Source of the DNA: Longimicrobiales bacterium
GTDB lineage: Bacteria; Gemmatimonadota; Gemmatimonadetes; Longimicrobiales; Gaopeijiaceae
Assembly: GCA_965249725.1 (NCBI GenBank)
Contig: CBDFMQ010000002.1
Span: 1,760,001-1,824,000 of the forward strand
DNA: 64,000 bases
Direction of reading: 5' to 3'
Part shown: piece after piece, positions 1-64,000 of the stretch
Layout of the letters: each line of letters opens with the position of its first letter
How positions within the stretch are numbered: the first letter of the stretch is position 1
Position numbers and translations under genes: made by a program
Notes under the pieces: model-generated
The model's database searches: none
The model's input: only the letters and a program-made list of their open reading frames with translations
What the model was told of the DNA's origin: nothing

Positions 1-2
1 GG

Positions 3-956
3 CCGCGCCCCGGTGCTGGCCTGAACCTCGGGCCCTCTCAGTGCCACGACATCACCGTCTATCCCGGCATGGGACTCGCCGGCGGGGCTTGTGGAGGGTA
101 CGGGCTTCTGCTCGACATCAGTGATCCCACGAACCCCGTGCGGATCGCCGCTGCAGCGGACTCGAACTTCGCCTATTGGCACTCCGCGACCTTCAGCAAC
201 GATGGCTCAAAGGTCCTCTTTACGGACGAATGGGGCGGCGGCGGTGCGCCGAAGTGCCGTTCCAGCGATCCCGTGGAGTGGGGCGCGAACGCCATCTTCA
301 CCATCGAAGGCGACGAGCTGGAGTTCCAGTCCTACTACAAACTGCCGGCCGCGCAGACGTCGTTGGAGAACTGCGTCGCCCACAACGGGTCGCTGATTCC
401 GGTCCCCGGACGCGACATCATGGCCCAGGCGTGGTACCAGGGCGGCATTTCGGTCTTCGACTGGACCGATCCGAAGAACCCGGTGGAGATCGCATTCCAC
501 GACCGGGGCCCCACCGACGCGACGCGCCAGGGATCGGGCGGGAGCTGGTCGGTATACTGGTACAACGGAGTGCTCGTGAGCTCGGAGATCGCGCGTGGAC
601 TCGACATTTTCGAGCTCCTGCCGAGCGAAGTGCTCTCACAGAACGAAATCGACGCAGCGCTGTCCGTTCGTCTCGACCACCTGAACGCACAGGGGCAGCC
701 CAAGTTCGAGTGGCCCTACACGTTCGCCCTGGCACGCGCATATGTGGATCAGCTGGAGCGGTCGCGCACCATGGCTGCGTCCAGAGTCGCGTCGGTCCGT
801 GGATCCCTGACGACCGCTGAGCGCGCATCCGGCACAGCCCGCGACTCGGCGCTGCGGTCACTCGCCCGTGAACTCACGAGCGAAGCAGATCGGTCCGGCG
901 CCGCCGCCACGGTGCGGATGTTGGCCGAAGCGGTCCGAGGTCTCGCCGGAAGCTGA
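3..956 (+). CDS. LVIVD-repeat-like (beta-propeller) protein, 5'-truncated by window edge
   Basis: Frame is open from position 3 (PRPGAGLNLGPSQCHDITVYPGM...). Motifs CHD, WHSATF, DEWGGG and NCVAHNG; highly similar to the next gene. Confidence 0.8.
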   Translation, partial: PRPGAGLNLGPSQCHDITVYPGMGLAGGACGGYGLLLDISDPTNPVRIAAAADSNFAYWHSATFSNDGSKVLFTDEWGGGGAPKCRSSDPVEWGANAIFTIEGDELEFQSYYKLPAAQTSLENCVAHNGSLIPVPGRDIMAQAWYQGGISVFDWTDPKNPVEIAFHDRGPTDATRQGSGGSWSVYWYNGVLVSSEIARGLDIFELLPSEVLSQNEIDAALSVRLDHLNAQGQPKFEWPYTFALARAYVDQLERSRTMAASRVASVRGSLTTAERASGTARDSALRSLARELTSEADRSGAAATVRMLAEAVRGLAGS

Positions 957-963
957 GTCGGCG

Positions 964-1009
964 CGGGCAACTCCGGCCTTCGACTGAATCAGAAGGCCGG
1001 AGTTGCTCG
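964..1009 (+). terminator. Hairpin after first LVIVD-like gene
   Basis: cgggcaactccggccttc / gaaggccggagttgctcg 18-bp stem with one G-U pair; weak U tail. Confidence 0.55.
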
Positions 1010-1127
1010 TATATATGGCTCGTATGGAAGGCTCGTAACACAGCATGTGCCGGACGCATTATGCCTCCGGTCCGAATCGAGACGCAAGAGAATCACAATC
1101 CTGAGAAGCTCAGTGAGGAACCCAGAC

Positions 1128-3161
1128 ATGAATTCCGTTATTCCGGCACCCGCGGACCCTGCGAACGGCTCCACTCGAGTAGCGAGGCTGTTTTCTGTGG
1201 CCGTTGCCTTGGTGGCCCTGGCCGGCTGTGCAGGTCAGTCGGCCGCACCTGAAACCGCCACGACCATGGCGACGCCCCCGGCGACCCCAGTTCCGCTCCG
1301 GGTCACACCCCCGTCTCCCGACCCTCGCGTGGGCCTGGAGGCCGGCCTGTTCGACGCCGAGGAAGCCGCGTGGAACATGCGTGTCGTGTCGAGCACGCTG
1401 CCGGCTGAACCGTTCGTGGGCTCCACCAATTCGGACCTGGCGTTCAAGGACGACTACGCGATTCAGGGCAACTACAACGGTGTGCAATTCTGGAACATCG
1501 AGGACCCGAGCAATCCAGCCTCGACCACGACGTTCGTCTGTCCCGCATCGCAGAGCGACGTGTCAGTCTACCAGAATCTGCTCTTCGTTTCCGGTGAGGG
1601 CATGGGTGGGCGAATCGATTGTGGCACCGAGGGCGTTTCCGAAGCCGTCAGTGCAGACCGACTGAGGGGCATTCGCATCTTCGACATCACCGACGTACGG
1701 AGTCCCCGGTTCATCACCAACGTGCAGACTTGTCGTGGATCGCACACGCACACGGTGTTGGAAGCGCCGAGCGACCCGAACAACGTCTACATTTATGTGT
1801 CGGGCTCCGCGCCCGTACGTGCGGCCGAAGAGCTGGCGGGCTGCTCGGGCGCGATGCCTAGCGAAGACCCGAATACGGCTCTGTTCCGCATCGAAGTGAT
1901 CCGGGTGCCGCTCGACAATCCGGAGCAGGCCGAGATCGTGAGCTCACCTCGGATCTTCGAGGAGCTCGTGGCTCCCCCCACGCACGGAATGGCGCCTGAG
2001 GACGAGGCTGCCCTTCAGGAGGCCCGCGACCGCGGCGCGTTCATCGCCGAGTTCGGCGGTCAGTTCCAGATCATGCCCGACCAGTTCGCGGAACAGATGC
2101 TGGCCGATATGATGGCGGCCCAAGGCCGTACGGGTCCTCCCACCGCGGCCGACAGTACGGCTCTCCGAGAGTATATCCCGGTCATGGTAGCCGAGCAGTT
2201 TGGACCGCAGGGCGATGAGGACGGGCCCGGCTTCGGCCCCACCCAGTGCCACGACATAACGGTATACCCGGCGATGGGACTCGCCGGGGGCGCCTGTGAG
2301 GGGTACGGGATTCTCCTCGACATCAGCGACCCTCTCGACCCGAAGCGCCTCGCGGCCGTGGCGGACTCGAACTTCGCCTATTGGCACTCTGCCACGTTCA
2401 ACAACGACGCGACCAAGATCCTGTTCACCGATGAGTGGGGCGGCGGCGGCGGACCGAAGTGCCGGGCCACCGATCCCAAGGAGTGGGGCGCGAACGCCAT
2501 CTTCACCATCGAGGACGGTGAGATGAGGTTCCAGTCGTACTACAAGTTGCCGGCGCCTCAGACGTCACTCGAGAACTGCGTCGCCCACAACGGATCGCTC
2601 ATTCCCATCCCCGGGCGCGACGTGATGGTCCAGGCGTGGTATCAGGGTGGCATCTCGGTCTTCGACTGGACCGATGCGGCGAACCCCGTGGAAATCGCGT
2701 TCCACGACCGCGGACCCTCCGACCCGAACACGATGGGTCCCGGGGGAAGCTGGTCCGTGTACTGGTACAACGGCGCGATCGTGAGCTCCGAAATCGCACG
2801 CGGCCTCGACATCTTCGAGCTCACGCCGAGCGAAGCGATCTCGCAAAACGAGATCGACGCGGCGAACTCCGTGCGCATGGATTATCTCAACGCACAGGGG
2901 CAGCCGAAGTTCATGTGGCCGAACACGTTTGCCCTGGCCCGCGCCTATGTGGACCAGCTCGAACGCTCACGTTCGATGGCCTCGGGTCGCGTTGCAGAAG
3001 TACGTGCCGCCCTCGACGCGGCTGAGGGCGCGTCGGGCTCGGCGCAGCGTACCGCGCTGACCACGCTCGCACGGGAGTTGGGCGGAGAAGCAGAACGCTC
3101 ACAGGACGCCGCGAAGGTGCGGATGTTGGCCGACGCCGTGCGAGGGCTGGCCGGCAACTGA
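1128..3161 (+). CDS. LVIVD-repeat-like lipoprotein, paralog of the upstream gene
   Basis: Hydrophobic signal plus lipobox (ALAGC); NSDLAF, RGSHTHT, CHD, WHSATF, NCVAHNG motifs. ATG 1128 preferred over GTG 1047. Confidence 0.8.
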   Translation: MNSVIPAPADPANGSTRVARLFSVAVALVALAGCAGQSAAPETATTMATPPATPVPLRVTPPSPDPRVGLEAGLFDAEEAAWNMRVVSSTLPAEPFVGSTNSDLAFKDDYAIQGNYNGVQFWNIEDPSNPASTTTFVCPASQSDVSVYQNLLFVSGEGMGGRIDCGTEGVSEAVSADRLRGIRIFDITDVRSPRFITNVQTCRGSHTHTVLEAPSDPNNVYIYVSGSAPVRAAEELAGCSGAMPSEDPNTALFRIEVIRVPLDNPEQAEIVSSPRIFEELVAPPTHGMAPEDEAALQEARDRGAFIAEFGGQFQIMPDQFAEQMLADMMAAQGRTGPPTAADSTALREYIPVMVAEQFGPQGDEDGPGFGPTQCHDITVYPAMGLAGGACEGYGILLDISDPLDPKRLAAVADSNFAYWHSATFNNDATKILFTDEWGGGGGPKCRATDPKEWGANAIFTIEDGEMRFQSYYKLPAPQTSLENCVAHNGSLIPIPGRDVMVQAWYQGGISVFDWTDAANPVEIAFHDRGPSDPNTMGPGGSWSVYWYNGAIVSSEIARGLDIFELTPSEAISQNEIDAANSVRMDYLNAQGQPKFMWPNTFALARAYVDQLERSRSMASGRVAEVRAALDAAEGASGSAQRTALTTLARELGGEAERSQDAAKVRMLADAVRGLAGN

Positions 3162-3170
3162 AGCTTCAAG

Positions 3171-3202
3171 AGGGCGACGGGCGGTAGCGCGCCCGTCGCC
3201 CT
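3171..3202 (+). terminator. Rho-independent terminator-like hairpin
   Basis: Perfect 13-bp stem agggcgacgggcg / cgcccgtcgccct just after the stop at 3161. Confidence 0.55.
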
Positions 3203-3208
3203 TCTCGA

Positions 3209-4186
3209 ATGAAAATCTGTCTGCTCACCACCCAGGATCTCGACGCAGATCCCTTTCCGGCGGACGATTGGCCGTGCGATCCAAGGCCGTTCATGCCGGA
3301 AGCGACCTGGCACCTAGAAGTGCTCTCCACGAGATCGCGTTCGGTGGAGCTGGTTACTGCCCGAGCGAAGGAGGGATTCGACCTCTTCTTCAACCTGTGC
3401 GACGGCGCGGCGGATGAGGAGACACCCGGGATCGAGGTCGTCGAGACCCTGGAGCGCCTGCATGTGCCGTTCACGGGGGCGACCTCGGAATACTACGAAC
3501 CCTCCCGAGTGGACATGAAGCGTGCCTGCCGGGCTCAGGGCATCGACACTCCCGCGTATGTGCTCGCAAAGGAGGAGGCCGACGTCGAGCGCGCGGCCGA
3601 TAGCCTTCGATTCCCGCTGTTCGTCAAGCACCACAGCAGCTATGCGAGCGTCTCCATCAGCCGAGCATCGCGCGTGCAGACGCCGGCGGGACTCCGACGA
3701 CAAGCCAAGAAGATCATGGGCCGCCACGGCAAGGCGTTGATCGAGGAGTACATCTCAGGAATCGAGGCCACCGTACTGGTGGCCGAGAACCCCGACGACC
3801 CCGCCCGGCCGACCACCTACACTCCCCTGCAGTATCGTTTTCCCGATGGGGAAAGCTTCAAGCACGCCGACCTCAAGTGGGTGGATTTCGACGAGCTGTT
3901 CTCGTTCCCGGTCGAGGATCCGGAGCTCGCCGCACAGCTTCGCGACGTCTCCGCCCGGTTCTTCGTGGAACTCAACGGGGCCAGCTTCGGCCGCTGCGAT
4001 CTGCGCATCGATTCGGATGGCACCCCGTTCGTACTCGAGATCAACCCCAACTGCGGGGTCTTCTATCCGGCGAGTGCCCCCGGCAGCGCCAACCTGTGTC
4101 TCGCCCACGACCCCGCCGGCCACGAAGGCTTCACGCGACAGATCGTCAGGGCGGCCCTCGCCCGGCACGCGCGCCGGAGCGCCTAG
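3209..4186 (+). CDS. ATP-grasp enzyme, D-Ala-D-Ala ligase-like
   Basis: FPLFVK, LIEEYISGIE, RCDLR and LEINPNCG ATP-grasp motifs. Confidence 0.8.
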   Translation: MKICLLTTQDLDADPFPADDWPCDPRPFMPEATWHLEVLSTRSRSVELVTARAKEGFDLFFNLCDGAADEETPGIEVVETLERLHVPFTGATSEYYEPSRVDMKRACRAQGIDTPAYVLAKEEADVERAADSLRFPLFVKHHSSYASVSISRASRVQTPAGLRRQAKKIMGRHGKALIEEYISGIEATVLVAENPDDPARPTTYTPLQYRFPDGESFKHADLKWVDFDELFSFPVEDPELAAQLRDVSARFFVELNGASFGRCDLRIDSDGTPFVLEINPNCGVFYPASAPGSANLCLAHDPAGHEGFTRQIVRAALARHARRSA

Positions 4187-4299
4187 GACCGCTCGGCTTC
4201 TCGACATCTTCCGCCGTCGGATCTAGTCTCTTCACCGGTAGCCATCACATCGACGCCGTCCGCCAGCGGTGCGTTTCCACCACTATTCCCAGGACCACC

Positions 4300-5904
4300 A
4301 TGAGACACCACGGACTCGCCCTCGGCACGGCTCTCATCATCCTCGCGACTCTGGTAGCCCCGGCCGTTCCCGCGGCGGCACAGACGTTCAGCACGGACGA
4401 CGCGGTCCTCCGGCAGCTATGGGCCGAAGGCATGGAGAACTCCCAGGCCCGCCCGTTGGCCCAGGCCCTGTTCGACTCGATCGGCCCCCGGCTGACGGGG
4501 AGCCCCGGACTCGAAGCGGGGCATGACTGGCTGGTCGAGAGGTACCGCAGCTGGGGAGTCGAGGCGGAGAATCAGCAGTACGGAACCTGGATGCGTTGGC
4601 GGCGCGGACGGGCACACGTCGACCTCGTCGAGCCACGCGTTCGCACGCTGGAAGCCATGGTCATGGCTTGGAGCCCGGGAACGGGGGGCGAGACCGTAAG
4701 GGCCGAGGTGCTCAACATGCCAGAGGTGGCGAGCCGGGCGGAGTTCGAGGCCTGGCTGCCCGAGGTGCGCGGGAAGTTCGTCACCATCGCCTTCCCACAA
4801 CCGACCTGTCGACCCAACGCGGACTGGGATCAGTGGGCGACCGATGCCTCCCGTGAAGAGGCCCAGGCAGAACGGAGCGCCGCGGAGCAGGAATGGCGCG
4901 AGAACATGGCTCGCTCGGGCTTCGAGATTCAGGGCCGCGGATCCGAAACGGCCATCGCCCGAGGTCTGGAGGCGGCCGGGGCCGCGGGCGTGATCGCCTC
5001 ACGCTGGTCGGGTGGTTGGGGCGCTCACCAGATGTTCGCCGGTGGCACGGAGAGCGTACCGGCACTCTTGGTCGGATGCGAAGACTACGGGCTGCTCCAC
5101 CGCCTCGCCGAGAACGACCAGAGCCCGGTCATCGAGGTCATGTCCGACGCGGAGTCCCTCGGAGAAGGGCCCGTGTTCAACACGATCGCCCACATTCCGG
5201 GGGTCGAGCTTCCCAACGAGTACGTACTCTTTTCAGCCCACTTCGACTCGTGGGACGCCGCGTCGGGGGCCACCGACAACGGGACCGGCACCCTCGTCAT
5301 GCTCGAAGCCATGCGGATTCTGCGCGAGGCGTATCCCAACCCGCGCCGCACCATCCTGGTGGGACACTGGGGTGGCGAGGAGCAAGGGCTCAACGGCTCG
5401 CGGGCCTTCGCCGCCGACAACCCGGACATCGTCCGCAACCTCCAGGCCCTCTTCAACCAGGACAACGGTACGGGACGAATCGTGAACGCATCGAGCCAGG
5501 GATACATCAGCGCCTCGGGGTACCTGGCGAGTTGGCTCTCCGGGCTCCCCGTGGAACTCACGGACGAGATCGCCTTCGACTTTCCGGGCACACCGGGTGG
5601 GGGCGGGAGCGACTACGCGTCCTTCGTCTGCTACGGTGCGCCGGCTTTCAGCCTCAGAGCGCTCAACTGGAGCTACAGCCCCTATACCTGGCACACGAAC
5701 CGCGACACATACGACAAAGTCGTCTTCGCCGACCTCAAGAACAACGCGACGCTCTACGCCATGCTCGCCTATATGGCGTCCGAAGAAGAAGCTCGTACCC
5801 CGAGGGACCGCCGCACCGAGTTTCCGGTGAACCCGGCCACCGGCCAGGCCGGATCATGGCCGGATTGCACGCCCTCGAGGCGAGACTGGTCACAGCGTAG
5901 ATAG
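4300..5904 (+). CDS. Secreted M28 family metallopeptidase (carboxypeptidase Q-like)
   Basis: Signal peptide from ATG 4300; SAHFDSW, GATDNGTG, GEEQGL, SDY and WHT..DT motifs. Confidence 0.85.
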   Translation: MRHHGLALGTALIILATLVAPAVPAAAQTFSTDDAVLRQLWAEGMENSQARPLAQALFDSIGPRLTGSPGLEAGHDWLVERYRSWGVEAENQQYGTWMRWRRGRAHVDLVEPRVRTLEAMVMAWSPGTGGETVRAEVLNMPEVASRAEFEAWLPEVRGKFVTIAFPQPTCRPNADWDQWATDASREEAQAERSAAEQEWRENMARSGFEIQGRGSETAIARGLEAAGAAGVIASRWSGGWGAHQMFAGGTESVPALLVGCEDYGLLHRLAENDQSPVIEVMSDAESLGEGPVFNTIAHIPGVELPNEYVLFSAHFDSWDAASGATDNGTGTLVMLEAMRILREAYPNPRRTILVGHWGGEEQGLNGSRAFAADNPDIVRNLQALFNQDNGTGRIVNASSQGYISASGYLASWLSGLPVELTDEIAFDFPGTPGGGGSDYASFVCYGAPAFSLRALNWSYSPYTWHTNRDTYDKVVFADLKNNATLYAMLAYMASEEEARTPRDRRTEFPVNPATGQAGSWPDCTPSRRDWSQRR

Positions 5905-6004
5905 GCTCGACCCCGCCTGAGACCGTCTGACGGCGGAACGGAGGTCACGCCGACACGGTATTCTCAGGAGAGTGGCTCTCCCTCCCAACACCAGGTCACG
6001 GATC

Positions 6005-7042
6005 ATGCGCAGAACGTCGACACTGCTCCCGATCGCCAGCCTTGCCCTTGCCCTCGTCCTCTCCGCTTGCGGTGGAGACCGCCAACCCTGGGGCGAGTAC
6101 AACTCCATCATCGTCGGCACTTCAGAGGCTCAGTGGCTCGCCGTATCGGGCATGGTGGAGTCGGCCCTCGAGGCGCGGGTGGTGACGGTGCGTCAGGAGA
6201 AAACGTTCCGAGTCACGCATCAGGATCCCTCCGCCCCCGAGTGGGACATGCTCCAGCGGTTCAAGCAGATGCTGCTGATCGGTACGGAGGACGATCCCTG
6301 GATGACCGAGGCGCTGGATCTCGCCGAGCGAACCACGTTCGAGCCCCCTGAGGTCTTCCAAGTAGAGGACATCTGGGCCCGTGACCAGACCGTCACGGTG
6401 ATGCTGCTCGAATCCGGCGCGGCCGACGAGGTCGAGCCACTCCTGGATCCACTCCACGACCTCCTGGACGGCCAGTACCGCCAATGGGTGAAGATGCGGA
6501 TGTTCATGTCCGGTCAGAACGAGGAGCTGGCCGACTCGCTCCGGGAATCGGCGCAGTTCAGCATTCTCCTGCCCCAGTTGTACCGGCGACGGACAGAAGA
6601 CTCGGTCTACATGTTCCGCAACGATAATCCGGATCCGTCGGAGTTGATCCGGCAAATCACGGTCACGTGGCGAACGCATTCGCCCGAGGGCGTCCGGGAA
6701 GACGAGTTCCTGGCTTGGCGCCAGGAGGTGGTGGACGGGCACTTCGGCTATCCACAGGTCCTGGACCTCGAGTTGGCGCAGACGCGACGACTTCAGCAGG
6801 GCGAAGTGATCATGGACGAGATCCGGGCCGTATGGTCCAACCCTCCGGAGGACGCGTTTCCGGCTGGCGGACCGACGATCACAAGAATGATCCCTTGCCC
6901 GCACCAGGGTCGCGACTACCTGGCGGATGCCTGGCTCTACGCACCGGGGAGGGACAAGTACCAGTACGTCGTGCAGCTCGAGACCATCTTGGACTCTTTC
7001 CGTTGTAACACCACGAGCCAATTGGCGTCAGCGAGGCCCTGA
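6005..7042 (+). CDS. Lipoprotein, DUF4837-like
   Basis: Lipobox LSAC; DIWARDQ and YAPGRDKY..QLE segments recall DUF4837. Confidence 0.6.
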   Translation: MRRTSTLLPIASLALALVLSACGGDRQPWGEYNSIIVGTSEAQWLAVSGMVESALEARVVTVRQEKTFRVTHQDPSAPEWDMLQRFKQMLLIGTEDDPWMTEALDLAERTTFEPPEVFQVEDIWARDQTVTVMLLESGAADEVEPLLDPLHDLLDGQYRQWVKMRMFMSGQNEELADSLRESAQFSILLPQLYRRRTEDSVYMFRNDNPDPSELIRQITVTWRTHSPEGVREDEFLAWRQEVVDGHFGYPQVLDLELAQTRRLQQGEVIMDEIRAVWSNPPEDAFPAGGPTITRMIPCPHQGRDYLADAWLYAPGRDKYQYVVQLETILDSFRCNTTSQLASARP

Positions 7043-7087
7043 GGCCCGTCGTCCCCCTTGCACCGAGGCGTAGATTGATACATCATT

Positions 7088-7107
7088 GTATCCGGATTTA
7101 TGGATAC
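7088..7107. promoter_or_regulatory. Candidate SahR operator (20-bp palindrome)
   Basis: GTATCC-ggatttat-GGATAC in an AT-rich patch at the regulator's 5' end, overlapping a TTGTAT-N16-TATGAT promoter-like pair. Confidence 0.55.
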
Positions 7108-8050
7108 TATGATCAAGGAACTCCGGGTCTTCGACCGAATGAGCGCGCTGGGCGATCTGGCGCGCAGTCGCATCCTCATGCTTCTCGAGCAAGGCGACTT
7201 CACGGTCTCCGAGTTGGTGCAGGTCTTTCAGCTCCCCCAGTCCACGGTGAGTCGCCATCTCAAGGTCCTCGCCGAGGACGGATGGGTCACCTCTCGATCC
7301 AGCGGCACTAGCAGACACTACCGCATGGTGGCGGACCTGGACGCGCCGGCCCGCGAACTCTGGGAGCTCGTCCGACCCGACGTCGTGTCGGCCGGCGGTA
7401 CGGACGAAGACGCCGAACGGGCACGGGCAGTGCTCGCCGGACGACGGGAGAAGTCCAAGGAGTTCTTCGCCTCGTCGGCTCACCGATGGGACTCTCTCCG
7501 AGACGACCTCTTCGGCGCGGATTCGGAACTCCTCCCCTTCTTCGGTCTCCTCGATCCGACCTGGACCGTAGCGGACCTGGGTGCCGGCACCGGACACTTC
7601 AGCGCACGGGTAGCACCGTTCGTCGAGCGCGTTATCGCGGTGGACGGTTCCGAAGAGATGCTCGACACGGCCCGGCGGCGGGTCGACGACGTCGCGAATG
7701 TCGAGTTGCGGCGCGGCGAACTCGAGCAGCTCCCCCTGTGCGATGGCGAGGTGGACCTGGCCGTGCTGCTCCTGGCGCTGCACTACGTGGTCGAACCCGC
7801 AGCGGTGATGAGCGAAGCGTCTCGGGTCCTGGCGCCCGGAGGTCGGCTGGTCATCGTCGACATGAGGCTGCATGCACGGGAAGCCTTCCTCGAAGACATG
7901 GGTCACGTATGGCCCGGCTTCGACGAGGCCACCCTGGACGGACTGACCCGCGAGGCCGACCTGTGCGGCTTCTCGTACCAACCCATACCGGCTCGTACTC
8001 AAGCGTCGGGCCCCCTGCTCTTCGTCGCATCGGTAACGAAAGCCGACTGA
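7100..8050 (+). CDS. sahR: ArsR-HTH plus SAM-methyltransferase-domain regulator (SahR-like)
   Basis: N-terminal QSTVSRHLKVL HTH and C-terminal VADLGAGTG SAM motif; directly upstream of ahcY. Start may be 7109 or 7139. Confidence 0.8.
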   Translation: MDTMIKELRVFDRMSALGDLARSRILMLLEQGDFTVSELVQVFQLPQSTVSRHLKVLAEDGWVTSRSSGTSRHYRMVADLDAPARELWELVRPDVVSAGGTDEDAERARAVLAGRREKSKEFFASSAHRWDSLRDDLFGADSELLPFFGLLDPTWTVADLGAGTGHFSARVAPFVERVIAVDGSEEMLDTARRRVDDVANVELRRGELEQLPLCDGEVDLAVLLLALHYVVEPAAVMSEASRVLAPGGRLVIVDMRLHAREAFLEDMGHVWPGFDEATLDGLTREADLCGFSYQPIPARTQASGPLLFVASVTKAD

Positions 8051-8095
8051 ACGATCTGAGACTCGATCAAGCCCTTCACGAATGAGGATCCACGA

Positions 8096-9583
<1,488 letters not shown>

Positions 9584-9586
9584 CGG

Positions 9587-10918
9587 TCAGGCGAGGGCCG
9601 CAACGGTGTCGACCACCTTCTCGACGTCGGCCAGGGTGTTGTAGACGTGCGGGCAGAGCCGGAGGCCTCCGCCCATACCCGCTCCCGCGATAGCATGCTC
9701 GTTGTAGAGAGCGCTCGACACCGCTCGTGAGTCGAAGTCGGGCGGGACGAACACCACCACACCAGCGCTCAACGCCGGATCGGGCGGAGTGTTGAAGACC
9801 GTACCCGGAAGTCGTTCGGCGATTCCGTTCTTGATGGCGGCGGCCAATTCCCTCACCCTGGCCTCGACCCTCTCCGTGCCGATCATCTCATGGAACTCGA
9901 CGGTGGTACCCACTGCGGACACCGCTGCATCGTCTCGCTGTCCGAGGTTCTCGAACTTGCGCGCACCTCCCTCGAGGGCGTTGGCCCACCCTATCCCCAC
10001 ATGTGTAGGCCACAGATCCGCCTGTACCTCGGCACGCACATACAGGACACCGGCCTCTTTGGGCCCCATGAACCACTTGTGGGCGCTTCCCGTATAGAAG
10101 TCGCACCCCATGTCGTGCAGGTCGACCTCGAGGCATCCGAAGCTCTGAGCCCCGTCGACCAAGGCCAGCGCACCCCTGGTGTGCGCGGCCGCCACCAGTT
10201 CCTTGGCCGGCAGCATGACGCCCGAGATATTCGAAGCGTGACTGAAGCTGAGGACCCTCGTGCGGGGGGTCATGGCCGCCAGGAACGGATCCATGAGTTC
10301 CTGCATGGAAGTCGGCTGCGACGGCGTGCTCACTCGCGTGACCGTGTAGCCATATCGCTCGGCTCGCACGTCCCAGGCCGTGCTGTTCGTCGGATGATTC
10401 TGATCCCACACAACGACTTCGTCACCGGGGCCGAGATCCAGGCCATTCACCACGGTCGCATTCGCCGAACTCGTGTTGCGGACGATGGCAATCTCGTCGT
10501 CACCGGCACCCAGGAAGCGCGCCAGAGCGGTACGGGACTTCTCCCGCAGCTCACCGAATTTGCGCCGGTTGTTGGACGACGCGTCCTGATCCACATCTCG
10601 CGTGAGCTCGAAGACCCGCTGCTGCACGGAGATCGGCGAGGGGCACAGGTTGGCCGCGTGCAGGAAGATCAGGCCCTCACGAAGAGGGAACGCGTCCTTC
10701 ACCAAACGCCAGAAGTCCTCGTCGGCCGCAACGCTCGGCCCTAGTGCCGCCGCGGCACTTCCGAGCCGATCCATGCGGCCTCGAGCTTCCGCGGTGAAGG
10801 GATCCGAAAGGGGAGACCGTACGGCCTCTTCCGCGCCGAGTAGGGACGGGATCGAAGCGGAGGCGACAACCCCCCCGGCCATGTGACCGATGAAACTGCG
10901 GCGACTCTGACTGCTCAT
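9587..10918 (-). CDS. Class V PLP-dependent enzyme with Tat signal peptide
   Basis: SRRSFIG twin-arginine motif; VDGAQ and SAHKWFMGP PLP-lysine motif. Confidence 0.85.
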   Translation of the reverse strand: MSSQSRRSFIGHMAGGVVASASIPSLLGAEEAVRSPLSDPFTAEARGRMDRLGSAAAALGPSVAADEDFWRLVKDAFPLREGLIFLHAANLCPSPISVQQRVFELTRDVDQDASSNNRRKFGELREKSRTALARFLGAGDDEIAIVRNTSSANATVVNGLDLGPGDEVVVWDQNHPTNSTAWDVRAERYGYTVTRVSTPSQPTSMQELMDPFLAAMTPRTRVLSFSHASNISGVMLPAKELVAAAHTRGALALVDGAQSFGCLEVDLHDMGCDFYTGSAHKWFMGPKEAGVLYVRAEVQADLWPTHVGIGWANALEGGARKFENLGQRDDAAVSAVGTTVEFHEMIGTERVEARVRELAAAIKNGIAERLPGTVFNTPPDPALSAGVVVFVPPDFDSRAVSSALYNEHAIAGAGMGGGLRLCPHVYNTLADVEKVVDTVAALA

Positions 10919-11174
10919 CGTTCTCCTCCGGACCGAGCCTCTGGGTTGATGTGATCAAGGTAGGCGGCGTATGCGCCCGGTAACAGTTCGGGGTATGTTG
11001 CTGGCGGTTGTCGGCATCGATGGAGACGACCCCGTCGGGGACACGGCGAGGTGCGCCGCACGTCGCCGATGTTTATTCTTGGGCTGAGCGGTGAGACGTT
11101 AGTACATTGGTAGTGGAGCCCTTGTTGATGGCAGCCCTGGCAGTGGTAGAACCGACCAACTTCCGACAGGCCGA

Positions 11175-11693
11175 ATGACCGAAGAACGACGCCCCCCAGC
11201 TTCGTCTGAACGCGAGACTGGTTCCGAGTACGGTGACGCCCTGGCTGACGTGCTGGAGGATCAGCACGAGCGTTTGGAGCGACGCCAGCAGGTGCCCGCC
11301 CACCCCACACGCCGCCAACTGAGTCCCATGGTGGCGCCCGCCTTGGCGGTCGTCTCGTTCTGGCTCTGGGTCTTTCCCCCCGAACCCCTACAGCCGACCC
11401 CTCCGCCCGCGATACCCGTGGCCGTGCAAGAGGCGGGACTTCGGATGGAGATGTCGGCTCAGCTCGCGCGCATCCAGAGGTTCGTGAGGGACAACGGAAG
11501 GCTGCCCGCCTCCCTGCAGGAAACCCAGGAAGAGGCACTGACCGGGGTCGAGTACATTCCCCTGGCCGACTCCACCTTCAGGCTCCGCGGGAACATCGGC
11601 GGCGTGACGATCGACTACGTCTCCACCCAGCCGGTCGAAGAACTCCTTCAGGATGCCATCGATGTCGTCACCACCCAACGGGGTGGCGGATGA
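11175..11693 (+). CDS. Membrane-anchored protein with pseudopilin/GspG-like helix
   Basis: One TM segment followed by ...IQRFVRDNGRLPASL; overlaps the pilin start by 4 nt. Confidence 0.6.
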   Translation: MTEERRPPASSERETGSEYGDALADVLEDQHERLERRQQVPAHPTRRQLSPMVAPALAVVSFWLWVFPPEPLQPTPPPAIPVAVQEAGLRMEMSAQLARIQRFVRDNGRLPASLQETQEEALTGVEYIPLADSTFRLRGNIGGVTIDYVSTQPVEELLQDAIDVVTTQRGGG

Positions 11694-12115
11694 TGAACGA
11701 TCGCAGGGGGTTCTCGTTGGCGGAGCTGATGGTGGTGGTCCTGATCGTCAGTATCTTGGCAGCCATCGCCCAGCCGAAGTTGAGCGACGTCTTGGTGAAG
11801 GCCCGAGCGGCGGACGCCTACGCCGACATGGAGGTCGTTCGCGTCGCCGCCCTGGCCTTCCAGGCGGACCTGCACATCTGGCCGCCCGATGCGAGTCGGG
11901 GCGTGGTGCCCACGGGTCTGGATGAATTCCTCCCCGAAAACTTCAGCCTCACGAAGTCGGACTACCAACTGGACTTCGACAACTGGGGCGGATCACCGTT
12001 CGACATCGGCATTACCATCATCACCTCCGATGCGAATCTCGGCCTCACGATCCTCGACATGCTGCCCCCGCCCAAGTGGAACTCCGGGGACAAATACAGC
12101 TGGGTCATCGAGTAG
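11690..12115 (+). CDS. Type IV prepilin-like protein
   Basis: RRG|FSLAELMVVVLIVSILAAIA class III cleavage/methylation motif with E5. Confidence 0.9.
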   Translation: MMNDRRGFSLAELMVVVLIVSILAAIAQPKLSDVLVKARAADAYADMEVVRVAALAFQADLHIWPPDASRGVVPTGLDEFLPENFSLTKSDYQLDFDNWGGSPFDIGITIITSDANLGLTILDMLPPPKWNSGDKYSWVIE

Positions 12116-12122
12116 TCGGCGA

Positions 12123-12196
12123 ACCCACCGAGCACCCACCGAGCACCCATCGAGCACCCACCGAGCACCCATCGAGCACCCACCGAGCACCCACCG
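12123..12196. repeat. 11-bp tandem repeat ACCCAYCGAGC, about 6.7 copies
   Basis: Read directly; no spacers between units. Confidence 0.95.
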
Positions 12197-12336
12197 GATC
12201 GCATGACTACGCCATCGCCGTCTTTCCGCTTTTGTCGCCCGCTGCCAAGCGATGTAGAATGGAAAAACGTCTTACGCGTTTCGAGAGAACTATGCGTGCG
12301 GCCGCCCCCTCAACCTGACTGTCCGAACCGAGCACT

Positions 12337-15300
12337 GTGAGCTTCGTCCACCTCCACACGCATTCCGAGTACTCCCTCCTCGACGGAGCCAATCGCCTCA
12401 CCGACCTCGTTCACAAGGTCAAGGAATTCGAGATGCCTGGCCTCGCACTCACCGACCACGGGTGCATGTTCGGGGCTTGGGCGTTTCACAAGCTGGCAAG
12501 CAAGGAAGGCATCCGGCCCATCATCGGCATGGAGGCCTATGTCGCCCCCGGAGATCGCCGGGATCGGTCGAAGGCCGGCCACGGAGAACGGGCCTACTAC
12601 CACCTGGTACTGCTCGCCCGGGACATGGAGGGCTACAAGAACCTGGTCAAGCTCTCCTCGATCGGGTACACCGAGGGCTTCTACCATCGGCCCCGCGTGG
12701 ATCGGGAGTCATTGGCCGCACATGCCGGGGGTCTCATCGTCAGCTCCGCCTGTATGGCGGGAGAAGTCCCGCGGCACCTCGCGGCGGACAACTGGGAGGG
12801 GGCCAAGGAGACCGCCGACTGGTACGCCAACCTCTTCCCAGATCGCTACTACCTCGAGGTCCAGGCCCACGATTCGCAGGGCCAGGCCGAGCTGAATTCC
12901 AAGATCTTCAAGCTAGGTGAAGTGACGGGGCTTCCCGTCGTCGCAACGAACGACACGCACTTTCTGCAGGCCGATGATCACGAAGCGCACGACGTCCTGC
13001 TGTGCATCGGCCTCGGAAAGGACCGCAGCGACCCGAGCCGCATGCGCTACGACGGGGGCCTCTACTTCAAGAGCGCGCCGGAGATCGCCGAGCGGTTCCC
13101 GGACCGACCCGACGTGCTGGAGAACACGCTCAAGATCGCCGATGAGGTGAACCTCGGCTTCGAGAAGAGCTATCACCTCCCGGCGTTTCCTCTGCCCGAG
13201 GACCACACGGACGAGAACGAATACCTGGTCTTCCTCGCGACGGAAGGTGCCAAGAAGCGGTACGGCGACCCCCTTCCCGAGGCCGTCCAAGAGCGGCTCG
13301 ACTACGAGCTCGGCGTCATCACCGAAACCGGATATGCCGGGTACTTCCTCATCACCTGGGACTTCATCGACTGGGCGAGACGTCACGGCATTCCCGTGGG
13401 ACCGGGACGCGGCTCCGCCGCGGGCTCCATCGTGGCCTACTCACTGTGGATCACGAATCTGGATCCGCTGGAGTTCGGCCTCCTCTTCGAGCGATTCCTC
13501 AACCCCGAACGAATCTCGATGCCGGATATCGACATCGACTTCTGCTATGAGCGCCGGGGCGAGGTCATCGAGTATGTGAAAGACAAGTACGGCCAGCACG
13601 CCGTCGGACAGATCATCACGTTCGGGACCATGAAGTCCCGGGCCGTGATCCGCGACGTAGGTCGCACCTTGGGATTCGAGCCATCCGAGACGGACCGCAT
13701 CGCGAAGATGATCCCTAACGCTCCGGGTCAGGCCTTCACCGTCGAGGAGGCGGTAAAGGGGCTCAAGGAGGTGAAAGAGCTCTACGAAGAGGGTGGGCGC
13801 TACCGACAGCTCTTCGACTACTCGATGACCCTCGAGGGGCTGTCCCGGCACTCTTCGGTCCACGCCGCCGGTGTGGTCATCGCTCCCGGTCCGCTGGACG
13901 ACTACGTGCCGGTGTGCATCCAGACGGGGAAGAGCGCGTCGAACAGCGATGCCTCCGAGGCGATGTATGTCACCCAGTACGACATGAATTGTCTCGAGGA
14001 CGCCGGGATGCTCAAGATGGACTTCCTGGGACTCAAGACCCTCACGGTCATTCACGACGCCGTGGAGGCCGTAAGGGCCCGGCTCGGGGACCTGAAGCAC
14101 CCGGAGAGCGGGGACATCTACGAATCCATGGACGACGTCCCCTTGGACGACCCCGCCGTATATCGAATGCTCTCTCGGGGAGGCACTTCGGGCGTCTTCC
14201 AGTTCGAGTCACGGCTCGCCATGGACAAGCTCCGAGCGATGCGCTGCGACCGCTTCGACGATCTCGTGGCCACCAACGCGCTCATCCGGCCGGGACCGCT
14301 CGACTCGGGGATGACCGATGCGTACATCCGGAGGAAGCTCGGCAAGGAACAGGTGCGCTACGATCACCCGGATCTCGAGCCCGTTCTGGACTCCACGTAC
14401 GGCATCATCGTCTATCAAGAGCAGGTGATGCGCATCGCCAACGTCCTGGCCGGCTACAACCTTGCCGAAGCCGACGTACTCCGGAAGGCGATGGGTAAGA
14501 AGATCGCAAAGCTCATCCGTGAGGAGCTGGCCCAGTTCATCGAGAAAGCCGTTGCCCGGGGGGTGGAGAAGCGCGTCGCTCAGAACCTGGCCGAACAGAT
14601 CGAGACCTTCGGCCGCTACGGCTTCAACCTGTCCCACTCGGCCGCCTACTCTCTCCTCTCGTACCACACGGCCTGGCTGAAGGCGCACTACCCCGCCGAG
14701 TTCATGGCGGCCATGCTGTCCGCGGTCATCTCGAGCACCGACGACGTGGTGAAGTACATCGGCGAGTGTCGAGAGCTGCCACGGCATCTACCCCAACTGA
14801 ACGACGGCGTCGAGGTCCTGCCGCCCGACGTGAACGAGTCGGGATGGAAGTTCACGGCCGTCGGCGAAACGCAGATCCGTTTCGGGTTGGGGGCCGTTCG
14901 GGGCGTCGGATCGAGCGCCGTGAAATCGATCCTCGCGGCCCGTGAGGATGGACCATGCACGACGCTGTTCGACTTCCTGGGGCGTGTGAATCTGAGGGCA
15001 CTCAATAAACGCGCGGCAGAGGCGCTGATCGCGGCGGGGGCTCTGGATTCGTTCGGCCACCGGTCTCAGCTCCTGGCAGGCCTCGACACGGCCTACTCGG
15101 AGATCAGTGCCCGGAAGGCGGAGGAGGAGGCCGGCCAAGCATCGCTCTTCGGAACCAGTGAAGAGGCCCTGGAACGCGCCGATCCCGGCCTACCGAGCGT
15201 TCCCGAGTGGGACGAGCAGGAGCGCCTGAAGCGGGAGAAGGAGGCCTTGGGCTTCTTCATCTCCGGGCATCCACTCGATCGGCATTCCGACGTGGTGCGG

Positions 15301-15885
15301 GCCTTCGATTGCCTCAACTCCAGGAACCTCAAGGAGAACACGGGCGTACCCGTCCAGCTGGCCTGCGTCGTGACCAAGGTGGCGCGTCAGATCTCACGCC
15401 GGGACAACTCGGAGTGGGGGAAGATCACCGTGGAGGATTTCCACGGAACGGCCACGATTCTCGCCTTCAAGGACAACTGGCAGAAGTACAAAGAGGTACT
15501 GCAGCAGGACGCCGTTGTCCTCATTTCGGGCAAGATCAGCGGGCGCGAGCGAGACGAGGAGGACCCGCCGATCTTCCTCGACGAGGCGGTGCAGCTCGAG
15601 GGACTCGCCAACAGTGGGCAGTTGGCCCTCCAGATCGAGATGCCCGTCGGCACGGACCTCGGAGATGATGTGTTCGCCCGTGCCAAGGAGGTGCTGGTGG
15701 CACACCCCGGGACGGCACCGGTGCAGCTGACACTCGGGAGCGACAACGGCGTCTCGGCTCCGCAGCTTCGCTCACGCACCCTCAAGGTCGACCCCAGCCG
15801 GGAAACGGTGGACGCGCTTCAGGAGATGTTCGGCAAGGCTCGGGTCCGGCTGGTGAAGGTGGGTAACGGCGGAAACGGAGTCTGA
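12337..15885 (+). CDS. dnaE: DNA polymerase III alpha subunit
   Basis: HLHTHSEYSLLDG PHP domain, GRGSAAGS, MPDIDIDF, KMDFLGL, YGFNLSH and a C-terminal OB fold. Confidence 0.98.
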   Translation: MSFVHLHTHSEYSLLDGANRLTDLVHKVKEFEMPGLALTDHGCMFGAWAFHKLASKEGIRPIIGMEAYVAPGDRRDRSKAGHGERAYYHLVLLARDMEGYKNLVKLSSIGYTEGFYHRPRVDRESLAAHAGGLIVSSACMAGEVPRHLAADNWEGAKETADWYANLFPDRYYLEVQAHDSQGQAELNSKIFKLGEVTGLPVVATNDTHFLQADDHEAHDVLLCIGLGKDRSDPSRMRYDGGLYFKSAPEIAERFPDRPDVLENTLKIADEVNLGFEKSYHLPAFPLPEDHTDENEYLVFLATEGAKKRYGDPLPEAVQERLDYELGVITETGYAGYFLITWDFIDWARRHGIPVGPGRGSAAGSIVAYSLWITNLDPLEFGLLFERFLNPERISMPDIDIDFCYERRGEVIEYVKDKYGQHAVGQIITFGTMKSRAVIRDVGRTLGFEPSETDRIAKMIPNAPGQAFTVEEAVKGLKEVKELYEEGGRYRQLFDYSMTLEGLSRHSSVHAAGVVIAPGPLDDYVPVCIQTGKSASNSDASEAMYVTQYDMNCLEDAGMLKMDFLGLKTLTVIHDAVEAVRARLGDLKHPESGDIYESMDDVPLDDPAVYRMLSRGGTSGVFQFESRLAMDKLRAMRCDRFDDLVATNALIRPGPLDSGMTDAYIRRKLGKEQVRYDHPDLEPVLDSTYGIIVYQEQVMRIANVLAGYNLAEADVLRKAMGKKIAKLIREELAQFIEKAVARGVEKRVAQNLAEQIETFGRYGFNLSHSAAYSLLSYHTAWLKAHYPAEFMAAMLSAVISSTDDVVKYIGECRELPRHLPQLNDGVEVLPPDVNESGWKFTAVGETQIRFGLGAVRGVGSSAVKSILAAREDGPCTTLFDFLGRVNLRALNKRAAEALIAAGALDSFGHRSQLLAGLDTAYSEISARKAEEEAGQASLFGTSEEALERADPGLPSVPEWDEQERLKREKEALGFFISGHPLDRHSDVVRAFDCLNSRNLKENTGVPVQLACVVTKVARQISRRDNSEWGKITVEDFHGTATILAFKDNWQKYKEVLQQDAVVLISGKISGRERDEEDPPIFLDEAVQLEGLANSGQLALQIEMPVGTDLGDDVFARAKEVLVAHPGTAPVQLTLGSDNGVSAPQLRSRTLKVDPSRETVDALQEMFGKARVRLVKVGNGGNGV

Positions 15886-15920
15886 CCCGCCGGAGCCTGA
15901 CCGCCGAAGCCTGACCGCCG
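15882..15920. repeat. Short ~14-bp tandem repeat (CTGACCGCCGRAGC), about 2.7 copies
   Basis: Read directly between the convergent dnaE and VOC genes. Confidence 0.7.
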
Positions 15921-15927
15921 CCGTCGG

Positions 15928-16917
15928 TTATCGGGTACCCAGCAGCTCCACGAGATCCTCGTTCCCCTCCACGTCCAGGAACGTGTCCCACTCCAGGAAG
16001 TATCCTTCGGGGTCGTACCCGACCAGCGTCGTCACCCGTCCGCTCTCGTCTCCCAGCTCCCCTGTCCGGAACTCGAAGCCCTCGATCTGGTGCATGTAGT
16101 CGAACCAGCCCTCCACGTCCGATGTGAAGAACGAGACGGTCACGCTCTTTTCCTCGGTCGACTGATGCAGACCACGCTCGCCGTCCACGAGTCCGATGTA
16201 CCCCGCCGACGAGACGGCGAAGACCTTCACCCAACCCTGATCCACGATGATCTCGCGACCTAGAGTTTCCTCGTAGAAGCGCTCCATGCGCGGTATGTCC
16301 CGATAATACAGCCAGAGCACGGTGGCCTGGAGACCCAGGTCGGCGGGTCGGTTGGTCTCTACGCCTGGGGCAGGATAAAGCACCTCGACCTCGGCCAACT
16401 GCGGCATCAACTGCACGTTCTCGTCGTGGGGGTTGAACCGCTCGAACTCGAGCAGGTAGCCCTCTGGATCGATGGCCACGAATCCGTCGTGCGGGCGCCC
16501 CTCGGCGGGGCGGAACTCGGAGCGCATCGACACGCCCTGGGAGCTGAGGTAGTCGAACCAGCCCTCCACCTGCTCCGTAACGAAGGCGAGGGTCGCCGTC
16601 TTGGGCTCGTCCGTCGAGTGCATTCCGTCGGCCGCGTTCACCAACGTCAGGTACGACGACTCGGCTACCCGCAGGATCTTCGCGAAGCCGTAGTCGACCA
16701 CGGTGCGAAGCCCCAACGTCTCCGTATAGAAGGCCCACGCTGCGTCTACGTCGTCGTAATAGTAAAAGACGTTGGTGGCGAGGACGGGAGGAGGACCACT
16801 CATATCAGACTCCTCGCCCGCACCGGCGTCGCCAGAAGGCTGCTCACCCGGCTGACAGGCCAAGGCGAGGAGCAAAACGAGAGCCGTGGTGAGTGGCACC
16901 GCACGAAAAGTGGACAT
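15928..16917 (-). CDS. Two-domain VOC/glyoxalase family lipoprotein
   Basis: Lipobox LALAC after ATG 16917 with an AGGAGG RBS; two repeats of FY.ETLG...DPEGY.LE. Confidence 0.8.
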   Translation of the reverse strand: MSTFRAVPLTTALVLLLALACQPGEQPSGDAGAGEESDMSGPPPVLATNVFYYYDDVDAAWAFYTETLGLRTVVDYGFAKILRVAESSYLTLVNAADGMHSTDEPKTATLAFVTEQVEGWFDYLSSQGVSMRSEFRPAEGRPHDGFVAIDPEGYLLEFERFNPHDENVQLMPQLAEVEVLYPAPGVETNRPADLGLQATVLWLYYRDIPRMERFYEETLGREIIVDQGWVKVFAVSSAGYIGLVDGERGLHQSTEEKSVTVSFFTSDVEGWFDYMHQIEGFEFRTGELGDESGRVTTLVGYDPEGYFLEWDTFLDVEGNEDLVELLGTR

Positions 16918-17055
16918 CGCAGATCTTACTCCTCCTAAAGAACCAGCAGCCGACACTCCAGACCGCCTTCAACGGTCAGGGAAGACAGCATAGAGGAGTA
17001 GGCGCTCTGGTGAAAGCGGTGGCCGCACCGCAGCTTATCTTGAGCCAAGCCTAGG

Positions 17056-18657
17056 ATGGAAGACGCCGCGATGACTCACTCGGAACCCGCCCCTGTGCAA
17101 GCCCCAGGCCCCGCCAGAGCCGAGGACCTGCCCCGTGCGTACAACGCCGCCGACATCCTCGAGTACAACGTAGCCCGTCATCCTCAGAAAGAAGCTCTCC
17201 ACACGGCAGAGGGAGCTCTGAGTTTCGCCTCCGTCTCGGAGAGTACCAGCCAGGTCGCACATGCTCTGCGCGCGATGGACGTACGGATCGGCGACACCGT
17301 GGCGATTCTCTGTCTCGACACGGCCGAGTGGGTCGCCACGTTCTTCGGGACCCTGAAGTGCGGAGGCGTGGCCGCCGGAATGAGCACGTTGCTGACGCCC
17401 GACGAGATCGCCTTCATTCTCAACGACTGCCGAGCGCGGGTTCTCGTAGTGCACGCCGACTTGGTGACCGGTCTCGAACAGACCCGGCATGACTGTTCGT
17501 TCCTCGAGCACGTGATCGTGGTCGGAGGAAGCGCACCCGATGGCGATACGACATTCGACGAGTGGGTCGGCGGTCAGCCCACGTCGTTCGAGACTGCTCC
17601 CACACACCGAGACGACTACGCCACACTCAACTACTCCAGCGGCACGACGGGCAAACCCAAGGGCATTCTGCACGCCCACAAGGACCTGGTCCTAACCGCC
17701 GAGCTCTGGGGCTCCCGTACCCTCGGGCTGACCGAGTCCGACCGGACCTTCTCGCTCGCGAAGCTGTTCTTCACCTTCGGCCTGGGAGGCAACCTGCTCT
17801 TCCCTTGGCACGTGGGCGCGGCGGCGGTCCTGTACCCGGGGAGCCCCCGCCAGGCGACGAGGGTCCTCGAGGTCATCGATCGCTTCCATCCGACCGTTCT
17901 GTTCAACGCACCCACGGGGTACGCCTCGGCGCTAGCGGTCGAGGACTTCACCGAGCGCTATGACCTCTCTTCCCTGAGACTCTGTGTCTCGGCGGCGGAG
18001 GCGCTGCCCGCTCCGCTTTGGCAGGCCTGGAAGGATCGGACGGGCCTCGACACACTCGACGGCATCGGGTCCACCGAGAACTTCCACATCTTCCTGTCGA
18101 ATCGCCCCGGAGACATTCGCCCCGGTAGCAGTGGAAAGCCCGTCGAAGGGTACGAGATGCGCATTGTGGACGAGGAGGGCGCACCGGTACCGCGTGGAGA
18201 GGTCGGCAACCTGCACGTGAAGGGTGAGACGGCCGCCCATTCCTACCTGCACGACGCGGAACGGAGTCGAGAGAGCTTCCTGGGGGAATGGCTCAACACC
18301 GGTGACAAATACTACGAAGACGAGGACGGTTACTTCTGGCACGCGGGACGATCCGACGACATGCTCAAGGTCGGCGGCATCTGGGTCTCGCCTGTGGAGG
18401 TCGAGAGCACTCTGATCGGGCACGACACCGTCCTCGAGTGTGCGGTGGTGGGCGCAGCGGATGACGCCGGCCTCATCAAGCCCAAGGCCTTTGTGGTACC
18501 CGCCCCGGGCGTAGAGCCCTCCGACCAAGCGGCAGAGACTCTGGTCCAGCACTGCGTCGGCTCCATGTCGGCCTACAAGCGGCCTCGCTGGATCGAGTTC
18601 GTCGAGGAGCTGCCCAAGACCGCCACCGGGAAGATCCAACGGTTCAGGCTTCGTTGA
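17056..18657 (+). CDS. Benzoate-CoA ligase family aryl-CoA ligase
   Basis: YSSGTTGKPKG, DGIGSTE, GRSDDMLKVGG and PKTATGKIQR motifs. Confidence 0.9.
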   Translation: MEDAAMTHSEPAPVQAPGPARAEDLPRAYNAADILEYNVARHPQKEALHTAEGALSFASVSESTSQVAHALRAMDVRIGDTVAILCLDTAEWVATFFGTLKCGGVAAGMSTLLTPDEIAFILNDCRARVLVVHADLVTGLEQTRHDCSFLEHVIVVGGSAPDGDTTFDEWVGGQPTSFETAPTHRDDYATLNYSSGTTGKPKGILHAHKDLVLTAELWGSRTLGLTESDRTFSLAKLFFTFGLGGNLLFPWHVGAAAVLYPGSPRQATRVLEVIDRFHPTVLFNAPTGYASALAVEDFTERYDLSSLRLCVSAAEALPAPLWQAWKDRTGLDTLDGIGSTENFHIFLSNRPGDIRPGSSGKPVEGYEMRIVDEEGAPVPRGEVGNLHVKGETAAHSYLHDAERSRESFLGEWLNTGDKYYEDEDGYFWHAGRSDDMLKVGGIWVSPVEVESTLIGHDTVLECAVVGAADDAGLIKPKAFVVPAPGVEPSDQAAETLVQHCVGSMSAYKRPRWIEFVEELPKTATGKIQRFRLR

Positions 18658-18666
18658 GACGTCGGC

Positions 18667-18683
18667 CGTTACCTAATCTTTAC
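18667..18683 (+). promoter_or_regulatory. Possible Pho box
   Basis: CGTTAC-ctaat-CTTTAC direct repeat with 11-bp period upstream of pstS; weak match. Confidence 0.3.
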
Positions 18684-18766
18684 GGCAGTCCGTTGCCGGG
18701 CGTGAGCACATCTCGCGAGCTTTCTGCATGAGAGTTCAATTCCAGATTCACGCCGGAGGAACCCCC

Positions 18767-19639
18767 GTGAAAGCGTCGCTGCTACTGCCTCTCTTGGTCC
18801 TGTCCCTCGCCTGTGGATCTGGTGAGGGCGGTCGCTCCTCGCGCACCGTCGTCCAGAACAAAGGCTCCGACACACTCGTCAACGTCGCCCAGGCCTGGGC
18901 CGAGGGGTACGCCGAGATCGCCCCTGATGTGGCCATCGCGGTGAGCGGTGGAGGATCCGGAACCGGGATCTCGTCCATGATCAACGGCACCGTGGACATC
19001 GCGAACTCGAGCCGAAAGATGCGGGAGAGCGAGCTCGAGGCGGCTCGGGCGCAGGGGATCGATCCGATTGAGTTCATCGTGGGATACGACGCTTTGGCGG
19101 TGTATCTCCATCCCGACAACCCCATCGACGAGATGCCGATCGAGCAGCTCGCGGCGGTCTATGGTGAGGGCGGAACGTTCGAGACGTGGGATCAGTTGGG
19201 TGTCACCGTGCCCGGGTGCCCCAGCGGGGAAATCGTACGGGTGAGCCGACAGAACAACTCGGGAACGTACGCCTACTTCCAAGAGACGGTCCTGGGTGAG
19301 AGCGAGTTCAGACTGGGGTCCCGTGACATGCACGGTTCGAAGGACGTGGTCGACCTTGTTGAGAATACGCCCTGTGCCATCGGCTACAGCGGGCTGGCTT
19401 ACGCCACGGATCACGTGAAGACGGCCTGCGTCTCGGCGGACGGACCCGACTGCGTGTCGCCCTCGGTGGCGGCGGCCATCGACGGTTCGTACCCTATCGC
19501 TCGCCCGCTCTTCATGTACACGGCAGGGCAGCCGGAAGGAGCCGTCGCGGAGTACATGGACTGGATTCTCTCGGACGTGGGTCAGTGCATTATTCGGGAC
19601 AAGGGTTACGCGCCCGCTACCACGGTGGCTTGCGGGTAG
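18767..19639 (+). CDS. pstS: Phosphate ABC transporter substrate-binding lipoprotein
   Basis: Lipobox SLAC; KGSDT, GGGSGTG, NSSR, R..NSGT and YPIARPLF. GTG 18767 has a GGAGG RBS. Confidence 0.93.
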   Translation: MKASLLLPLLVLSLACGSGEGGRSSRTVVQNKGSDTLVNVAQAWAEGYAEIAPDVAIAVSGGGSGTGISSMINGTVDIANSSRKMRESELEAARAQGIDPIEFIVGYDALAVYLHPDNPIDEMPIEQLAAVYGEGGTFETWDQLGVTVPGCPSGEIVRVSRQNNSGTYAYFQETVLGESEFRLGSRDMHGSKDVVDLVENTPCAIGYSGLAYATDHVKTACVSADGPDCVSPSVAAAIDGSYPIARPLFMYTAGQPEGAVAEYMDWILSDVGQCIIRDKGYAPATTVACG

Positions 19640-19675
19640 GACGCTCGACGTCGTCGGGCAATCGAAAGTGAGTCT

Positions 19676-20767
19676 ATGACGCACTACGAAGAGAGAATCG
19701 AGCACGATCTCGCCGAGATTCGTGTGGAGGTAGGGAAGGTCATTCGGCGAGTCGAGGATCAGGTGCGCGACTCGGTTCGCTCACTTCTCGACTTCGATAC
19801 GGACCTAGCGAACGAGGTCGTGCTCGGCGATCGGAGAGTGAATCGGCTCATCCGGCGGATCGATCGTTTGTGTCACGCATTCATCGTTCGTCACGCACCC
19901 AGTGCCGGGCACCTACGGTACGTGTCGGCAGTACTTCGGTTCGATATCGCCCTCGAGCGCGTCGGCGACTACGCCGGCACGATTGGGCGCGAAGTCGTAC
20001 AGCTGTCCGAGACCCCCCCGAGCCGGGTGGCGCGCGATATCGAACTCATCAGCCAACAGGCGCGGCGCGCCCTCGGCCAGTCGGTCGCGTCATTCCGGGA
20101 CGAGGACCCGGATCTGGCCAGGCACACGTACGGGTTGGCCGAACAGACCGACGCAACACTCGAGAACGTCTTCGCCGACCTGATCGCCGTGGGCGAGAAA
20201 CAGAAGATTCCTCTCCGGGACGTCTTCGGCCTTCTCCGCATCATCAACCTCTTGAAGAGAGTATCGGAACAGGCGGAGAACATCTGCGAGCAGACGATCT
20301 TCGCGTATACCGGAGAGACCGAGGACCCGAAGATCTTCCGGATTCTCTTCGTGGACGAACGCAACGACGCCCTCAGCCAGATGGCCGAGGGCTATGCCCG
20401 AAAGGCGTTCCCGAAGAGCGGGAGCTACGGCAGCGCGGGCTGGAATCCGGCCAACCAGCTGGACCCGGGCCTCGCAGAGTTTCTCGACCAGAACGGCGTT
20501 GATGTACGCGGGAAGAAGCCCAAGGCTCTGCGACCCATCCACGAGGAGGCCCGACACCACCACATCGTGGTCGCGCTCGATCCCAGGGCGAGGGAGCACA
20601 TCCCCAAGATCCCGTTCCGGACGCTGTACCTGGAATGGGACTTCGACCTAGACCTCGCGAGCCTCCCGGAGGATCTGACCGAGGAGCAGTTGGCACCTCT
20701 CTTCAAGGCCGTAGCCCATAGGGTCCGCAAGCTCATGCAGACTCTGAGTGGACCAGATGCCCGCTGA
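19676..20767 (+). CDS. phoU: PhoU fused to a degenerate ArsC/LMW-PTP-like domain
   Basis: N-terminal PhoU (LERVGDY, ENICE); C-terminal ILFVDERNDALSQMAEG...SAG..P domain. Confidence 0.85.
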   Translation: MTHYEERIEHDLAEIRVEVGKVIRRVEDQVRDSVRSLLDFDTDLANEVVLGDRRVNRLIRRIDRLCHAFIVRHAPSAGHLRYVSAVLRFDIALERVGDYAGTIGREVVQLSETPPSRVARDIELISQQARRALGQSVASFRDEDPDLARHTYGLAEQTDATLENVFADLIAVGEKQKIPLRDVFGLLRIINLLKRVSEQAENICEQTIFAYTGETEDPKIFRILFVDERNDALSQMAEGYARKAFPKSGSYGSAGWNPANQLDPGLAEFLDQNGVDVRGKKPKALRPIHEEARHHHIVVALDPRAREHIPKIPFRTLYLEWDFDLDLASLPEDLTEEQLAPLFKAVAHRVRKLMQTLSGPDAR

Positions 20768-21704
20768 GAGCGGCCTGATCGACGCCGTTCCACACACCAA
20801 CCCGCCGGACCTGGATCGGAGGGGGCGGGACTGGTACATAGACAAGGCCGTCTCGGTACTGGTCTTCATCGGCGGAATCTCGGCTATCGTCTTTATCCTC
20901 GGGATCTTCGTGTTCATCACCCGAGAAGGTCTCGGCTTCATGTTCGGGGCCATGGACGTGCGTGAGTTCCTCACGTCGCCGGCCTGGCGCCCGACGTCGC
21001 AGAATAATCCGACGTACGGCATCCTGGCCCTCATGGCCGGTACGGCGAGCGTGACAGGCTTGGCTATGGTGGTCTCCGTACCGTTCTCGCTGGGTGCGGC
21101 GATCTTCATCGGTGAGTTCGCCACCGGGCGACTGCGAGAGGCGCTCAAGGTGCTTGTCGAGCTGCTGGCGGCCATCCCCTCCGTAGTCTGGGGTTTCATC
21201 GGTCTCTCGATCATGAACCCCCTGATCATCGACATCTTCAACGTGCCGGTGGGACTCAGCGTTCTGAATTCGGGAATCATCCTCGGCCTCATGGCCGCGC
21301 CCATCATGACGACAATCGCCGAGGACGCGCTCAAGGCGGTACCCGACACCTACAGAGAGGCCGCCGAGGCCATGGGCGCGACCCGGTGGCAGGTCATCTT
21401 CAAGGTCGTGATCCCGGCCGCGAAGAACGGGCTGATGGCAGCGGTCCTACTAGGTGTAGGACGCGGCTTCGGAGAGACGATGGCCGTGCTCATGGCCAGC
21501 GGTCACTCGGTCAACATCCCTACCAGTCCCTTCGACTCGGTGCGGGCACTCACGGCTACGATCGCCGCGGAGCTCGGTGAAACCGCCGTGGGATCCGACC
21601 ACTTCCAGGCACTCTTTACGATCGGCATCCTGCTGTTCGCGATCACCTTCGTCATCAACCTCACGGCGGACCTCGTGGTGAAGGGGATAAGGACGGAGTC
21701 GTGA
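20757..21704 (+). CDS. pstC: Phosphate ABC transporter permease
   Basis: ELLAAIPSVVWG, REAAEAMGATRWQ and GRGFGETMAV motifs. Confidence 0.95.
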   Translation: MPAESGLIDAVPHTNPPDLDRRGRDWYIDKAVSVLVFIGGISAIVFILGIFVFITREGLGFMFGAMDVREFLTSPAWRPTSQNNPTYGILALMAGTASVTGLAMVVSVPFSLGAAIFIGEFATGRLREALKVLVELLAAIPSVVWGFIGLSIMNPLIIDIFNVPVGLSVLNSGIILGLMAAPIMTTIAEDALKAVPDTYREAAEAMGATRWQVIFKVVIPAAKNGLMAAVLLGVGRGFGETMAVLMASGHSVNIPTSPFDSVRALTATIAAELGETAVGSDHFQALFTIGILLFAITFVINLTADLVVKGIRTES

Positions 21705-22576
21705 GCATCTTCGCATCGACGGCGCTCAACGAGCGTAACCGTAGGGTGGAGGGTCTCTTCCGCACGCTCTTCCTACTCATGACCATGCTGCTCGTCGTCC
21801 CGGTAGTCATGATCCTGTCTGTGCTGATCTGGAAGGGTGGGCCGTCGCTGTCGATGGAGTTCCTGTTCAGTGCACCGACCAACGGGATGACTGCCGGAGG
21901 GATCTTTCCGGCGCTCATCGGAACCGTCTGGTTGGTCGCCGTAGCTCTCCTGGCTTCGGTACCGGTCGGAGTGGCGGCAGCCATCTACCTGTCCGAGTAC
22001 GCGCCCGACAACTGGCTCACGCGCATCATCAACCTGGCCATCATCAACCTGGCCGGGGTGCCTTCAATCGTGCACGCCCTGTTCGGCGTGGGCGCCTTCG
22101 TGAGCTTCGCCCGGTTCGGCACCAGCATCCTCGCCGCGAGCCTCACCCTTGCGGTCATGACCCTACCGGTCGTCATCGTGGCTACTCGCGAGTCGCTCCA
22201 AGCGGTGCCCCACGCCTTCCGGGAGGCGTGCTGGAACATGGGTGCCACCAGGTGGCAGACGATCCGGAGGGTGGTCCTGCCCAATTCGATCAGCGGGATC
22301 CTGACAGGGATCATCCTGGAGGTCTCGCGGACTGCGGGAGAGACCGCACCCATCATGTTCACGGGCGCGGCCTTCTTCCTCCCCTTCCTGCCCCAGAGCG
22401 TCTTCGATCAGACCATGGCGATGTCCCTCCACTTGTTCGTCATCGCGACACAGGTGCCCGGGGTTCCGGAGGGGCTTCCCTACGGGGTGGCCCTGGTCCT
22501 GATCTCGATGGTGCTGATCATGAACGCCGCCTCCATCGGGTTCCGGGTCTACCTACGAGGTAAGAAGAAGTGGTAG
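21701..22576 (+). CDS. pstA: Phosphate ABC transporter permease
   Basis: NLAGVPSIV, MGATRWQT and RTAGETAP motifs. Confidence 0.95.
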   Translation: MSIFASTALNERNRRVEGLFRTLFLLMTMLLVVPVVMILSVLIWKGGPSLSMEFLFSAPTNGMTAGGIFPALIGTVWLVAVALLASVPVGVAAAIYLSEYAPDNWLTRIINLAIINLAGVPSIVHALFGVGAFVSFARFGTSILAASLTLAVMTLPVVIVATRESLQAVPHAFREACWNMGATRWQTIRRVVLPNSISGILTGIILEVSRTAGETAPIMFTGAAFFLPFLPQSVFDQTMAMSLHLFVIATQVPGVPEGLPYGVALVLISMVLIMNAASIGFRVYLRGKKKW

Positions 22577-23334
22577 ACCCGACCGTGAAGGTGTCGGTCC
22601 AGGATCTCCGCGTGCAATACGGGGAGGCCGAGGTGCTCCATGGCATCGACCTGGAGGTGAAGGAACACGAGATCTTCGGGATCATCGGCCCTGCCAACGG
22701 AGGTAAGACGACCTTCCTGCGGACGCTCAACCGCATGGATCTCTTCGATCCTGATATGTCCGTTCACGGCCGCGTCGAGTTCAACGGGCGTGACGTCCGG
22801 GACATCCGGAACGTCTACGCGCTACGCCAGAGGATCGGGGTGGTATTCCCGTTGCCTGTGGGGCTTCCCCTTTCGATCTACGACAACGTGGCACTCGCAC
22901 CGAGGCTGGCCGGCATCAAGAAGCGGTCGGTGCTGGATGACATCGTCGAGCGCTGTCTGACGCGCGCCGCGCTCTGGGACGAAGTGAAGGACCGCCTCGA
23001 CGCCTTGGGAAGCCTCCTGTCCGGAGGGCAGCAGCAGCGCCTCACGATCGCCCGCGCCCTCTCACAGGACCCGGATCTGCTCCTTCTCGACGAGTTCTCC
23101 ATTGCCGTCGACCCTGTAACGACCATGTGCATCGAGGACGTTCTCAAGGAGCTCAAGAACGAGATCACGATAATCCTGGTCACGAACCTGGTGCAGCAGG
23201 CCCGGCGCCTGGCAGACCGCACCGCGTTCTTCCTGAATGGTGAGTTGGTCGAGATCGGGGTCACCGAGGACTTCTTCACGGGCCCCGTAGAGGATCAGCG
23301 GACTCGCGACTACGTGGAGGGTCGGTTTGGCTAG
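22570..23334 (+). CDS. pstB: Phosphate ABC ATPase 1 (degenerate Q-loop and H-switch)
   Basis: GPANGGKTT, LWDEVKDRL, LSGGQQQR and YVEGRFG; but VFPLP and VTNLV at the Q and H positions. Confidence 0.9.
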   Translation: MVDPTVKVSVQDLRVQYGEAEVLHGIDLEVKEHEIFGIIGPANGGKTTFLRTLNRMDLFDPDMSVHGRVEFNGRDVRDIRNVYALRQRIGVVFPLPVGLPLSIYDNVALAPRLAGIKKRSVLDDIVERCLTRAALWDEVKDRLDALGSLLSGGQQQRLTIARALSQDPDLLLLDEFSIAVDPVTTMCIEDVLKELKNEITIILVTNLVQQARRLADRTAFFLNGELVEIGVTEDFFTGPVEDQRTRDYVEGRFG

Positions 23335-24106
23335 ATCCGCATCCGTCGCGATCGAAACGCGTGACCTGAGCCTCTGGTATGGTACGTTTCAGGCCTTGTT
23401 CGATGTCGACCTGAAGGTCAAGCAGGGCATCATTACGTCACTGATCGGCCCGTCGGGGTGCGGCAAGACGACGCTGCTCCGTACGGTGAACCGGATCAAC
23501 TCGCGCATGGGCGACTACGTGCGCACGACAGGCTCCGTCGATGTGCTCGGCCACGACGTCTTCGATCACGACGTGGAGTTGGCTCAGCTGCGCAAGCAGG
23601 TGGGGATGGTCTTCCAGCGGCCCAACCCGCTGCCCCTCTCGGTGAGGGACAACGTCCTCTTCAGCCATCGCCTCCACCGCGGCAGCGAGCGTGTGTCCCG
23701 CGACGACGAGGACGCCATCGTTCAGGACGCGCTCGAACAGGTCCTGCTGTGGGATCACGTGAAGGACCGCCTGGACCGGAAGGCGACGTTCCTCTCGCTC
23801 GAGGAGCAGCAGAAGCTGTGCATCGCTCGCCTGCTACCGGTGAAGCCGTCCGTCCTGCTCATGGACGAGCCGACATCCGCCCTGGACCCCGAGGCCACCC
23901 AGACGCTGGAGGACCTCATCTGGGACCTGCGCGGGGACTACACCATTCTCATCGTGACGCACAACATGGCGCAGGCCCGGCGTGCCAGTGAAGAATGTGC
24001 GTTCATGCTCATGGGCAAGATGATCGAGCACGGCCCGACCGCCGAGCTCTTCCTCACGCCCGAAAAACAGGAGACCGCCGACTACATCGAAGGTCGGTAC
24101 GGCTGA
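23327..24106 (+). CDS. pstB: Phosphate ABC ATPase 2 (degenerate signature)
   Basis: GPSGCGKTT, VFQRPNP, DEPTSALDP and VTHNM; signature reads LSLEEQQK. Confidence 0.92.
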   Translation: MARSASVAIETRDLSLWYGTFQALFDVDLKVKQGIITSLIGPSGCGKTTLLRTVNRINSRMGDYVRTTGSVDVLGHDVFDHDVELAQLRKQVGMVFQRPNPLPLSVRDNVLFSHRLHRGSERVSRDDEDAIVQDALEQVLLWDHVKDRLDRKATFLSLEEQQKLCIARLLPVKPSVLLMDEPTSALDPEATQTLEDLIWDLRGDYTILIVTHNMAQARRASEECAFMLMGKMIEHGPTAELFLTPEKQETADYIEGRYG

Positions 24107-24164
24107 GTCGTACGCCCCGGATAGGCTTTTCTCTGCTCGAATCACCCAAGGAGAAGACGCGACC

Positions 24165-25406
24165 TTGATTACCATCACCCCCGTTTCACGCGCCTTGGTC
24201 CCGGTGGATTCAGAGGCTGCTGCTCGAATCAGCGCGCCCAACTACGACGAATTCCAAAGTGACCACGAAATCTGGGAGGTCCTCCAGACGCACCCGATGA
24301 GCCTTCTCCGGGTCACGATGGCACACTGCGATGCGGCTTCGCCGGCGGATATCGAGTCGGGGGACACGGCGACCTCGCTGGCCCGGGCCAAGACCAACAT
24401 GGAGGAGCTCGTTGAGAGCGATCTCACGCGCGAGGTCCGCGACGTGCTATGGGTCTACGAGATACTGGATCCGAGGCGACCGGACCGTCCCCAGACCGGC
24501 CTGGGCGGGATGGCACGTACCTCACAGATCCGTACGGACGCAACGCCCGAGGGGACGATCATCCGGAACGAAGGGATCCGCGAGCCCAAGGCCCTCGGTC
24601 GGGCCGACCTCATCGAAGCGACCAACGCCATCGTCGGAATCGTGAACAACGCGGTGGACGACGTCTCGGGTGCGTTTCACGCCGCACTCGACGCGTACGC
24701 GGCCGCGGCCGCACCCGACCTCGAGGTCACGGATGGGAAAGAGAACCGGCACCGGGTATGGATCGTGGACGACTCGGGCGATGTCGCGCGCTTTCGCCAA
24801 CTCCTGGCCGAGGAGCCGCACGCGTATGTAGCGGACGGCAACCATAGAAGTGCCGCGGCGGCCATGTTGGGTTACGACACCTTCCTTGCTGTCTTCTTCC
24901 CCGCCGCGACCATGGGCATCTACCCATACAACCGTCTCGTCACGACTGCAGAGGAGCCGATCTCCGGGCTATCGGCGGCGGTCGCGAAGAACTTCGAGAT
25001 CGGCGGGACCCTGGAAACCGCAGCCTATCAGCCCACCGAGACCCATAGCATCGGGCTCTACTCGCCCGAGCAGAGTTGGATGCAGTTGCGACCACTCCCC
25101 GGCACCTTCGATCCGGACAATGCCGTCCAGGCGATCGACGCCGACATCGTACAGCGGAAGCTGTTCGCCGAGGTCTTGGGGATCGACGACGCCAGTGACC
25201 CCCGGCTGACCTTCGTGGGAAGCAACAAGGACGCCACCTGGCTCCAGGCCGCCGTCGACGAGGGGCGAGCAGCCTACGCCGTCACGCTCCCAGCCGTCAC
25301 CATGAGCCAGTTCATCCATGTGTGCCGACAGAACCGACACATGCCGCCCAAGTCGACGTGGTTCGAGCCCAAGATCCGGAGCGGGCTCGTGATGGCGCTG
25401 CTCTAG
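24165..25406 (+). CDS. DUF1015 family protein
   Basis: YVADGNHRSAA, PYNRLV and MPPKSTWFEPKIRSGL motifs. Confidence 0.85.
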   Translation: MITITPVSRALVPVDSEAAARISAPNYDEFQSDHEIWEVLQTHPMSLLRVTMAHCDAASPADIESGDTATSLARAKTNMEELVESDLTREVRDVLWVYEILDPRRPDRPQTGLGGMARTSQIRTDATPEGTIIRNEGIREPKALGRADLIEATNAIVGIVNNAVDDVSGAFHAALDAYAAAAAPDLEVTDGKENRHRVWIVDDSGDVARFRQLLAEEPHAYVADGNHRSAAAAMLGYDTFLAVFFPAATMGIYPYNRLVTTAEEPISGLSAAVAKNFEIGGTLETAAYQPTETHSIGLYSPEQSWMQLRPLPGTFDPDNAVQAIDADIVQRKLFAEVLGIDDASDPRLTFVGSNKDATWLQAAVDEGRAAYAVTLPAVTMSQFIHVCRQNRHMPPKSTWFEPKIRSGLVMALL

Positions 25407-25448
25407 GCCGACCTCCGTCCAACCCCCCGGCCGGCCTCGGCTTGGAGC

Positions 25449-25931
25449 CTACCCCACCGTCGCCCAGCACTCGATCTCGACCGCTGCGCCCAAGGCTAGC
25501 CCGTCCGCGCCGAAGGCTGAACGCGACGGCTTGGGCCCCGGGAAGAACTCGGCGTACACCTCGTTCATCGCCGGCCACTCGGCCATGTCGTCGATCATGA
25601 TGGTGCACTTCACGACGCGATCCATCGAGGACCCGTATCGCTCCAGGACGTCCTTGATGTTCTCGAGCGTCTGGCGTGTCTCGGCCTGGATGCCCCCCCG
25701 TACCTTCTCGGTGGTTCCGGGAATGCTGCCGATCTGCCCCGAAAGGTAGAGCATGGAGCCCACCCTCACGGCCTCTGAGAACGGGAAGCCCATGGCCGCG
25801 TACTCGGGTGTCGTCAAATGTTCGACATCGGGCCCGGCCTGTGTCGCGGCCGACGCATCGGGCGTGGGTGGCTCACAAGCGAGCAGTCCCAGCGTGGCGG
25901 CAACGGCCAACAGAGGCGTCGATTTCACCAT
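25449..25931 (-). CDS. RidA family protein with lipoprotein signal
   Basis: ATG 25931, lipobox LLAC; PFSEAV, LSGQIG, PSRSAF and VEIEC. Confidence 0.88.
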   Translation of the reverse strand: MVKSTPLLAVAATLGLLACEPPTPDASAATQAGPDVEHLTTPEYAAMGFPFSEAVRVGSMLYLSGQIGSIPGTTEKVRGGIQAETRQTLENIKDVLERYGSSMDRVVKCTIMIDDMAEWPAMNEVYAEFFPGPKPSRSAFGADGLALGAAVEIECWATVG

Positions 25932-26022
25932 TGGTCTTCTCCTGGTCGAAAGGGGCCCATCGCTGAGCTGAGCGTCGGCGGGCCATTGCGTACGGATTGT
26001 CAGCGCCCAATGTATCAGCACT

Positions 26023-27426
26023 ATGATGACTAACGCTCATGGGACCTGGCTGGCGTGCGGCCTCCTTGCCGCGGCCTTCGCGCTCGGGATCGACGATCTC
26101 GGAGCACAAACACCGTCCAAACCGGGATCCGCAGAGATGCGGTTCTGGGATTGGACGAGCCTCGATTTCTCCGCAGAAGAGTACGCAGCTCGCCGCTCGC
26201 GTCTCCTGGACGGCCTGGCCGACACAGGCGGAGGCATCCTCATCATTCCCGGAGATCACGGCATCAGCCACGGCGTGACGTTCCGGCAACTCGACGACTT
26301 CCACTACCTGACCGGGCTCGAGGTCCCTGCTTCGATTCTGGCCCTCGATTCCGACCGGGGCGAAGTGATCCTCTTCACACCGCCTAGAGACGGGCGCTAC
26401 GAGAACCCCGGACGCCCCAACGACTTTCCCGGGCGGCCTCTCGGTGACGACCCCACGTTGAGCACGGTATCGGGCATCGAGGGCATCGTCGACGCTGAGA
26501 CCTTCGAGTCCCGCCTCGACGACTGGACGCGCGAAGGACGCCTGCTCCGCGTGAACGGAGGCCGACGAGGCGACTTGCCGTCCACGGAGACGGTGGCCCT
26601 GCCCGACTGGGATGCGGAGGACCTGCTTTTGCTGCACATCCGCACCGCACGGCCGAGCGCTCGTCTCGCCAACGCCTTCGAGCCGATCGCTCGGGTCCGC
26701 TCCGTGAAGGGCCCCAACGAGATCGACGCCATGCGCCGCAGCGCCGAACTCACGGCCCGCTCGATCCGCGAAGCGGCCGGATGGGTGACGGCAGGAGTCG
26801 ACGAGCGCACCCTGGAGGGTCACTTCCAGCTCGGCTGCAAGAAGGGTGGCTCCCAGCGCGTACCGTTCCACCCGATCGTGAAGTCGGGCCCAAATTCCCT
26901 ACGGCCCTGGCGGGTCCTGACAGCCCACTATGACCGACGCAACCGGCGCATGGAGAACGGCGATCTGGTCATCTTCGACGTGGGCTGCGAGTTGAATCAC
27001 TTCGTCAGCGACGTCGGACGCACCTTTCCGGTGTCGGGCCGCTTCAGCCCCGAGCAGCGGCGCGCCCTTGATCTCAGCACCTCGGTCTCCGACGCTATCA
27101 TCGCCGCGATCAAGCCCGGGATCACGCTCCTGGATCTGCAGGAGGTGGCCGAGAGCAATATCCCGAATGATCAGAAGAAGTACATGCAGACAGGGCTGTA
27201 CTTCGGTCACCACATCGGCCTCTCGACGGGGACCCCCGTTCTGACGGACGAGCCCCTGCAACCGGGGATGATCTTCACCGTGGAGCCCTGGTACTACAAC
27301 CACGACGACCAGATCTCCGTGTTCATCGAGGACGCAGTCCTGGTCACCGAGACCGGGGCGGAGGTGCTGTCCGACGACCTGCCGCGCAGCGCCGAGGAGT
27401 TGGAGAAGCTGGTACCGGCGAGGTAA
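26023..27426 (+). CDS. Exported Xaa-Pro aminopeptidase (M24B)
   Basis: Signal peptide; DVGCE, SDVGRT, GHHIGL, TVEP and IEDAVLVT motifs. Confidence 0.88.
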   Translation: MMTNAHGTWLACGLLAAAFALGIDDLGAQTPSKPGSAEMRFWDWTSLDFSAEEYAARRSRLLDGLADTGGGILIIPGDHGISHGVTFRQLDDFHYLTGLEVPASILALDSDRGEVILFTPPRDGRYENPGRPNDFPGRPLGDDPTLSTVSGIEGIVDAETFESRLDDWTREGRLLRVNGGRRGDLPSTETVALPDWDAEDLLLLHIRTARPSARLANAFEPIARVRSVKGPNEIDAMRRSAELTARSIREAAGWVTAGVDERTLEGHFQLGCKKGGSQRVPFHPIVKSGPNSLRPWRVLTAHYDRRNRRMENGDLVIFDVGCELNHFVSDVGRTFPVSGRFSPEQRRALDLSTSVSDAIIAAIKPGITLLDLQEVAESNIPNDQKKYMQTGLYFGHHIGLSTGTPVLTDEPLQPGMIFTVEPWYYNHDDQISVFIEDAVLVTETGAEVLSDDLPRSAEELEKLVPAR

Positions 27427-27479
27427 ACCTCGGCCTTGCCGAGGGCTGTAACCGCGGCTCCGCCGCGCGCTGTAAGCGG

Positions 27480-28727
27480 CTAACGACCGTGGGGTCGGAG
27501 CCGGTCCCAGTTCAGGGCGTTGTACTTCCTGAGGACCTCGAGCGTCTCGTCGAGGGGGATGGCTTCGAGGGTCCCGCGAGCGCTCGTGACGGTCGTCGCC
27601 TTGAACATGGCGTTGTAGATCGCCTCTTCCGTGGCTTCGGCGGCGGCAGCGAAGAGTGGTGACATCTGGGCGTTCAGGAGCGACTCCCCGGGCCAGGGGT
27701 CCCGATTGGACCGTACTCGACGTACCTCGGGCGATGTCGAGAACGAGATCACGTAGTCTCCCGAGCTATTCGACGCGTACGATCCGGTCCGAGCGAGTCC
27801 CATGATCACTCGTGCCGAAAGGCGCTCCAGGTTCATCGCAGTCAACGGCGCATCGGTGGCCAGCACCATCATGATCGAGCCCCCGTCGTGCGGCGAGAGA
27901 TCCGCTCCTCCCTCGGGGCTGGCGGTCGGGTAGGTAGGTGCTTCCTGCCCCGCGTCCCCACGTGACCCGCCCTCGAGCAGCTGGCTGTAGGGGTAGTTGC
28001 CGAGCTCCCGTCCGACGGGCGCACCGTTCATCTCAAGCACACCACCGAAGTTGGTCTGCACCAGGATGCCCACCGTGTATCCGCCCAACTCGGGCGGCAG
28101 TACCCGCGAACTCGTACCGATCCCACCCTTCCACCCGAACGCCTGCGAGCCCGTACCCCCTCCCACACTTCCCTCGGCTACCGGCCCGCCGGCCGCATTG
28201 TCCAACGCCTCCGCTACGTGCTCATAGCGGATGGGGTCCGCCCACATATCGTTTACCCGACTGTCGTTCACCTCGCCGACGATCGGGTTGATGGTGTGCT
28301 GAGATTCACCGGGGCGATGGAGGAGGTAGTCGGCCAAGGCCTCGGCTGCGTTCCAGACGCACAGCGTGCACACCAAGAGGATGGGGGTCTCGATCTCCCC
28401 GAACTCTCGTACCTGGGTCTCGCCGATGAGCTTGCCGTAGCCATTGCCCTGGTAGATCCACCCGGGAATGGGCTCACGATACAGGTCGCCCGGTGCGGGA
28501 ATGATCGCCGTGACGCCGGTCCGGATCGTCTCTCCCTCGATGACGGTGGAATGTCCTACCAGGACACCACCCACATCGGTGATCGCGTTGTGTTCTCCCG
28601 TCGGGAAGATGCCGACCACGAGGCCGGCCTCACGGGCGCGAGGGCGCTCTTGGGCTCCGGCAGGTCCGACTCCGAGCCACGGTACGGCCAGTGCCGCGGC
28701 GATGAGCAAAAATCCTCTGTCCCTCAT
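27480..28727 (-). CDS. DmpA/S58 (P1) family aminopeptidase, exported
   Basis: NAITDV.GV.VGH, NGYGK, GWKGGIGTSSR, GG|SIM autoprocessing site and SGDYVISFST. Confidence 0.9.
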   Translation of the reverse strand: MRDRGFLLIAAALAVPWLGVGPAGAQERPRAREAGLVVGIFPTGEHNAITDVGGVLVGHSTVIEGETIRTGVTAIIPAPGDLYREPIPGWIYQGNGYGKLIGETQVREFGEIETPILLVCTLCVWNAAEALADYLLHRPGESQHTINPIVGEVNDSRVNDMWADPIRYEHVAEALDNAAGGPVAEGSVGGGTGSQAFGWKGGIGTSSRVLPPELGGYTVGILVQTNFGGVLEMNGAPVGRELGNYPYSQLLEGGSRGDAGQEAPTYPTASPEGGADLSPHDGGSIMMVLATDAPLTAMNLERLSARVIMGLARTGSYASNSSGDYVISFSTSPEVRRVRSNRDPWPGESLLNAQMSPLFAAAAEATEEAIYNAMFKATTVTSARGTLEAIPLDETLEVLRKYNALNWDRLRPHGR

Positions 28728-28734
28728 GACACCC

Positions 28735-29160
28735 TCACTTCTCGGGAGGTGGGTCGCCGTCGTCCGAGTGGGCTTCACGGTCGGCGGTCGGAGTCTTGGT
28801 CTCTCCAGTCCCGCTATCCTGCCGGCTAGAGCTGCCGACGCCGTACGTCACCGACGGGTAGAGCCGCGACCCCGTGGACTCCTCCCGGGCCCGGCTCAAT
28901 GACCGCAACCTAAAGAGGTGGGCCGTCGTGGAGAACAGCACCAGCGCCACGGTCGCCAGGCCCGCGGTACCGGGCACATTGATGGGGAACACCCCCGGCA
29001 CCGTCGTCCCCATGAGCACCAATCCCGCCAGCGCCTCAACCAGCGTCAGGAGCGCTACGCCGGCTCCGGCACGCTGTGTCGAACGGCCCTTCAGGACCGC
29101 CGACAGGAGCGCAAAGGCCCGGAACAGGAAGAGAAGACCTCGAAGCGGAAGTTCACCCAT
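28735..29160 (-). CDS. Small membrane hypothetical protein
   Basis: Three hydrophobic segments; fills the gap between same-strand genes. Confidence 0.55.
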   Translation of the reverse strand: MGELPLRGLLFLFRAFALLSAVLKGRSTQRAGAGVALLTLVEALAGLVLMGTTVPGVFPINVPGTAGLATVALVLFSTTAHLFRLRSLSRAREESTGSRLYPSVTYGVGSSSRQDSGTGETKTPTADREAHSDDGDPPPEK

Positions 29161-29240
29161 GCCCGCAAGGTGCCGCGGCGATCAGGACTAGTGCAAGCGA
29201 CCCGGTCGGCCTCGGACCGCACGTCGGTCTCCACCCCTAC

Positions 29241-30419
29241 CTAACGTGTGATCAGTAGAATCCGGTCGTCCTCGGCAGCGGGGGTCCCACGGCCGTCCCG
29301 GTTGCTGGTGGCCAGGTACACCTCGCCGGTCGGGCCCACCAAGACATCGCGCAACCGTCCGAACTCGCCCTGATACAGCGCCTCGCGACCCACAGCACGC
29401 TGACCGTCGGCGGAGAGTTCGATTCGATAGAGCGTCTCGCCGATGAGAGACGTCGTGAGAAGGCTCCCCTTCCATTCCGGAATCAGATCGCCGTCATAGT
29501 AGTCCAGGCCGGAAATTCCGATGGTCGGAGTCCACGCTTCCAGGGGCTCGACCACGTCGTTGCTCGCGCAGAAGGCCTCCTCCCCCGAGGTGTCTCCATC
29601 GCAGAAGCCATGCACGTCGGGCCACCCGAAGTTGCCGCCGCTCACGAGCCGACTGACCTCGTCGTTGTCGCTCGGGCCGTGCTCGGCCACATAGAGGTCA
29701 CCCGTGCTCGGGTGGAACACGATGCCCTGGGGATTCCGGTGGCCGAAGGAGTAGACCAGGGAACCGAACGCGTTGTCGGGAGCCGGAGCCCCGTCCAGCG
29801 TGAGGCGGAGTACCTTGCCGGCCAAGGACTCCAGATCCTGTGCCAGGTCGGTACGCCCCGCATCGCCCATCGTCATGTAGAGGTATCCGTCGGGGCCCAC
29901 CGTGAGGCGCGACCCGTCGTGGTTGCTACGACCCGGAATGTCGTCGATCAGGATCTCTACAGGACCAAGGTCAGCGCCGTCGTACCGCACCCGGATCAGT
30001 CGGTTTTGGATGTCGGTACGCGTTCCATAGGAATGGGCCAGGTAGAGGTACGGCTGATTCGAGAAGTCGGGGTGGAAGGCCATACCCATGAGGCCGCTCT
30101 CTCCCTGCTCCAGAACATCCACCTCACCCACCAGTGTGACCGCGCCGGTGCTCGGGTCGACCCGGGATACGAGACCGGGCCGCTCGGTCATCCAGATGGC
30201 ACCGTCGGGACCCCAGGCCAGATCCCATGGAGTATCCAAACCCGACACCAGCGTCTCGACACGCAGAGGCGAGGTCGTGACCACCGTGGTGGTCGGGGCC
30301 TCGGCGGGCGTCGTGCAGGACATGAGGATGGTGCCTGCGAGCGTGACAAGGCACAGCGCCCGGACCCGTTTGGCTAGCGGGGCGAGTCGATGACGTTGGT
30401 GATCTCGTTTCGTCATCAT
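29241..30419 (-). CDS. PQQ-dependent sugar dehydrogenase (GSDH family) lipoprotein
   Basis: HDGSRL, GHRNPQG, EHGP..NDE, NFGWP and GRLRDV motifs; start uncertain. Confidence 0.9.
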   Translation of the reverse strand: MMTKRDHQRHRLAPLAKRVRALCLVTLAGTILMSCTTPAEAPTTTVVTTSPLRVETLVSGLDTPWDLAWGPDGAIWMTERPGLVSRVDPSTGAVTLVGEVDVLEQGESGLMGMAFHPDFSNQPYLYLAHSYGTRTDIQNRLIRVRYDGADLGPVEILIDDIPGRSNHDGSRLTVGPDGYLYMTMGDAGRTDLAQDLESLAGKVLRLTLDGAPAPDNAFGSLVYSFGHRNPQGIVFHPSTGDLYVAEHGPSDNDEVSRLVSGGNFGWPDVHGFCDGDTSGEEAFCASNDVVEPLEAWTPTIGISGLDYYDGDLIPEWKGSLLTTSLIGETLYRIELSADGQRAVGREALYQGEFGRLRDVLVGPTGEVYLATSNRDGRGTPAAEDDRILLITR

Positions 30420-30541
30420 TGGCTCCTCTGGCCGACGACGGGACATACCCGATTTATCGTGCATCTTAGCGGCGCTGGCAATGACCACTTCCCGTCCACG
30501 GCTTGCCGCGCCTCCGGCGTTTAGGGCAAACTGTCCAAATC

Positions 30542-30835
30542 ATGCCTCCACATGCCTCCCGAGAAACCAGCGCGAGCCCCACCGCATATTGGCGGCGCAA
30601 CCTCGCGTATGTAACGACCCTGCTGGTCGTCTGGTTCCTCGTCTCCTACGGGGCCGGAATCCTGTTCGTCGACCAACTCAACGCCATCCGGATTCCCGGC
30701 ACGGGATTCCCCCTCGGCTTCTGGTTCGCGCAGCAGGGCTCCATCTACGTGTTCGTCGTTCTGATCTTCGTCTACGTAGTCCTCATGAATCGCCTGGACC
30801 GGAAGCACGGTGTCGACGAGGAGGTGGACGGATGA
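30542..30835 (+). CDS. DUF4212 small membrane partner of SSS transporter
   Basis: YWRRNL and GFPLGFWFAQQGSI; overlaps the symporter start. Confidence 0.9.
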   Translation: MPPHASRETSASPTAYWRRNLAYVTTLLVVWFLVSYGAGILFVDQLNAIRIPGTGFPLGFWFAQQGSIYVFVVLIFVYVVLMNRLDRKHGVDEEVDG

Positions 30836-32553
30836 ACGTCCAGGCTTGGACCTTCGTCCTCGTAGGGCTTTCGTTCGCCCTCTACATCGGAGTGGCCATC
30901 TGGTCGCGAGCACACTCCACCAAGGAGTTCTACGTGGCCGGCACCGGGGTCTCGCCCCTGGCCAACGGCATGGCCACCGCCGCCGACTGGATGTCCGCCG
31001 CATCGTTCATCTCCATGGCCGGCCTCATCTCGTTCCGCGGTTACGACGGCTCGGTCTACCTGATGGGTTGGACGGGCGGCTACGTCCTCCTCGCTCTTCT
31101 GCTGGCTCCCTACCTACGGAAGTTCGGGGCCTACACTGTGCCCGACTTCGTGGGTGACCGCTACTACTCGCAAACGGCCCGGGTCGTGGCCGTGGTGTGC
31201 GCCATCTTCGTGTCGTTCACCTATGTGGCCGGCCAGATGCGGGGTGTGGGCATCGTCTTCGGGCGGTTCCTCGAGGTCCCAGTGGAGATCGGCGTGCTCA
31301 TCGGCATGGGCATCGTGCTCTTCTACGCGGTACTCGGCGGAATGAAGGGCATCACCTACACGCAGGTAGCCCAATACTGCGTATTGATCTTCGCCTACCT
31401 GGTGCCGGCCATCTTTCTGTCGCTTCTCATCACCGGCACGCCGATCCCTCAACTGGGCTTCGGCGGAGTGGACCAGGCGAGCGGGACCTTCTTGCTCGAC
31501 CGACTGAACGGCCTGCACCAAGAGCTCGGATTCACGCCGTACACATCAGGGACCAAAGCCACGATCGACGTGTTCGCCATCACGGCCGCGCTCATGGTGG
31601 GCACGGCGGGGCTGCCCCACGTCATGGTCCGCTTCTATACCGTGCCACGAGTGCGTGACGCGCGCCTCAGTGTGGGGTGGGCGCTCGTCTTCATCGCACT
31701 GCTGTATACGGCGGCGCCCGCCGTAGCAGTATTCGCGCGTACCAATCTCTTGAACACGGTATCCGAGCAGCCGTACGCCGGGATGCCGGAGTGGTTCACG
31801 AAGTGGGAGGAAACGGGCCTCATCTCCTTCGACGACAAGAACGGAGACGGACGCATTCAATTCGTGGGACCGGATGCCCGCGACGCCGGAGGAGGGGCGC
31901 TCCAGAACGAACTCACCATCGATCAAGACATCATGGTGCTGGCCAATCCCGAGATCTCGGGGCTTCCGAACTGGGTCATCGGGCTGGTGGCCGCGGGGGG
32001 TCTGGCTGCTGCTCTCTCCACGGCGGCCGGGCTCCTTCTGGTGGTCTCTGCAGCTGTGAGCCACGACCTGCTAAAGCGAGGGTTCATGCCCGAGATCACC
32101 GAACGGGGCGAGCTCATCGCGGCGCGAGTCAGCGCGGCGGCGGCCGTTATCGTGGCGGGCTACCTGGGTATCAATCCGCCCGGCTTCGTGGCCGAAGTGG
32201 TGGCCTTCGCCTTCGGACTCGCTGCAGCCTCGTTCTTCCCGGCATTCGTCCTCGGGATCTTCTCCAAGCGCATGAACCGCGAGGGCGCCGTGCTTGGAAT
32301 GATCTCCGGCATCTCGCTGACGGCCGCCTACATCGTCTACTTCAAGTTCGTGAACCCCGCCGCCAATACGGCCGAGCACTGGTGGCTCGGGATCTCACCC
32401 GAGGGCATCGGGACCGTGGGAATGGTCGTGAACTTCACCGTGGCGCTGACCGTCTCGCGCTTCACCCCCCCGCCTCCCCAGCGGATCGCGCATCTGGTCG
32501 ATATGATCCGCGTCCCGAGGGGTGCGGGAGAGGCCCACGAGATCAACGCCTAG
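30832..32553 (+). CDS. Sodium:solute symporter (ActP-like)
   Basis: NGMATAADWMSAASF, GGMKGITYTQVAQY and GTAGLPH; ATG 30832. Confidence 0.93.
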   Translation: MNVQAWTFVLVGLSFALYIGVAIWSRAHSTKEFYVAGTGVSPLANGMATAADWMSAASFISMAGLISFRGYDGSVYLMGWTGGYVLLALLLAPYLRKFGAYTVPDFVGDRYYSQTARVVAVVCAIFVSFTYVAGQMRGVGIVFGRFLEVPVEIGVLIGMGIVLFYAVLGGMKGITYTQVAQYCVLIFAYLVPAIFLSLLITGTPIPQLGFGGVDQASGTFLLDRLNGLHQELGFTPYTSGTKATIDVFAITAALMVGTAGLPHVMVRFYTVPRVRDARLSVGWALVFIALLYTAAPAVAVFARTNLLNTVSEQPYAGMPEWFTKWEETGLISFDDKNGDGRIQFVGPDARDAGGGALQNELTIDQDIMVLANPEISGLPNWVIGLVAAGGLAAALSTAAGLLLVVSAAVSHDLLKRGFMPEITERGELIAARVSAAAAVIVAGYLGINPPGFVAEVVAFAFGLAAASFFPAFVLGIFSKRMNREGAVLGMISGISLTAAYIVYFKFVNPAANTAEHWWLGISPEGIGTVGMVVNFTVALTVSRFTPPPPQRIAHLVDMIRVPRGAGEAHEINA

Positions 32554-32714
32554 GGGGGTCCGCTGCCGTAGTGGGCAGTGTGGCTGACAAGGTCCTACGG
32601 CCGCGCCGCAGCCGGTGTTGTTGAAAAGACCCGCTTGAGGATCCAAGTTCGTTCCGGTTAGTCTGCTGCGGGCCAGCGAGGCTTCCAGATCCCAGAAACG
32701 CAAGGAGTGAAGAG

Positions 32715-33017
32715 ATGGACGACGAGACCGCAGGAACCGACCGTCAGATCGGCGGCGACGGGGGAGGCAAAGAGGAGCACAAGGTCAGCGGCGACAAGGT
32801 CATCGGGAAGATCAAAGAGCTGATCCATCAGGGCAACGTGCGCCGGATCATCATAAAGAACGACGAAGGTCGGTCGCTCATCGAAGTGCCACTGTCCGTG
32901 GGCGTCGTGGGAGCCGTGCTGGCCCCCATGTGGGCCGCCATCGGCGCTGTCGCGGCCCTGGTATCGAGCTGCTCCATCGAGGTGGAGAGAGAGCCGGCCT
33001 CCGATGAGGAAGAATAG
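32715..33017 (+). CDS. DUF4342 protein
   Basis: KIKELIHQGNVRRIIIK...LIEVPL motif; AAGGAG RBS. Confidence 0.85.
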   Translation: MDDETAGTDRQIGGDGGGKEEHKVSGDKVIGKIKELIHQGNVRRIIIKNDEGRSLIEVPLSVGVVGAVLAPMWAAIGAVAALVSSCSIEVEREPASDEEE

Positions 33018-33045
33018 GACCTCAGGGGGTGACACCGTAGCCGTA

Positions 33046-33071
33046 GCTCCACCTGACCCGTCGGGTGGGGC
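33046..33071 (+). terminator. Hairpin after the DUF4342 gene
   Basis: gctccacctga / tcgggtggggc stem with G-U pairs. Confidence 0.35.
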
Positions 33072-33110
33072 CGGCCCTGTTTCTGCCGGGCAACAACCCG
33101 GCCAATCGAG

Positions 33111-33146
33111 TTGACATACGGCCTCCCGTGCGGCATACCCACGGGA
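33111..33146 (+). promoter_or_regulatory. Sigma70-like promoter with inverted repeat; probably leaderless
   Basis: TTGACA-N17-CATACC-N6-ATG; TCCCGTG-N9-CACGGGA brackets the -10 element. Confidence 0.5.
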
Positions 33147-34594
33147 TGTCAGAAGCTACAACAGACCACGCCACGTTCGACCTTGCCCCAGATGACTTCG
33201 CACGATTGGGAGCGCGCCTCATCGAGCTGATGCTCGAGGCCTTCGAGGCCGAGCGCTCGGAGCCGGTGCTGGGGGATATCTCGGGCCCGGACCTCCGCGC
33301 ACTGTTCGATGAGCCCCTACCTCAGCAGGGATCCCCACCCGACGACATCCTGTCTCAGTGGCGGGACCACGTGCTTCCACACTGCCGCCGTAACGGACAT
33401 CCGCGTTTCTTCGGCTACGTCTGCACGACGGCCGATCCACTCGGGGTCCTGGCCGACGCCATGGCTTCGGCCCTCAACCAACCCGTCACGGCCTGGCGCT
33501 CGGCACCCGCCGCGACAGAGGTCGAGCGCCTCGCAGTGCGCTGGCTCGACGCGCTCGTCGGGTTCGGCGGTGATGGCAGTGGACTTCTGGTCAGCGGCGG
33601 TTCCTCGGCCAATTTCCACGGAATGGCGTGTGCGGTGACGAAGGCTGAGGAACTCGCGGGTCTCCCGGCTGGCTCACGACATCGACTGACCGTCTACTTG
33701 TCGAAGGAAGGGCATGTCTCGATGCGGAAGGCGGCCCAGCTCTTGGGGGTCCCCCCTGGGCAGATCCGATTGCTCGACATCGATGAGCATAGACGGCTTC
33801 GCCCTGAAGCCCTCCGCCAGGCCTTGGAGGAGGATCGAAAAGCGGGCCTGGTGCCCGCCATGATCGGCGTGTCCGCCGGGACGGCGAATACGGGAGCCAT
33901 CGACCCCTTGGATGAGGTCGCCGAGATCGCGGAGCAACAGGCCGTATGGCTCCATATCGACGGCAGCTACGGGGCACCGGCGGTCGTGACCGACGAATAC
34001 GCCTGGATGACCCGAGCCTTTTCGAGAGCCGACTCCTTGTCGCTGGACCCACACAAGTGGCTGTTTGCCCCCACGGACGCCGGCTGCATCCTGGTTCGGA
34101 ACGACGAAGATGCGAGGCGGGCCTTCACGCTCTCCAGCGAGTACACAGAGGTCACCCAGACCGACCCCATCGAGCGCTACGCCCTCTTCGACAGGGGTCT
34201 GGAGATGTCTCGGCGATTTCGCGGCCTGAAGGTCTGGACGATACTGAAGGGTCGTGGGGTCGACGGACTTCGAGGAGCCATCGCACACGACATCGCCCTC
34301 AGGAAGCACCTGGACCGGAGGGTCGCGGACCACCCTCGCCTCGAGCCCCTCGGGTCGGAACTGAGCATCGCCTGTTTTCGGTACGTGCCCGAGAACGCCT
34401 CGAACCCAGAGGCGGTGGATGAGGTCAACCGCACGATCATAGAAACGCTCGTCACAGAGGGACGGTGCTACATGTCACCCACGAGCCTCGAGGGACGGTA
34501 TTCGCTTCGCGCCTGTATCGTCAGCTTCCGCACTACCAAGAGCGATGTGGACTTCCTGGTCGACGAGGTGCTCCGGATCGGAGGAGGACAGTGA
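33146..34594 (+). CDS. Group II PLP-dependent (aromatic/acidic amino acid) decarboxylase
   Basis: HPRFFGY, AGTANTGAIDPL, WLHIDGSYG and SLDPHKWL motifs. Confidence 0.92.
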   Translation: MSEATTDHATFDLAPDDFARLGARLIELMLEAFEAERSEPVLGDISGPDLRALFDEPLPQQGSPPDDILSQWRDHVLPHCRRNGHPRFFGYVCTTADPLGVLADAMASALNQPVTAWRSAPAATEVERLAVRWLDALVGFGGDGSGLLVSGGSSANFHGMACAVTKAEELAGLPAGSRHRLTVYLSKEGHVSMRKAAQLLGVPPGQIRLLDIDEHRRLRPEALRQALEEDRKAGLVPAMIGVSAGTANTGAIDPLDEVAEIAEQQAVWLHIDGSYGAPAVVTDEYAWMTRAFSRADSLSLDPHKWLFAPTDAGCILVRNDEDARRAFTLSSEYTEVTQTDPIERYALFDRGLEMSRRFRGLKVWTILKGRGVDGLRGAIAHDIALRKHLDRRVADHPRLEPLGSELSIACFRYVPENASNPEAVDEVNRTIIETLVTEGRCYMSPTSLEGRYSLRACIVSFRTTKSDVDFLVDEVLRIGGGQ

Positions 34595-35223
34595 CCGAAG
34601 CCGGCGCACCGAACATCCGTTGGTGGGCGAAGGGCCTCCTGTTCGAGAACTGCAACTGCCAGGTGGTATGCCCCGGGCACATGCACTTCTCCAACAAGTG
34701 CACCCACGAGCGCTGCATCGGATACTGGGCCCTACGCGTGGACGAGGGCACGTACGGCGCGGTCGACCTTGCCGGCCTATGTGCAGTGATCGCATACGAC
34801 TGCCCGCAACACATGATCTCAGGCGGTTGGACAGAGGTGCTCATCGTGGACTCCGCCGCGTCGGAGGAGCAGCTCGAGGCGGCCCTGGCGATCTTGACCG
34901 GCCAGGCCGATGGCCCTTGGGAGGTCCTCGAGCGCTTCGTCGAGCGGCGACTCCCTACCCGGGTGCTGCCGATCGACATCACCGACGAAGGGGCCGTGAA
35001 GCGAGTCGCTATCGAGGGCCTTATGGAGGGTACGGTCGAGAACCTCAGAGGGAGGGACCGGGATCAACCGGTGATGTTCGAGAACATCTTCAATCAGATC
35101 CACGCGTCCAGCCAGGTGATCGCGACCGGCACGACCACCTACGATGACGGGGACATCTCGATCGCCAATGAGGACTCGCACGCCCTCTACTCGGAGTTCG
35201 ACTGGGCCGTGTCAGGGGAGTGA
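34591..35223 (+). CDS. DUF1326 protein
   Basis: W..KG..FENCNC..VCP....C motif and VDLAGL; GTG overlaps the upstream stop. Confidence 0.85.
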   Translation: MTEAGAPNIRWWAKGLLFENCNCQVVCPGHMHFSNKCTHERCIGYWALRVDEGTYGAVDLAGLCAVIAYDCPQHMISGGWTEVLIVDSAASEEQLEAALAILTGQADGPWEVLERFVERRLPTRVLPIDITDEGAVKRVAIEGLMEGTVENLRGRDRDQPVMFENIFNQIHASSQVIATGTTTYDDGDISIANEDSHALYSEFDWAVSGE

Positions 35224-35903
35224 CGAGTATGGCTCTCGGTCATCTCGAACAACCGGGTATCGTGCTCGGTACGGCCATGTGGATGCTCATGATGGTGGTG
35301 ATGATGCTCCCGGCCGTGCTGCCATGGCTCATCGGCTTCGCAGCCCTTTCACGCGACCGGGAGTCCGGATCCCTGAGAGGGGGTTGGGTGACCCTCTTCG
35401 CTCTCGGGTACTTCGTCGCATGGCTGGGCTTCAGCGTCGTCGGGGCGTCGCTCCAGGTCGGGCTGCATCAGTGGGGCTTGCTCCCGGTGGCGGCACTGGG
35501 TGTATCGGCCCTCGGTGTGTCGGCACTGGGCGTGTCGGCGCTGGCTACACCCTTGGCCGGCATGGTGCTGGTAGGGGCCGGGTTGTATCAGGTGACACCG
35601 TCCAAGGCCGCGTGCCTCGAGCACTGCCGGACCCCGATGAGCTTCTTCCTGTCGCGCTGGAGGAACGGCCCGGTCGGGGCTTTCCGAATGGGTGCTTCCC
35701 ATGGAGCCTTCTGTGTGGGCTGCTGCTGGGCGCTCATGCTGACCGGGTTCGCACTCGGAGTGATGAACCTCGCATGGATGGCGGTCCTCACGCTCGTCAT
35801 CGCGGTGGAGACTCTCGCCCCCCGGGGTGACCGGATCGCGAAGGTCGCGGGGGCGGCACTCGTAGTGTGGGGACTCGTCCTGATCGGCGGGGCGTGGATG
35901 TAA
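35220..35903 (+). CDS. DUF2182 predicted metal-binding membrane protein
   Basis: MW..MM..MMLP, YQ.TP.K.ACL.HCR.P, CVGCCWALM and GVMNL.WM motifs. Confidence 0.9.
   Translation: MTSMALGHLEQPGIVLGTAMWMLMMVVMMLPAVLPWLIGFAALSRDRESGSLRGGWVTLFALGYFVAWLGFSVVGASLQVGLHQWGLLPVAALGVSALGVSALGVSALATPLAGMVLVGAGLYQVTPSKAACLEHCRTPMSFFLSRWRNGPVGAFRMGASHGAFCVGCCWALMLTGFALGVMNLAWMAVLTLVIAVETLAPRGDRIAKVAGAALVVWGLVLIGGAWM
35493..35544 (+). repeat. 15-bp in-frame repeat (ALGVS x3) inside DUF2182
   Basis: Read directly in DNA and protein. Confidence 0.8.
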
Positions 35904-35998
35904 CGTTCCGCATCTCCGCCTGAGGCCTACAGGAGCTATGTTATTGGCCGCCCCTCGGATGGTCCGTCGCGACGTCGAATTCACTCCGATCCCCAGAC

Positions 35999-37747
35999 AT
36001 GTCGAAGAAGCCCAAGGTCACCGGCGCCAGCCTACAAAACGCATTCCACGAGATTATCTGGCCTCGCCGAAAGCTCATCGCCGTGGGCATCTTCCTCATC
36101 TTCCTCAATCGGTTGAGCGGGCTAGTCCTTCCGGCGTCCACCAAGTACCTCATCGACGACGTTCTGGGGCAAGGACAGGTCGATCTCCTCTTCAAGCTCC
36201 TGGGCGTCTTGGCTGTGGCCATCGGTATCCAGGCGGGATCGGCGTTCCTACTCACGCTGTTGCTGAGCGTCGAAGCCCAACATCTGATCGCCAATCTCCG
36301 GGCGCAGGTGCAGAAGCACGTGCTGGACCTCCCGATCCGGACGTTCGACAATGCGAAGACCGGTGAGCTTGTGTCGCGCATCATGGACGATGTGGAGGGC
36401 GTGCGAAATCTGGTCGGCACGGGGCTGGTGCAGCTGGTCGGGGGCACCGTCACCGTGGTGGTGGCCCTGGTCTTCCTGTTGCGGATCGACTTGATCATGA
36501 CCGTGCTGGCCCTCGTTCCGTTAGCTCTCTTCGGGATCGTCGCGACCAAGGCCTTCAAAACGCTTCGCCCCGCCTTCCGCGAGCGGGGAGCGATACGGGC
36601 CGAGGTCACCGGGAGGCTGACCGAAGCCCTCGGAGGCATCAGAGTCATCAAGGGCTTTCACGCCGTGGAGAAGGAAGGCGAGATCTTCGAGGCCGGCGTG
36701 CTCCGCATCTTCGACAACGTGAAGACCACGCTCACCACGTCGAGCACGGTCACCAGCCTGGGCACGTTCTTCATCGGGCTCGCGAGTGTCATGCTGCTGG
36801 GGTACGGCGGTCGACTAATCCTGCAGGGCTCGCTCACACTGGGAGAGCTGTTCTCCTTCACGCTCTTCATGGGATTCCTGGTCGGCCCTATCGTGGGGAT
36901 GTCGAACATCGGCACCCAGATGACAGAGGCGTTCGCCGGTCTCGACCGCACCGCCGAGTTACTGTCCTGGCCCCGGGAGGACGACGACCCGCTCCGCACG
37001 CAGATCATGCCCCCGATCGAGGGTCACGTGATCTTCGAGGACGTGTGCTTCGCATATGACGAAGACAAGCCCGTACTCAACGGGATCAGCTTCGATGCCG
37101 AGCCCGGTACGGTCATCGCTCTGGTCGGCAGCTCGGGCTCGGGCAAGTCGACCCTGGCCGGGCTGGCCGCCACGTTCCTGACGCCGGACAACGGCCGAGT
37201 GCTGGTCGACGGGATCGACCTCGCCACCGTGAGCCTCGCCAGCTACCGCGAGCAGCTCGGCCTGGTGCTCCAGGACGATTTCCTCTTCGACGGCACCATA
37301 CGGGAGAACCTGCTCTTCGCTCGAGCCGGCGCGTCGGACGCCGATTTGCAGTTGGCAGCCGAGCAAGCCCACGTGACCGAGTTCACCAATCGCTTCCCGG
37401 AGGGCCTCGACACGGTGATCGGAGAGCGGGGAGTCAAGTTGTCGGGCGGCCAACGCCAGAGGGTGACGATCGCCCGTGCCATCCTCTCCAACCCGCGAAT
37501 TCTCCTACTCGACGAGGCCACGTCGAGCCTCGACACCGAGAGTGAAGCGCTCATCCAAGAGAGCCTGGGCCAGCTCCTCCAGGACAGGACTACGTTCGTC
37601 ATCGCCCACCGCCTCTCGACCATCCAGCGTGCGGATCTGATCCTGGTCATCGAAGACGGGCGGATCGCGGAGCGCGGGCGTCACGAGGAACTGATCGCCA
37701 TCGACGGGCGGTATCACCAACTCTACACGGTGCAGGCGAGAATCTAA
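35999..37747 (+). CDS. ABC exporter, fused permease/ATPase (MsbA-like)
   Basis: N-terminal TM domain; GSSGSGKST, LSGGQRQR, LDEATSSLD and IAHRLST. Confidence 0.95.
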   Translation: MSKKPKVTGASLQNAFHEIIWPRRKLIAVGIFLIFLNRLSGLVLPASTKYLIDDVLGQGQVDLLFKLLGVLAVAIGIQAGSAFLLTLLLSVEAQHLIANLRAQVQKHVLDLPIRTFDNAKTGELVSRIMDDVEGVRNLVGTGLVQLVGGTVTVVVALVFLLRIDLIMTVLALVPLALFGIVATKAFKTLRPAFRERGAIRAEVTGRLTEALGGIRVIKGFHAVEKEGEIFEAGVLRIFDNVKTTLTTSSTVTSLGTFFIGLASVMLLGYGGRLILQGSLTLGELFSFTLFMGFLVGPIVGMSNIGTQMTEAFAGLDRTAELLSWPREDDDPLRTQIMPPIEGHVIFEDVCFAYDEDKPVLNGISFDAEPGTVIALVGSSGSGKSTLAGLAATFLTPDNGRVLVDGIDLATVSLASYREQLGLVLQDDFLFDGTIRENLLFARAGASDADLQLAAEQAHVTEFTNRFPEGLDTVIGERGVKLSGGQRQRVTIARAILSNPRILLLDEATSSLDTESEALIQESLGQLLQDRTTFVIAHRLSTIQRADLILVIEDGRIAERGRHEELIAIDGRYHQLYTVQARI

Positions 37748-37759
37748 GGGCGCTCGCGC

Positions 37760-38257
37760 CTACTCGAGCCGACGTAGAGTCGTGACGCGCCTCTCATCCG
37801 ACACTTCGCGGATGACCCGCACCTGGTCTCCCGAGAACTCTAGCCGGTACTCATAGGTCCCGTCCCCACTCATCGTGTTGGGACTCTTGGCGATGTCGAT
37901 CCTGATGATCAGACGATCGCCGACGACCTCGTAGGGACCCCCGTGGGCGTGGAAGACGTCGAACTCGGCGAGTCGCTCGAGCTCCGTTGTCGTATCGGTA
38001 AAGTCCGGCCTAGGACCCGACTCGCGGATCTCCTGCACCCCGTAGTAGCGCTCCGTGAACACGTAGCGACCCACCTCCGGATTGCGATTGACCCAGGAGG
38101 AGTCTCCCCGCTCATAGGATCGCTCGACGACTTCCCAGGCGCCGGTGAGCGCGGTGGGGGCGGTGAGCGCGGCGGGCGGGGTGGGCGCGGTGGGGGCGCG
38201 CGTTGCCGAGCCACCGACGATCGTCAGGGCCAGTAGGGTCGCCGTACGCATCAGCAT
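37760..38257 (-). CDS. Secreted hypothetical protein, lipocalin-like
   Basis: Signal peptide, LTGAWEVV and a beta-rich pattern; AGGAGG RBS. Confidence 0.65.
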   Translation of the reverse strand: MLMRTATLLALTIVGGSATRAPTAPTPPAALTAPTALTGAWEVVERSYERGDSSWVNRNPEVGRYVFTERYYGVQEIRESGPRPDFTDTTTELERLAEFDVFHAHGGPYEVVGDRLIIRIDIAKSPNTMSGDGTYEYRLEFSGDQVRVIREVSDERRVTTLRRLE

Positions 38258-38296
38258 GTGGGCCTCCTGGGCCGGTGGGAGTCATTCATCAGTCCG

Positions 38297-38464
38297 TCAG
38301 GGCGTCATGATGTGAGCAGTGCTGGTGCCGGCGTTCATGATCCAAGCGCCACCCGCTCTGGAGTCGTCCGGCAAGCCGGTAGAGGCCGTGGTTGCTCCAG
38401 GAACGGCAATGGTCTTGTGAACGCCCGCACTCTCGCGATCCCGGCCGTTCATGGAGTACCGCAT
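38297..38464 (-). pseudogene. 55-codon remnant resembling the C-terminus of a conserved hypothetical protein
   Basis: Manual translation MRYSMNG...TIAVPGATTASTGLPDDSRAGGAWIMNAGTSTAHIMTP*; too short for the ORF track. Confidence 0.45.
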
Positions 38465-38533
38465 CCTCGCGCGCCCTCGTGGGTGCCGCCGCCCAATACG
38501 ACAGTTGATCCTTCACACAAACACACGAGAGTT

Positions 38534-39079
38534 CTACTTCTTCAGCTTGTGGGCGAACTTCGACCTCAGCTTGGCTACCTTCGGATCGATGACGACCCTG
38601 CAGTACGGCTGCTGTCCGTTCCGTCGATAGTAGCCCTGATGGTAGGTCTCGGCAGGATAGAAGGCCTCGAGCTGCGCCACCTCCGTCACGATGGGATCGT
38701 CCCACACACCCTCTTCTGTCAGCTCTGTGATGACGGCCTCGACCGTCTCCTTCTGCTCTGGCGAGTGATGGAAGACCACCGAGCGATATTGGGGGCCCAT
38801 GTCGGCCCCCTGCCGATCCTGCGTGGTAGGGTCGTGAGTGGCGAAGAAAACGTCGAGCACTTCGCGATAGCTCGTCACCTCGGGGTCGAACTCCAGACGG
38901 ACCACCTCGGCGTGGCCCGACCGTCCAGAACAGAGATCCTCATACGTGGGGTTCTCGACATGGCCTCCGGAGGCTCCCGACACCACGGACTCCACGCCCT
39001 CCAGGAGTTCGTAGACAGCCTCCAGACACCAGAAGCAACCCCCTCCGAGCGTAGCGATCTCCAGAGGGCGCTCACTCAT
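38534..39079 (-). CDS. msrA: Peptide methionine sulfoxide reductase A
   Basis: GGGCFWC, HDPT, QYRS and AE.YHQ.YY motifs. Confidence 0.97.
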   Translation of the reverse strand: MSERPLEIATLGGGCFWCLEAVYELLEGVESVVSGASGGHVENPTYEDLCSGRSGHAEVVRLEFDPEVTSYREVLDVFFATHDPTTQDRQGADMGPQYRSVVFHHSPEQKETVEAVITELTEEGVWDDPIVTEVAQLEAFYPAETYHQGYYRRNGQQPYCRVVIDPKVAKLRSKFAHKLKK

Positions 39080-39216
39080 TCAGGCAGCCGCAATGCACAT
39101 GGTGATCCTCCCGTAGATGTCTGGTCTGGTGCGACAACTTAGATTGCGCGGACACGGGTCACCACCGAGGATGGCTCACGAGGCACGAATACCCGCTAGA
39201 GCAGAAGGAGATTGAG

Positions 39217-40392
39217 ATGTCACGCGTGAGCAGAAGCCTGGGTTGGTGCGTCATCACGATGACCGTATTGAGCGTGGGCTGCGAGCCCGCGGAATCGGGC
39301 CCCGCCTCGTTCGTCTCGAGGTTGGGAGACGACACGATCACGGTCGAGACGTTCACACGTTCGGACACCCGGATCGAGGGTCAGTTGGTCACCCGGCTGC
39401 CCTACACGCATCGGATCACGTATGCGGCCGATCTCGATCCGGACGGGAACATCTCCCATCTCGAAGCGGAAACGAGCACTCCGGCGGAGAACACCTCAGG
39501 TCCGGCTCCCCAGTCTTGGACGACCACCATCGCCGACGGGACCGCCACCGTGGTACGCACGGGGGGGCAGAACCCCGGCACCAACTCCTTCGCAGTGGGA
39601 GCGGCAGCGATTCCGACCCTCGGCAGGGCGTCCGTCGCCATGTTCGCATTCGAGCAGGCGATACGGCAGGCAGGAGGAGCCGAAGAGCACGCCGTCGAGT
39701 TGGTCTACCCGACTCGGCCGCAGCCGGTGAACAACAGCATCACACGGCTCTCCGGCGATACTGTGGCCATCACCTACTTCGGCGCACCGTTGATGGCTTG
39801 GGCCGACGCGGACGACAACATCATCGGCGCCGATGGCACACCCACGACCATGGACGCAGTAACCGAGAAGGTGGCGAGTCTCGACGTGGACGGCCTGGCA
39901 GCGACCTGGGCCGGGATGGACGCTCGGCGCGAGGGCATCGGAGTGCCGTCCCCCGCCGCTACCGCGCAGGGCACTATACACGGCGTGACGATCGAGGTCG
40001 CCTATTCCCAACCCGCGAAGAGGGGCCGCGACATCTGGGGCACCCTGGTGCCGCACGACGGCGTTTGGCGGACCGGTGCGAACGCCGCGACGGTCTTCAC
40101 GACGGGTGGCGACCTCGTTATCGGGGGGGCCGAGGTGCCGGCTGGCAGCTATAGCCTGTGGTCGACCTATTCTGCCGACTCCCAGCAGTTGATCCTCAAC
40201 AGCGAGACGGGACAGTGGGGCACCGCATACAACGCGGACAACGACTTCGTCGCGGTCGAGATGACCAAGTCGGAACTCCCGGGCGGCCTACTCGAGCGCT
40301 TCACGATTTCGCTGGAAGAGACGTCGGATGGCGGCTTGCTCTACCTGGACTGGGATCACACCCGCTTCTCGGTAGACATCCAGGTTCCGTGA
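39217..40392 (+). CDS. DUF2911-domain lipoprotein
   Basis: Lipobox SVGC; YSQPAKRGR.IWG.LVP...VWRTGAN and GQWG motifs. Confidence 0.88.
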   Translation: MSRVSRSLGWCVITMTVLSVGCEPAESGPASFVSRLGDDTITVETFTRSDTRIEGQLVTRLPYTHRITYAADLDPDGNISHLEAETSTPAENTSGPAPQSWTTTIADGTATVVRTGGQNPGTNSFAVGAAAIPTLGRASVAMFAFEQAIRQAGGAEEHAVELVYPTRPQPVNNSITRLSGDTVAITYFGAPLMAWADADDNIIGADGTPTTMDAVTEKVASLDVDGLAATWAGMDARREGIGVPSPAATAQGTIHGVTIEVAYSQPAKRGRDIWGTLVPHDGVWRTGANAATVFTTGGDLVIGGAEVPAGSYSLWSTYSADSQQLILNSETGQWGTAYNADNDFVAVEMTKSELPGGLLERFTISLEETSDGGLLYLDWDHTRFSVDIQVP

Positions 40393-40411
40393 AGGCGCAC
40401 CGCTGCACTCG

Positions 40412-41091
40412 CTGAGCGAACATCGTTTCAGGGCCACCGACAGCTCCGGCGACGTCTCGGCCCTGCTCCTGGAGCCTTCCGAGGCGCGCGGCCTATTGGT
40501 CTTCGGTCACGGAGCGGGGGCCGGAATACGCCACCGGTTCATGGAGGATGCGGCGGCACGCCTGGCGGACCGGGGCATCGCCACGTTCCGGTACCAGTTT
40601 CCCTACATGGAGAAGGGTGGCCGGCGGCCCGACTACCGACCGATACTGCTCAAGACGGTGCGCTCCGCCGCCGTCGCCGCCGAGGACGTCTCGGGTGGAT
40701 TGCCTATGTTTGCGGGAGGAAAGTCCATGGGTGGACGTATGACGTCCATGGCTGATGCGAGTGAACCGTTGGACGGGATTCGGGGCATCGTCTTCTTCGG
40801 TTTCCCCCTTCACCCTGTGGCCAAGCCGGGAGTCGAACGGGCAGACCATCTCAGCGAGGTCGGCGTTCCCCTCCTCTTTCTTCAGGGGACTCGTGACAAG
40901 CTGGCCCCCTGGACCTGATGGCCCCGGTCTGCGAGCGTTTGGGACCGCGGGCCGAATTGCACGTCGTCGAGGGAGCCGACCACGGCTTCAGTGTCCTGAA
41001 ACGCTCTGGGCGCACCGACGACGAAGTGCTGGATGAGCTCGCGGACACCACACGAGCCTGGATCGACACCGTCATGAAGTCGGAGACGTAG
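40412..41091 (+). pseudogene. Alpha/beta hydrolase (KANSL3/Tex30-like) with a 1-bp deletion
   Basis: HGAGAG, GGKSMGGR and QGTRD, then a frame break in the C5 run at 40905-40909; continuation GADHGF...* ends at 41091. No ATG/GTG start in frame. Confidence 0.8.
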
Positions 41092-41093
41092 GC

Positions 41094-42509
41094 ATGATTA
41101 GATGGACCACACGGATCGTCCTGATCACCGGGGCCATCGCGACCGCAACGGCGGCGGGATTTGCGCCTGTGGCATCGCAGGTCACCCTGGAGCCGCACCA
41201 GGAGCTGGCTCGCGAGCTGCTACGTGAACTCATCGAGATCAACACGGTGGACTCGGCCGGCACCACGGCAGCGGCCGAGGCCATGGCGAAACGCCTTCTC
41301 GACGCGGGTTTCCCGAGCGAAGACGTCAACGTGGTGGGACCCAACGAGCGGAAGATGAACCTGGTGGCGAGGCTCCGGGGCAACGACTCCGGAAGGCCGC
41401 CCATTCTGCTTCTGGCCCATCTCGACGTGGTCGAGGCCTTGCCCACGGACTGGAACATGGATCCGTGGACCATGAACGAGATGGACGGCTACTACTACGG
41501 GCGCGGCGTCACCGACGACAAGGACGAAGGAGCCATCTACACGGCGAACCTCATCCGGTACAAAGAAGAGGGGTTCGTGCCGGATCGCGACATCATCGTT
41601 GCGCTGACCTCCGACGAGGAGGGTGGTCAGTTCAACGGCGTGCAGTGGCTCCTCCAGAATCGGAGGGACCTCATCGACGCCGGATACGCGCTGAACGAGG
41701 GTGGCGGTGGCGCCATCAAGGACGGCGTGCACCAGCTCAACTCGGTCCAGGCCAGTGAGAAGGTCTACCAGAGTTTCTGGCTCAAGGCCACGAACCCGGG
41801 CGGCCACAGCTCCCTACCCCGCGAAGACAACGCGATCTACGACCTCTTGAACGCCGTCCTTCGCATCAGCGACTACAGCTTTCCCGTCATGCTGAACGAG
41901 GTGACGCGGGCGTACTTCACCGGAACGGCCGAGGTCGAAGGAGGCGCAGTCGCCGGCGCGATGCGCACCATGCTCGCCGACCCGAGAAACGCTCCTGCAG
42001 TCGAGCGTCTCCAGGTCTTTCCCCATTACAACGCGCGCATGCGCACCACGTGTGTGGCCACACGGCTGAGCGGGGGCCATGCCGACAACGCTCTACCCCA
42101 AACGGCGGAGGCGATGGTGAACTGTCGGATCCTCCCCGATCACGATCCGGCCGACGTGCTGGCCACGCTCAGACGTGTCGCCGGCCCCGGAGTCGAGATC
42201 ACCCCCGCCGCGACGCCCAACCCGAGCCCCCCCTCCGCGCTGACAGGAGCAGTGCTGGGCCCCATCGAGCGGATCACCGAGGAGATGTGGCCGGGCGTAC
42301 CGGTAGTTCCGATCATGAGCACCGGGGCGACGGACGGCCTCTATCTGAGGCGCGCGGGGATTCCCGTGTACGGAGTCTCGGGCCTCTTCGAAGACGTCGA
42401 TGACAAGCGAGCCCACGGCCAGGACGAGCGCATCCTCATCAAGTCGTTCTTCGAGGGGCAGGAGTTTCTGTACCGGCTGGTGAAGGCGCTGAGCGGGACG
42501 ATCAGCTAG
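41094..42509 (+). CDS. Exported M20/M25/M40 metallohydrolase
   Basis: Signal peptide; AHLDVV, GRGVTDDK, SDEEGG, GGHSS and AHGQDER. Confidence 0.92.
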   Translation: MIRWTTRIVLITGAIATATAAGFAPVASQVTLEPHQELARELLRELIEINTVDSAGTTAAAEAMAKRLLDAGFPSEDVNVVGPNERKMNLVARLRGNDSGRPPILLLAHLDVVEALPTDWNMDPWTMNEMDGYYYGRGVTDDKDEGAIYTANLIRYKEEGFVPDRDIIVALTSDEEGGQFNGVQWLLQNRRDLIDAGYALNEGGGGAIKDGVHQLNSVQASEKVYQSFWLKATNPGGHSSLPREDNAIYDLLNAVLRISDYSFPVMLNEVTRAYFTGTAEVEGGAVAGAMRTMLADPRNAPAVERLQVFPHYNARMRTTCVATRLSGGHADNALPQTAEAMVNCRILPDHDPADVLATLRRVAGPGVEITPAATPNPSPPSALTGAVLGPIERITEEMWPGVPVVPIMSTGATDGLYLRRAGIPVYGVSGLFEDVDDKRAHGQDERILIKSFFEGQEFLYRLVKALSGTIS

Positions 42510-42609
42510 GCGTTCCCAAAACGACCCGACTCACGTCGTCAGGTTGTCCCTCAGGTAGCGCGCTACGTCGGATATGAGGCTGTGGACCGAGGCCTCGGCG
42601 ACGAGCCGC

Positions 42610-42951
42610 CTAGATCCCGAAGAAGATCGACACCGCGAAGTTGAGGAGCCCCAGCAGCAAACTTCCGAACAGCGCCGGCTTGAAGCCCTTCACCTCGAAG
42701 CCGGGGACGAACGCCGCGGCGAGCATGAGCATGAGGGCGTTCACGACCCACACGAACAGGCCGAGCGTGATGATCGTGATAGGCATGGTGAGCATGACCA
42801 GGATGGGTCGGATCACGGCGTTGGCGAAGCCGAGCACGAGAGCCCCGATAGCGGCGGCACTCGCGTCCTCCACCTCGATGCCGGAGATCATCTTGCCGAC
42901 CACGGCGAGGAGTCCAGCGGTCACCAGCAGATGGACTGCAAACTGAATCAT
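42610..42951 (-). CDS. YvlD/DUF360 4-TM membrane protein ('phage holin family')
   Basis: NA.IRPIL..LT.PI...TLGLF..VVNA motif. Confidence 0.88.
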   Translation of the reverse strand: MIQFAVHLLVTAGLLAVVGKMISGIEVEDASAAAIGALVLGFANAVIRPILVMLTMPITIITLGLFVWVVNALMLMLAAAFVPGFEVKGFKPALFGSLLLGLLNFAVSIFFGI

Positions 42952-43023
42952 TTTCCGATCCTGAAAAAGACGACTACGGTTCGGGACTCGACGCAGGGGC
43001 ACGCCCCGTCGACTCCCCTCCCA

Positions 43024-45567
43024 TTATGACGCAACAGGACCCCCGAGGGTTTCGAGCCGCCCCAATGCACCGATGAGATCGGGCTCATCGCCGAGCACAT
43101 CAAGGTGCGGATCCCCCCCTTTGAGGCGCTTCATGCGTGAGGGTACCGTTTTGATGGTATGCTTCCGGATGTCCAGCTTGTTCGTCACCTCGCTCCACCG
43201 CAGCGGCGTGGACACGGCGGCCTCGGGCACAGGCCGCACGCAGAACGGGGCTACCAACAATTGGCCTGATGCGTTTTGCAGAAAGTCCACGTAGACCTTC
43301 CCTTCTCGGCTCTTGAGGGCCCGGGCGACGGTAGCGATCTCCGGGAGCTCTCCCACCACCACGCGGGCGAGCAGGTTGCCGAGCATGCGGGATTGCTCGT
43401 AGTCCATCTGCCGTCCGAGCGGAATGAGCACATGTAGTCCTGAAGAGCCACTGGTCTTCACATAAGTGGGAAGCTCGATCTCATCGCACACCTGGCGGAT
43501 CACCTTCGCGACCTTCACCACGTCGGTGAACGGCGCGCCCTTCGGGTCCAGATCCAAGATGCACCAGTCGGGCTTGGCGAGGCTGGAGATACGACTCGAC
43601 CAGATGTGAAGCGGGATGGCCGCCGAGTTGGCCACCCAGAGGAGCGACTCCACGTCTTCGACGACGAAATAGTCGAGGACCTTCTCAGAGTCCTCACTCA
43701 CGATGGGCTCTCTTCGGAGCCACTCGGGTGCCCACTCGGGAGCGTTCTTCTGATAGAACGAGTTCCCGTCGATGCCGTCCGGATAGCGCGTGAGCACCAA
43801 GCAACGGTCTTGGAGATACGGCGAGATCCACTCCCAAACCGATTGGTAGTACTCGATGAGGTCCCCCTTCGTGTAGCCCGCCTCTGGCCAGAAGACCTTG
43901 TCGAGATTGGTAAACGGCACCGTCCGCTCCACCGTCCTGTCCACGACCTTCACCGGCTCGGCCAGGACCTGATCCTCGTCCTCGTCCTCGCCTCGCCTGA
44001 CGCACTCCTCGGCCTGCTTGTCGTCCCTGAGGCGCGCGAACGAGGGATGCCGGATGACTCCGGCGTCCGTGAACTCCTTGTATTGCACCTCGGCAACCAT
44101 CCGGGGCTGAACCCAGTGGTGGGCCTTGCCCTTGGGGGTCGGGCCGGCGCACGGAGGCTTCGGCTCGCTGTCCAGCGACTGGAGCTCCGCGAGAATCTCG
44201 TCGAGAAGAGCGTCGCTGAAGCCGGTCCCGACACTCCCCGAGTACGTCAACTCACCGGAGACGTACTGAGCCAGGTGGAGCGCCCCGAAACCGGGCCGTC
44301 CCCCCTTCGGGTCCGTGTAGCCCACCACGACGAAGTCGTCGGCCTCGACCGTTCGGATCTTGTACCAGTTCGTCGAGCGGCCCGAGCGATAGGGAGCGTC
44401 CGCCTTCTTGGCCACGATTCCCTCGAGACGCATGTCCGTCACCTGCTTGAACATGGCCTCACCCCGCACCGCAATGTGATCCGAGTAGCGAATGGGCCCC
44501 ACACTCGGAAGCACCTCTCCGAGAAGCTCCTTGCGGGAGACCAGCGGCAGATCTCGCAGATCGAGCCCACCGAAGGCGAGGAGATCGAAGGCGTAGAAGA
44601 CCGCCGGAAGATCCAGCGTCGCCTGGAGAATGTCCGACCGTCGTTGTAGACGGCCGCGCCGCTGGAGCCGGCTGAAGCTCGGGAGCCCGGCCTCATCGTG
44701 GACGACCACCTCTCCGTCGAGGACGGTGCCGTCGTACGGAAGGCCCTGGAGGGCCCGGGCAATATCGGGAAAGGTCTCCGTGAGGTCGTTTCCGTTCCGG
44801 GACCACAACACCGCTCGTTCGGTCTCCCGGGACGCGATGAGCCGGTAGCCGTCGTACTTGAGCTCGAAGATCCAACCCTCTTTGTCGAAGGGCTCTTCGC
44901 GGCTGGTGGCCAGCATGACCTTCATCTTCTTTGCCGAGGGGGACTCCTTCTCCGCTCCGAGCTCACGGGCCCGAGCGAGGATCTCCGCCTCGCGCTGCCC
45001 AGGTTCGAGAAGCTGGTCGACCAGGAGGCCCGAGTAGATGGAGTCGTCCGGATACCCCTCGGTGCCGCTCTCATCGACGTAGCCGTCACGCTCCTTGATG
45101 AGCAGCCAGTGGTTGTGTCCACGCTTGGGGGTGTGCACCAGCGTCCAACGGCCCCGCAGCTTGTACCCTCTCAACTCGAAGAGGAGTTTGCCGTGCTCCA
45201 GCCCGTGCTTCTCGCCGGGCACGTCGATCCAAACGCCCTTGTCCCAGCAGATGGACGGACCGGCTCCGTACTGACCCTCGGGGATGACTCCCTCGAACTC
45301 GGCGTACTCGAGCGGATGGGGCTCCACATGCATGGCGAGACGCTTGTCGGCCGTGTCGGGCGATGGCCCCTTGGGCACAGCCCACGACTCCAATGCACCG
45401 TCCATCTCCAGTCGAAGATCCCAGTGCAGCGAACTCGCATGGTGTTTCTGCACGACGAACAACCGGGCCTCACCGGCCGATCCCATGCCGCCGAAGGGCT
45501 CCGGGGTATCGGAGGCAGACCGCTTTTCGCGGTAGCGCTCGAGTCTGTCGTCGGAGGTGGATGACAT
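43024..45567 (-). CDS. ligD: NHEJ DNA ligase D (phosphoesterase-ligase-polymerase)
   Basis: FVVQKHHASSLHWDLRLE (PE), ELKYDGYR and EGIVAK (ligase), LDLDP and KTSGSSGLH (polymerase). Confidence 0.97.
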   Translation of the reverse strand: MSSTSDDRLERYREKRSASDTPEPFGGMGSAGEARLFVVQKHHASSLHWDLRLEMDGALESWAVPKGPSPDTADKRLAMHVEPHPLEYAEFEGVIPEGQYGAGPSICWDKGVWIDVPGEKHGLEHGKLLFELRGYKLRGRWTLVHTPKRGHNHWLLIKERDGYVDESGTEGYPDDSIYSGLLVDQLLEPGQREAEILARARELGAEKESPSAKKMKVMLATSREEPFDKEGWIFELKYDGYRLIASRETERAVLWSRNGNDLTETFPDIARALQGLPYDGTVLDGEVVVHDEAGLPSFSRLQRRGRLQRRSDILQATLDLPAVFYAFDLLAFGGLDLRDLPLVSRKELLGEVLPSVGPIRYSDHIAVRGEAMFKQVTDMRLEGIVAKKADAPYRSGRSTNWYKIRTVEADDFVVVGYTDPKGGRPGFGALHLAQYVSGELTYSGSVGTGFSDALLDEILAELQSLDSEPKPPCAGPTPKGKAHHWVQPRMVAEVQYKEFTDAGVIRHPSFARLRDDKQAEECVRRGEDEDEDQVLAEPVKVVDRTVERTVPFTNLDKVFWPEAGYTKGDLIEYYQSVWEWISPYLQDRCLVLTRYPDGIDGNSFYQKNAPEWAPEWLRREPIVSEDSEKVLDYFVVEDVESLLWVANSAAIPLHIWSSRISSLAKPDWCILDLDPKGAPFTDVVKVAKVIRQVCDEIELPTYVKTSGSSGLHVLIPLGRQMDYEQSRMLGNLLARVVVGELPEIATVARALKSREGKVYVDFLQNASGQLLVAPFCVRPVPEAAVSTPLRWSEVTNKLDIRKHTIKTVPSRMKRLKGGDPHLDVLGDEPDLIGALGRLETLGGPVAS

Positions 45568-45748
45568 CCGGGAACGTTAGCGGGGGCCCGTGGCCCTGCA
45601 CCACCTCCCCACACCCACACGCACTGGAATAGCGCCGCCGGTCGTCCCACATTGCGACCAAGACGCCGGGCCTTCGTATCGCAGCTTCCCTCGGCCAAGG
45701 TGCGTGAGGGCCCAAATCGTAGCCGGCTTCACGAGGGGCGGAGGTCCC

Positions 45749-47197
45749 ATGCATGATTCATCCGTGATCGAGAGGTGTGCACCCCCGCGGGCCGTGAACG
45801 GTAGTCAGGTAGCACAGCTCGTTCGAGCGCTCGCCCTCTCGGCTCTGGCAGCGCTGGCATTCTCGAGCACGGGCGAGCTGAATGCGCAGGACGCCGCACT
45901 CGGGCCGGCGAATCCGCTCACCAAGCTCGGGGGCTCACCGAACGTGCAGCTCCTCAGCCACCTGCCGCTCGAGGGGTTCTTCTACAACGGTGGGATCGAC
46001 ATCGAGCAAGAGATGTCGCGCCCCTACGCCTACGTCCCGCTGTGGCTCGACAAGGCGGGCTTCGTGGTGATCGACCTCGAGGACCCGGAGAACCCCGAGA
46101 TCATCTACCGGTGGGAGATCGAGAACGCCGAGCTCCATCAGTTCGGCCGTGGGGAAACGGGCAAGTATTTCAAAACGGGCGACCGTTACTACTACGTGAA
46201 GACAACGATCTTCGGCACCGCCGGGCCGGATCCGGACCTCTGTGCCGTGGTCTTCGATGTGACCGGTCTTCCCGACCCGAACAGCGTGTTCGAGGTCGGC
46301 CGCCTCCGGTCTCCGGATATCGTCACCGGATGCCTCAGCGTCTTTCCCTACAAGCACTCCGACGGACGTACGCTTCTCTTGGCCGGCGTGCGGGGGGCGA
46401 CGCCGGGGACCGAGCCCCACGGCAAGATCTACGACATGGACCGCTTCATCGCCGGAGATGCCGATCTGGGCTACGTGGGACCTGTGCCGCTACCCGACCT
46501 CGGCTTCGGGCCGACCAACTCCGCCTATCACGACCTCTACGCGGCCTACGACCCGGACAGAGCGCGCGATGTGGTCTACGGCGGCGGCGCGGGCGGGTAT
46601 CACCTGTACGACATGACGGTCCCCGAGGATCTCGAGTATCTGGGCTCGATTTCCGGGACGAGCGGGGTGCAGCGCGGTCATACTATCATCGCGACGCCGG
46701 ACGCTCGCTACGCCGTGACGCAGATGGAGTATCAGTTCGCGCCGATGATGGTCTTCGACCTCTCACCGATCCACGATGGGATCACACAGCGGATCTCACG
46801 CCCCACCGGCGCATGGATCGCCGACTGGAAGGACCTCGCCCACAACATGGAGGTGCGCTGGCCCTATGTGTTCGTGGCTGCATACGAAGACGGTCTCCAG
46901 ATCTTCGACATGCGAGACCCGGGGGACCCAATGACGCTCGGATGGCACTACACGTGCCACTGCACCCATCAGACGGGTTTCGGAGGGGGAGATCGCGTCA
47001 GGGGTACAAGCGTCTTCAACGGGGCCATGGAGGTGGACGTGCGAAACGAGGACGGACTGATCGTGGTCAGCGACCTCAATACGGGGTTCTGGGCGTTCCG
47101 GCTCAACGGCTTTACGGGGTGGAACGGCAGGGAGTACGGCCTCCCCAACATCTCGAGTGCGCAAGATTGGGACTTCGGGCCGCCCGTCCGCAGGTAG
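45749..47197 (+). CDS. Secreted LVIVD-like beta-propeller protein
   Basis: Signal-like N-terminus; YHD, GHT, AHN, YEDGLQIFD and SDLNTGFW motifs. Confidence 0.7.
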   Translation: MHDSSVIERCAPPRAVNGSQVAQLVRALALSALAALAFSSTGELNAQDAALGPANPLTKLGGSPNVQLLSHLPLEGFFYNGGIDIEQEMSRPYAYVPLWLDKAGFVVIDLEDPENPEIIYRWEIENAELHQFGRGETGKYFKTGDRYYYVKTTIFGTAGPDPDLCAVVFDVTGLPDPNSVFEVGRLRSPDIVTGCLSVFPYKHSDGRTLLLAGVRGATPGTEPHGKIYDMDRFIAGDADLGYVGPVPLPDLGFGPTNSAYHDLYAAYDPDRARDVVYGGGAGGYHLYDMTVPEDLEYLGSISGTSGVQRGHTIIATPDARYAVTQMEYQFAPMMVFDLSPIHDGITQRISRPTGAWIADWKDLAHNMEVRWPYVFVAAYEDGLQIFDMRDPGDPMTLGWHYTCHCTHQTGFGGGDRVRGTSVFNGAMEVDVRNEDGLIVVSDLNTGFWAFRLNGFTGWNGREYGLPNISSAQDWDFGPPVRR

Positions 47198-47234
47198 GGG
47201 CTCATCACCTTTTCATTGCGTAGTTCCGGGGCGT

Positions 47235-47246
47235 GAACATATGTTT
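47235..47246. promoter_or_regulatory. Palindrome GAACATATGTTT upstream of ku
   Basis: Perfect 10-bp core AACATATGTT in an AT-rich leader. Confidence 0.35.
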
Positions 47247-47285
47247 TCTTCCGCCTTTTAGTCATGGAAAAGGGAGTTTTTCACA

Positions 47286-48135
47286 ATGGCCGCACGTCCG
47301 ATTTCCACGTCGACCATCTCGTTCGGGTTGGTTTCCGTGCCGGTAAAGCTCTATGCGACCGGGGAATCCAAGTCTCGGATCTCGTTCAACATGGTCCACA
47401 AAGACTGTGGAACCCGTGTGAAACAGCAGTACATCTGTCCGAAGGACGACGGTGATCGTCCCCTGAGAGGACATGGTAAAGGGGTACGAGTTCGCCAAGG
47501 GGCAGTACGTGCTCTTCACTCCCGAGGAACTCAAAGCGGTCGAGCAGCCCAAGACCGACTCCATTCAGATCACGGAGTTCGTTCCTTCGGATCAGGTGGA
47601 CCGCCTGTTCCTCGACCGCGCCTACTACCTCGGGCCGGACAAAGGTGGCAACCGGGCCTACTTGCTCCTTTCCGCGGCCCTGCAGGAGACCGAGCGCGTC
47701 GCCATCGCCAAGTACGCTACCCGGGGCAAACAGTACCTCGTGATGGTGCGCCCCTTCGGCGAAGGCCTGCTGATGGAACAGCTCCTCTACGCCGATGAGG
47801 TGCGCGACTTCGCGGATGTGCCGGTGGAGGAGGGCGAGGTGGACGACTCCGAGCTGAAGCTGGCGGTGCAGCTCGTGGATCAGGCGTCTTCGGAAGAGTT
47901 CCAGGCCAAGGAGTACAAGGACGAAGTCCGCGACCGGATGCTCGAGCTCATCCAGCAGAAGGTCGACGGCGAGGAGATCGTCTCGTCGGTCACCGAAGAG
48001 CCCCAGACACAGATCATCGATCTGATGGCGGCCCTCAAGGCCAGTCTCTCCGACGAGGGCGAGGAGAGGAAGCCGGCCAAGAAGGCATCCAGTAAGAAGA
48101 AGACCACAGCCAACAAGAAGGCGTCTTCGGGCTGA
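47286..48135 (+). pseudogene. ku: Ku protein, interrupted (+1 frame change near 47450-47470)
   Basis: ISFGLVSVPVKLY N-terminus in one frame; MVKGYE...AYYLGP...IIDLMAALKASL and a basic tail in the +1 frame. Confidence 0.9.
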
Positions 48136-48205
48136 TCGCCCGGGCAACCAGGCGGACCGACCACGATCGGCGGCTGATGAGCCTGCCCGACCTGGGGACG
48201 GAAAC

Positions 48206-49036
48206 ATGAAGGTGAACACCACTGGGTACACCACCCGGCAGGTAGCCGAGATCCTCGGCATCCCTATTGCCCGTGTGCAATCTCTCGCCAGGTCCGGGTT
48301 CTTCGATCCTGCCAGGGGCCCCCGCAACGAATACCGGTTCTCCTTCTCGGACATCATTCTCCTCCGCACCACCCGTGACCTGAGGGATGCAGGCGTCTCG
48401 ATGCAGCGCGTCGGCGGGGTTCTTCACGCACTGCGTGAGAAGCTCCCGGAAGGTGAGCCGCTGAGCGCTCTCCACATCACTTCCGACGGGGACACCGTGG
48501 TGGTGAAGGAAGAGAGCACTGTCTGGGATCCGCGATCCGGCCAGGTCCATCTCGACTTTTCCGTCGGTGAGCTCGCCGAGAAGGTCGAGCCCATCGCCCG
48601 CGCGGGCGCCTCACATCATGCGTCGGTCGACCTGACCGCCGACGAGTGGTACGACCTGGCGCTGGATCTGGAGCCGGTAGCGACGGACCGCGCCACGGAT
48701 GCGTACCGACGCGCACTCGCCCTCAACCCGGGGCATGTAAGGGCTCATCTCAACTTGGGCCGCCTGCAGCACGAAGCGGGAGAGGTCGAGTCGGCCGAAG
48801 CCCACTACCGTCAGGCGTTGGCCGCCAATCCCGATTCACCGACCGCCGCCTTCAACCTGGGCGTGGCTCTGGAAGACCTCGGACGGGTCGAGGAGGCCAT
48901 CCAGGCGTACGAGAGGGCGCTACGCTCCGAGCCGGACATGGCATCGGCGCACTACAACCTGTCGCGCCTCTACGAGGCCCAGGGGCGGTCCAAGGAAGCG
49001 CTGCGACACCTGGCCGACTACAAGCGGTTGGTCTAG
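48206..49036 (+). CDS. MerR-type HTH plus TPR-repeat protein
   Basis: YTTRQVAEILG...YRFSFSDIILLR MerR motif; 3-4 TPRs (AHLNLG, AAFNLG, AHYNLS). Confidence 0.88.
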   Translation: MKVNTTGYTTRQVAEILGIPIARVQSLARSGFFDPARGPRNEYRFSFSDIILLRTTRDLRDAGVSMQRVGGVLHALREKLPEGEPLSALHITSDGDTVVVKEESTVWDPRSGQVHLDFSVGELAEKVEPIARAGASHHASVDLTADEWYDLALDLEPVATDRATDAYRRALALNPGHVRAHLNLGRLQHEAGEVESAEAHYRQALAANPDSPTAAFNLGVALEDLGRVEEAIQAYERALRSEPDMASAHYNLSRLYEAQGRSKEALRHLADYKRLV

Positions 49037-49043
49037 CTCCCTC

Positions 49044-50309
49044 CTATTTCGCCACCCGGTTCCGCCCCGCCTTCTTCGCACGATACAGGGCTTTGTCGGC
49101 CGCCTTCACGACCTCCTCGCCGGTGGCGGCCTTCTCGGTGCGTTCGGCGACCCCGATGCTCACGGTCACCGACAGGCGCCGCGCGGCCTTCTTCTTGGCC
49201 CGCTTGGCCCACAGCTTCCAAGGCGAGGGCTTCTTGGCGGCCGGCCTTTCCCGGGGCCGTCCCATTCGCCGCACGGCGAACCGGCTCGCCTCGATCCGCT
49301 CCCGCAATTCCTCGAGATGCGGTAGCGCGTCTTCACGGTCTTTGCCCGGGAAGACGACCGTGAACTCCTCACCGCCGTAGCGAAACGCACGGCCCCCTCC
49401 ATTCACCTTGGCCAGCTGAGCACCCACGAGCCGAAGGACCTGATCACCGACGTCGTGACCGTGACGATCGTTGAACCGCTTGAAGTGGTCGACGTCCACC
49501 ATGGCCACCGCGTAGGCACGGCCGGCCGAGTCGATCTCCTGCCACAGAGCCCGCCTCGCGGGGAGTCCCGTGAGCTCGTCCCGGAATGCCATCGCGTAGG
49601 ACGTCTCGACCACGGCCAGTGCGAGGACCAGGGCCCCGGCCGTGAGGTGCACGGTAGAGCCGACCGAGTCGGCTCCGTGCCCGAGCGCGAAGAGCACCGC
49701 GATCGTGGTCCAGAAGAGCCCCTTCTCCACCGGGTGGTCCCGGCGGATCGCCATCCCCAGGGTGACCACTGATGCGCACAGTCCCGCTACGACCGCGCCA
49801 TTCGATAGGCCGAGCCATCCAGAGGGGACCCAAGGCAGAAACGGCTCCCAGGTCCAGGTGAGCAGGTCCGGCCGGACGTCCCATAGCACCAAGCCGGCTG
49901 CGAACGCCAAAGCGACCGTCACGGGTTGGAGGACGCCGAGGCCGGAGAAGATCCCCCGGTCCTTCAGGACCGCGAGGATTCCGATGGCGAAGAGCAGGAC
50001 GATGCCGCCCGTACCCCACGCCGACCCGAGGGGGGCCTCGAGCATCCCAGGCTCGAGAACCGGAGGGCGGCCGACCTCGGAGCCTGATGCCCCCGGGCCC
50101 ATAGCGACCGGGCGGAGGAGTCGGTCCAACAGGATCAGGCCTAGAAGGGCGGCCCCGACCCTACTGCGCCGGAAGCGCCAGGCGAGAAGAAGGCCTCCCG
50201 CGAAGATGACCAGCGGATATCGCTCGACGGCCTGGTCCAGCCACGGGGCATCACCCGCCACCGTGGTGAGTACGATCCCGGAAAGGACCAGGACGGCGCC
50301 GGGCCACAC
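49044..50309 (-). CDS. Membrane-bound diguanylate cyclase
   Basis: Multiple TM segments; DELTGLP, DVDHFK.FND and RYGGEEF. GTG 50309 avoids overlap with the rhomboid gene. Confidence 0.92.
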   Translation of the reverse strand: MWPGAVLVLSGIVLTTVAGDAPWLDQAVERYPLVIFAGGLLLAWRFRRSRVGAALLGLILLDRLLRPVAMGPGASGSEVGRPPVLEPGMLEAPLGSAWGTGGIVLLFAIGILAVLKDRGIFSGLGVLQPVTVALAFAAGLVLWDVRPDLLTWTWEPFLPWVPSGWLGLSNGAVVAGLCASVVTLGMAIRRDHPVEKGLFWTTIAVLFALGHGADSVGSTVHLTAGALVLALAVVETSYAMAFRDELTGLPARRALWQEIDSAGRAYAVAMVDVDHFKRFNDRHGHDVGDQVLRLVGAQLAKVNGGGRAFRYGGEEFTVVFPGKDREDALPHLEELRERIEASRFAVRRMGRPRERPAAKKPSPWKLWAKRAKKKAARRLSVTVSIGVAERTEKAATGEEVVKAADKALYRAKKAGRNRVAK

Positions 50310-50320
50310 CCAGCCGACGG

Positions 50321-51121
50321 CTATCCTCCCGACATCCGGTCGAGGAACGCCCGCTCCTCGATCGACAAGGCTCCAGCTCCCCCGCTGTCCACCCTCTTCA
50401 ACAGCTGCTCCACCTCGCTCCGATTGAGTTCGTGTATGGAAGCGAGGTCGATGGAGGACCACCGTGCGCGGGCTTCACGGTCCGAGCCGTCTATCGATGG
50501 AGTGTGTTGGACCTGTCGCTGGAACTCGCGCTTGCCCTTTCCGGTGTGCCAGTCGCGCCACCGCAGATATCCGGCTCCCACCGCGAGCCCGCCCAAGTGA
50601 GCGAAGTGGGCCGTGACACCACCGCTCCCGGCGATGCCGCTGTAGAGGCTGATCAGGACGAGGCCAACCGCGAGCACCCAGGCCTGGATCGGCAGGATTC
50701 CGTAGATGTAGATGTTCTCCCTGGGCCAGTACATCGCGAACCCGATCAGAACCCCGTACACCGCGGCGGAAGCCCCCACGACCGGCGCACCGAACGAGAA
50801 CAGGAAGGAGAACGCGGCCCCGCCGAGCCCACTCAGGAAGTAGAGCCACAGGAAGCCGCGCGAGCCCAGCCGAGCCTCCAACCTCGGCCCGAAGAAGAAC
50901 AGACCGATCATGTTGAAGAAGAGGTGCCCGATGCCGGCATGCAGGAACATGTAGCTGACGAGGCCCCAGGGCCTGAACGGCATCATGGGGAGATAGAAGC
51001 GATCCAACCCGATGACGGCCGGCGGAAAGAGGGTCAGCATGGCGTACGGGAGCGTCCCCGGCTGGATCACCAGGAAAACGAGGACGTTCGCGACGAGCAG
51101 CCGCTTCACCCACGGGGTCAT
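50321..51121 (-). CDS. Rhomboid intramembrane serine protease
   Basis: HLFFNM, VGASAA and AHFAHLGG motifs. Confidence 0.95.
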   Translation of the reverse strand: MTPWVKRLLVANVLVFLVIQPGTLPYAMLTLFPPAVIGLDRFYLPMMPFRPWGLVSYMFLHAGIGHLFFNMIGLFFFGPRLEARLGSRGFLWLYFLSGLGGAAFSFLFSFGAPVVGASAAVYGVLIGFAMYWPRENIYIYGILPIQAWVLAVGLVLISLYSGIAGSGGVTAHFAHLGGLAVGAGYLRWRDWHTGKGKREFQRQVQHTPSIDGSDREARARWSSIDLASIHELNRSEVEQLLKRVDSGGAGALSIEERAFLDRMSGG

Positions 51122-51152
51122 CGACAGAGTGACATCTCCTGCATGAAGGGTG

Positions 51153-51206
51153 CTTCCATCTCAGTAAGGCCTCTTCCATCTCAGTGAGGGTTCTTCCATC
51201 TCAGTG
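51153..51206. repeat. 20-bp period tandem repeat, core CTTCCATCTCAGT x3
   Basis: Cores at 51153, 51173 and 51193. Confidence 0.9.
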
Positions 51207-51235
51207 AACGGTACCACGCCGGCGTTGGCAGGATC

Positions 51236-51281
51236 CACGAACACTAGTGGTCCTACGAAATCGGGTAAGAAAGTGTTCGTG
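51236..51281. repeat. Perfect 10-bp inverted repeat, 26-nt spacer
   Basis: CACGAACACT ... AGTGTTCGTG. Confidence 0.7.
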
Positions 51282-51287
51282 TACCGC

Positions 51288-52466
51288 CTAAGGTACCACT
51301 TCCCCAAGAGCCTCCATGGCGGTCTGGAGCTGGTCGTCCGTGAGGTAGGGGGCAGGGCCGAATCGAAGCACGTCTCCCCGGTAGTCCGTCCGCACTCCGC
51401 GCGTGGCCAACCCCTCGCTCAACCGGGCCGCATCGGGAGAGCGTAGCGCCAGGAATCCCGCCACCCCCTCCAACGGCACGCTACGGTCCCGGTCCACCAC
51501 ATCAGGATCGAGATCCAAGCCGTCGAACACCTCCATGAGGAGCCCCACCTGGTGTTGGCTTCGCTCCCGCAAGCGCTCCTGGGTCAGTCCCTGCTCCGAG
51601 AAGAAGTCGAGCACGGCCGCCGCCCGATAATGGCTCGTGGGGTCGTACGTGGATCCGGCGAACCGAGCCGCCCCCTCGCCATAGGCCGTCCGCCCCTGGT
51701 CCTTCTCATGGGCCAGAGTGGCGAACTCGCTGAACCAGCCCGTGATGACCGGCCGGAACCGACAGCCATCCGGAAAACGCAGCCAGCAGTTTCCCTCCCC
51801 CATCTGCATGTACTTGTATCCGCCACCAACCACGAAGGCGCGACCCAACCGCTCCCGCTCGATCGAGTAAGGCACGACGTTGGTCGAGTGATACGCATCG
51901 ATCAGGAGTTCGGCCCCCAACGACTCACACGCGTCGAGGACGGCCCCGAGGTGGGGCACACAGTGAGCGTTTTGAAAGAGCACGCACGACGTCAGCACCG
52001 CCGCGGTCTTCTCGTCGACCGCGGCGATCAAGCGCTCGGCGAGCGTATCCGCCGGAAGCGCCGCGACCTTCACGACCTCCACGGGCTCCTCCGCCAGCCG
52101 ATCGAGCTGCCTCCGTATGCTATGGAACTCCTGGTCCGTCGTGACCAGTCGGGGGCGCTCAAGCAAAGGGGTGGCGGAGAGGAAGCGGGTGACGAGCTCA
52201 TGGGTGTTTTGTCCCAAGGCCACCAGTCCCTTCGGATCGTCGAGCAGTGTAGCCACACCACGTCGTAGTGCCTCCGCCCGCTCCTCGGCCAGGTCCCACT
52301 TCCGATCCACATGCTCGGCCGCATCGAGCCACGCCTGCTGCTGCGCCTCGAAGGCGACGTCGGGCCAGGCCTGGTGTGAGTGTCCGGTCAGGAGCAGCCG
52401 TTCGGAGACCCGAAAGCGAGTGTAGTGGGCGGCGAGTGCGGCTGGGTCGATCATGCGGTGCGCCAC
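51288..52466 (-). CDS. kynU: Kynureninase
   Basis: IDAYHS, VGGGYKY, ITGWF, DYRG..LRFGPAPY; adjacent to TDO. Start may be 52454. Confidence 0.88.
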   Translation of the reverse strand: MAHRMIDPAALAAHYTRFRVSERLLLTGHSHQAWPDVAFEAQQQAWLDAAEHVDRKWDLAEERAEALRRGVATLLDDPKGLVALGQNTHELVTRFLSATPLLERPRLVTTDQEFHSIRRQLDRLAEEPVEVVKVAALPADTLAERLIAAVDEKTAAVLTSCVLFQNAHCVPHLGAVLDACESLGAELLIDAYHSTNVVPYSIERERLGRAFVVGGGYKYMQMGEGNCWLRFPDGCRFRPVITGWFSEFATLAHEKDQGRTAYGEGAARFAGSTYDPTSHYRAAAVLDFFSEQGLTQERLRERSQHQVGLLMEVFDGLDLDPDVVDRDRSVPLEGVAGFLALRSPDAARLSEGLATRGVRTDYRGDVLRFGPAPYLTDDQLQTAMEALGEVVP

Positions 52467-52493
52467 CAGCAGGTCGAGGGGGCCTCGGTCATC

Positions 52494-53282
52494 CTAGAGC
52501 CGGCTGCGGATCGCCCAGAGATCCGGAAAGACCGGCGCGTTGAGGGTCGTGCGCAAATAAGCCGAGCCGGCGGACCCTCCGGTACCGGCCTTCATGCCGA
52601 TGGTGCGCTCCACCATTTTCACGTGCCGATACCGCCACTCCTGCAGCCCCTCGTCCAGATCGACCAGGCGCTCGCAGACGGAGGCCGCGGCGGGATTCTC
52701 CCGATACACATCGACAAGGACCTCCTGAAGATCTTCTGACGCGGCCACGGGCCGCGTGACGTCTCGGCTCAGGTGGGCCTCAGGCACCGGAAATCCCTCA
52801 CCGTGCAGGAAGGTGAGGAAGGCGTCCCACAGCGTTCTCTCGCCGAACCGTCGCTCGAGGTTCATTCGGCCGTCGCTGCCCTCCGGAAACCGTTCGATGG
52901 CCTTCGCGTTCTTGGCTCCGAGCAAATATTCCAGCTCGCGGAACTGATAGGACTGAAAGCCCGAAGCGGCCTCCAGGCGTGTCCGGAAGGAGAGGAACTC
53001 CAAGGGAGTCATCGTCTCCAGGATGTCGAGCTGAGCCACCAAAACCTTCAGGATGGTGAGCACCCGCTTGAGGGTGTGAAGCGAGCGGGAGTGATCCCCC
53101 TCCTCCATGAGTCGACACACGTAGTCCACCTCGTGAAGCACTTCCTTGAACCAGAGCTCGTAGACCTGGTGAATCACGATGAAGAGCATCTCGTCGTGCT
53201 CCGGCCCCTCGGAGAGCGGCTTCTGCAGGTTCAGCAGTTCCTGGATCTTGAGATAGCGGCCGTACGTGAGGGCTTCACTCAT
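52494..53282 (-). CDS. kynA: Tryptophan 2,3-dioxygenase
   Basis: HDEMLFIVIHQVYELWFK, SGFQSYQFR, WRYRH and GTGGSAG motifs. Confidence 0.97.
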   Translation of the reverse strand: MSEALTYGRYLKIQELLNLQKPLSEGPEHDEMLFIVIHQVYELWFKEVLHEVDYVCRLMEEGDHSRSLHTLKRVLTILKVLVAQLDILETMTPLEFLSFRTRLEAASGFQSYQFRELEYLLGAKNAKAIERFPEGSDGRMNLERRFGERTLWDAFLTFLHGEGFPVPEAHLSRDVTRPVAASEDLQEVLVDVYRENPAAASVCERLVDLDEGLQEWRYRHVKMVERTIGMKAGTGGSAGSAYLRTTLNAPVFPDLWAIRSRL

Positions 53283-55552
53283 TCGGTGGCTCCGAAGTCG
53301 AAAGCGAACCGTGCCGAATACTCGCTCACGGACTCGTACTGAGGCGGCCACTCCAGGTCATAGCCCAGCGTGTACGCGGCGTGCCGGGTCCAATACGGAT
53401 CGAAGAGGTGCGCCCTGGCGAGCAGGCAGAGGTCGGCCCGACCCGCCGCGAGGATCGTGTTCACGTCCATGTAGGACGAGATGTTGCCCACGGCCATGGT
53501 CGCGATGCCCACCTCCTGGCGCACACGATCGGCGAACGGAGTCTGGAAGAGCCGCCCGTACTGCGGGGCCTGGTCGGGAACGGTCTGTCCCGCGGACACG
53601 TCGACGATATCGCAGTCGTGAGTCTTCAGAAGACGCGCCACCTCCACCGAGTCCTCCGGCTCCATGCCGCCCGGCTTCCAGTCCACCGCGCTGATCCGCG
53701 CGGACATCGGCTTCTCGTCGGGCCACACACCACGGACGGCGTCGAACACCTCCAGAGGGAAGCGCATGCGGTTCTCGATACTGCCACCGTACTCGTCGTC
53801 TCTCTCGTTCGTGAGTGGCGAGACGAAGGAGGCCAGCAGATATCCATGAGCCAAGTGGAGCTCCAGGATGTCGAAGCCGGCCTCATGAGCGATCTCCGCG
53901 GCACGAGCGTAGTCGGCGATCGCCTGATCCATGTCGTCCCGCGTCATCTCCTTTGGGACGGGATTCTCGGGACGCCACGGAATGGGTGAGGCGGACAGTA
54001 CGTCCCACCCGTCCTGGGCCAACGGCTCGTTGTCGCCCTCCCACAGCTTCTGGGTGGACCCCTTCCGACCGGCATGACCGAGCTGGACGCCCACCTTGGC
54101 GCCGCTGTTTGCGTGGATGAAGTCCACGACCCTCTTCCAGCCGTCCACGTGCTCCGGCTTGTAGAGCCCGGTGCACCCGGTCGAGATCCGGGCATCTCGG
54201 CTCACATCGGTCATCTCTGCCATGACGAGACCGGCGCCCCCGACCGCACGGCTCCCGAGGTGCACGAGATGCCAATCGTTGGGCATCCCGTCCTCGGCCG
54301 TGTACTGGCACATCGGGGAGACCACGACACGATTCTGCAGGACCAGCTCGCGCATGCGGAACGCGGTGAACATGGGCGGTGGCGGCGGCACGAAGGGTAC
54401 CGCTCGGCCGCTCTGACGCTCGGCCTCGCAGGCGAACCAGGAGTCCACCTCGCGAATGTAGCCGGCGTCACGCAGACGGAGGTTCTCGTGCGTGATGCGG
54501 AGGCTTCTGGTGAGGAGCGTGAACCCGAACTGGACGGGCTCGATCTTCATGTAGCGCTCGGTGTCCTCGAACCACTGAAGGCTCGCCTGGGCGGCCCGTT
54601 GGACGCTCTCCACGGGCGGGCGCCGTTCCTTCTCGTACTCGGCAAGGGCGACGGACACGTCGGGAAAGCGGGCCATCGCCTCGGCGAGGGCGATCCCGTC
54701 CATCATCGCGATACGAGTTCCCGACCCCACCGAGAAGTGCGCCGTGTGCGCCGCATCCCCCAAGAGCACCAAGTTCTCGTGAGACCAAGCCTCGTTGCTA
54801 ACCGTCGGAAACTGCCGCCAGTGAGACCGGTTCTTCAGGAGGGGATGCCCCTCCAGTTCGTCCGCGAAGAGCTCCTCGCAGAACCGGGCGGTCTCGTCCT
54901 CGTCTTCGACAGCGAGCCCCGACGCCGCCCACGTCTCCTCGCGAGCCTCGACGATGAAGGTGGCCTTCCCCTCCTCGTACTGGTACGCGTGGACCCGCCA
55001 GAGACCGTGCTCGTTCTCCCGAAAGTAGAACGTAAAAGCGTCGAAGGGCCGAGTGGTCCCGAGCCATACGAAACGGTTTGGGCGGAAGTCGACGGTGGGT
55101 CGGAAGTGCTCGGCATAACGGTCGCGGATCTGGCTGTTCACCCCATCGGCGGCGAGGACCAGATCGGCGTCCCGGTAGGCCTCGACGTCGTCCACCTCCA
55201 CCTCGTAGTGGACCTCGATACCCAACCGATTCGCGCGCCTCTGCAGAATCCTGAGAAGCCTCCCCCGCGAGAGACCGGCAAAACCGTGTCCCGTCGAGGT
55301 GAGGATCTTCCCCCCGTAATGGATGTCGATGTCGTCCCAGTGGGCAAACGCTCTGGTAATGTCGAAGTAGACGTCCGGTTCAGCAGCCTCGATGCGAGCC
55401 AGCGTCGCGTCCGAAAAGACGACTCCGAATCCGAACGTGTCGTCGGGACGGTTGCGCTCGTAGACAGTGATCTCGCGGGACGGATCAGCCCCCTTCAGGA
55501 GAATGGCGGAGTACAGCCCAGCCGGTCCTGCACCCACGACATTGATTCTCAC
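53279..55552 (-). CDS. abmA: 2-aminobenzoyl-CoA monooxygenase/reductase (bifunctional flavoprotein)
   Basis: N-terminal [32 protein letters not shown] monooxygenase; C-terminal OYE domain ([14 protein letters not shown]). Confidence 0.92.
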
Positions 55553-56703
55553 TCTGAGGTACCTCTCCTCTGCTTCAAGCGATGACCTGCGATGATCAAG
55601 TGCTGAATGTCGGTGGCGCCCTCGTAGATGCGCAGTGCCCGGACGGAACGATAGAGCCGATCCACGACCGCCTCGGCCAGGACCCCGCGACCCCCCAGGA
55701 TCTGGATGGCGTCATCCACGACACGCTGAGCCGCCTCGGTGGCATAGGCCTTGGCCATGGCAGCTTCGACGGTAATACGCTCCGCCCCACGGTCCCGCTC
55801 CCAAGCCGCCCTGTACGTCAGGAGCCGCGCGGCCGTGAGTTCGGTAGCCATGCGTGCGAGCTTCTGCTGAACCAGTTGGAAGTCGGCCAGGGGCTTCCCG
55901 AACTGCTCACGCGACAGGGCATAGGCCTCCGCCTCGTCCAAAGCTCGGGCCGCCATGCCGCACGCGGCCGCTGCCACGGTGGGGCGCAGGCGATCGAAGG
56001 TGGCCATCCCGATCTTGAAGCCCTCCCCCTCGGCACCGAGTCTGGCGTGTGCGGGCACCCTGCAACCGTGAAAGGCCACTTCTCCCAGAGGATGGGGGGC
56101 GCTCATCACCAAGGGCTTCACGAACTCCAGGCCATCCGTGTCCGCGGGGACGACGAAGGCCGAGAGGCCACGGCTACCCTGCGCGGGATCGGTCGAGGCA
56201 AAGACCACGTACACGTCGGCGATACCGGCGTTGGAGATGAGCGTCTTGGTGCCCTCCAGTAGGTAGTCCTCACCATCTCGCACGGCGGTCGTACGCATGG
56301 ACGCTACGTCCGAGCCGGCTTCCGGCTCGGTCATCGCAAACGCCCCCAGGCTCGTACCGTCGAGGAGCCTCGGGAGCCATTCCTCACGCTGACCGGCGTT
56401 GTCGGCGAGCAGGAAGGGCGTCGCCGTGAGCGCCTGCAGCGCGTACACCGCGTCGGCCAGAGGACTGGCGCCCGCGATGGCCTCACGGGCTAGGCACGCC
56501 CCCCCGAGATCCTGCTCCTGAACGGGGCGCAGCCATCCACCTGATCCGAGCAGCGTCACGATCTCCCGAGCCTGAACACGCCCGGCATCATCGTCGGCCG
56601 GAGCGGGAAGCTTGGCCAGGTCAGCGGCCAAGGTCTCGACAGCGCTGGCCCATTCGACCTGCGCATCGTCCAAGAAGGCCCGCACGGCCCCGACGTCTGG
56701 CAT
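55549..56703 (-). CDS. Acyl-CoA dehydrogenase (AbmD-like)
   Basis: FAMTEPEAGSD and LRIYEGATD motifs. Confidence 0.93.
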   Translation of the reverse strand: MPDVGAVRAFLDDAQVEWASAVETLAADLAKLPAPADDDAGRVQAREIVTLLGSGGWLRPVQEQDLGGACLAREAIAGASPLADAVYALQALTATPFLLADNAGQREEWLPRLLDGTSLGAFAMTEPEAGSDVASMRTTAVRDGEDYLLEGTKTLISNAGIADVYVVFASTDPAQGSRGLSAFVVPADTDGLEFVKPLVMSAPHPLGEVAFHGCRVPAHARLGAEGEGFKIGMATFDRLRPTVAAAACGMAARALDEAEAYALSREQFGKPLADFQLVQQKLARMATELTAARLLTYRAAWERDRGAERITVEAAMAKAYATEAAQRVVDDAIQILGGRGVLAEAVVDRLYRSVRALRIYEGATDIQHLIIAGHRLKQRRGTSE

Positions 56704-57503
56704 CAGATAAACTGTGCGTCCCGCTTCGCGACAAAGGCCTCGTAGGCCTCACGGAAGTTGGGGTTCTCCATGCACTTGGCCTGGACCTGAGCCTCGGCCT
56801 CCAAAGCCGACGCGAGATCCATGGAGGCCTCTTCGTTGAGCGCTCGCTTCGTCATCTCCAGGGCATAGGACGGACCACGAGCCAGCTTCTCGGCCAGGCT
56901 GCGAGCCACATCGAGTAGATCGTCCTGGGGCACGACCTGGTTGTAGAGGCCGATCCGATGCGCCTCCTCGGGGCCGATGAAGTCGCCGGTCATGAGCAAC
57001 TGGGTGGCGTGGGCCAGCCCGACGATACGCGGCAGGAGCCAGGCGACCCCCATGTCGGCACCGGAGAGGCCCACCTTGGTGAACAGGTAGGCGATCTTGG
57101 CGTGCTCGGTGGCGATACGGATGTCGCACGCGGTAGCGATCACGGCACCCGCGCCGGCGACTGTTCCGTTCAGGGCTGCGATGACCGGGCGGCTGCACTC
57201 CCTGACGGCCAGAATCAGATTGCACGTCATCCGGGTGAAGTCGAGCAGTCCCTGGGAGTCCCGCTCGAAGAGGGCGCCGATGATGTCCTCGACGTCTCCC
57301 CCGGTGCAGAACCCCCGCCCCGCCCCGGTGATGACGATGCAGCGCACACCAGGCTCCACGTTCAGAGCCCGAAACGTGCTCTGGAGCTCCTCATAGACCT
57401 CGAACGTGAGAGCGTTGAGTCGGTCCGGGCGATTGAGCGTGATCGTGGCGACGGAGGTATCCGCATCGTGCTCGTACAGAAAGGACGTTGGCTGGATCGG
57501 CAC
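56703..57503 (-). CDS. Enoyl-CoA hydratase family protein (AbmC-like)
   Basis: LNRPDRLNALTF, FCTGGD and VGLSGADMG motifs. Confidence 0.93.
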   Translation of the reverse strand: MPIQPTSFLYEHDADTSVATITLNRPDRLNALTFEVYEELQSTFRALNVEPGVRCIVITGAGRGFCTGGDVEDIIGALFERDSQGLLDFTRMTCNLILAVRECSRPVIAALNGTVAGAGAVIATACDIRIATEHAKIAYLFTKVGLSGADMGVAWLLPRIVGLAHATQLLMTGDFIGPEEAHRIGLYNQVVPQDDLLDVARSLAEKLARGPSYALEMTKRALNEEASMDLASALEAEAQVQAKCMENPNFREAYEAFVAKRDAQFI

Positions 57504-57566
57504 TCCGCTCTCCCGGTTCCCCGTTAACGTCTGAAAGGCTGCTGAGAAGCCGTGTACCCGTGTGAC

Positions 57567-57971
57567 TTAACCGGGTAGGACGGCGGTGGCCTCTATTTCG
57601 ACCTTGGCCCTGGGATCCACCATCTCGGACACGGCAACGAGCGCCATAGCCGGATAGTGTCGGCCCATCCGGTCACGATATCTCGCTCCGAGAGGCTTCA
57701 GGCTACTGCGGTATTCGGCCATATCAGTCACGAAGATCGTGAAACGGGCGATGTTCTCCGGCCCCCCACCCGCCTCCTCCACGACCGTGATCGACCGGGC
57801 GAGAGCGGCGTCGAACTGATCGACGAAATCGTCCGATACGATGGTCCCCGAGTCGTCCGACCCGGCCTGCCCCGCCACGAAGAGAACGCGGCTGCCGGCA
57901 GGCGCCAGGAGCCCGTTGTTCCAGCCACTTGGCGGGCCCAGGGAATCGGGGTTGAAGATCTCGAAGGTCAT
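57567..57971 (-). CDS. Rid/YjgF family protein (AbmF-like)
   Basis: ATG 57971; LFVAGQ, HYPAMAL and VEIEATA; lacks the catalytic Arg. Confidence 0.88.
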   Translation of the reverse strand: MTFEIFNPDSLGPPSGWNNGLLAPAGSRVLFVAGQAGSDDSGTIVSDDFVDQFDAALARSITVVEEAGGGPENIARFTIFVTDMAEYRSSLKPLGARYRDRMGRHYPAMALVAVSEMVDPRAKVEIEATAVLPG

Positions 57972-58051
57972 GAGCCGAACTTCACTGCGGAGCCCCCTGC
58001 CGTCAAACGGGGAGTGTCCTACGGTCACCCACCACGCGCGGGGGTCGGAGG

Positions 58052-58828
58052 CTAGGCCAGCAGGGCCCCACCGTCGATTACGATAGCCTGGCCGTTCACG
58101 CTCCCGGCGTCCTCCCCACACAGATAAAGCACGGCGTCGCCGACCTCGCCGGGCTCGACCAGTCGCTTTTGGGCGAGCGTCGCCAGCAACGCCTCGAGGG
58201 CCTCGCCCCTGGTCATGCCCGAGCGGGCCATGATCTGATCGATCGTGCCGTCCGTCATGGGCGTGTTGACGTAACCGGGACACAACGCGTTGACCGTGAC
58301 TCCGGTTCCGGCCATCTCGGCCGCCGCTGAGCGGGTCAAGCCGAGCACCGCATGCTTCGACGCGGAGTACGCCGACGTGTAGCGGCTTCCCAGACGCCCG
58401 GCCACCGACGCCACATTGACGACCCGCCCCCAGTCCCGCTCGATCATCCCGGGAAGGAAGGCACGGGCACAGAGGAATGAGCCCGTTGCGTTCACCTGAA
58501 TCGTCCGGTTCCAGTCCTCCAGGGTCTCGCGAACCAGAAGAGCCGAGTGGCCGACTCCGGCGTTGTTCACGAGGATGTCGACGCTCCCTAATGTGTCCGC
58601 GGCGGCCTGTTCGAGATCGGCGACCGAAGCTTCGTCGGCCACATCGCACAGGGCCCAGTGGGCCGACCCTCCCGAGGCCTCGATGGACTCGGCCACATCG
58701 CGGACCTCGTCCTGCGAGCGAGCGCTCACCAGCACCGCCGCGCCCGCATCCGCGAGCATTCGGGCTACGGAGGCTCCGATCCCACGGCCCCCGCCCGTCA
58801 CGACCGCCGTCTTACCTTTCAGGCTCAT
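58052..58828 (-). CDS. SDR oxidoreductase (AbmB-like)
   Basis: TGGGRGIG, NNAG, YSASK and CPGYV motifs. Confidence 0.93.
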   Translation of the reverse strand: MSLKGKTAVVTGGGRGIGASVARMLADAGAAVLVSARSQDEVRDVAESIEASGGSAHWALCDVADEASVADLEQAAADTLGSVDILVNNAGVGHSALLVRETLEDWNRTIQVNATGSFLCARAFLPGMIERDWGRVVNVASVAGRLGSRYTSAYSASKHAVLGLTRSAAAEMAGTGVTVNALCPGYVNTPMTDGTIDQIMARSGMTRGEALEALLATLAQKRLVEPGEVGDAVLYLCGEDAGSVNGQAIVIDGGALLA

Positions 58829-59598
58829 GACGGCTCACCTGCCTTCTGAGAACCCAGGATCGCGAGCACCGCCTCTTCGACGATCGCCCCGAGCGTGCGC
58901 ACGGTCTCGACCCCTTCTTCTGCGCTGGCGTCGGCCGGGAACCCGAAATAGGCCTGCGGCCCGCCCGCCTCGTGGAATGTCGAGAGTTCGTCGCGAATCG
59001 CATCCGACAAGGACTTGGGGTTGGGGGGGAGACCTCGCCGGATCTCCTCCCGTACCAACTCGGGCGCCACAGCCATTACGATGGACGTCTCGTACTGACC
59101 GGCATGACAGGCTCCTGACTGAAACTCCTCGGTCAGTCGAGCGGCCAAGTTCCTCTTGGTGAGGTCCGGGAAGATGATCGGCACTTCGGAGGCATACGCG
59201 CGCTGAACGGCGTTCCGTAGTGCGACGAGGTGGGTCGGATCCAGATGCGTATTGCAGAGCACCAAGCCCCGGGCCCCGTGAGCCGCCCCCGCCCGCGCGA
59301 TATCCCGGACCAAGCGGCTGAGCGCCTCGCTCGATACGGACACCGTTCCCGGAAACTCGGCCGCGAAGGACGCCGGCGTGTAGTCGATCGTGGGCAACAC
59401 CACCGGTCGCATGCCATGCACCTCGAGCCTCGCGGCGGCGTCGAGCGCCCATGCCTCGGCGATGATCCCATCGGTCCGCACCGGTAGATGAGGTCCATGC
59501 GCCTCCACGGCGCCGATAGGCAGCAGGCCGATCCACGGCTCGCTCTGCGCGTCTCTAGCCTCTTCCCAGGTCATCTCGGCTAGTGGACGTATCGGCAT
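58825..59598 (-). CDS. Creatininase-family amidohydrolase
   Basis: ATG 59598 with AGGAG RBS; LPIGAVEAHGPHLP..TD and HAGQYETS. Confidence 0.9.
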   Translation of the reverse strand: MPIRPLAEMTWEEARDAQSEPWIGLLPIGAVEAHGPHLPVRTDGIIAEAWALDAAARLEVHGMRPVVLPTIDYTPASFAAEFPGTVSVSSEALSRLVRDIARAGAAHGARGLVLCNTHLDPTHLVALRNAVQRAYASEVPIIFPDLTKRNLAARLTEEFQSGACHAGQYETSIVMAVAPELVREEIRRGLPPNPKSLSDAIRDELSTFHEAGGPQAYFGFPADASAEEGVETVRTLGAIVEEAVLAILGSQKAGEPS

Positions 59599-59619
59599 GC
59601 GTGCTCCTATCATCGGGCC

Positions 59620-61182
59620 ATGGCCTCCATGTATCCCGAAGAGTTCAATATCGCCGACTACTTCCTGGATGCTCGCATCCGAGAAGGACGGGGGAACCGC
59701 ATCGCCCTCCGAACGGACAACTGCGACTTCACCTACACCGAGGTCCAGGAACTCGCCAACCGCTTCGGTAACCTGTTGCGTGCCGCCGGCGTGGAGCCCG
59801 GACAGCGCGTCATTATTGCGCTTCCGGACGCCCCCGAATATGTGGCGGCCCTTTTCGGGGTGCTCAAGATCGGCGCCGTGGTAGTCATGGTCAACCCGGA
59901 CCTGAAGCCCGACGCCATCGAATATTTCTACCAGTACACAGGCGCGCAGGTCGCTCTGATCCACGTCGAGACGCAGGTTGCCTTCCACGAAGCAGCCCAG
60001 GCCGTCGAGACGCCCCCCCGTCTTCGCGTCGTGGGCGACCACGACTTCGCGACGTCGCTGGACGAAGCCTCCGCCGAGTTGGACAACTACGTGAGCCACC
60101 GGGACGACCCCGCGATCTGGCTGTTCTCGGGGGGCACGACCGGTCAGCCCAAGGCCGTGGTCCAACCACATCGTTCCTTCGCCAACACCACCGATCTATA
60201 TGCGAAGGGTCACCTCCTTTATACGGAGGACGACATCACCCTCTCCGTACCCAAGCTCTACTTCGGGTACGCCACCGGATCGAATCTCCTCTTTCCGTTC
60301 TCGGTGGGTGGGTCGGCCGTCCTCTTTCCGGAGCGGTGCGTGCCGGACGTCCTCTTCGAGAAGATTCGGCGCTACAGACCCACCATCCTCATCAACGTAC
60401 CCACGATGGTAAATCACATGGTGAGCCAAGACGATGCGCGCGCTCAGGACCTCTCATGCCTGCGGCTCGCGACTTCGGCCGGAGAGGCTCTCCCGATGGA
60501 ACTCCACAGCCAATGGAACGACGTCTTCGGTGTCGACCTCCTGGACGGACTCGGGACCGCCGAGATGTGGCACATCTTCCTCTCCAACCGGCCAGGCGAC
60601 GTACGCCCCGGCACGCTCGGAACGGTGGTGGAGGGATTCGAGGTGAAGGTCTGCGGTCCCGGGGGGAACGAGCTGGCCCCCGGAGAGGTCGGATTGCTCC
60701 GCGTCCGAGGGGACTCACGAGCGATCGGCTACTGGGAACAGCCCGAGAAGACGCGCGACGCCTTCGAGGGGAACTGGTATCTGTCCAGCGACATGGTCAG
60801 CCGAAGCGAAGAGGGTGTCTTCACCTATGCCGGTCGTTCCGACGACATGCTCAAGGTGTCCGGCAAGTGGCTCTCGCCAAAGGAAGTCGAGAACTGCCTC
60901 CTTCAGCACCCGGGGGTGGACGAATGCGCCGTGGTCGGGGTCGTCGTCGAGGGGGGACTGATCAAACCGCGTGCCTACGTCGTCCTCACAGAAGAGGCGG
61001 CAGGCCGGGAGCAGGATGAAGAGGCAGGAGGCCGACAGCAGGATGATCTGGCCGACGAGCTGAAGCTCTACGTGAAGGAGACGCTCGCACCCTACAAGTA
61101 TCCACGAGAGATCCACTTCATGGACGACCTTCCACGAACCCATCTGGGCAAAGTGGACAGGGGCAAGTTGCGGAGCATATGA
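59620..61182 (+). CDS. Benzoate/2-aminobenzoate-CoA ligase family protein (AbmG-like by context)
   Basis: FSGGTTGQPK, DGLGTAE, GRSDDMLKVSG and PRTHLGK; divergent from the abm operon. Confidence 0.9.
   Translation: MASMYPEEFNIADYFLDARIREGRGNRIALRTDNCDFTYTEVQELANRFGNLLRAAGVEPGQRVIIALPDAPEYVAALFGVLKIGAVVVMVNPDLKPDAIEYFYQYTGAQVALIHVETQVAFHEAAQAVETPPRLRVVGDHDFATSLDEASAELDNYVSHRDDPAIWLFSGGTTGQPKAVVQPHRSFANTTDLYAKGHLLYTEDDITLSVPKLYFGYATGSNLLFPFSVGGSAVLFPERCVPDVLFEKIRRYRPTILINVPTMVNHMVSQDDARAQDLSCLRLATSAGEALPMELHSQWNDVFGVDLLDGLGTAEMWHIFLSNRPGDVRPGTLGTVVEGFEVKVCGPGGNELAPGEVGLLRVRGDSRAIGYWEQPEKTRDAFEGNWYLSSDMVSRSEEGVFTYAGRSDDMLKVSGKWLSPKEVENCLLQHPGVDECAVVGVVVEGGLIKPRAYVVLTEEAAGREQDEEAGGRQQDDLADELKLYVKETLAPYKYPREIHFMDDLPRTHLGKVDRGKLRSI
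60991..61044 (+). repeat. 27-bp in-frame duplication (EEAAGREQD / EEAGGRQQD)
   Basis: Read directly. Confidence 0.8.
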
Positions 61183-63416
61183 ACATGACGTATCGCGGGA
61201 CACGACCACCGATCTCCACACAGATCTCCACACCGATCTCCACTCCGATCTCCACTAGGATCTCCATGTGGAGTGGCATCCTCACTGCGGCATTCCTGAT
61301 CGCCCCCACCCCCGGCGGCGGGCAAGAGGCGCTCACCATCGAGCGCATCGTCTCGCAGCCGTCACTCACCGGAACCGCGCCGTCCTCGCCGACCTGGTCG
61401 CCCGACAGCCGGCGGCTCGCATTCCTTTGGAACGACTCGGCGATGCCGCGTCGAGAGATATGGATCGTGGAAGGAGACGGTTCGGGGCTACGCCGCCTGA
61501 CCCGGGAGACTGAAGGCAGGGGAGGCGTGGGCTCGCTCGCCTGGACCCCGGATGCGTCGGCGCTCGTCTACCTCCGTTCGGGCGACGTATGGCGTATGCC
61601 CCTGGACGGTACAGACGGCGAGCGCCTCACCCGTACCGGAGGCGGGAAATCGAATCTCGCCGTGTCGCCGAACGGCCGATACGCTTCCTTCCTTCAAGAC
61701 GGGGACCTTTGGCTGCTCGAACTCGAAACCAGGGTCCTGACGCGAGCGACCGCGGTCGGCGTCCCCTCGATCTCCAGCGTTCCGCTCGGGCGATACAACC
61801 GTCCCGACGTCGAGATCGGTCCGTACGTCTGGGGCGGTCCTACCTACGCATGGGCCCCGGACAGCCGAACGATCGCGGTGCACTACGTCGACCGCCGGGA
61901 GATGCGCATCGTGCCCTTCCCGTACTACCTCGGGGACGAGACGCTGGTGAACAACCTTCGTCGGGGTTATCCCGGCGACCCGAACGAGCATCGCACGATC
62001 GGCTTCTACGAAGTAGAAAGCGGTGAGCTGTCTCTGTTGGACCTTCCCGACGCTGATGCGAACCGAGTCGTCGGCTTCTCCTGGTCACCGAGTGGGGCCC
62101 TACTGCTCGACAGAGAGTCCGACACGGCGGTCGATCGCTGGCTTCACCTCGTCGACCCCGCCAATGGGCAGATCGAGGAGATCTGGCACGACCGTCGAGA
62201 AACCCGTGTGTACACAGCAATCGCGTCCGGTTGGCACTCTGACGGTGAGCGTGTCGTGTTCCTCAGCGATATCGGCGACCGCTACGGGCTCTATCTCCTG
62301 GCTGGAGGAGACGAGGCCCCCACGCTGCTCACGTCAGGCCTCTTCGACGTCACGCGGGCACCGCACATCTCCGCCGCTTCGGCCACGATCTTCTACCAGT
62401 CCAACAACCCGAGCCCCTATGAGCGGCACGTCTACCGCATCTCCGACGAGGGTGGCGAGGCGACTAGAGTCACTCGCCTGCCGGGTCAACACCAACCGTA
62501 CCCGTCGCCCGACGGCACCCGTGTGGCGCTCCTCCACACGGACGACGTGAGTCCCACCGAGCTCTACCTGGCGGACGCAGGAGGTGACGAGCCCGAAGTT
62601 CGGATCACCACGTCTCCCCCACCGGAGTTCGGCCGTCGGACCTGGGCCCGGGCGCGTTACGTCACGTTCCCGAGTCGGATCGACGATTACACGCTGCACG
62701 CGCGCATCGTCGAGCCGGTCGACCTCGATCCCTCGAAACGATACCCCGTGGTGTTCGGCCCGGCGTATTCCAACACGGTGCGCAATCGCTGGGCCGGTAC
62801 GAACGGCACGCTTCACCAACTCCTGGTGGAACGCGGCTACATCGTGGTCCAGGTCGATGTGCGAGGCAGTACGGGATACGGCCGGGACTTTCGCGAGGAG
62901 TTCCTCATGGACTTCGGCGGAGAGGACGTCGACGACCTCCAGAGCGCCGTCGAGTACCTGTCCACGCTACCCTACGTGGACCCGGAGCGAGTAGGCATCT
63001 GGGGCAGCAGTTACGGAGGGACGCTCACGATCTACTCCCTCTTCACGAAGCCGGGACTCTTCGCGGCCGGAGTGGCAGGAGCGGCCGCCGTAGATCCTTA
63101 TTTCTTCGGCACGGATGATGTCGCCATCGCGCGGCGTCCGCAGAGCCACCCGGAGGCGTTCGCCCGGGGTGCGGCTCAGTATGCGGGCAACCTCGAGGAC
63201 CACCTCCTGATCATCCACGGCATGCAGGACGACGTGGTGCCCTTCAAGACCACGGTGGCGCTCGCCGAGGAGTTGATGCGCCTCGGCAAGGACTTCGACT
63301 TCGCCTTCGCTCCGGGTGCGACACACGGGTGGACGCGGCCACCTCACTACGCCCGGTATCTACTCGGAAAGCTGGTGGCGCACTTCGATCGGCATCTCGG
63401 CGCGGGACCTCGCTAG
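61179..63416 (+). CDS. S9 dipeptidyl peptidase IV-like protein, exported
   Basis: Propeller repeats (WSPD); GIWGSSYGG, HG.QDDVV and GATH triad motifs. Confidence 0.93.
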   Translation: MNMTYRGTRPPISTQISTPISTPISTRISMWSGILTAAFLIAPTPGGGQEALTIERIVSQPSLTGTAPSSPTWSPDSRRLAFLWNDSAMPRREIWIVEGDGSGLRRLTRETEGRGGVGSLAWTPDASALVYLRSGDVWRMPLDGTDGERLTRTGGGKSNLAVSPNGRYASFLQDGDLWLLELETRVLTRATAVGVPSISSVPLGRYNRPDVEIGPYVWGGPTYAWAPDSRTIAVHYVDRREMRIVPFPYYLGDETLVNNLRRGYPGDPNEHRTIGFYEVESGELSLLDLPDADANRVVGFSWSPSGALLLDRESDTAVDRWLHLVDPANGQIEEIWHDRRETRVYTAIASGWHSDGERVVFLSDIGDRYGLYLLAGGDEAPTLLTSGLFDVTRAPHISAASATIFYQSNNPSPYERHVYRISDEGGEATRVTRLPGQHQPYPSPDGTRVALLHTDDVSPTELYLADAGGDEPEVRITTSPPPEFGRRTWARARYVTFPSRIDDYTLHARIVEPVDLDPSKRYPVVFGPAYSNTVRNRWAGTNGTLHQLLVERGYIVVQVDVRGSTGYGRDFREEFLMDFGGEDVDDLQSAVEYLSTLPYVDPERVGIWGSSYGGTLTIYSLFTKPGLFAAGVAGAAAVDPYFFGTDDVAIARRPQSHPEAFARGAAQYAGNLEDHLLIIHGMQDDVVPFKTTVALAEELMRLGKDFDFAFAPGATHGWTRPPHYARYLLGKLVAHFDRHLGAGPR
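61209..61266 (+). repeat. 12-bp tandem repeat (GATCTCCA core x5; xIST peptide)
   Basis: Cores at 61211, 61223, 61235, 61247 and 61259. Confidence 0.92.
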
Positions 63417-64000
63417 AGTCGATCCACTCCCAGCGCCGCGGCGGGCAGCGTGGTGCGGCCCTCCAGCACCTGCTCCGAGATGATCTGGCCGGTCACGGGG
63501 CCCAGAGTGAGACCCAGCATCGCGTGGCCCGTGGCGACGAAGAGGCCGTCCTGTCCGGGGACCGGCCCCACGTAGGGCATCCCGTCGGGCGTACAAGGCC
63601 TTAGTCCGCACCATTCCGAGCGGGGCGGACCGTCACCCACCCCCGCCACATACTGCTGCGCGGCCGAGGTGAGTTGCTCCAGACGACTGCGCCGGAGTTC
63701 ATGGTTCAACCCCGAAAACTCGAGGGTGCCCGCAAGCCGGGTGAAATTGTCCAGCGGGGTGCAAAAAACCGAAGTCTCCGCGAGCACACAGTGGAGGCTC
63801 ATCGCAGGCGCTCCAGCCCCGGACTCGAGATCTCGGTGGTAGCCCTTCCCCGCCTGTACCGGGAGATGCAACCCGAACTTCGCAGTGAGCTCCTGGCTAT
63901 AGGCACCGGTGGCGAGCACGACGGTGTCCGCTTCTACGACGTCGCCGTCGCTGAGACGGACGCCCTTCACGCCCCCGCCGTTGCTCAGAAGCTCGACCAC
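63413..64000 (-). CDS. D-amino acid dehydrogenase-like FAD oxidoreductase, 5'-truncated by window edge
   Basis: GKGY, WCGLRPCTPDG and TGHAMLGLTLGP motifs. Confidence 0.9.
   Translation of the reverse strand: MVELLSNGGGVKGVRLSDGDVVEADTVVLATGAYSQELTAKFGLHLPVQAGKGYHRDLESGAGAPAMSLHCVLAETSVFCTPLDNFTRLAGTLEFSGLNHELRRSRLEQLTSAAQQYVAGVGDGPPRSEWCGLRPCTPDGMPYVGPVPGQDGLFVATGHAMLGLTLGPVTGQIISEQVLEGRTTLPAAALGVDRL

Follow-up and report, generated by a model that had tools for sequence, protein, structure and literature searches.

Gene organization around CRT

The window, that is, the whole 64,000-nucleotide stretch of Longimicrobiales DNA that was analyzed, harbors a run of minus-strand genes in the order CRT-SDR-RidA-enoyl-CoA hydratase-acyl-CoA dehydrogenase-abmA-kynA-kynU, with CRT as the first gene, and a CoA ligase gene on the opposite strand.

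59620 to 61182, plus strand: benzoate/anthranilate-CoA ligase, divergent, of the CRT-linked clade (TIGR02262, 486 bits, over the cut-off)
58825 to 59598, minus strand: CRT, a creatininase-fold binuclear metallohydrolase (open reading frame, Pfam, fold and conserved ligands)
58052 to 58828, minus strand: SDR, 3-hydroxyacyl-CoA dehydrogenase-like, AbmB-like (overlapping the stop codon of CRT with its start)
57567 to 57971, minus strand: RidA-family enamine/imine deaminase, AbmF-like (profile matches)
56703 to 57503, minus strand: enoyl-CoA hydratase PRK08258, AbmC-like (365.8 bits, cut-off 330)
55549 to 56703, minus strand: acyl-CoA dehydrogenase, AbmD-like (profile matches)
53279 to 55552, minus strand: AbmA-like 2-aminobenzoyl-CoA monooxygenase/reductase, PRK08255 (1130.8 bits, cut-off 1078)
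52494 to 53282, minus strand: kynA, tryptophan 2,3-dioxygenase, TDO (PF03301, 227 bits; its ATG overlaps the abmA stop)
51288 to 52466, minus strand: KynU*, a divergent kynureninase-like PLP enzyme (profile and fold match to 1qz9)

As the original prediction had described, CRT heads a cluster in which kynA, kynU and abm-like genes are present and kynB, or any other cyclase gene, is not. The kynA product scored 282 bits against TIGR03036, below the cut-off of 391. Two points were absent from that prediction: the ligase gene begins 21 bp from CRT on the other strand, and kynU belongs to a divergent clade, here called KynU*. The ligase mRNA is probably leaderless, with a TATCAT box at 59608 to 59613. 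The ligase carries the clade motif KL[YF]FGYA[TM]G, and its best PDB matches were benzoate-CoA ligase (2v7b) and anthranilate-CoA ligase (4wv3).

The CRT open reading frame encodes 257 amino acids and was confirmed as a real gene: a ribosome site, AGGAG, lies 5 nt ahead of the ATG, and the homologues have the same start position. Since both observations favor a start at 59598, an alternative longer reading frame from 60171 was rejected.

CRT is a creatininase-fold protein of a separate subfamily

In a Pfam search, CRT matched Creatininase (PF02633; 173.5 bits, E = 6.5e-51, cut-off 31.3) and no other family, so it does not have the cyclase fold of KynB (TIGR03035). Its AlphaFold model (mean pLDDT 92.7) returned creatininases as the top-ranking Foldseek matches, with a TM score of about 0.7. 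The metal ligands E32, H34, D43, H118 and E170 align with those of Pseudomonas putida creatininase and are invariant in all 155 members of a subfamily alignment composed of 35 sequences from the loci and the 120 best database matches, which bears out the predicted creatininase fold with E/H/D/H/E ligands. L038 was left out of alignment A1 because of an internal stop.

The NTHLDPTH stretch, which had been singled out as unusual, is also real and occupies residues 116 to 123. As a refinement, P. putida creatininase itself reads NGHYEN there, and D120 of CRT falls in the column of its E122 (D in 137 and E in 18 of the 155 members), so the stretch retains an acid rather than losing one. E122 has a catalytic role in the P. 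putida enzyme, of which an E122Q mutant is named in PDB titles. The 155-member alignment also showed a near-invariant EEFxSGACHAGxYE motif, conserved basic residues (R/K148, R/K149 and R154) and an invariant C164.

CRT scored below the cut-offs of the creatininase equivalog TIGR04448 (87 against 235 bits), MftE (TIGR03964; 103 against 172 bits) and IolN (NF041098; 33.8 against 245 bits), and it gave no match to the ArfB model at E 0.001. Moreover, the columns of creatininase Y121, W154 and W174, which we take to be substrate-pocket residues, as PDB mutant titles suggest likewise, are replaced. The nearest homologue comes from a Longimicrobiales genome (77%), and the host genome encodes four further creatininase paralogues, all distant from CRT. 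At E 1e-30, 5,818 of 8,000 candidates matched CRT, distant family members included; a plasmid search gave no match at 1e-20, an ESM Atlas search returned generic names only, and source annotations of CRT relatives read "creatinine amidohydrolase." Cultured carriers exist, among them Amycolatopsis xylanica, Kibdelosporangium aridum, Sphingomonas horti and S. changbaiensis.

Formamidase candidates and the divergent kynureninase of the host

The predicted absence of kynB held when the host genome (95.8% complete) was searched: its four cyclases reached at best 63.8 bits on the KynB model, with a cut-off of 223. Three of them are lipoprotein-like by their N termini, as judged by eye, and the fourth is an isatin hydrolase (PDB 5nnb, E = 2e-95). 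On these scores and this assignment, the four were rejected as KynB; they may have weak side activity on N-formylkynurenine. The host also encodes an AFMID-like alpha/beta hydrolase with HGGCW and GHSAGG motifs and a probable signal peptide, as well as a RibBA with an intact Cys-x10-Cys-x-Cys motif.

KynU* had no NCBIfam kynureninase match (TIGR01814 included) and, as a single sequence, no PDB match. A 16-sequence KynU* profile, in turn, retrieved P. fluorescens kynureninase (1qz9) first (E = 1e-17), and the predicted fold also placed 1qz9 first in Foldseek (TM 0.80, 22% identity). The two enzymes are alike in the PLP lysine within GYKY (K218 in KynU*), the D-x-x-H motif, W57 and T273, and unlike in that HSHxxWPD, EFH and DxxxxYR motifs supplant the canonical ones, HSHxxWPD standing where the canonical enzyme has NSLGxMP. 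HSH, WP, D54, K56, W57, EF, GYKY, T273, Y280 and R281 are invariant in all 124 KynU* sequences aligned, giving KynU* a set of invariant pocket residues of its own; a canonical kynU has NSLG and FPSD there.

CRT adjoins a CoA ligase

Two sets of loci were inspected, and nearly all CRT loci had an aromatic catabolism context. In set 1, the best 80 of 137 CRT relatives (two loci coming from one genome), a ligase was present in 69, SDR in 67, hydratase in 67, abmA in 56, kynA in 36 and kynU in 34. Set 2 comprised 80 of 171 further loci obtained with a more distant CRT query, mainly from Actinomycetota and including many isolates; here the counts were 70 for the ligase, 46 for kynA, 44 for kynU, 25 for abmA and 21 for hydantoinase A/B. 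No cyclase occurred in any of 239 loci, both sets included.

The distance between CRT and the ligase was at most 400 bp in 58/80 loci of set 1 and 56/80 of set 2 (114/160), whereas kynA was that close to CRT in none and two, respectively (2/160). For SDR, the corresponding counts were 56/80 in set 1 and 1/80 in set 2, and for abmA 0/80 in set 1 and 21/80 in the actinobacterial set 2. A ligase-first search from a Sphingomonas ligase yielded close relatives in 72 of 79 loci, the seven distant ones being excluded. CRT was found in 56 of these 72, or in 56 of 63 once contig-end cases were removed, so that seven of 63 ligase loci with room for CRT did not carry it. In 14 CRT-bearing loci of this search, no abm gene lay within the fetched flanks. 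CRT-linked ligases share KL[YF]FGYA; two aligned ligases from CRT-free abm clusters read PLAFTFGLG. In Pseudonocardiales isolates, the genes are arranged as kynU*-kynA-PaaX and CRT-ligase, and a KynB-grade gene was absent in five of five isolates (best score, 58 bits).

Fusions were also observed. Six database proteins join CRT to SDR, two of the three viewed looking clean; among four longer proteins viewed, P0124 and P0126 resemble clean CRT-SDR fusions. P0129 (an AbmA-CRT protein) and P0122 appear to be frameshift read-through and were rejected as fusions. Eight longer matches included no CRT fusion with kynA or kynU, which is weak evidence. In set 2, 21 of 80 loci join CRT to hydantoinase A/B without a kyn gene; TDO was found in seven of 10 hydantoinase-linked genomes and not in the other three, whose completeness is not given. 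The window's own CRT subfamily has no hydantoinase neighbors. In G496, a creatininase paralogue lies 2 kb from kynA; it was rejected, being distant (25% identity) and having a probable signal peptide, and no formamidase-like gene was found beside kynA in eight loci by local BLAST and by eye.

Genome-level co-occurrence of CRT, KynU* and KynB

Among 79 carrier genomes, 50 were picked for diversity, and TDO was present in all 50. KynB-like genes (at least 129 bits) were found in 12, one of them above the cut-off, and none of the 12 had a kyn gene within 1.5 kb. As for the kynureninase type, 38 carriers had KynU*, 10 had another kynureninase-like type and two had neither. The other type accompanies kynA-kynB in other genomes, and seven of the 10 carriers with it (G002, G003, G007, G010, G011, G014 and G018) had no KynB-like gene; these seven fit N-formylkynurenine or N-formylanthranilate as the CRT substrate alike.

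An even sample of 261 Gemmatimonadota genomes, at least 90% complete and partly overlapping the 50 carriers, was also evaluated, with KynB-like defined as E ≤1e-25. CRT was present in 84 genomes, the ligase clade in 85, KynU* in 104, TDO in 160 and a KynB-like gene in 88. CRT and the ligase clade occurred together in 83 genomes (83/84 with CRT, 83/85 with the ligase), and CRT carriers had KynU* in 81/84 and TDO in 82/84 cases; these and the following counts run over related genomes, which are not independent events, and carry no p-value. KynB-like genes were found in 11/84 carriers versus 77/177 noncarriers, a comparison confounded by family and by KynU*. Among genomes with TDO, they were found in 10/102 with KynU* versus 43/58 without it. 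When the genomes with both TDO and KynU* were divided by CRT, a KynB-like gene was present in 9/81 with CRT (absent in 72) and in 1/21 without CRT (absent in 20). KynB-like genes are rarer in carriers, as had been predicted, but this pattern goes with KynU* and not with CRT. The ligase clade was absent from all 23 KynU* genomes without CRT. Furthermore, kynB lay within 3.5 kb of kynA in 22/31 KynU*-negative versus 0/10 KynU*-positive genomes, counted over genomes with both positions listed and with 12 TDO matches left out. A low-stringency re-search of 10 near-complete KynU* genomes without CRT, nine of them single contigs, detected no CRT fragment (best score, 82 bits), and four of five CRT-free genomes gave no BD-FAE match at 1e-12.

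In 201 Sphingomonadales genomes, CRT was found in two and KynU* in 28. In all 28, KynU* directly adjoins kynA, with a gap of at most 206 bp and no room for a gene. Any cyclase was lacking in 15/28, both CRT carriers included, and 13/26 lacked both CRT and any cyclase; abmA was present in 9/28. G247 combines kynA and kynU* with an abm cluster whose ligase is of the AbmG type, without CRT and without a cyclase, indicating that CRT is not required there. CRT does not, then, account for every pair of kynA and kynU without KynB: of the genomes with TDO and KynU* and without CRT, 20/21 in the phylum sample had no KynB-like gene, and 13/26 Sphingomonadales had neither CRT nor any cyclase.

G497, a seeming case of CRT together with a kynA-linked KynB, was set aside, since its nearest CRT relatives are actinobacterial and the bin may have picked up this contig from another organism; the tallies nevertheless include G497. 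The unpublished genomes G428 (CRT, ligase, KynU* and TDO), G403 (TDO and KynB, adjacent) and G343 (TDO) each shift the counts by one, and no conclusion depends on them.

A proposed reordering of tryptophan breakdown

CRT is likely to deformylate an intermediate derived from tryptophan. A more specific reading, to which we give about an even chance, is that KynU* cleaves N-formylkynurenine, CRT deformylates N-formylanthranilate or its CoA ester, and the ligase and AbmA degrade the ring. Compared with the textbook pathway, formyl removal would then probably be delayed by one step, and this delay would explain life without KynB. As established, TDO turns tryptophan into N-formylkynurenine. KynU* would split this compound into alanine and N-formylanthranilate with no prior deformylation. 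CRT, as a putative N-formylanthranilate (aryl-formamide) deformylase with a binuclear metal center and D120 in the place of creatininase E122, would hydrolyze the aryl formamide to formate and anthranilate. The adjacent ligase would form anthraniloyl-CoA, to be degraded by AbmA and the beta-oxidation enzymes, these reactions being assigned by homology. N-Formylkynurenine may be a side substrate of CRT. Either activity would be that of an arylformamidase (EC 3.5.1.9). In a variant that takes about a fifth of the probability of this reading, CRT would act after the ligase, on N-formylanthraniloyl-CoA, and its basic patch would also suit CoA. Activated N-acylanthranilates cyclize to benzoxazinones, and the free acid is therefore favored over the CoA ester.

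Several observations bear on the individual steps. Because the kynA-kynU* pair is retained in genomes that have neither KynB nor CRT, the simplest view is that N-formylkynurenine is itself the substrate of KynU*, and on this co-occurrence we propose that KynU* cleaves it directly. Neurospora kynureninase cleaves N-formylkynurenine, and the hydroxylation catalyzed by AbmA takes place para to a free amine. N-Formylkynurenine cleavage by kynureninase is drawn in a predicted Streptomyces network in the excerpted text of PMC9058172; a dedicated bacterial formylkynureninase clade was not found in print. According to excerpts of PMC3869250, the antimycin ligase AntF activates anthranilate, not N-formylanthranilate. 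The specificity of AntF and the para hydroxylation by AbmA together imply that the formyl group must leave before ring attack. The original prediction was right that the creatininase family includes an N-formyl deformylase, ArfB; BrbF is another, and both release formate from an N-formyl amine on an aromatic ring (PMC9478397, in part). By analogy with this fold and with an Arthrobacter amidase, CRT would fit the deformylation step ahead of ring attack. Since CRT follows and adjoins the ligase and KynB adjoins kynA, its substrate is likelier to be N-formylanthranilate than N-formylkynurenine. Gain and loss of CRT would go together with those of the ligase and so would depend on whether the organism uses the ring.

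Several findings count against the reordered route: 10 of the 50 carriers have the other kynureninase-like type and not KynU*, G247 does without CRT, seven of the 63 ligase loci with room for CRT have none, 21 loci join CRT to hydantoinase A/B genes with no kyn gene and three of 10 such genomes gave no TDO match, and CRT-SDR adjacency (56/80) and fusions keep a role in the ring pathway alive. In kynA-kynU* genomes without CRT, a nonspecific formamidase could serve.

More broadly, and somewhat short of an even chance, these genes may represent a widespread, as yet undescribed KynB-free route of three dedicated subfamilies, namely, the formylkynureninase KynU*, the N-formylanthranilate deformylase CRT and the anthranilate-CoA ligase clade, common to Gemmatimonadota, Eisenbacteria, Acidobacteriota, Alphaproteobacteria and Pseudonocardiales. 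In this proposal both the chemistry and the fold are known, and what is new is the order of the steps and the subfamily; in open-access main texts, we found no report that connects the creatininase family with the catabolism of kynurenine or anthranilate. In many genomes with kynA and kynU and without kynB, the pathway is interpreted as incomplete. If the proposal is true, a different order of steps would close this gap, a large subfamily now mislabeled "creatinine amidohydrolase" would acquire a function, and a clade of kynureninases that prefer a new substrate would be defined. It would also reveal a bacterial source of N-formylanthranilate and connect tryptophan to the anthraniloyl-CoA pathway, which is little understood, and organisms with kynA-kynU* only would use the alanine part of tryptophan and excrete N-formylanthranilate.

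Alternative explanations

The original prediction made CRT a non-orthologous N-formylkynurenine formamidase standing in for KynB between KynA and KynU, which we consider unlikely. The part of it that stands is that CRT is linked to the catabolism of tryptophan and to a deformylation step that is missing. TDO accompanies CRT in 50/50 and 82/84 carriers, KynB-like genes occur in only 12/50 and 11/84 and, in the cases viewed, G497 excepted, not beside kynA, the seven carriers with the other kynureninase have no KynB-like gene, and the creatininase fold includes formamidases. The replacement itself fares worse, given that the KynB gap tracks KynU* with or without CRT (72/81 and 20/21) and that half of the 26 Sphingomonadales with kynA and kynU* and without CRT have no cyclase of any kind. 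In addition, CRT almost never adjoins kynA or kynU (2/160 for kynA within 400 bp) and tracks the ligase instead.

A hydrolase acting downstream of AbmA in ring degradation, on an amide or, like IolN, on a C-C bond, had been offered as the second choice. It is weaker than the N-formylanthranilate reading, and we would call it rather improbable. To our knowledge, no enzyme is assigned to the ring-degradation steps downstream of AbmA. CRT heads the abm operon, abuts SDR in 56/80 loci or abmA in 21/80 loci of the actinobacterial set and is fused to SDR, and R/K148, R/K149, R154 and the invariant C164 could bind a CoA ester. However, CRT is commonly absent from abm clusters that do have SDR, hydratase, dehydrogenase and RidA, CRT and the ligase also travel together where abm genes are not near (14 loci), abmA is present in 25/80 actinobacterial loci versus 70/80 for the ligase, and the IolN model gave 33.8 bits against a cut-off of 245.

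Improbable, too, is a general feeder hydrolase that would release anthranilates from N-acyl or amide forms of nontryptophan origin, for example, lactams opened by a hydantoinase-like enzyme. The 21/80 actinobacterial-type loci with hydantoinase A/B and no kyn genes would suit it, as would the three of 10 hydantoinase-linked genomes, of completeness not given, in which TDO was not found, and quinolone cleavage also yields N-formylanthranilate according to excerpts of PMC3167764. Against this, the window's CRT subfamily is tied tightly to TDO and KynU* (81/84) and has no hydantoinase neighbors. Finally, an ordinary creatininase or a riboflavin-pathway deformylase (BrbF/ArfB), as the Pfam family name and the "creatinine amidohydrolase" annotations would have it, is very hard to reconcile with the equivalog score (87 versus 235 bits), the lack of an ArfB match, the replaced Y121, W154 and W174 columns, the Cys-x10-Cys-x-Cys motif of the host RibBA and the aromatic catabolism context of nearly all loci.

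Comparison with known systems

As an N-formylanthranilate deformylase, CRT would share with KynB (PF04199, TIGR03035) the character of a metal-dependent hydrolase and the net job of formate release on the way from tryptophan to anthranilate. They differ in fold, the cyclase fold of KynB being unrelated to the creatininase fold of CRT, and in neighborhood, as KynB adjoins kynA (22/31) and CRT the ligase; moreover, the proposed CRT substrate arises after kynureninase. Closer in fold are archaeal ArfB and BrbF (SMc02977) of Sinorhizobium meliloti, which hydrolyze the formamide of a (hetero)aromatic amine (PMC9478397, in part). Unlike them, CRT has a catabolic context, a host with a canonical RibBA and, in a sequence comparison that covered the ArfB model, no match. 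P. putida creatininase (PDB 1j2t and 3a6d) resembles CRT in fold (TM about 0.7), in the five metal ligands, in H178, which corresponds to H165 of CRT, and in the acid at the E122 column; it is unlike CRT in that identity is about 22 to 25%, the pocket aromatics are replaced and the equivalog score is far under the cut-off.

The abm clusters of Azoarcus evansii, reportedly described by Schuehle et al. in 2001, are said to encode AbmA, SDR, hydratase, acyl-CoA dehydrogenase, RidA and a ligase, and in all of these they are like the CRT operon. Where seen, the CRT-free abm clusters that were viewed have a different ligase clade (PLAFTFGLG, 31 to 33% identity), and they often carry an isatin-hydrolase cyclase. 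Another parallel is the N-acetylanthranilate amidase of Arthrobacter Rue61a, presumably Amq. It is unlike CRT in its amidase alpha/beta-hydrolase fold, in acting on an acetyl group and in drawing on quinaldine rather than tryptophan, as far as excerpts of PMC3534580 describe it. In the pathway proposed there, again in excerpt, the freed anthranilate is handled by a CoA ligase and then by a homologue of AbmA; like the amidase, CRT would free anthranilate from an N-acyl form just ahead of these two enzymes.

Kynureninase-like enzymes

The operon's divergent kynureninase-like PLP enzyme (KynU*) belongs to a tightly conserved clade that is missed by the TIGR01814 model. Another PLP enzyme encoded in the window probably carries a twin-arginine leader.

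51288-52466, minus strand: KynU*, kynureninase-like
9590-10918, minus strand: PvdN-like class-V PLP enzyme (NF051467, 134 bits, below cut-off)

KynU* was present in 104 of the 261 phylum genomes and in 28 of the 201 Sphingomonadales genomes, in nearly all cases immediately behind kynA (tryptophan 2,3-dioxygenase) and without kynB (the usual formamidase); the clade deserves separate study. A third kynureninase-like type, with the motif S[HN]SLGA[MV]P (loci L301, L175, L177 and L179), scored 92 to 152 bits with TIGR01814, below the cut-off; in some Acidobacteriota and Planctomycetota it is encoded close to kynA.

Start region of the CRT and ligase genes

The divergent start codons of the creatininase-fold gene (CRT) and the ligase gene lie 21 bp apart (59598-59620). 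A TATCAT box occurs 6 nt upstream of the ligase ATG, and similar boxes were seen again in several homologous loci; the box suggests a leaderless ligase transcript. A promoter search returned a single match, which is chance level (1 versus 1.2 in shuffled sequences). The promoter of the CRT-headed operon must lie inside the ligase gene.

Other CoA ligase, anthranilate sources and neighboring genes

Further genes of the window and of its genome are as follows.

17056-18654, plus strand: second benzoate-CoA-ligase-family gene (TIGR02262, 550 bits)
43027-45567: ligD, non-homologous end-joining
About 47473-48135: Ku, non-homologous end-joining
Contig C3, 311543-312322: isatin hydrolase (PDB 5nnb match, E 2e-95)

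The second ligase-family gene, 39% identical to the cluster's ligase, is solitary, between dnaE-region and phosphate-transport genes. The stretch 43027-49036 holds the ligD and Ku genes, followed by a MerR-TPR protein. The isatin hydrolase is a possible second anthranilate source for the cluster, and its gene often occurs within CRT-free abm clusters of Sphingomonadales. Six Sphingomonadales genomes (L256-L261) harbor a solitary abmA, adjoining a very large protein in five, with no further abm genes in the fetched region.

CRT in other gene contexts

One CRT subclade adjoins hydantoinase/oxoprolinase A and B genes at 21 loci among L386-L419, which come from Thermoleophilia, Anaerolineae and other groups. 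This arrangement, which often includes the ligase and abm genes, suggests that some lactam feeds the same route. In Pseudonocardiales clusters (L426, L464), a PaaX-family regulator gene lies between kynA and CRT. PaaX-family regulators respond to aryl-CoA compounds, and this arrangement ties control of the kyn genes to the CoA route.
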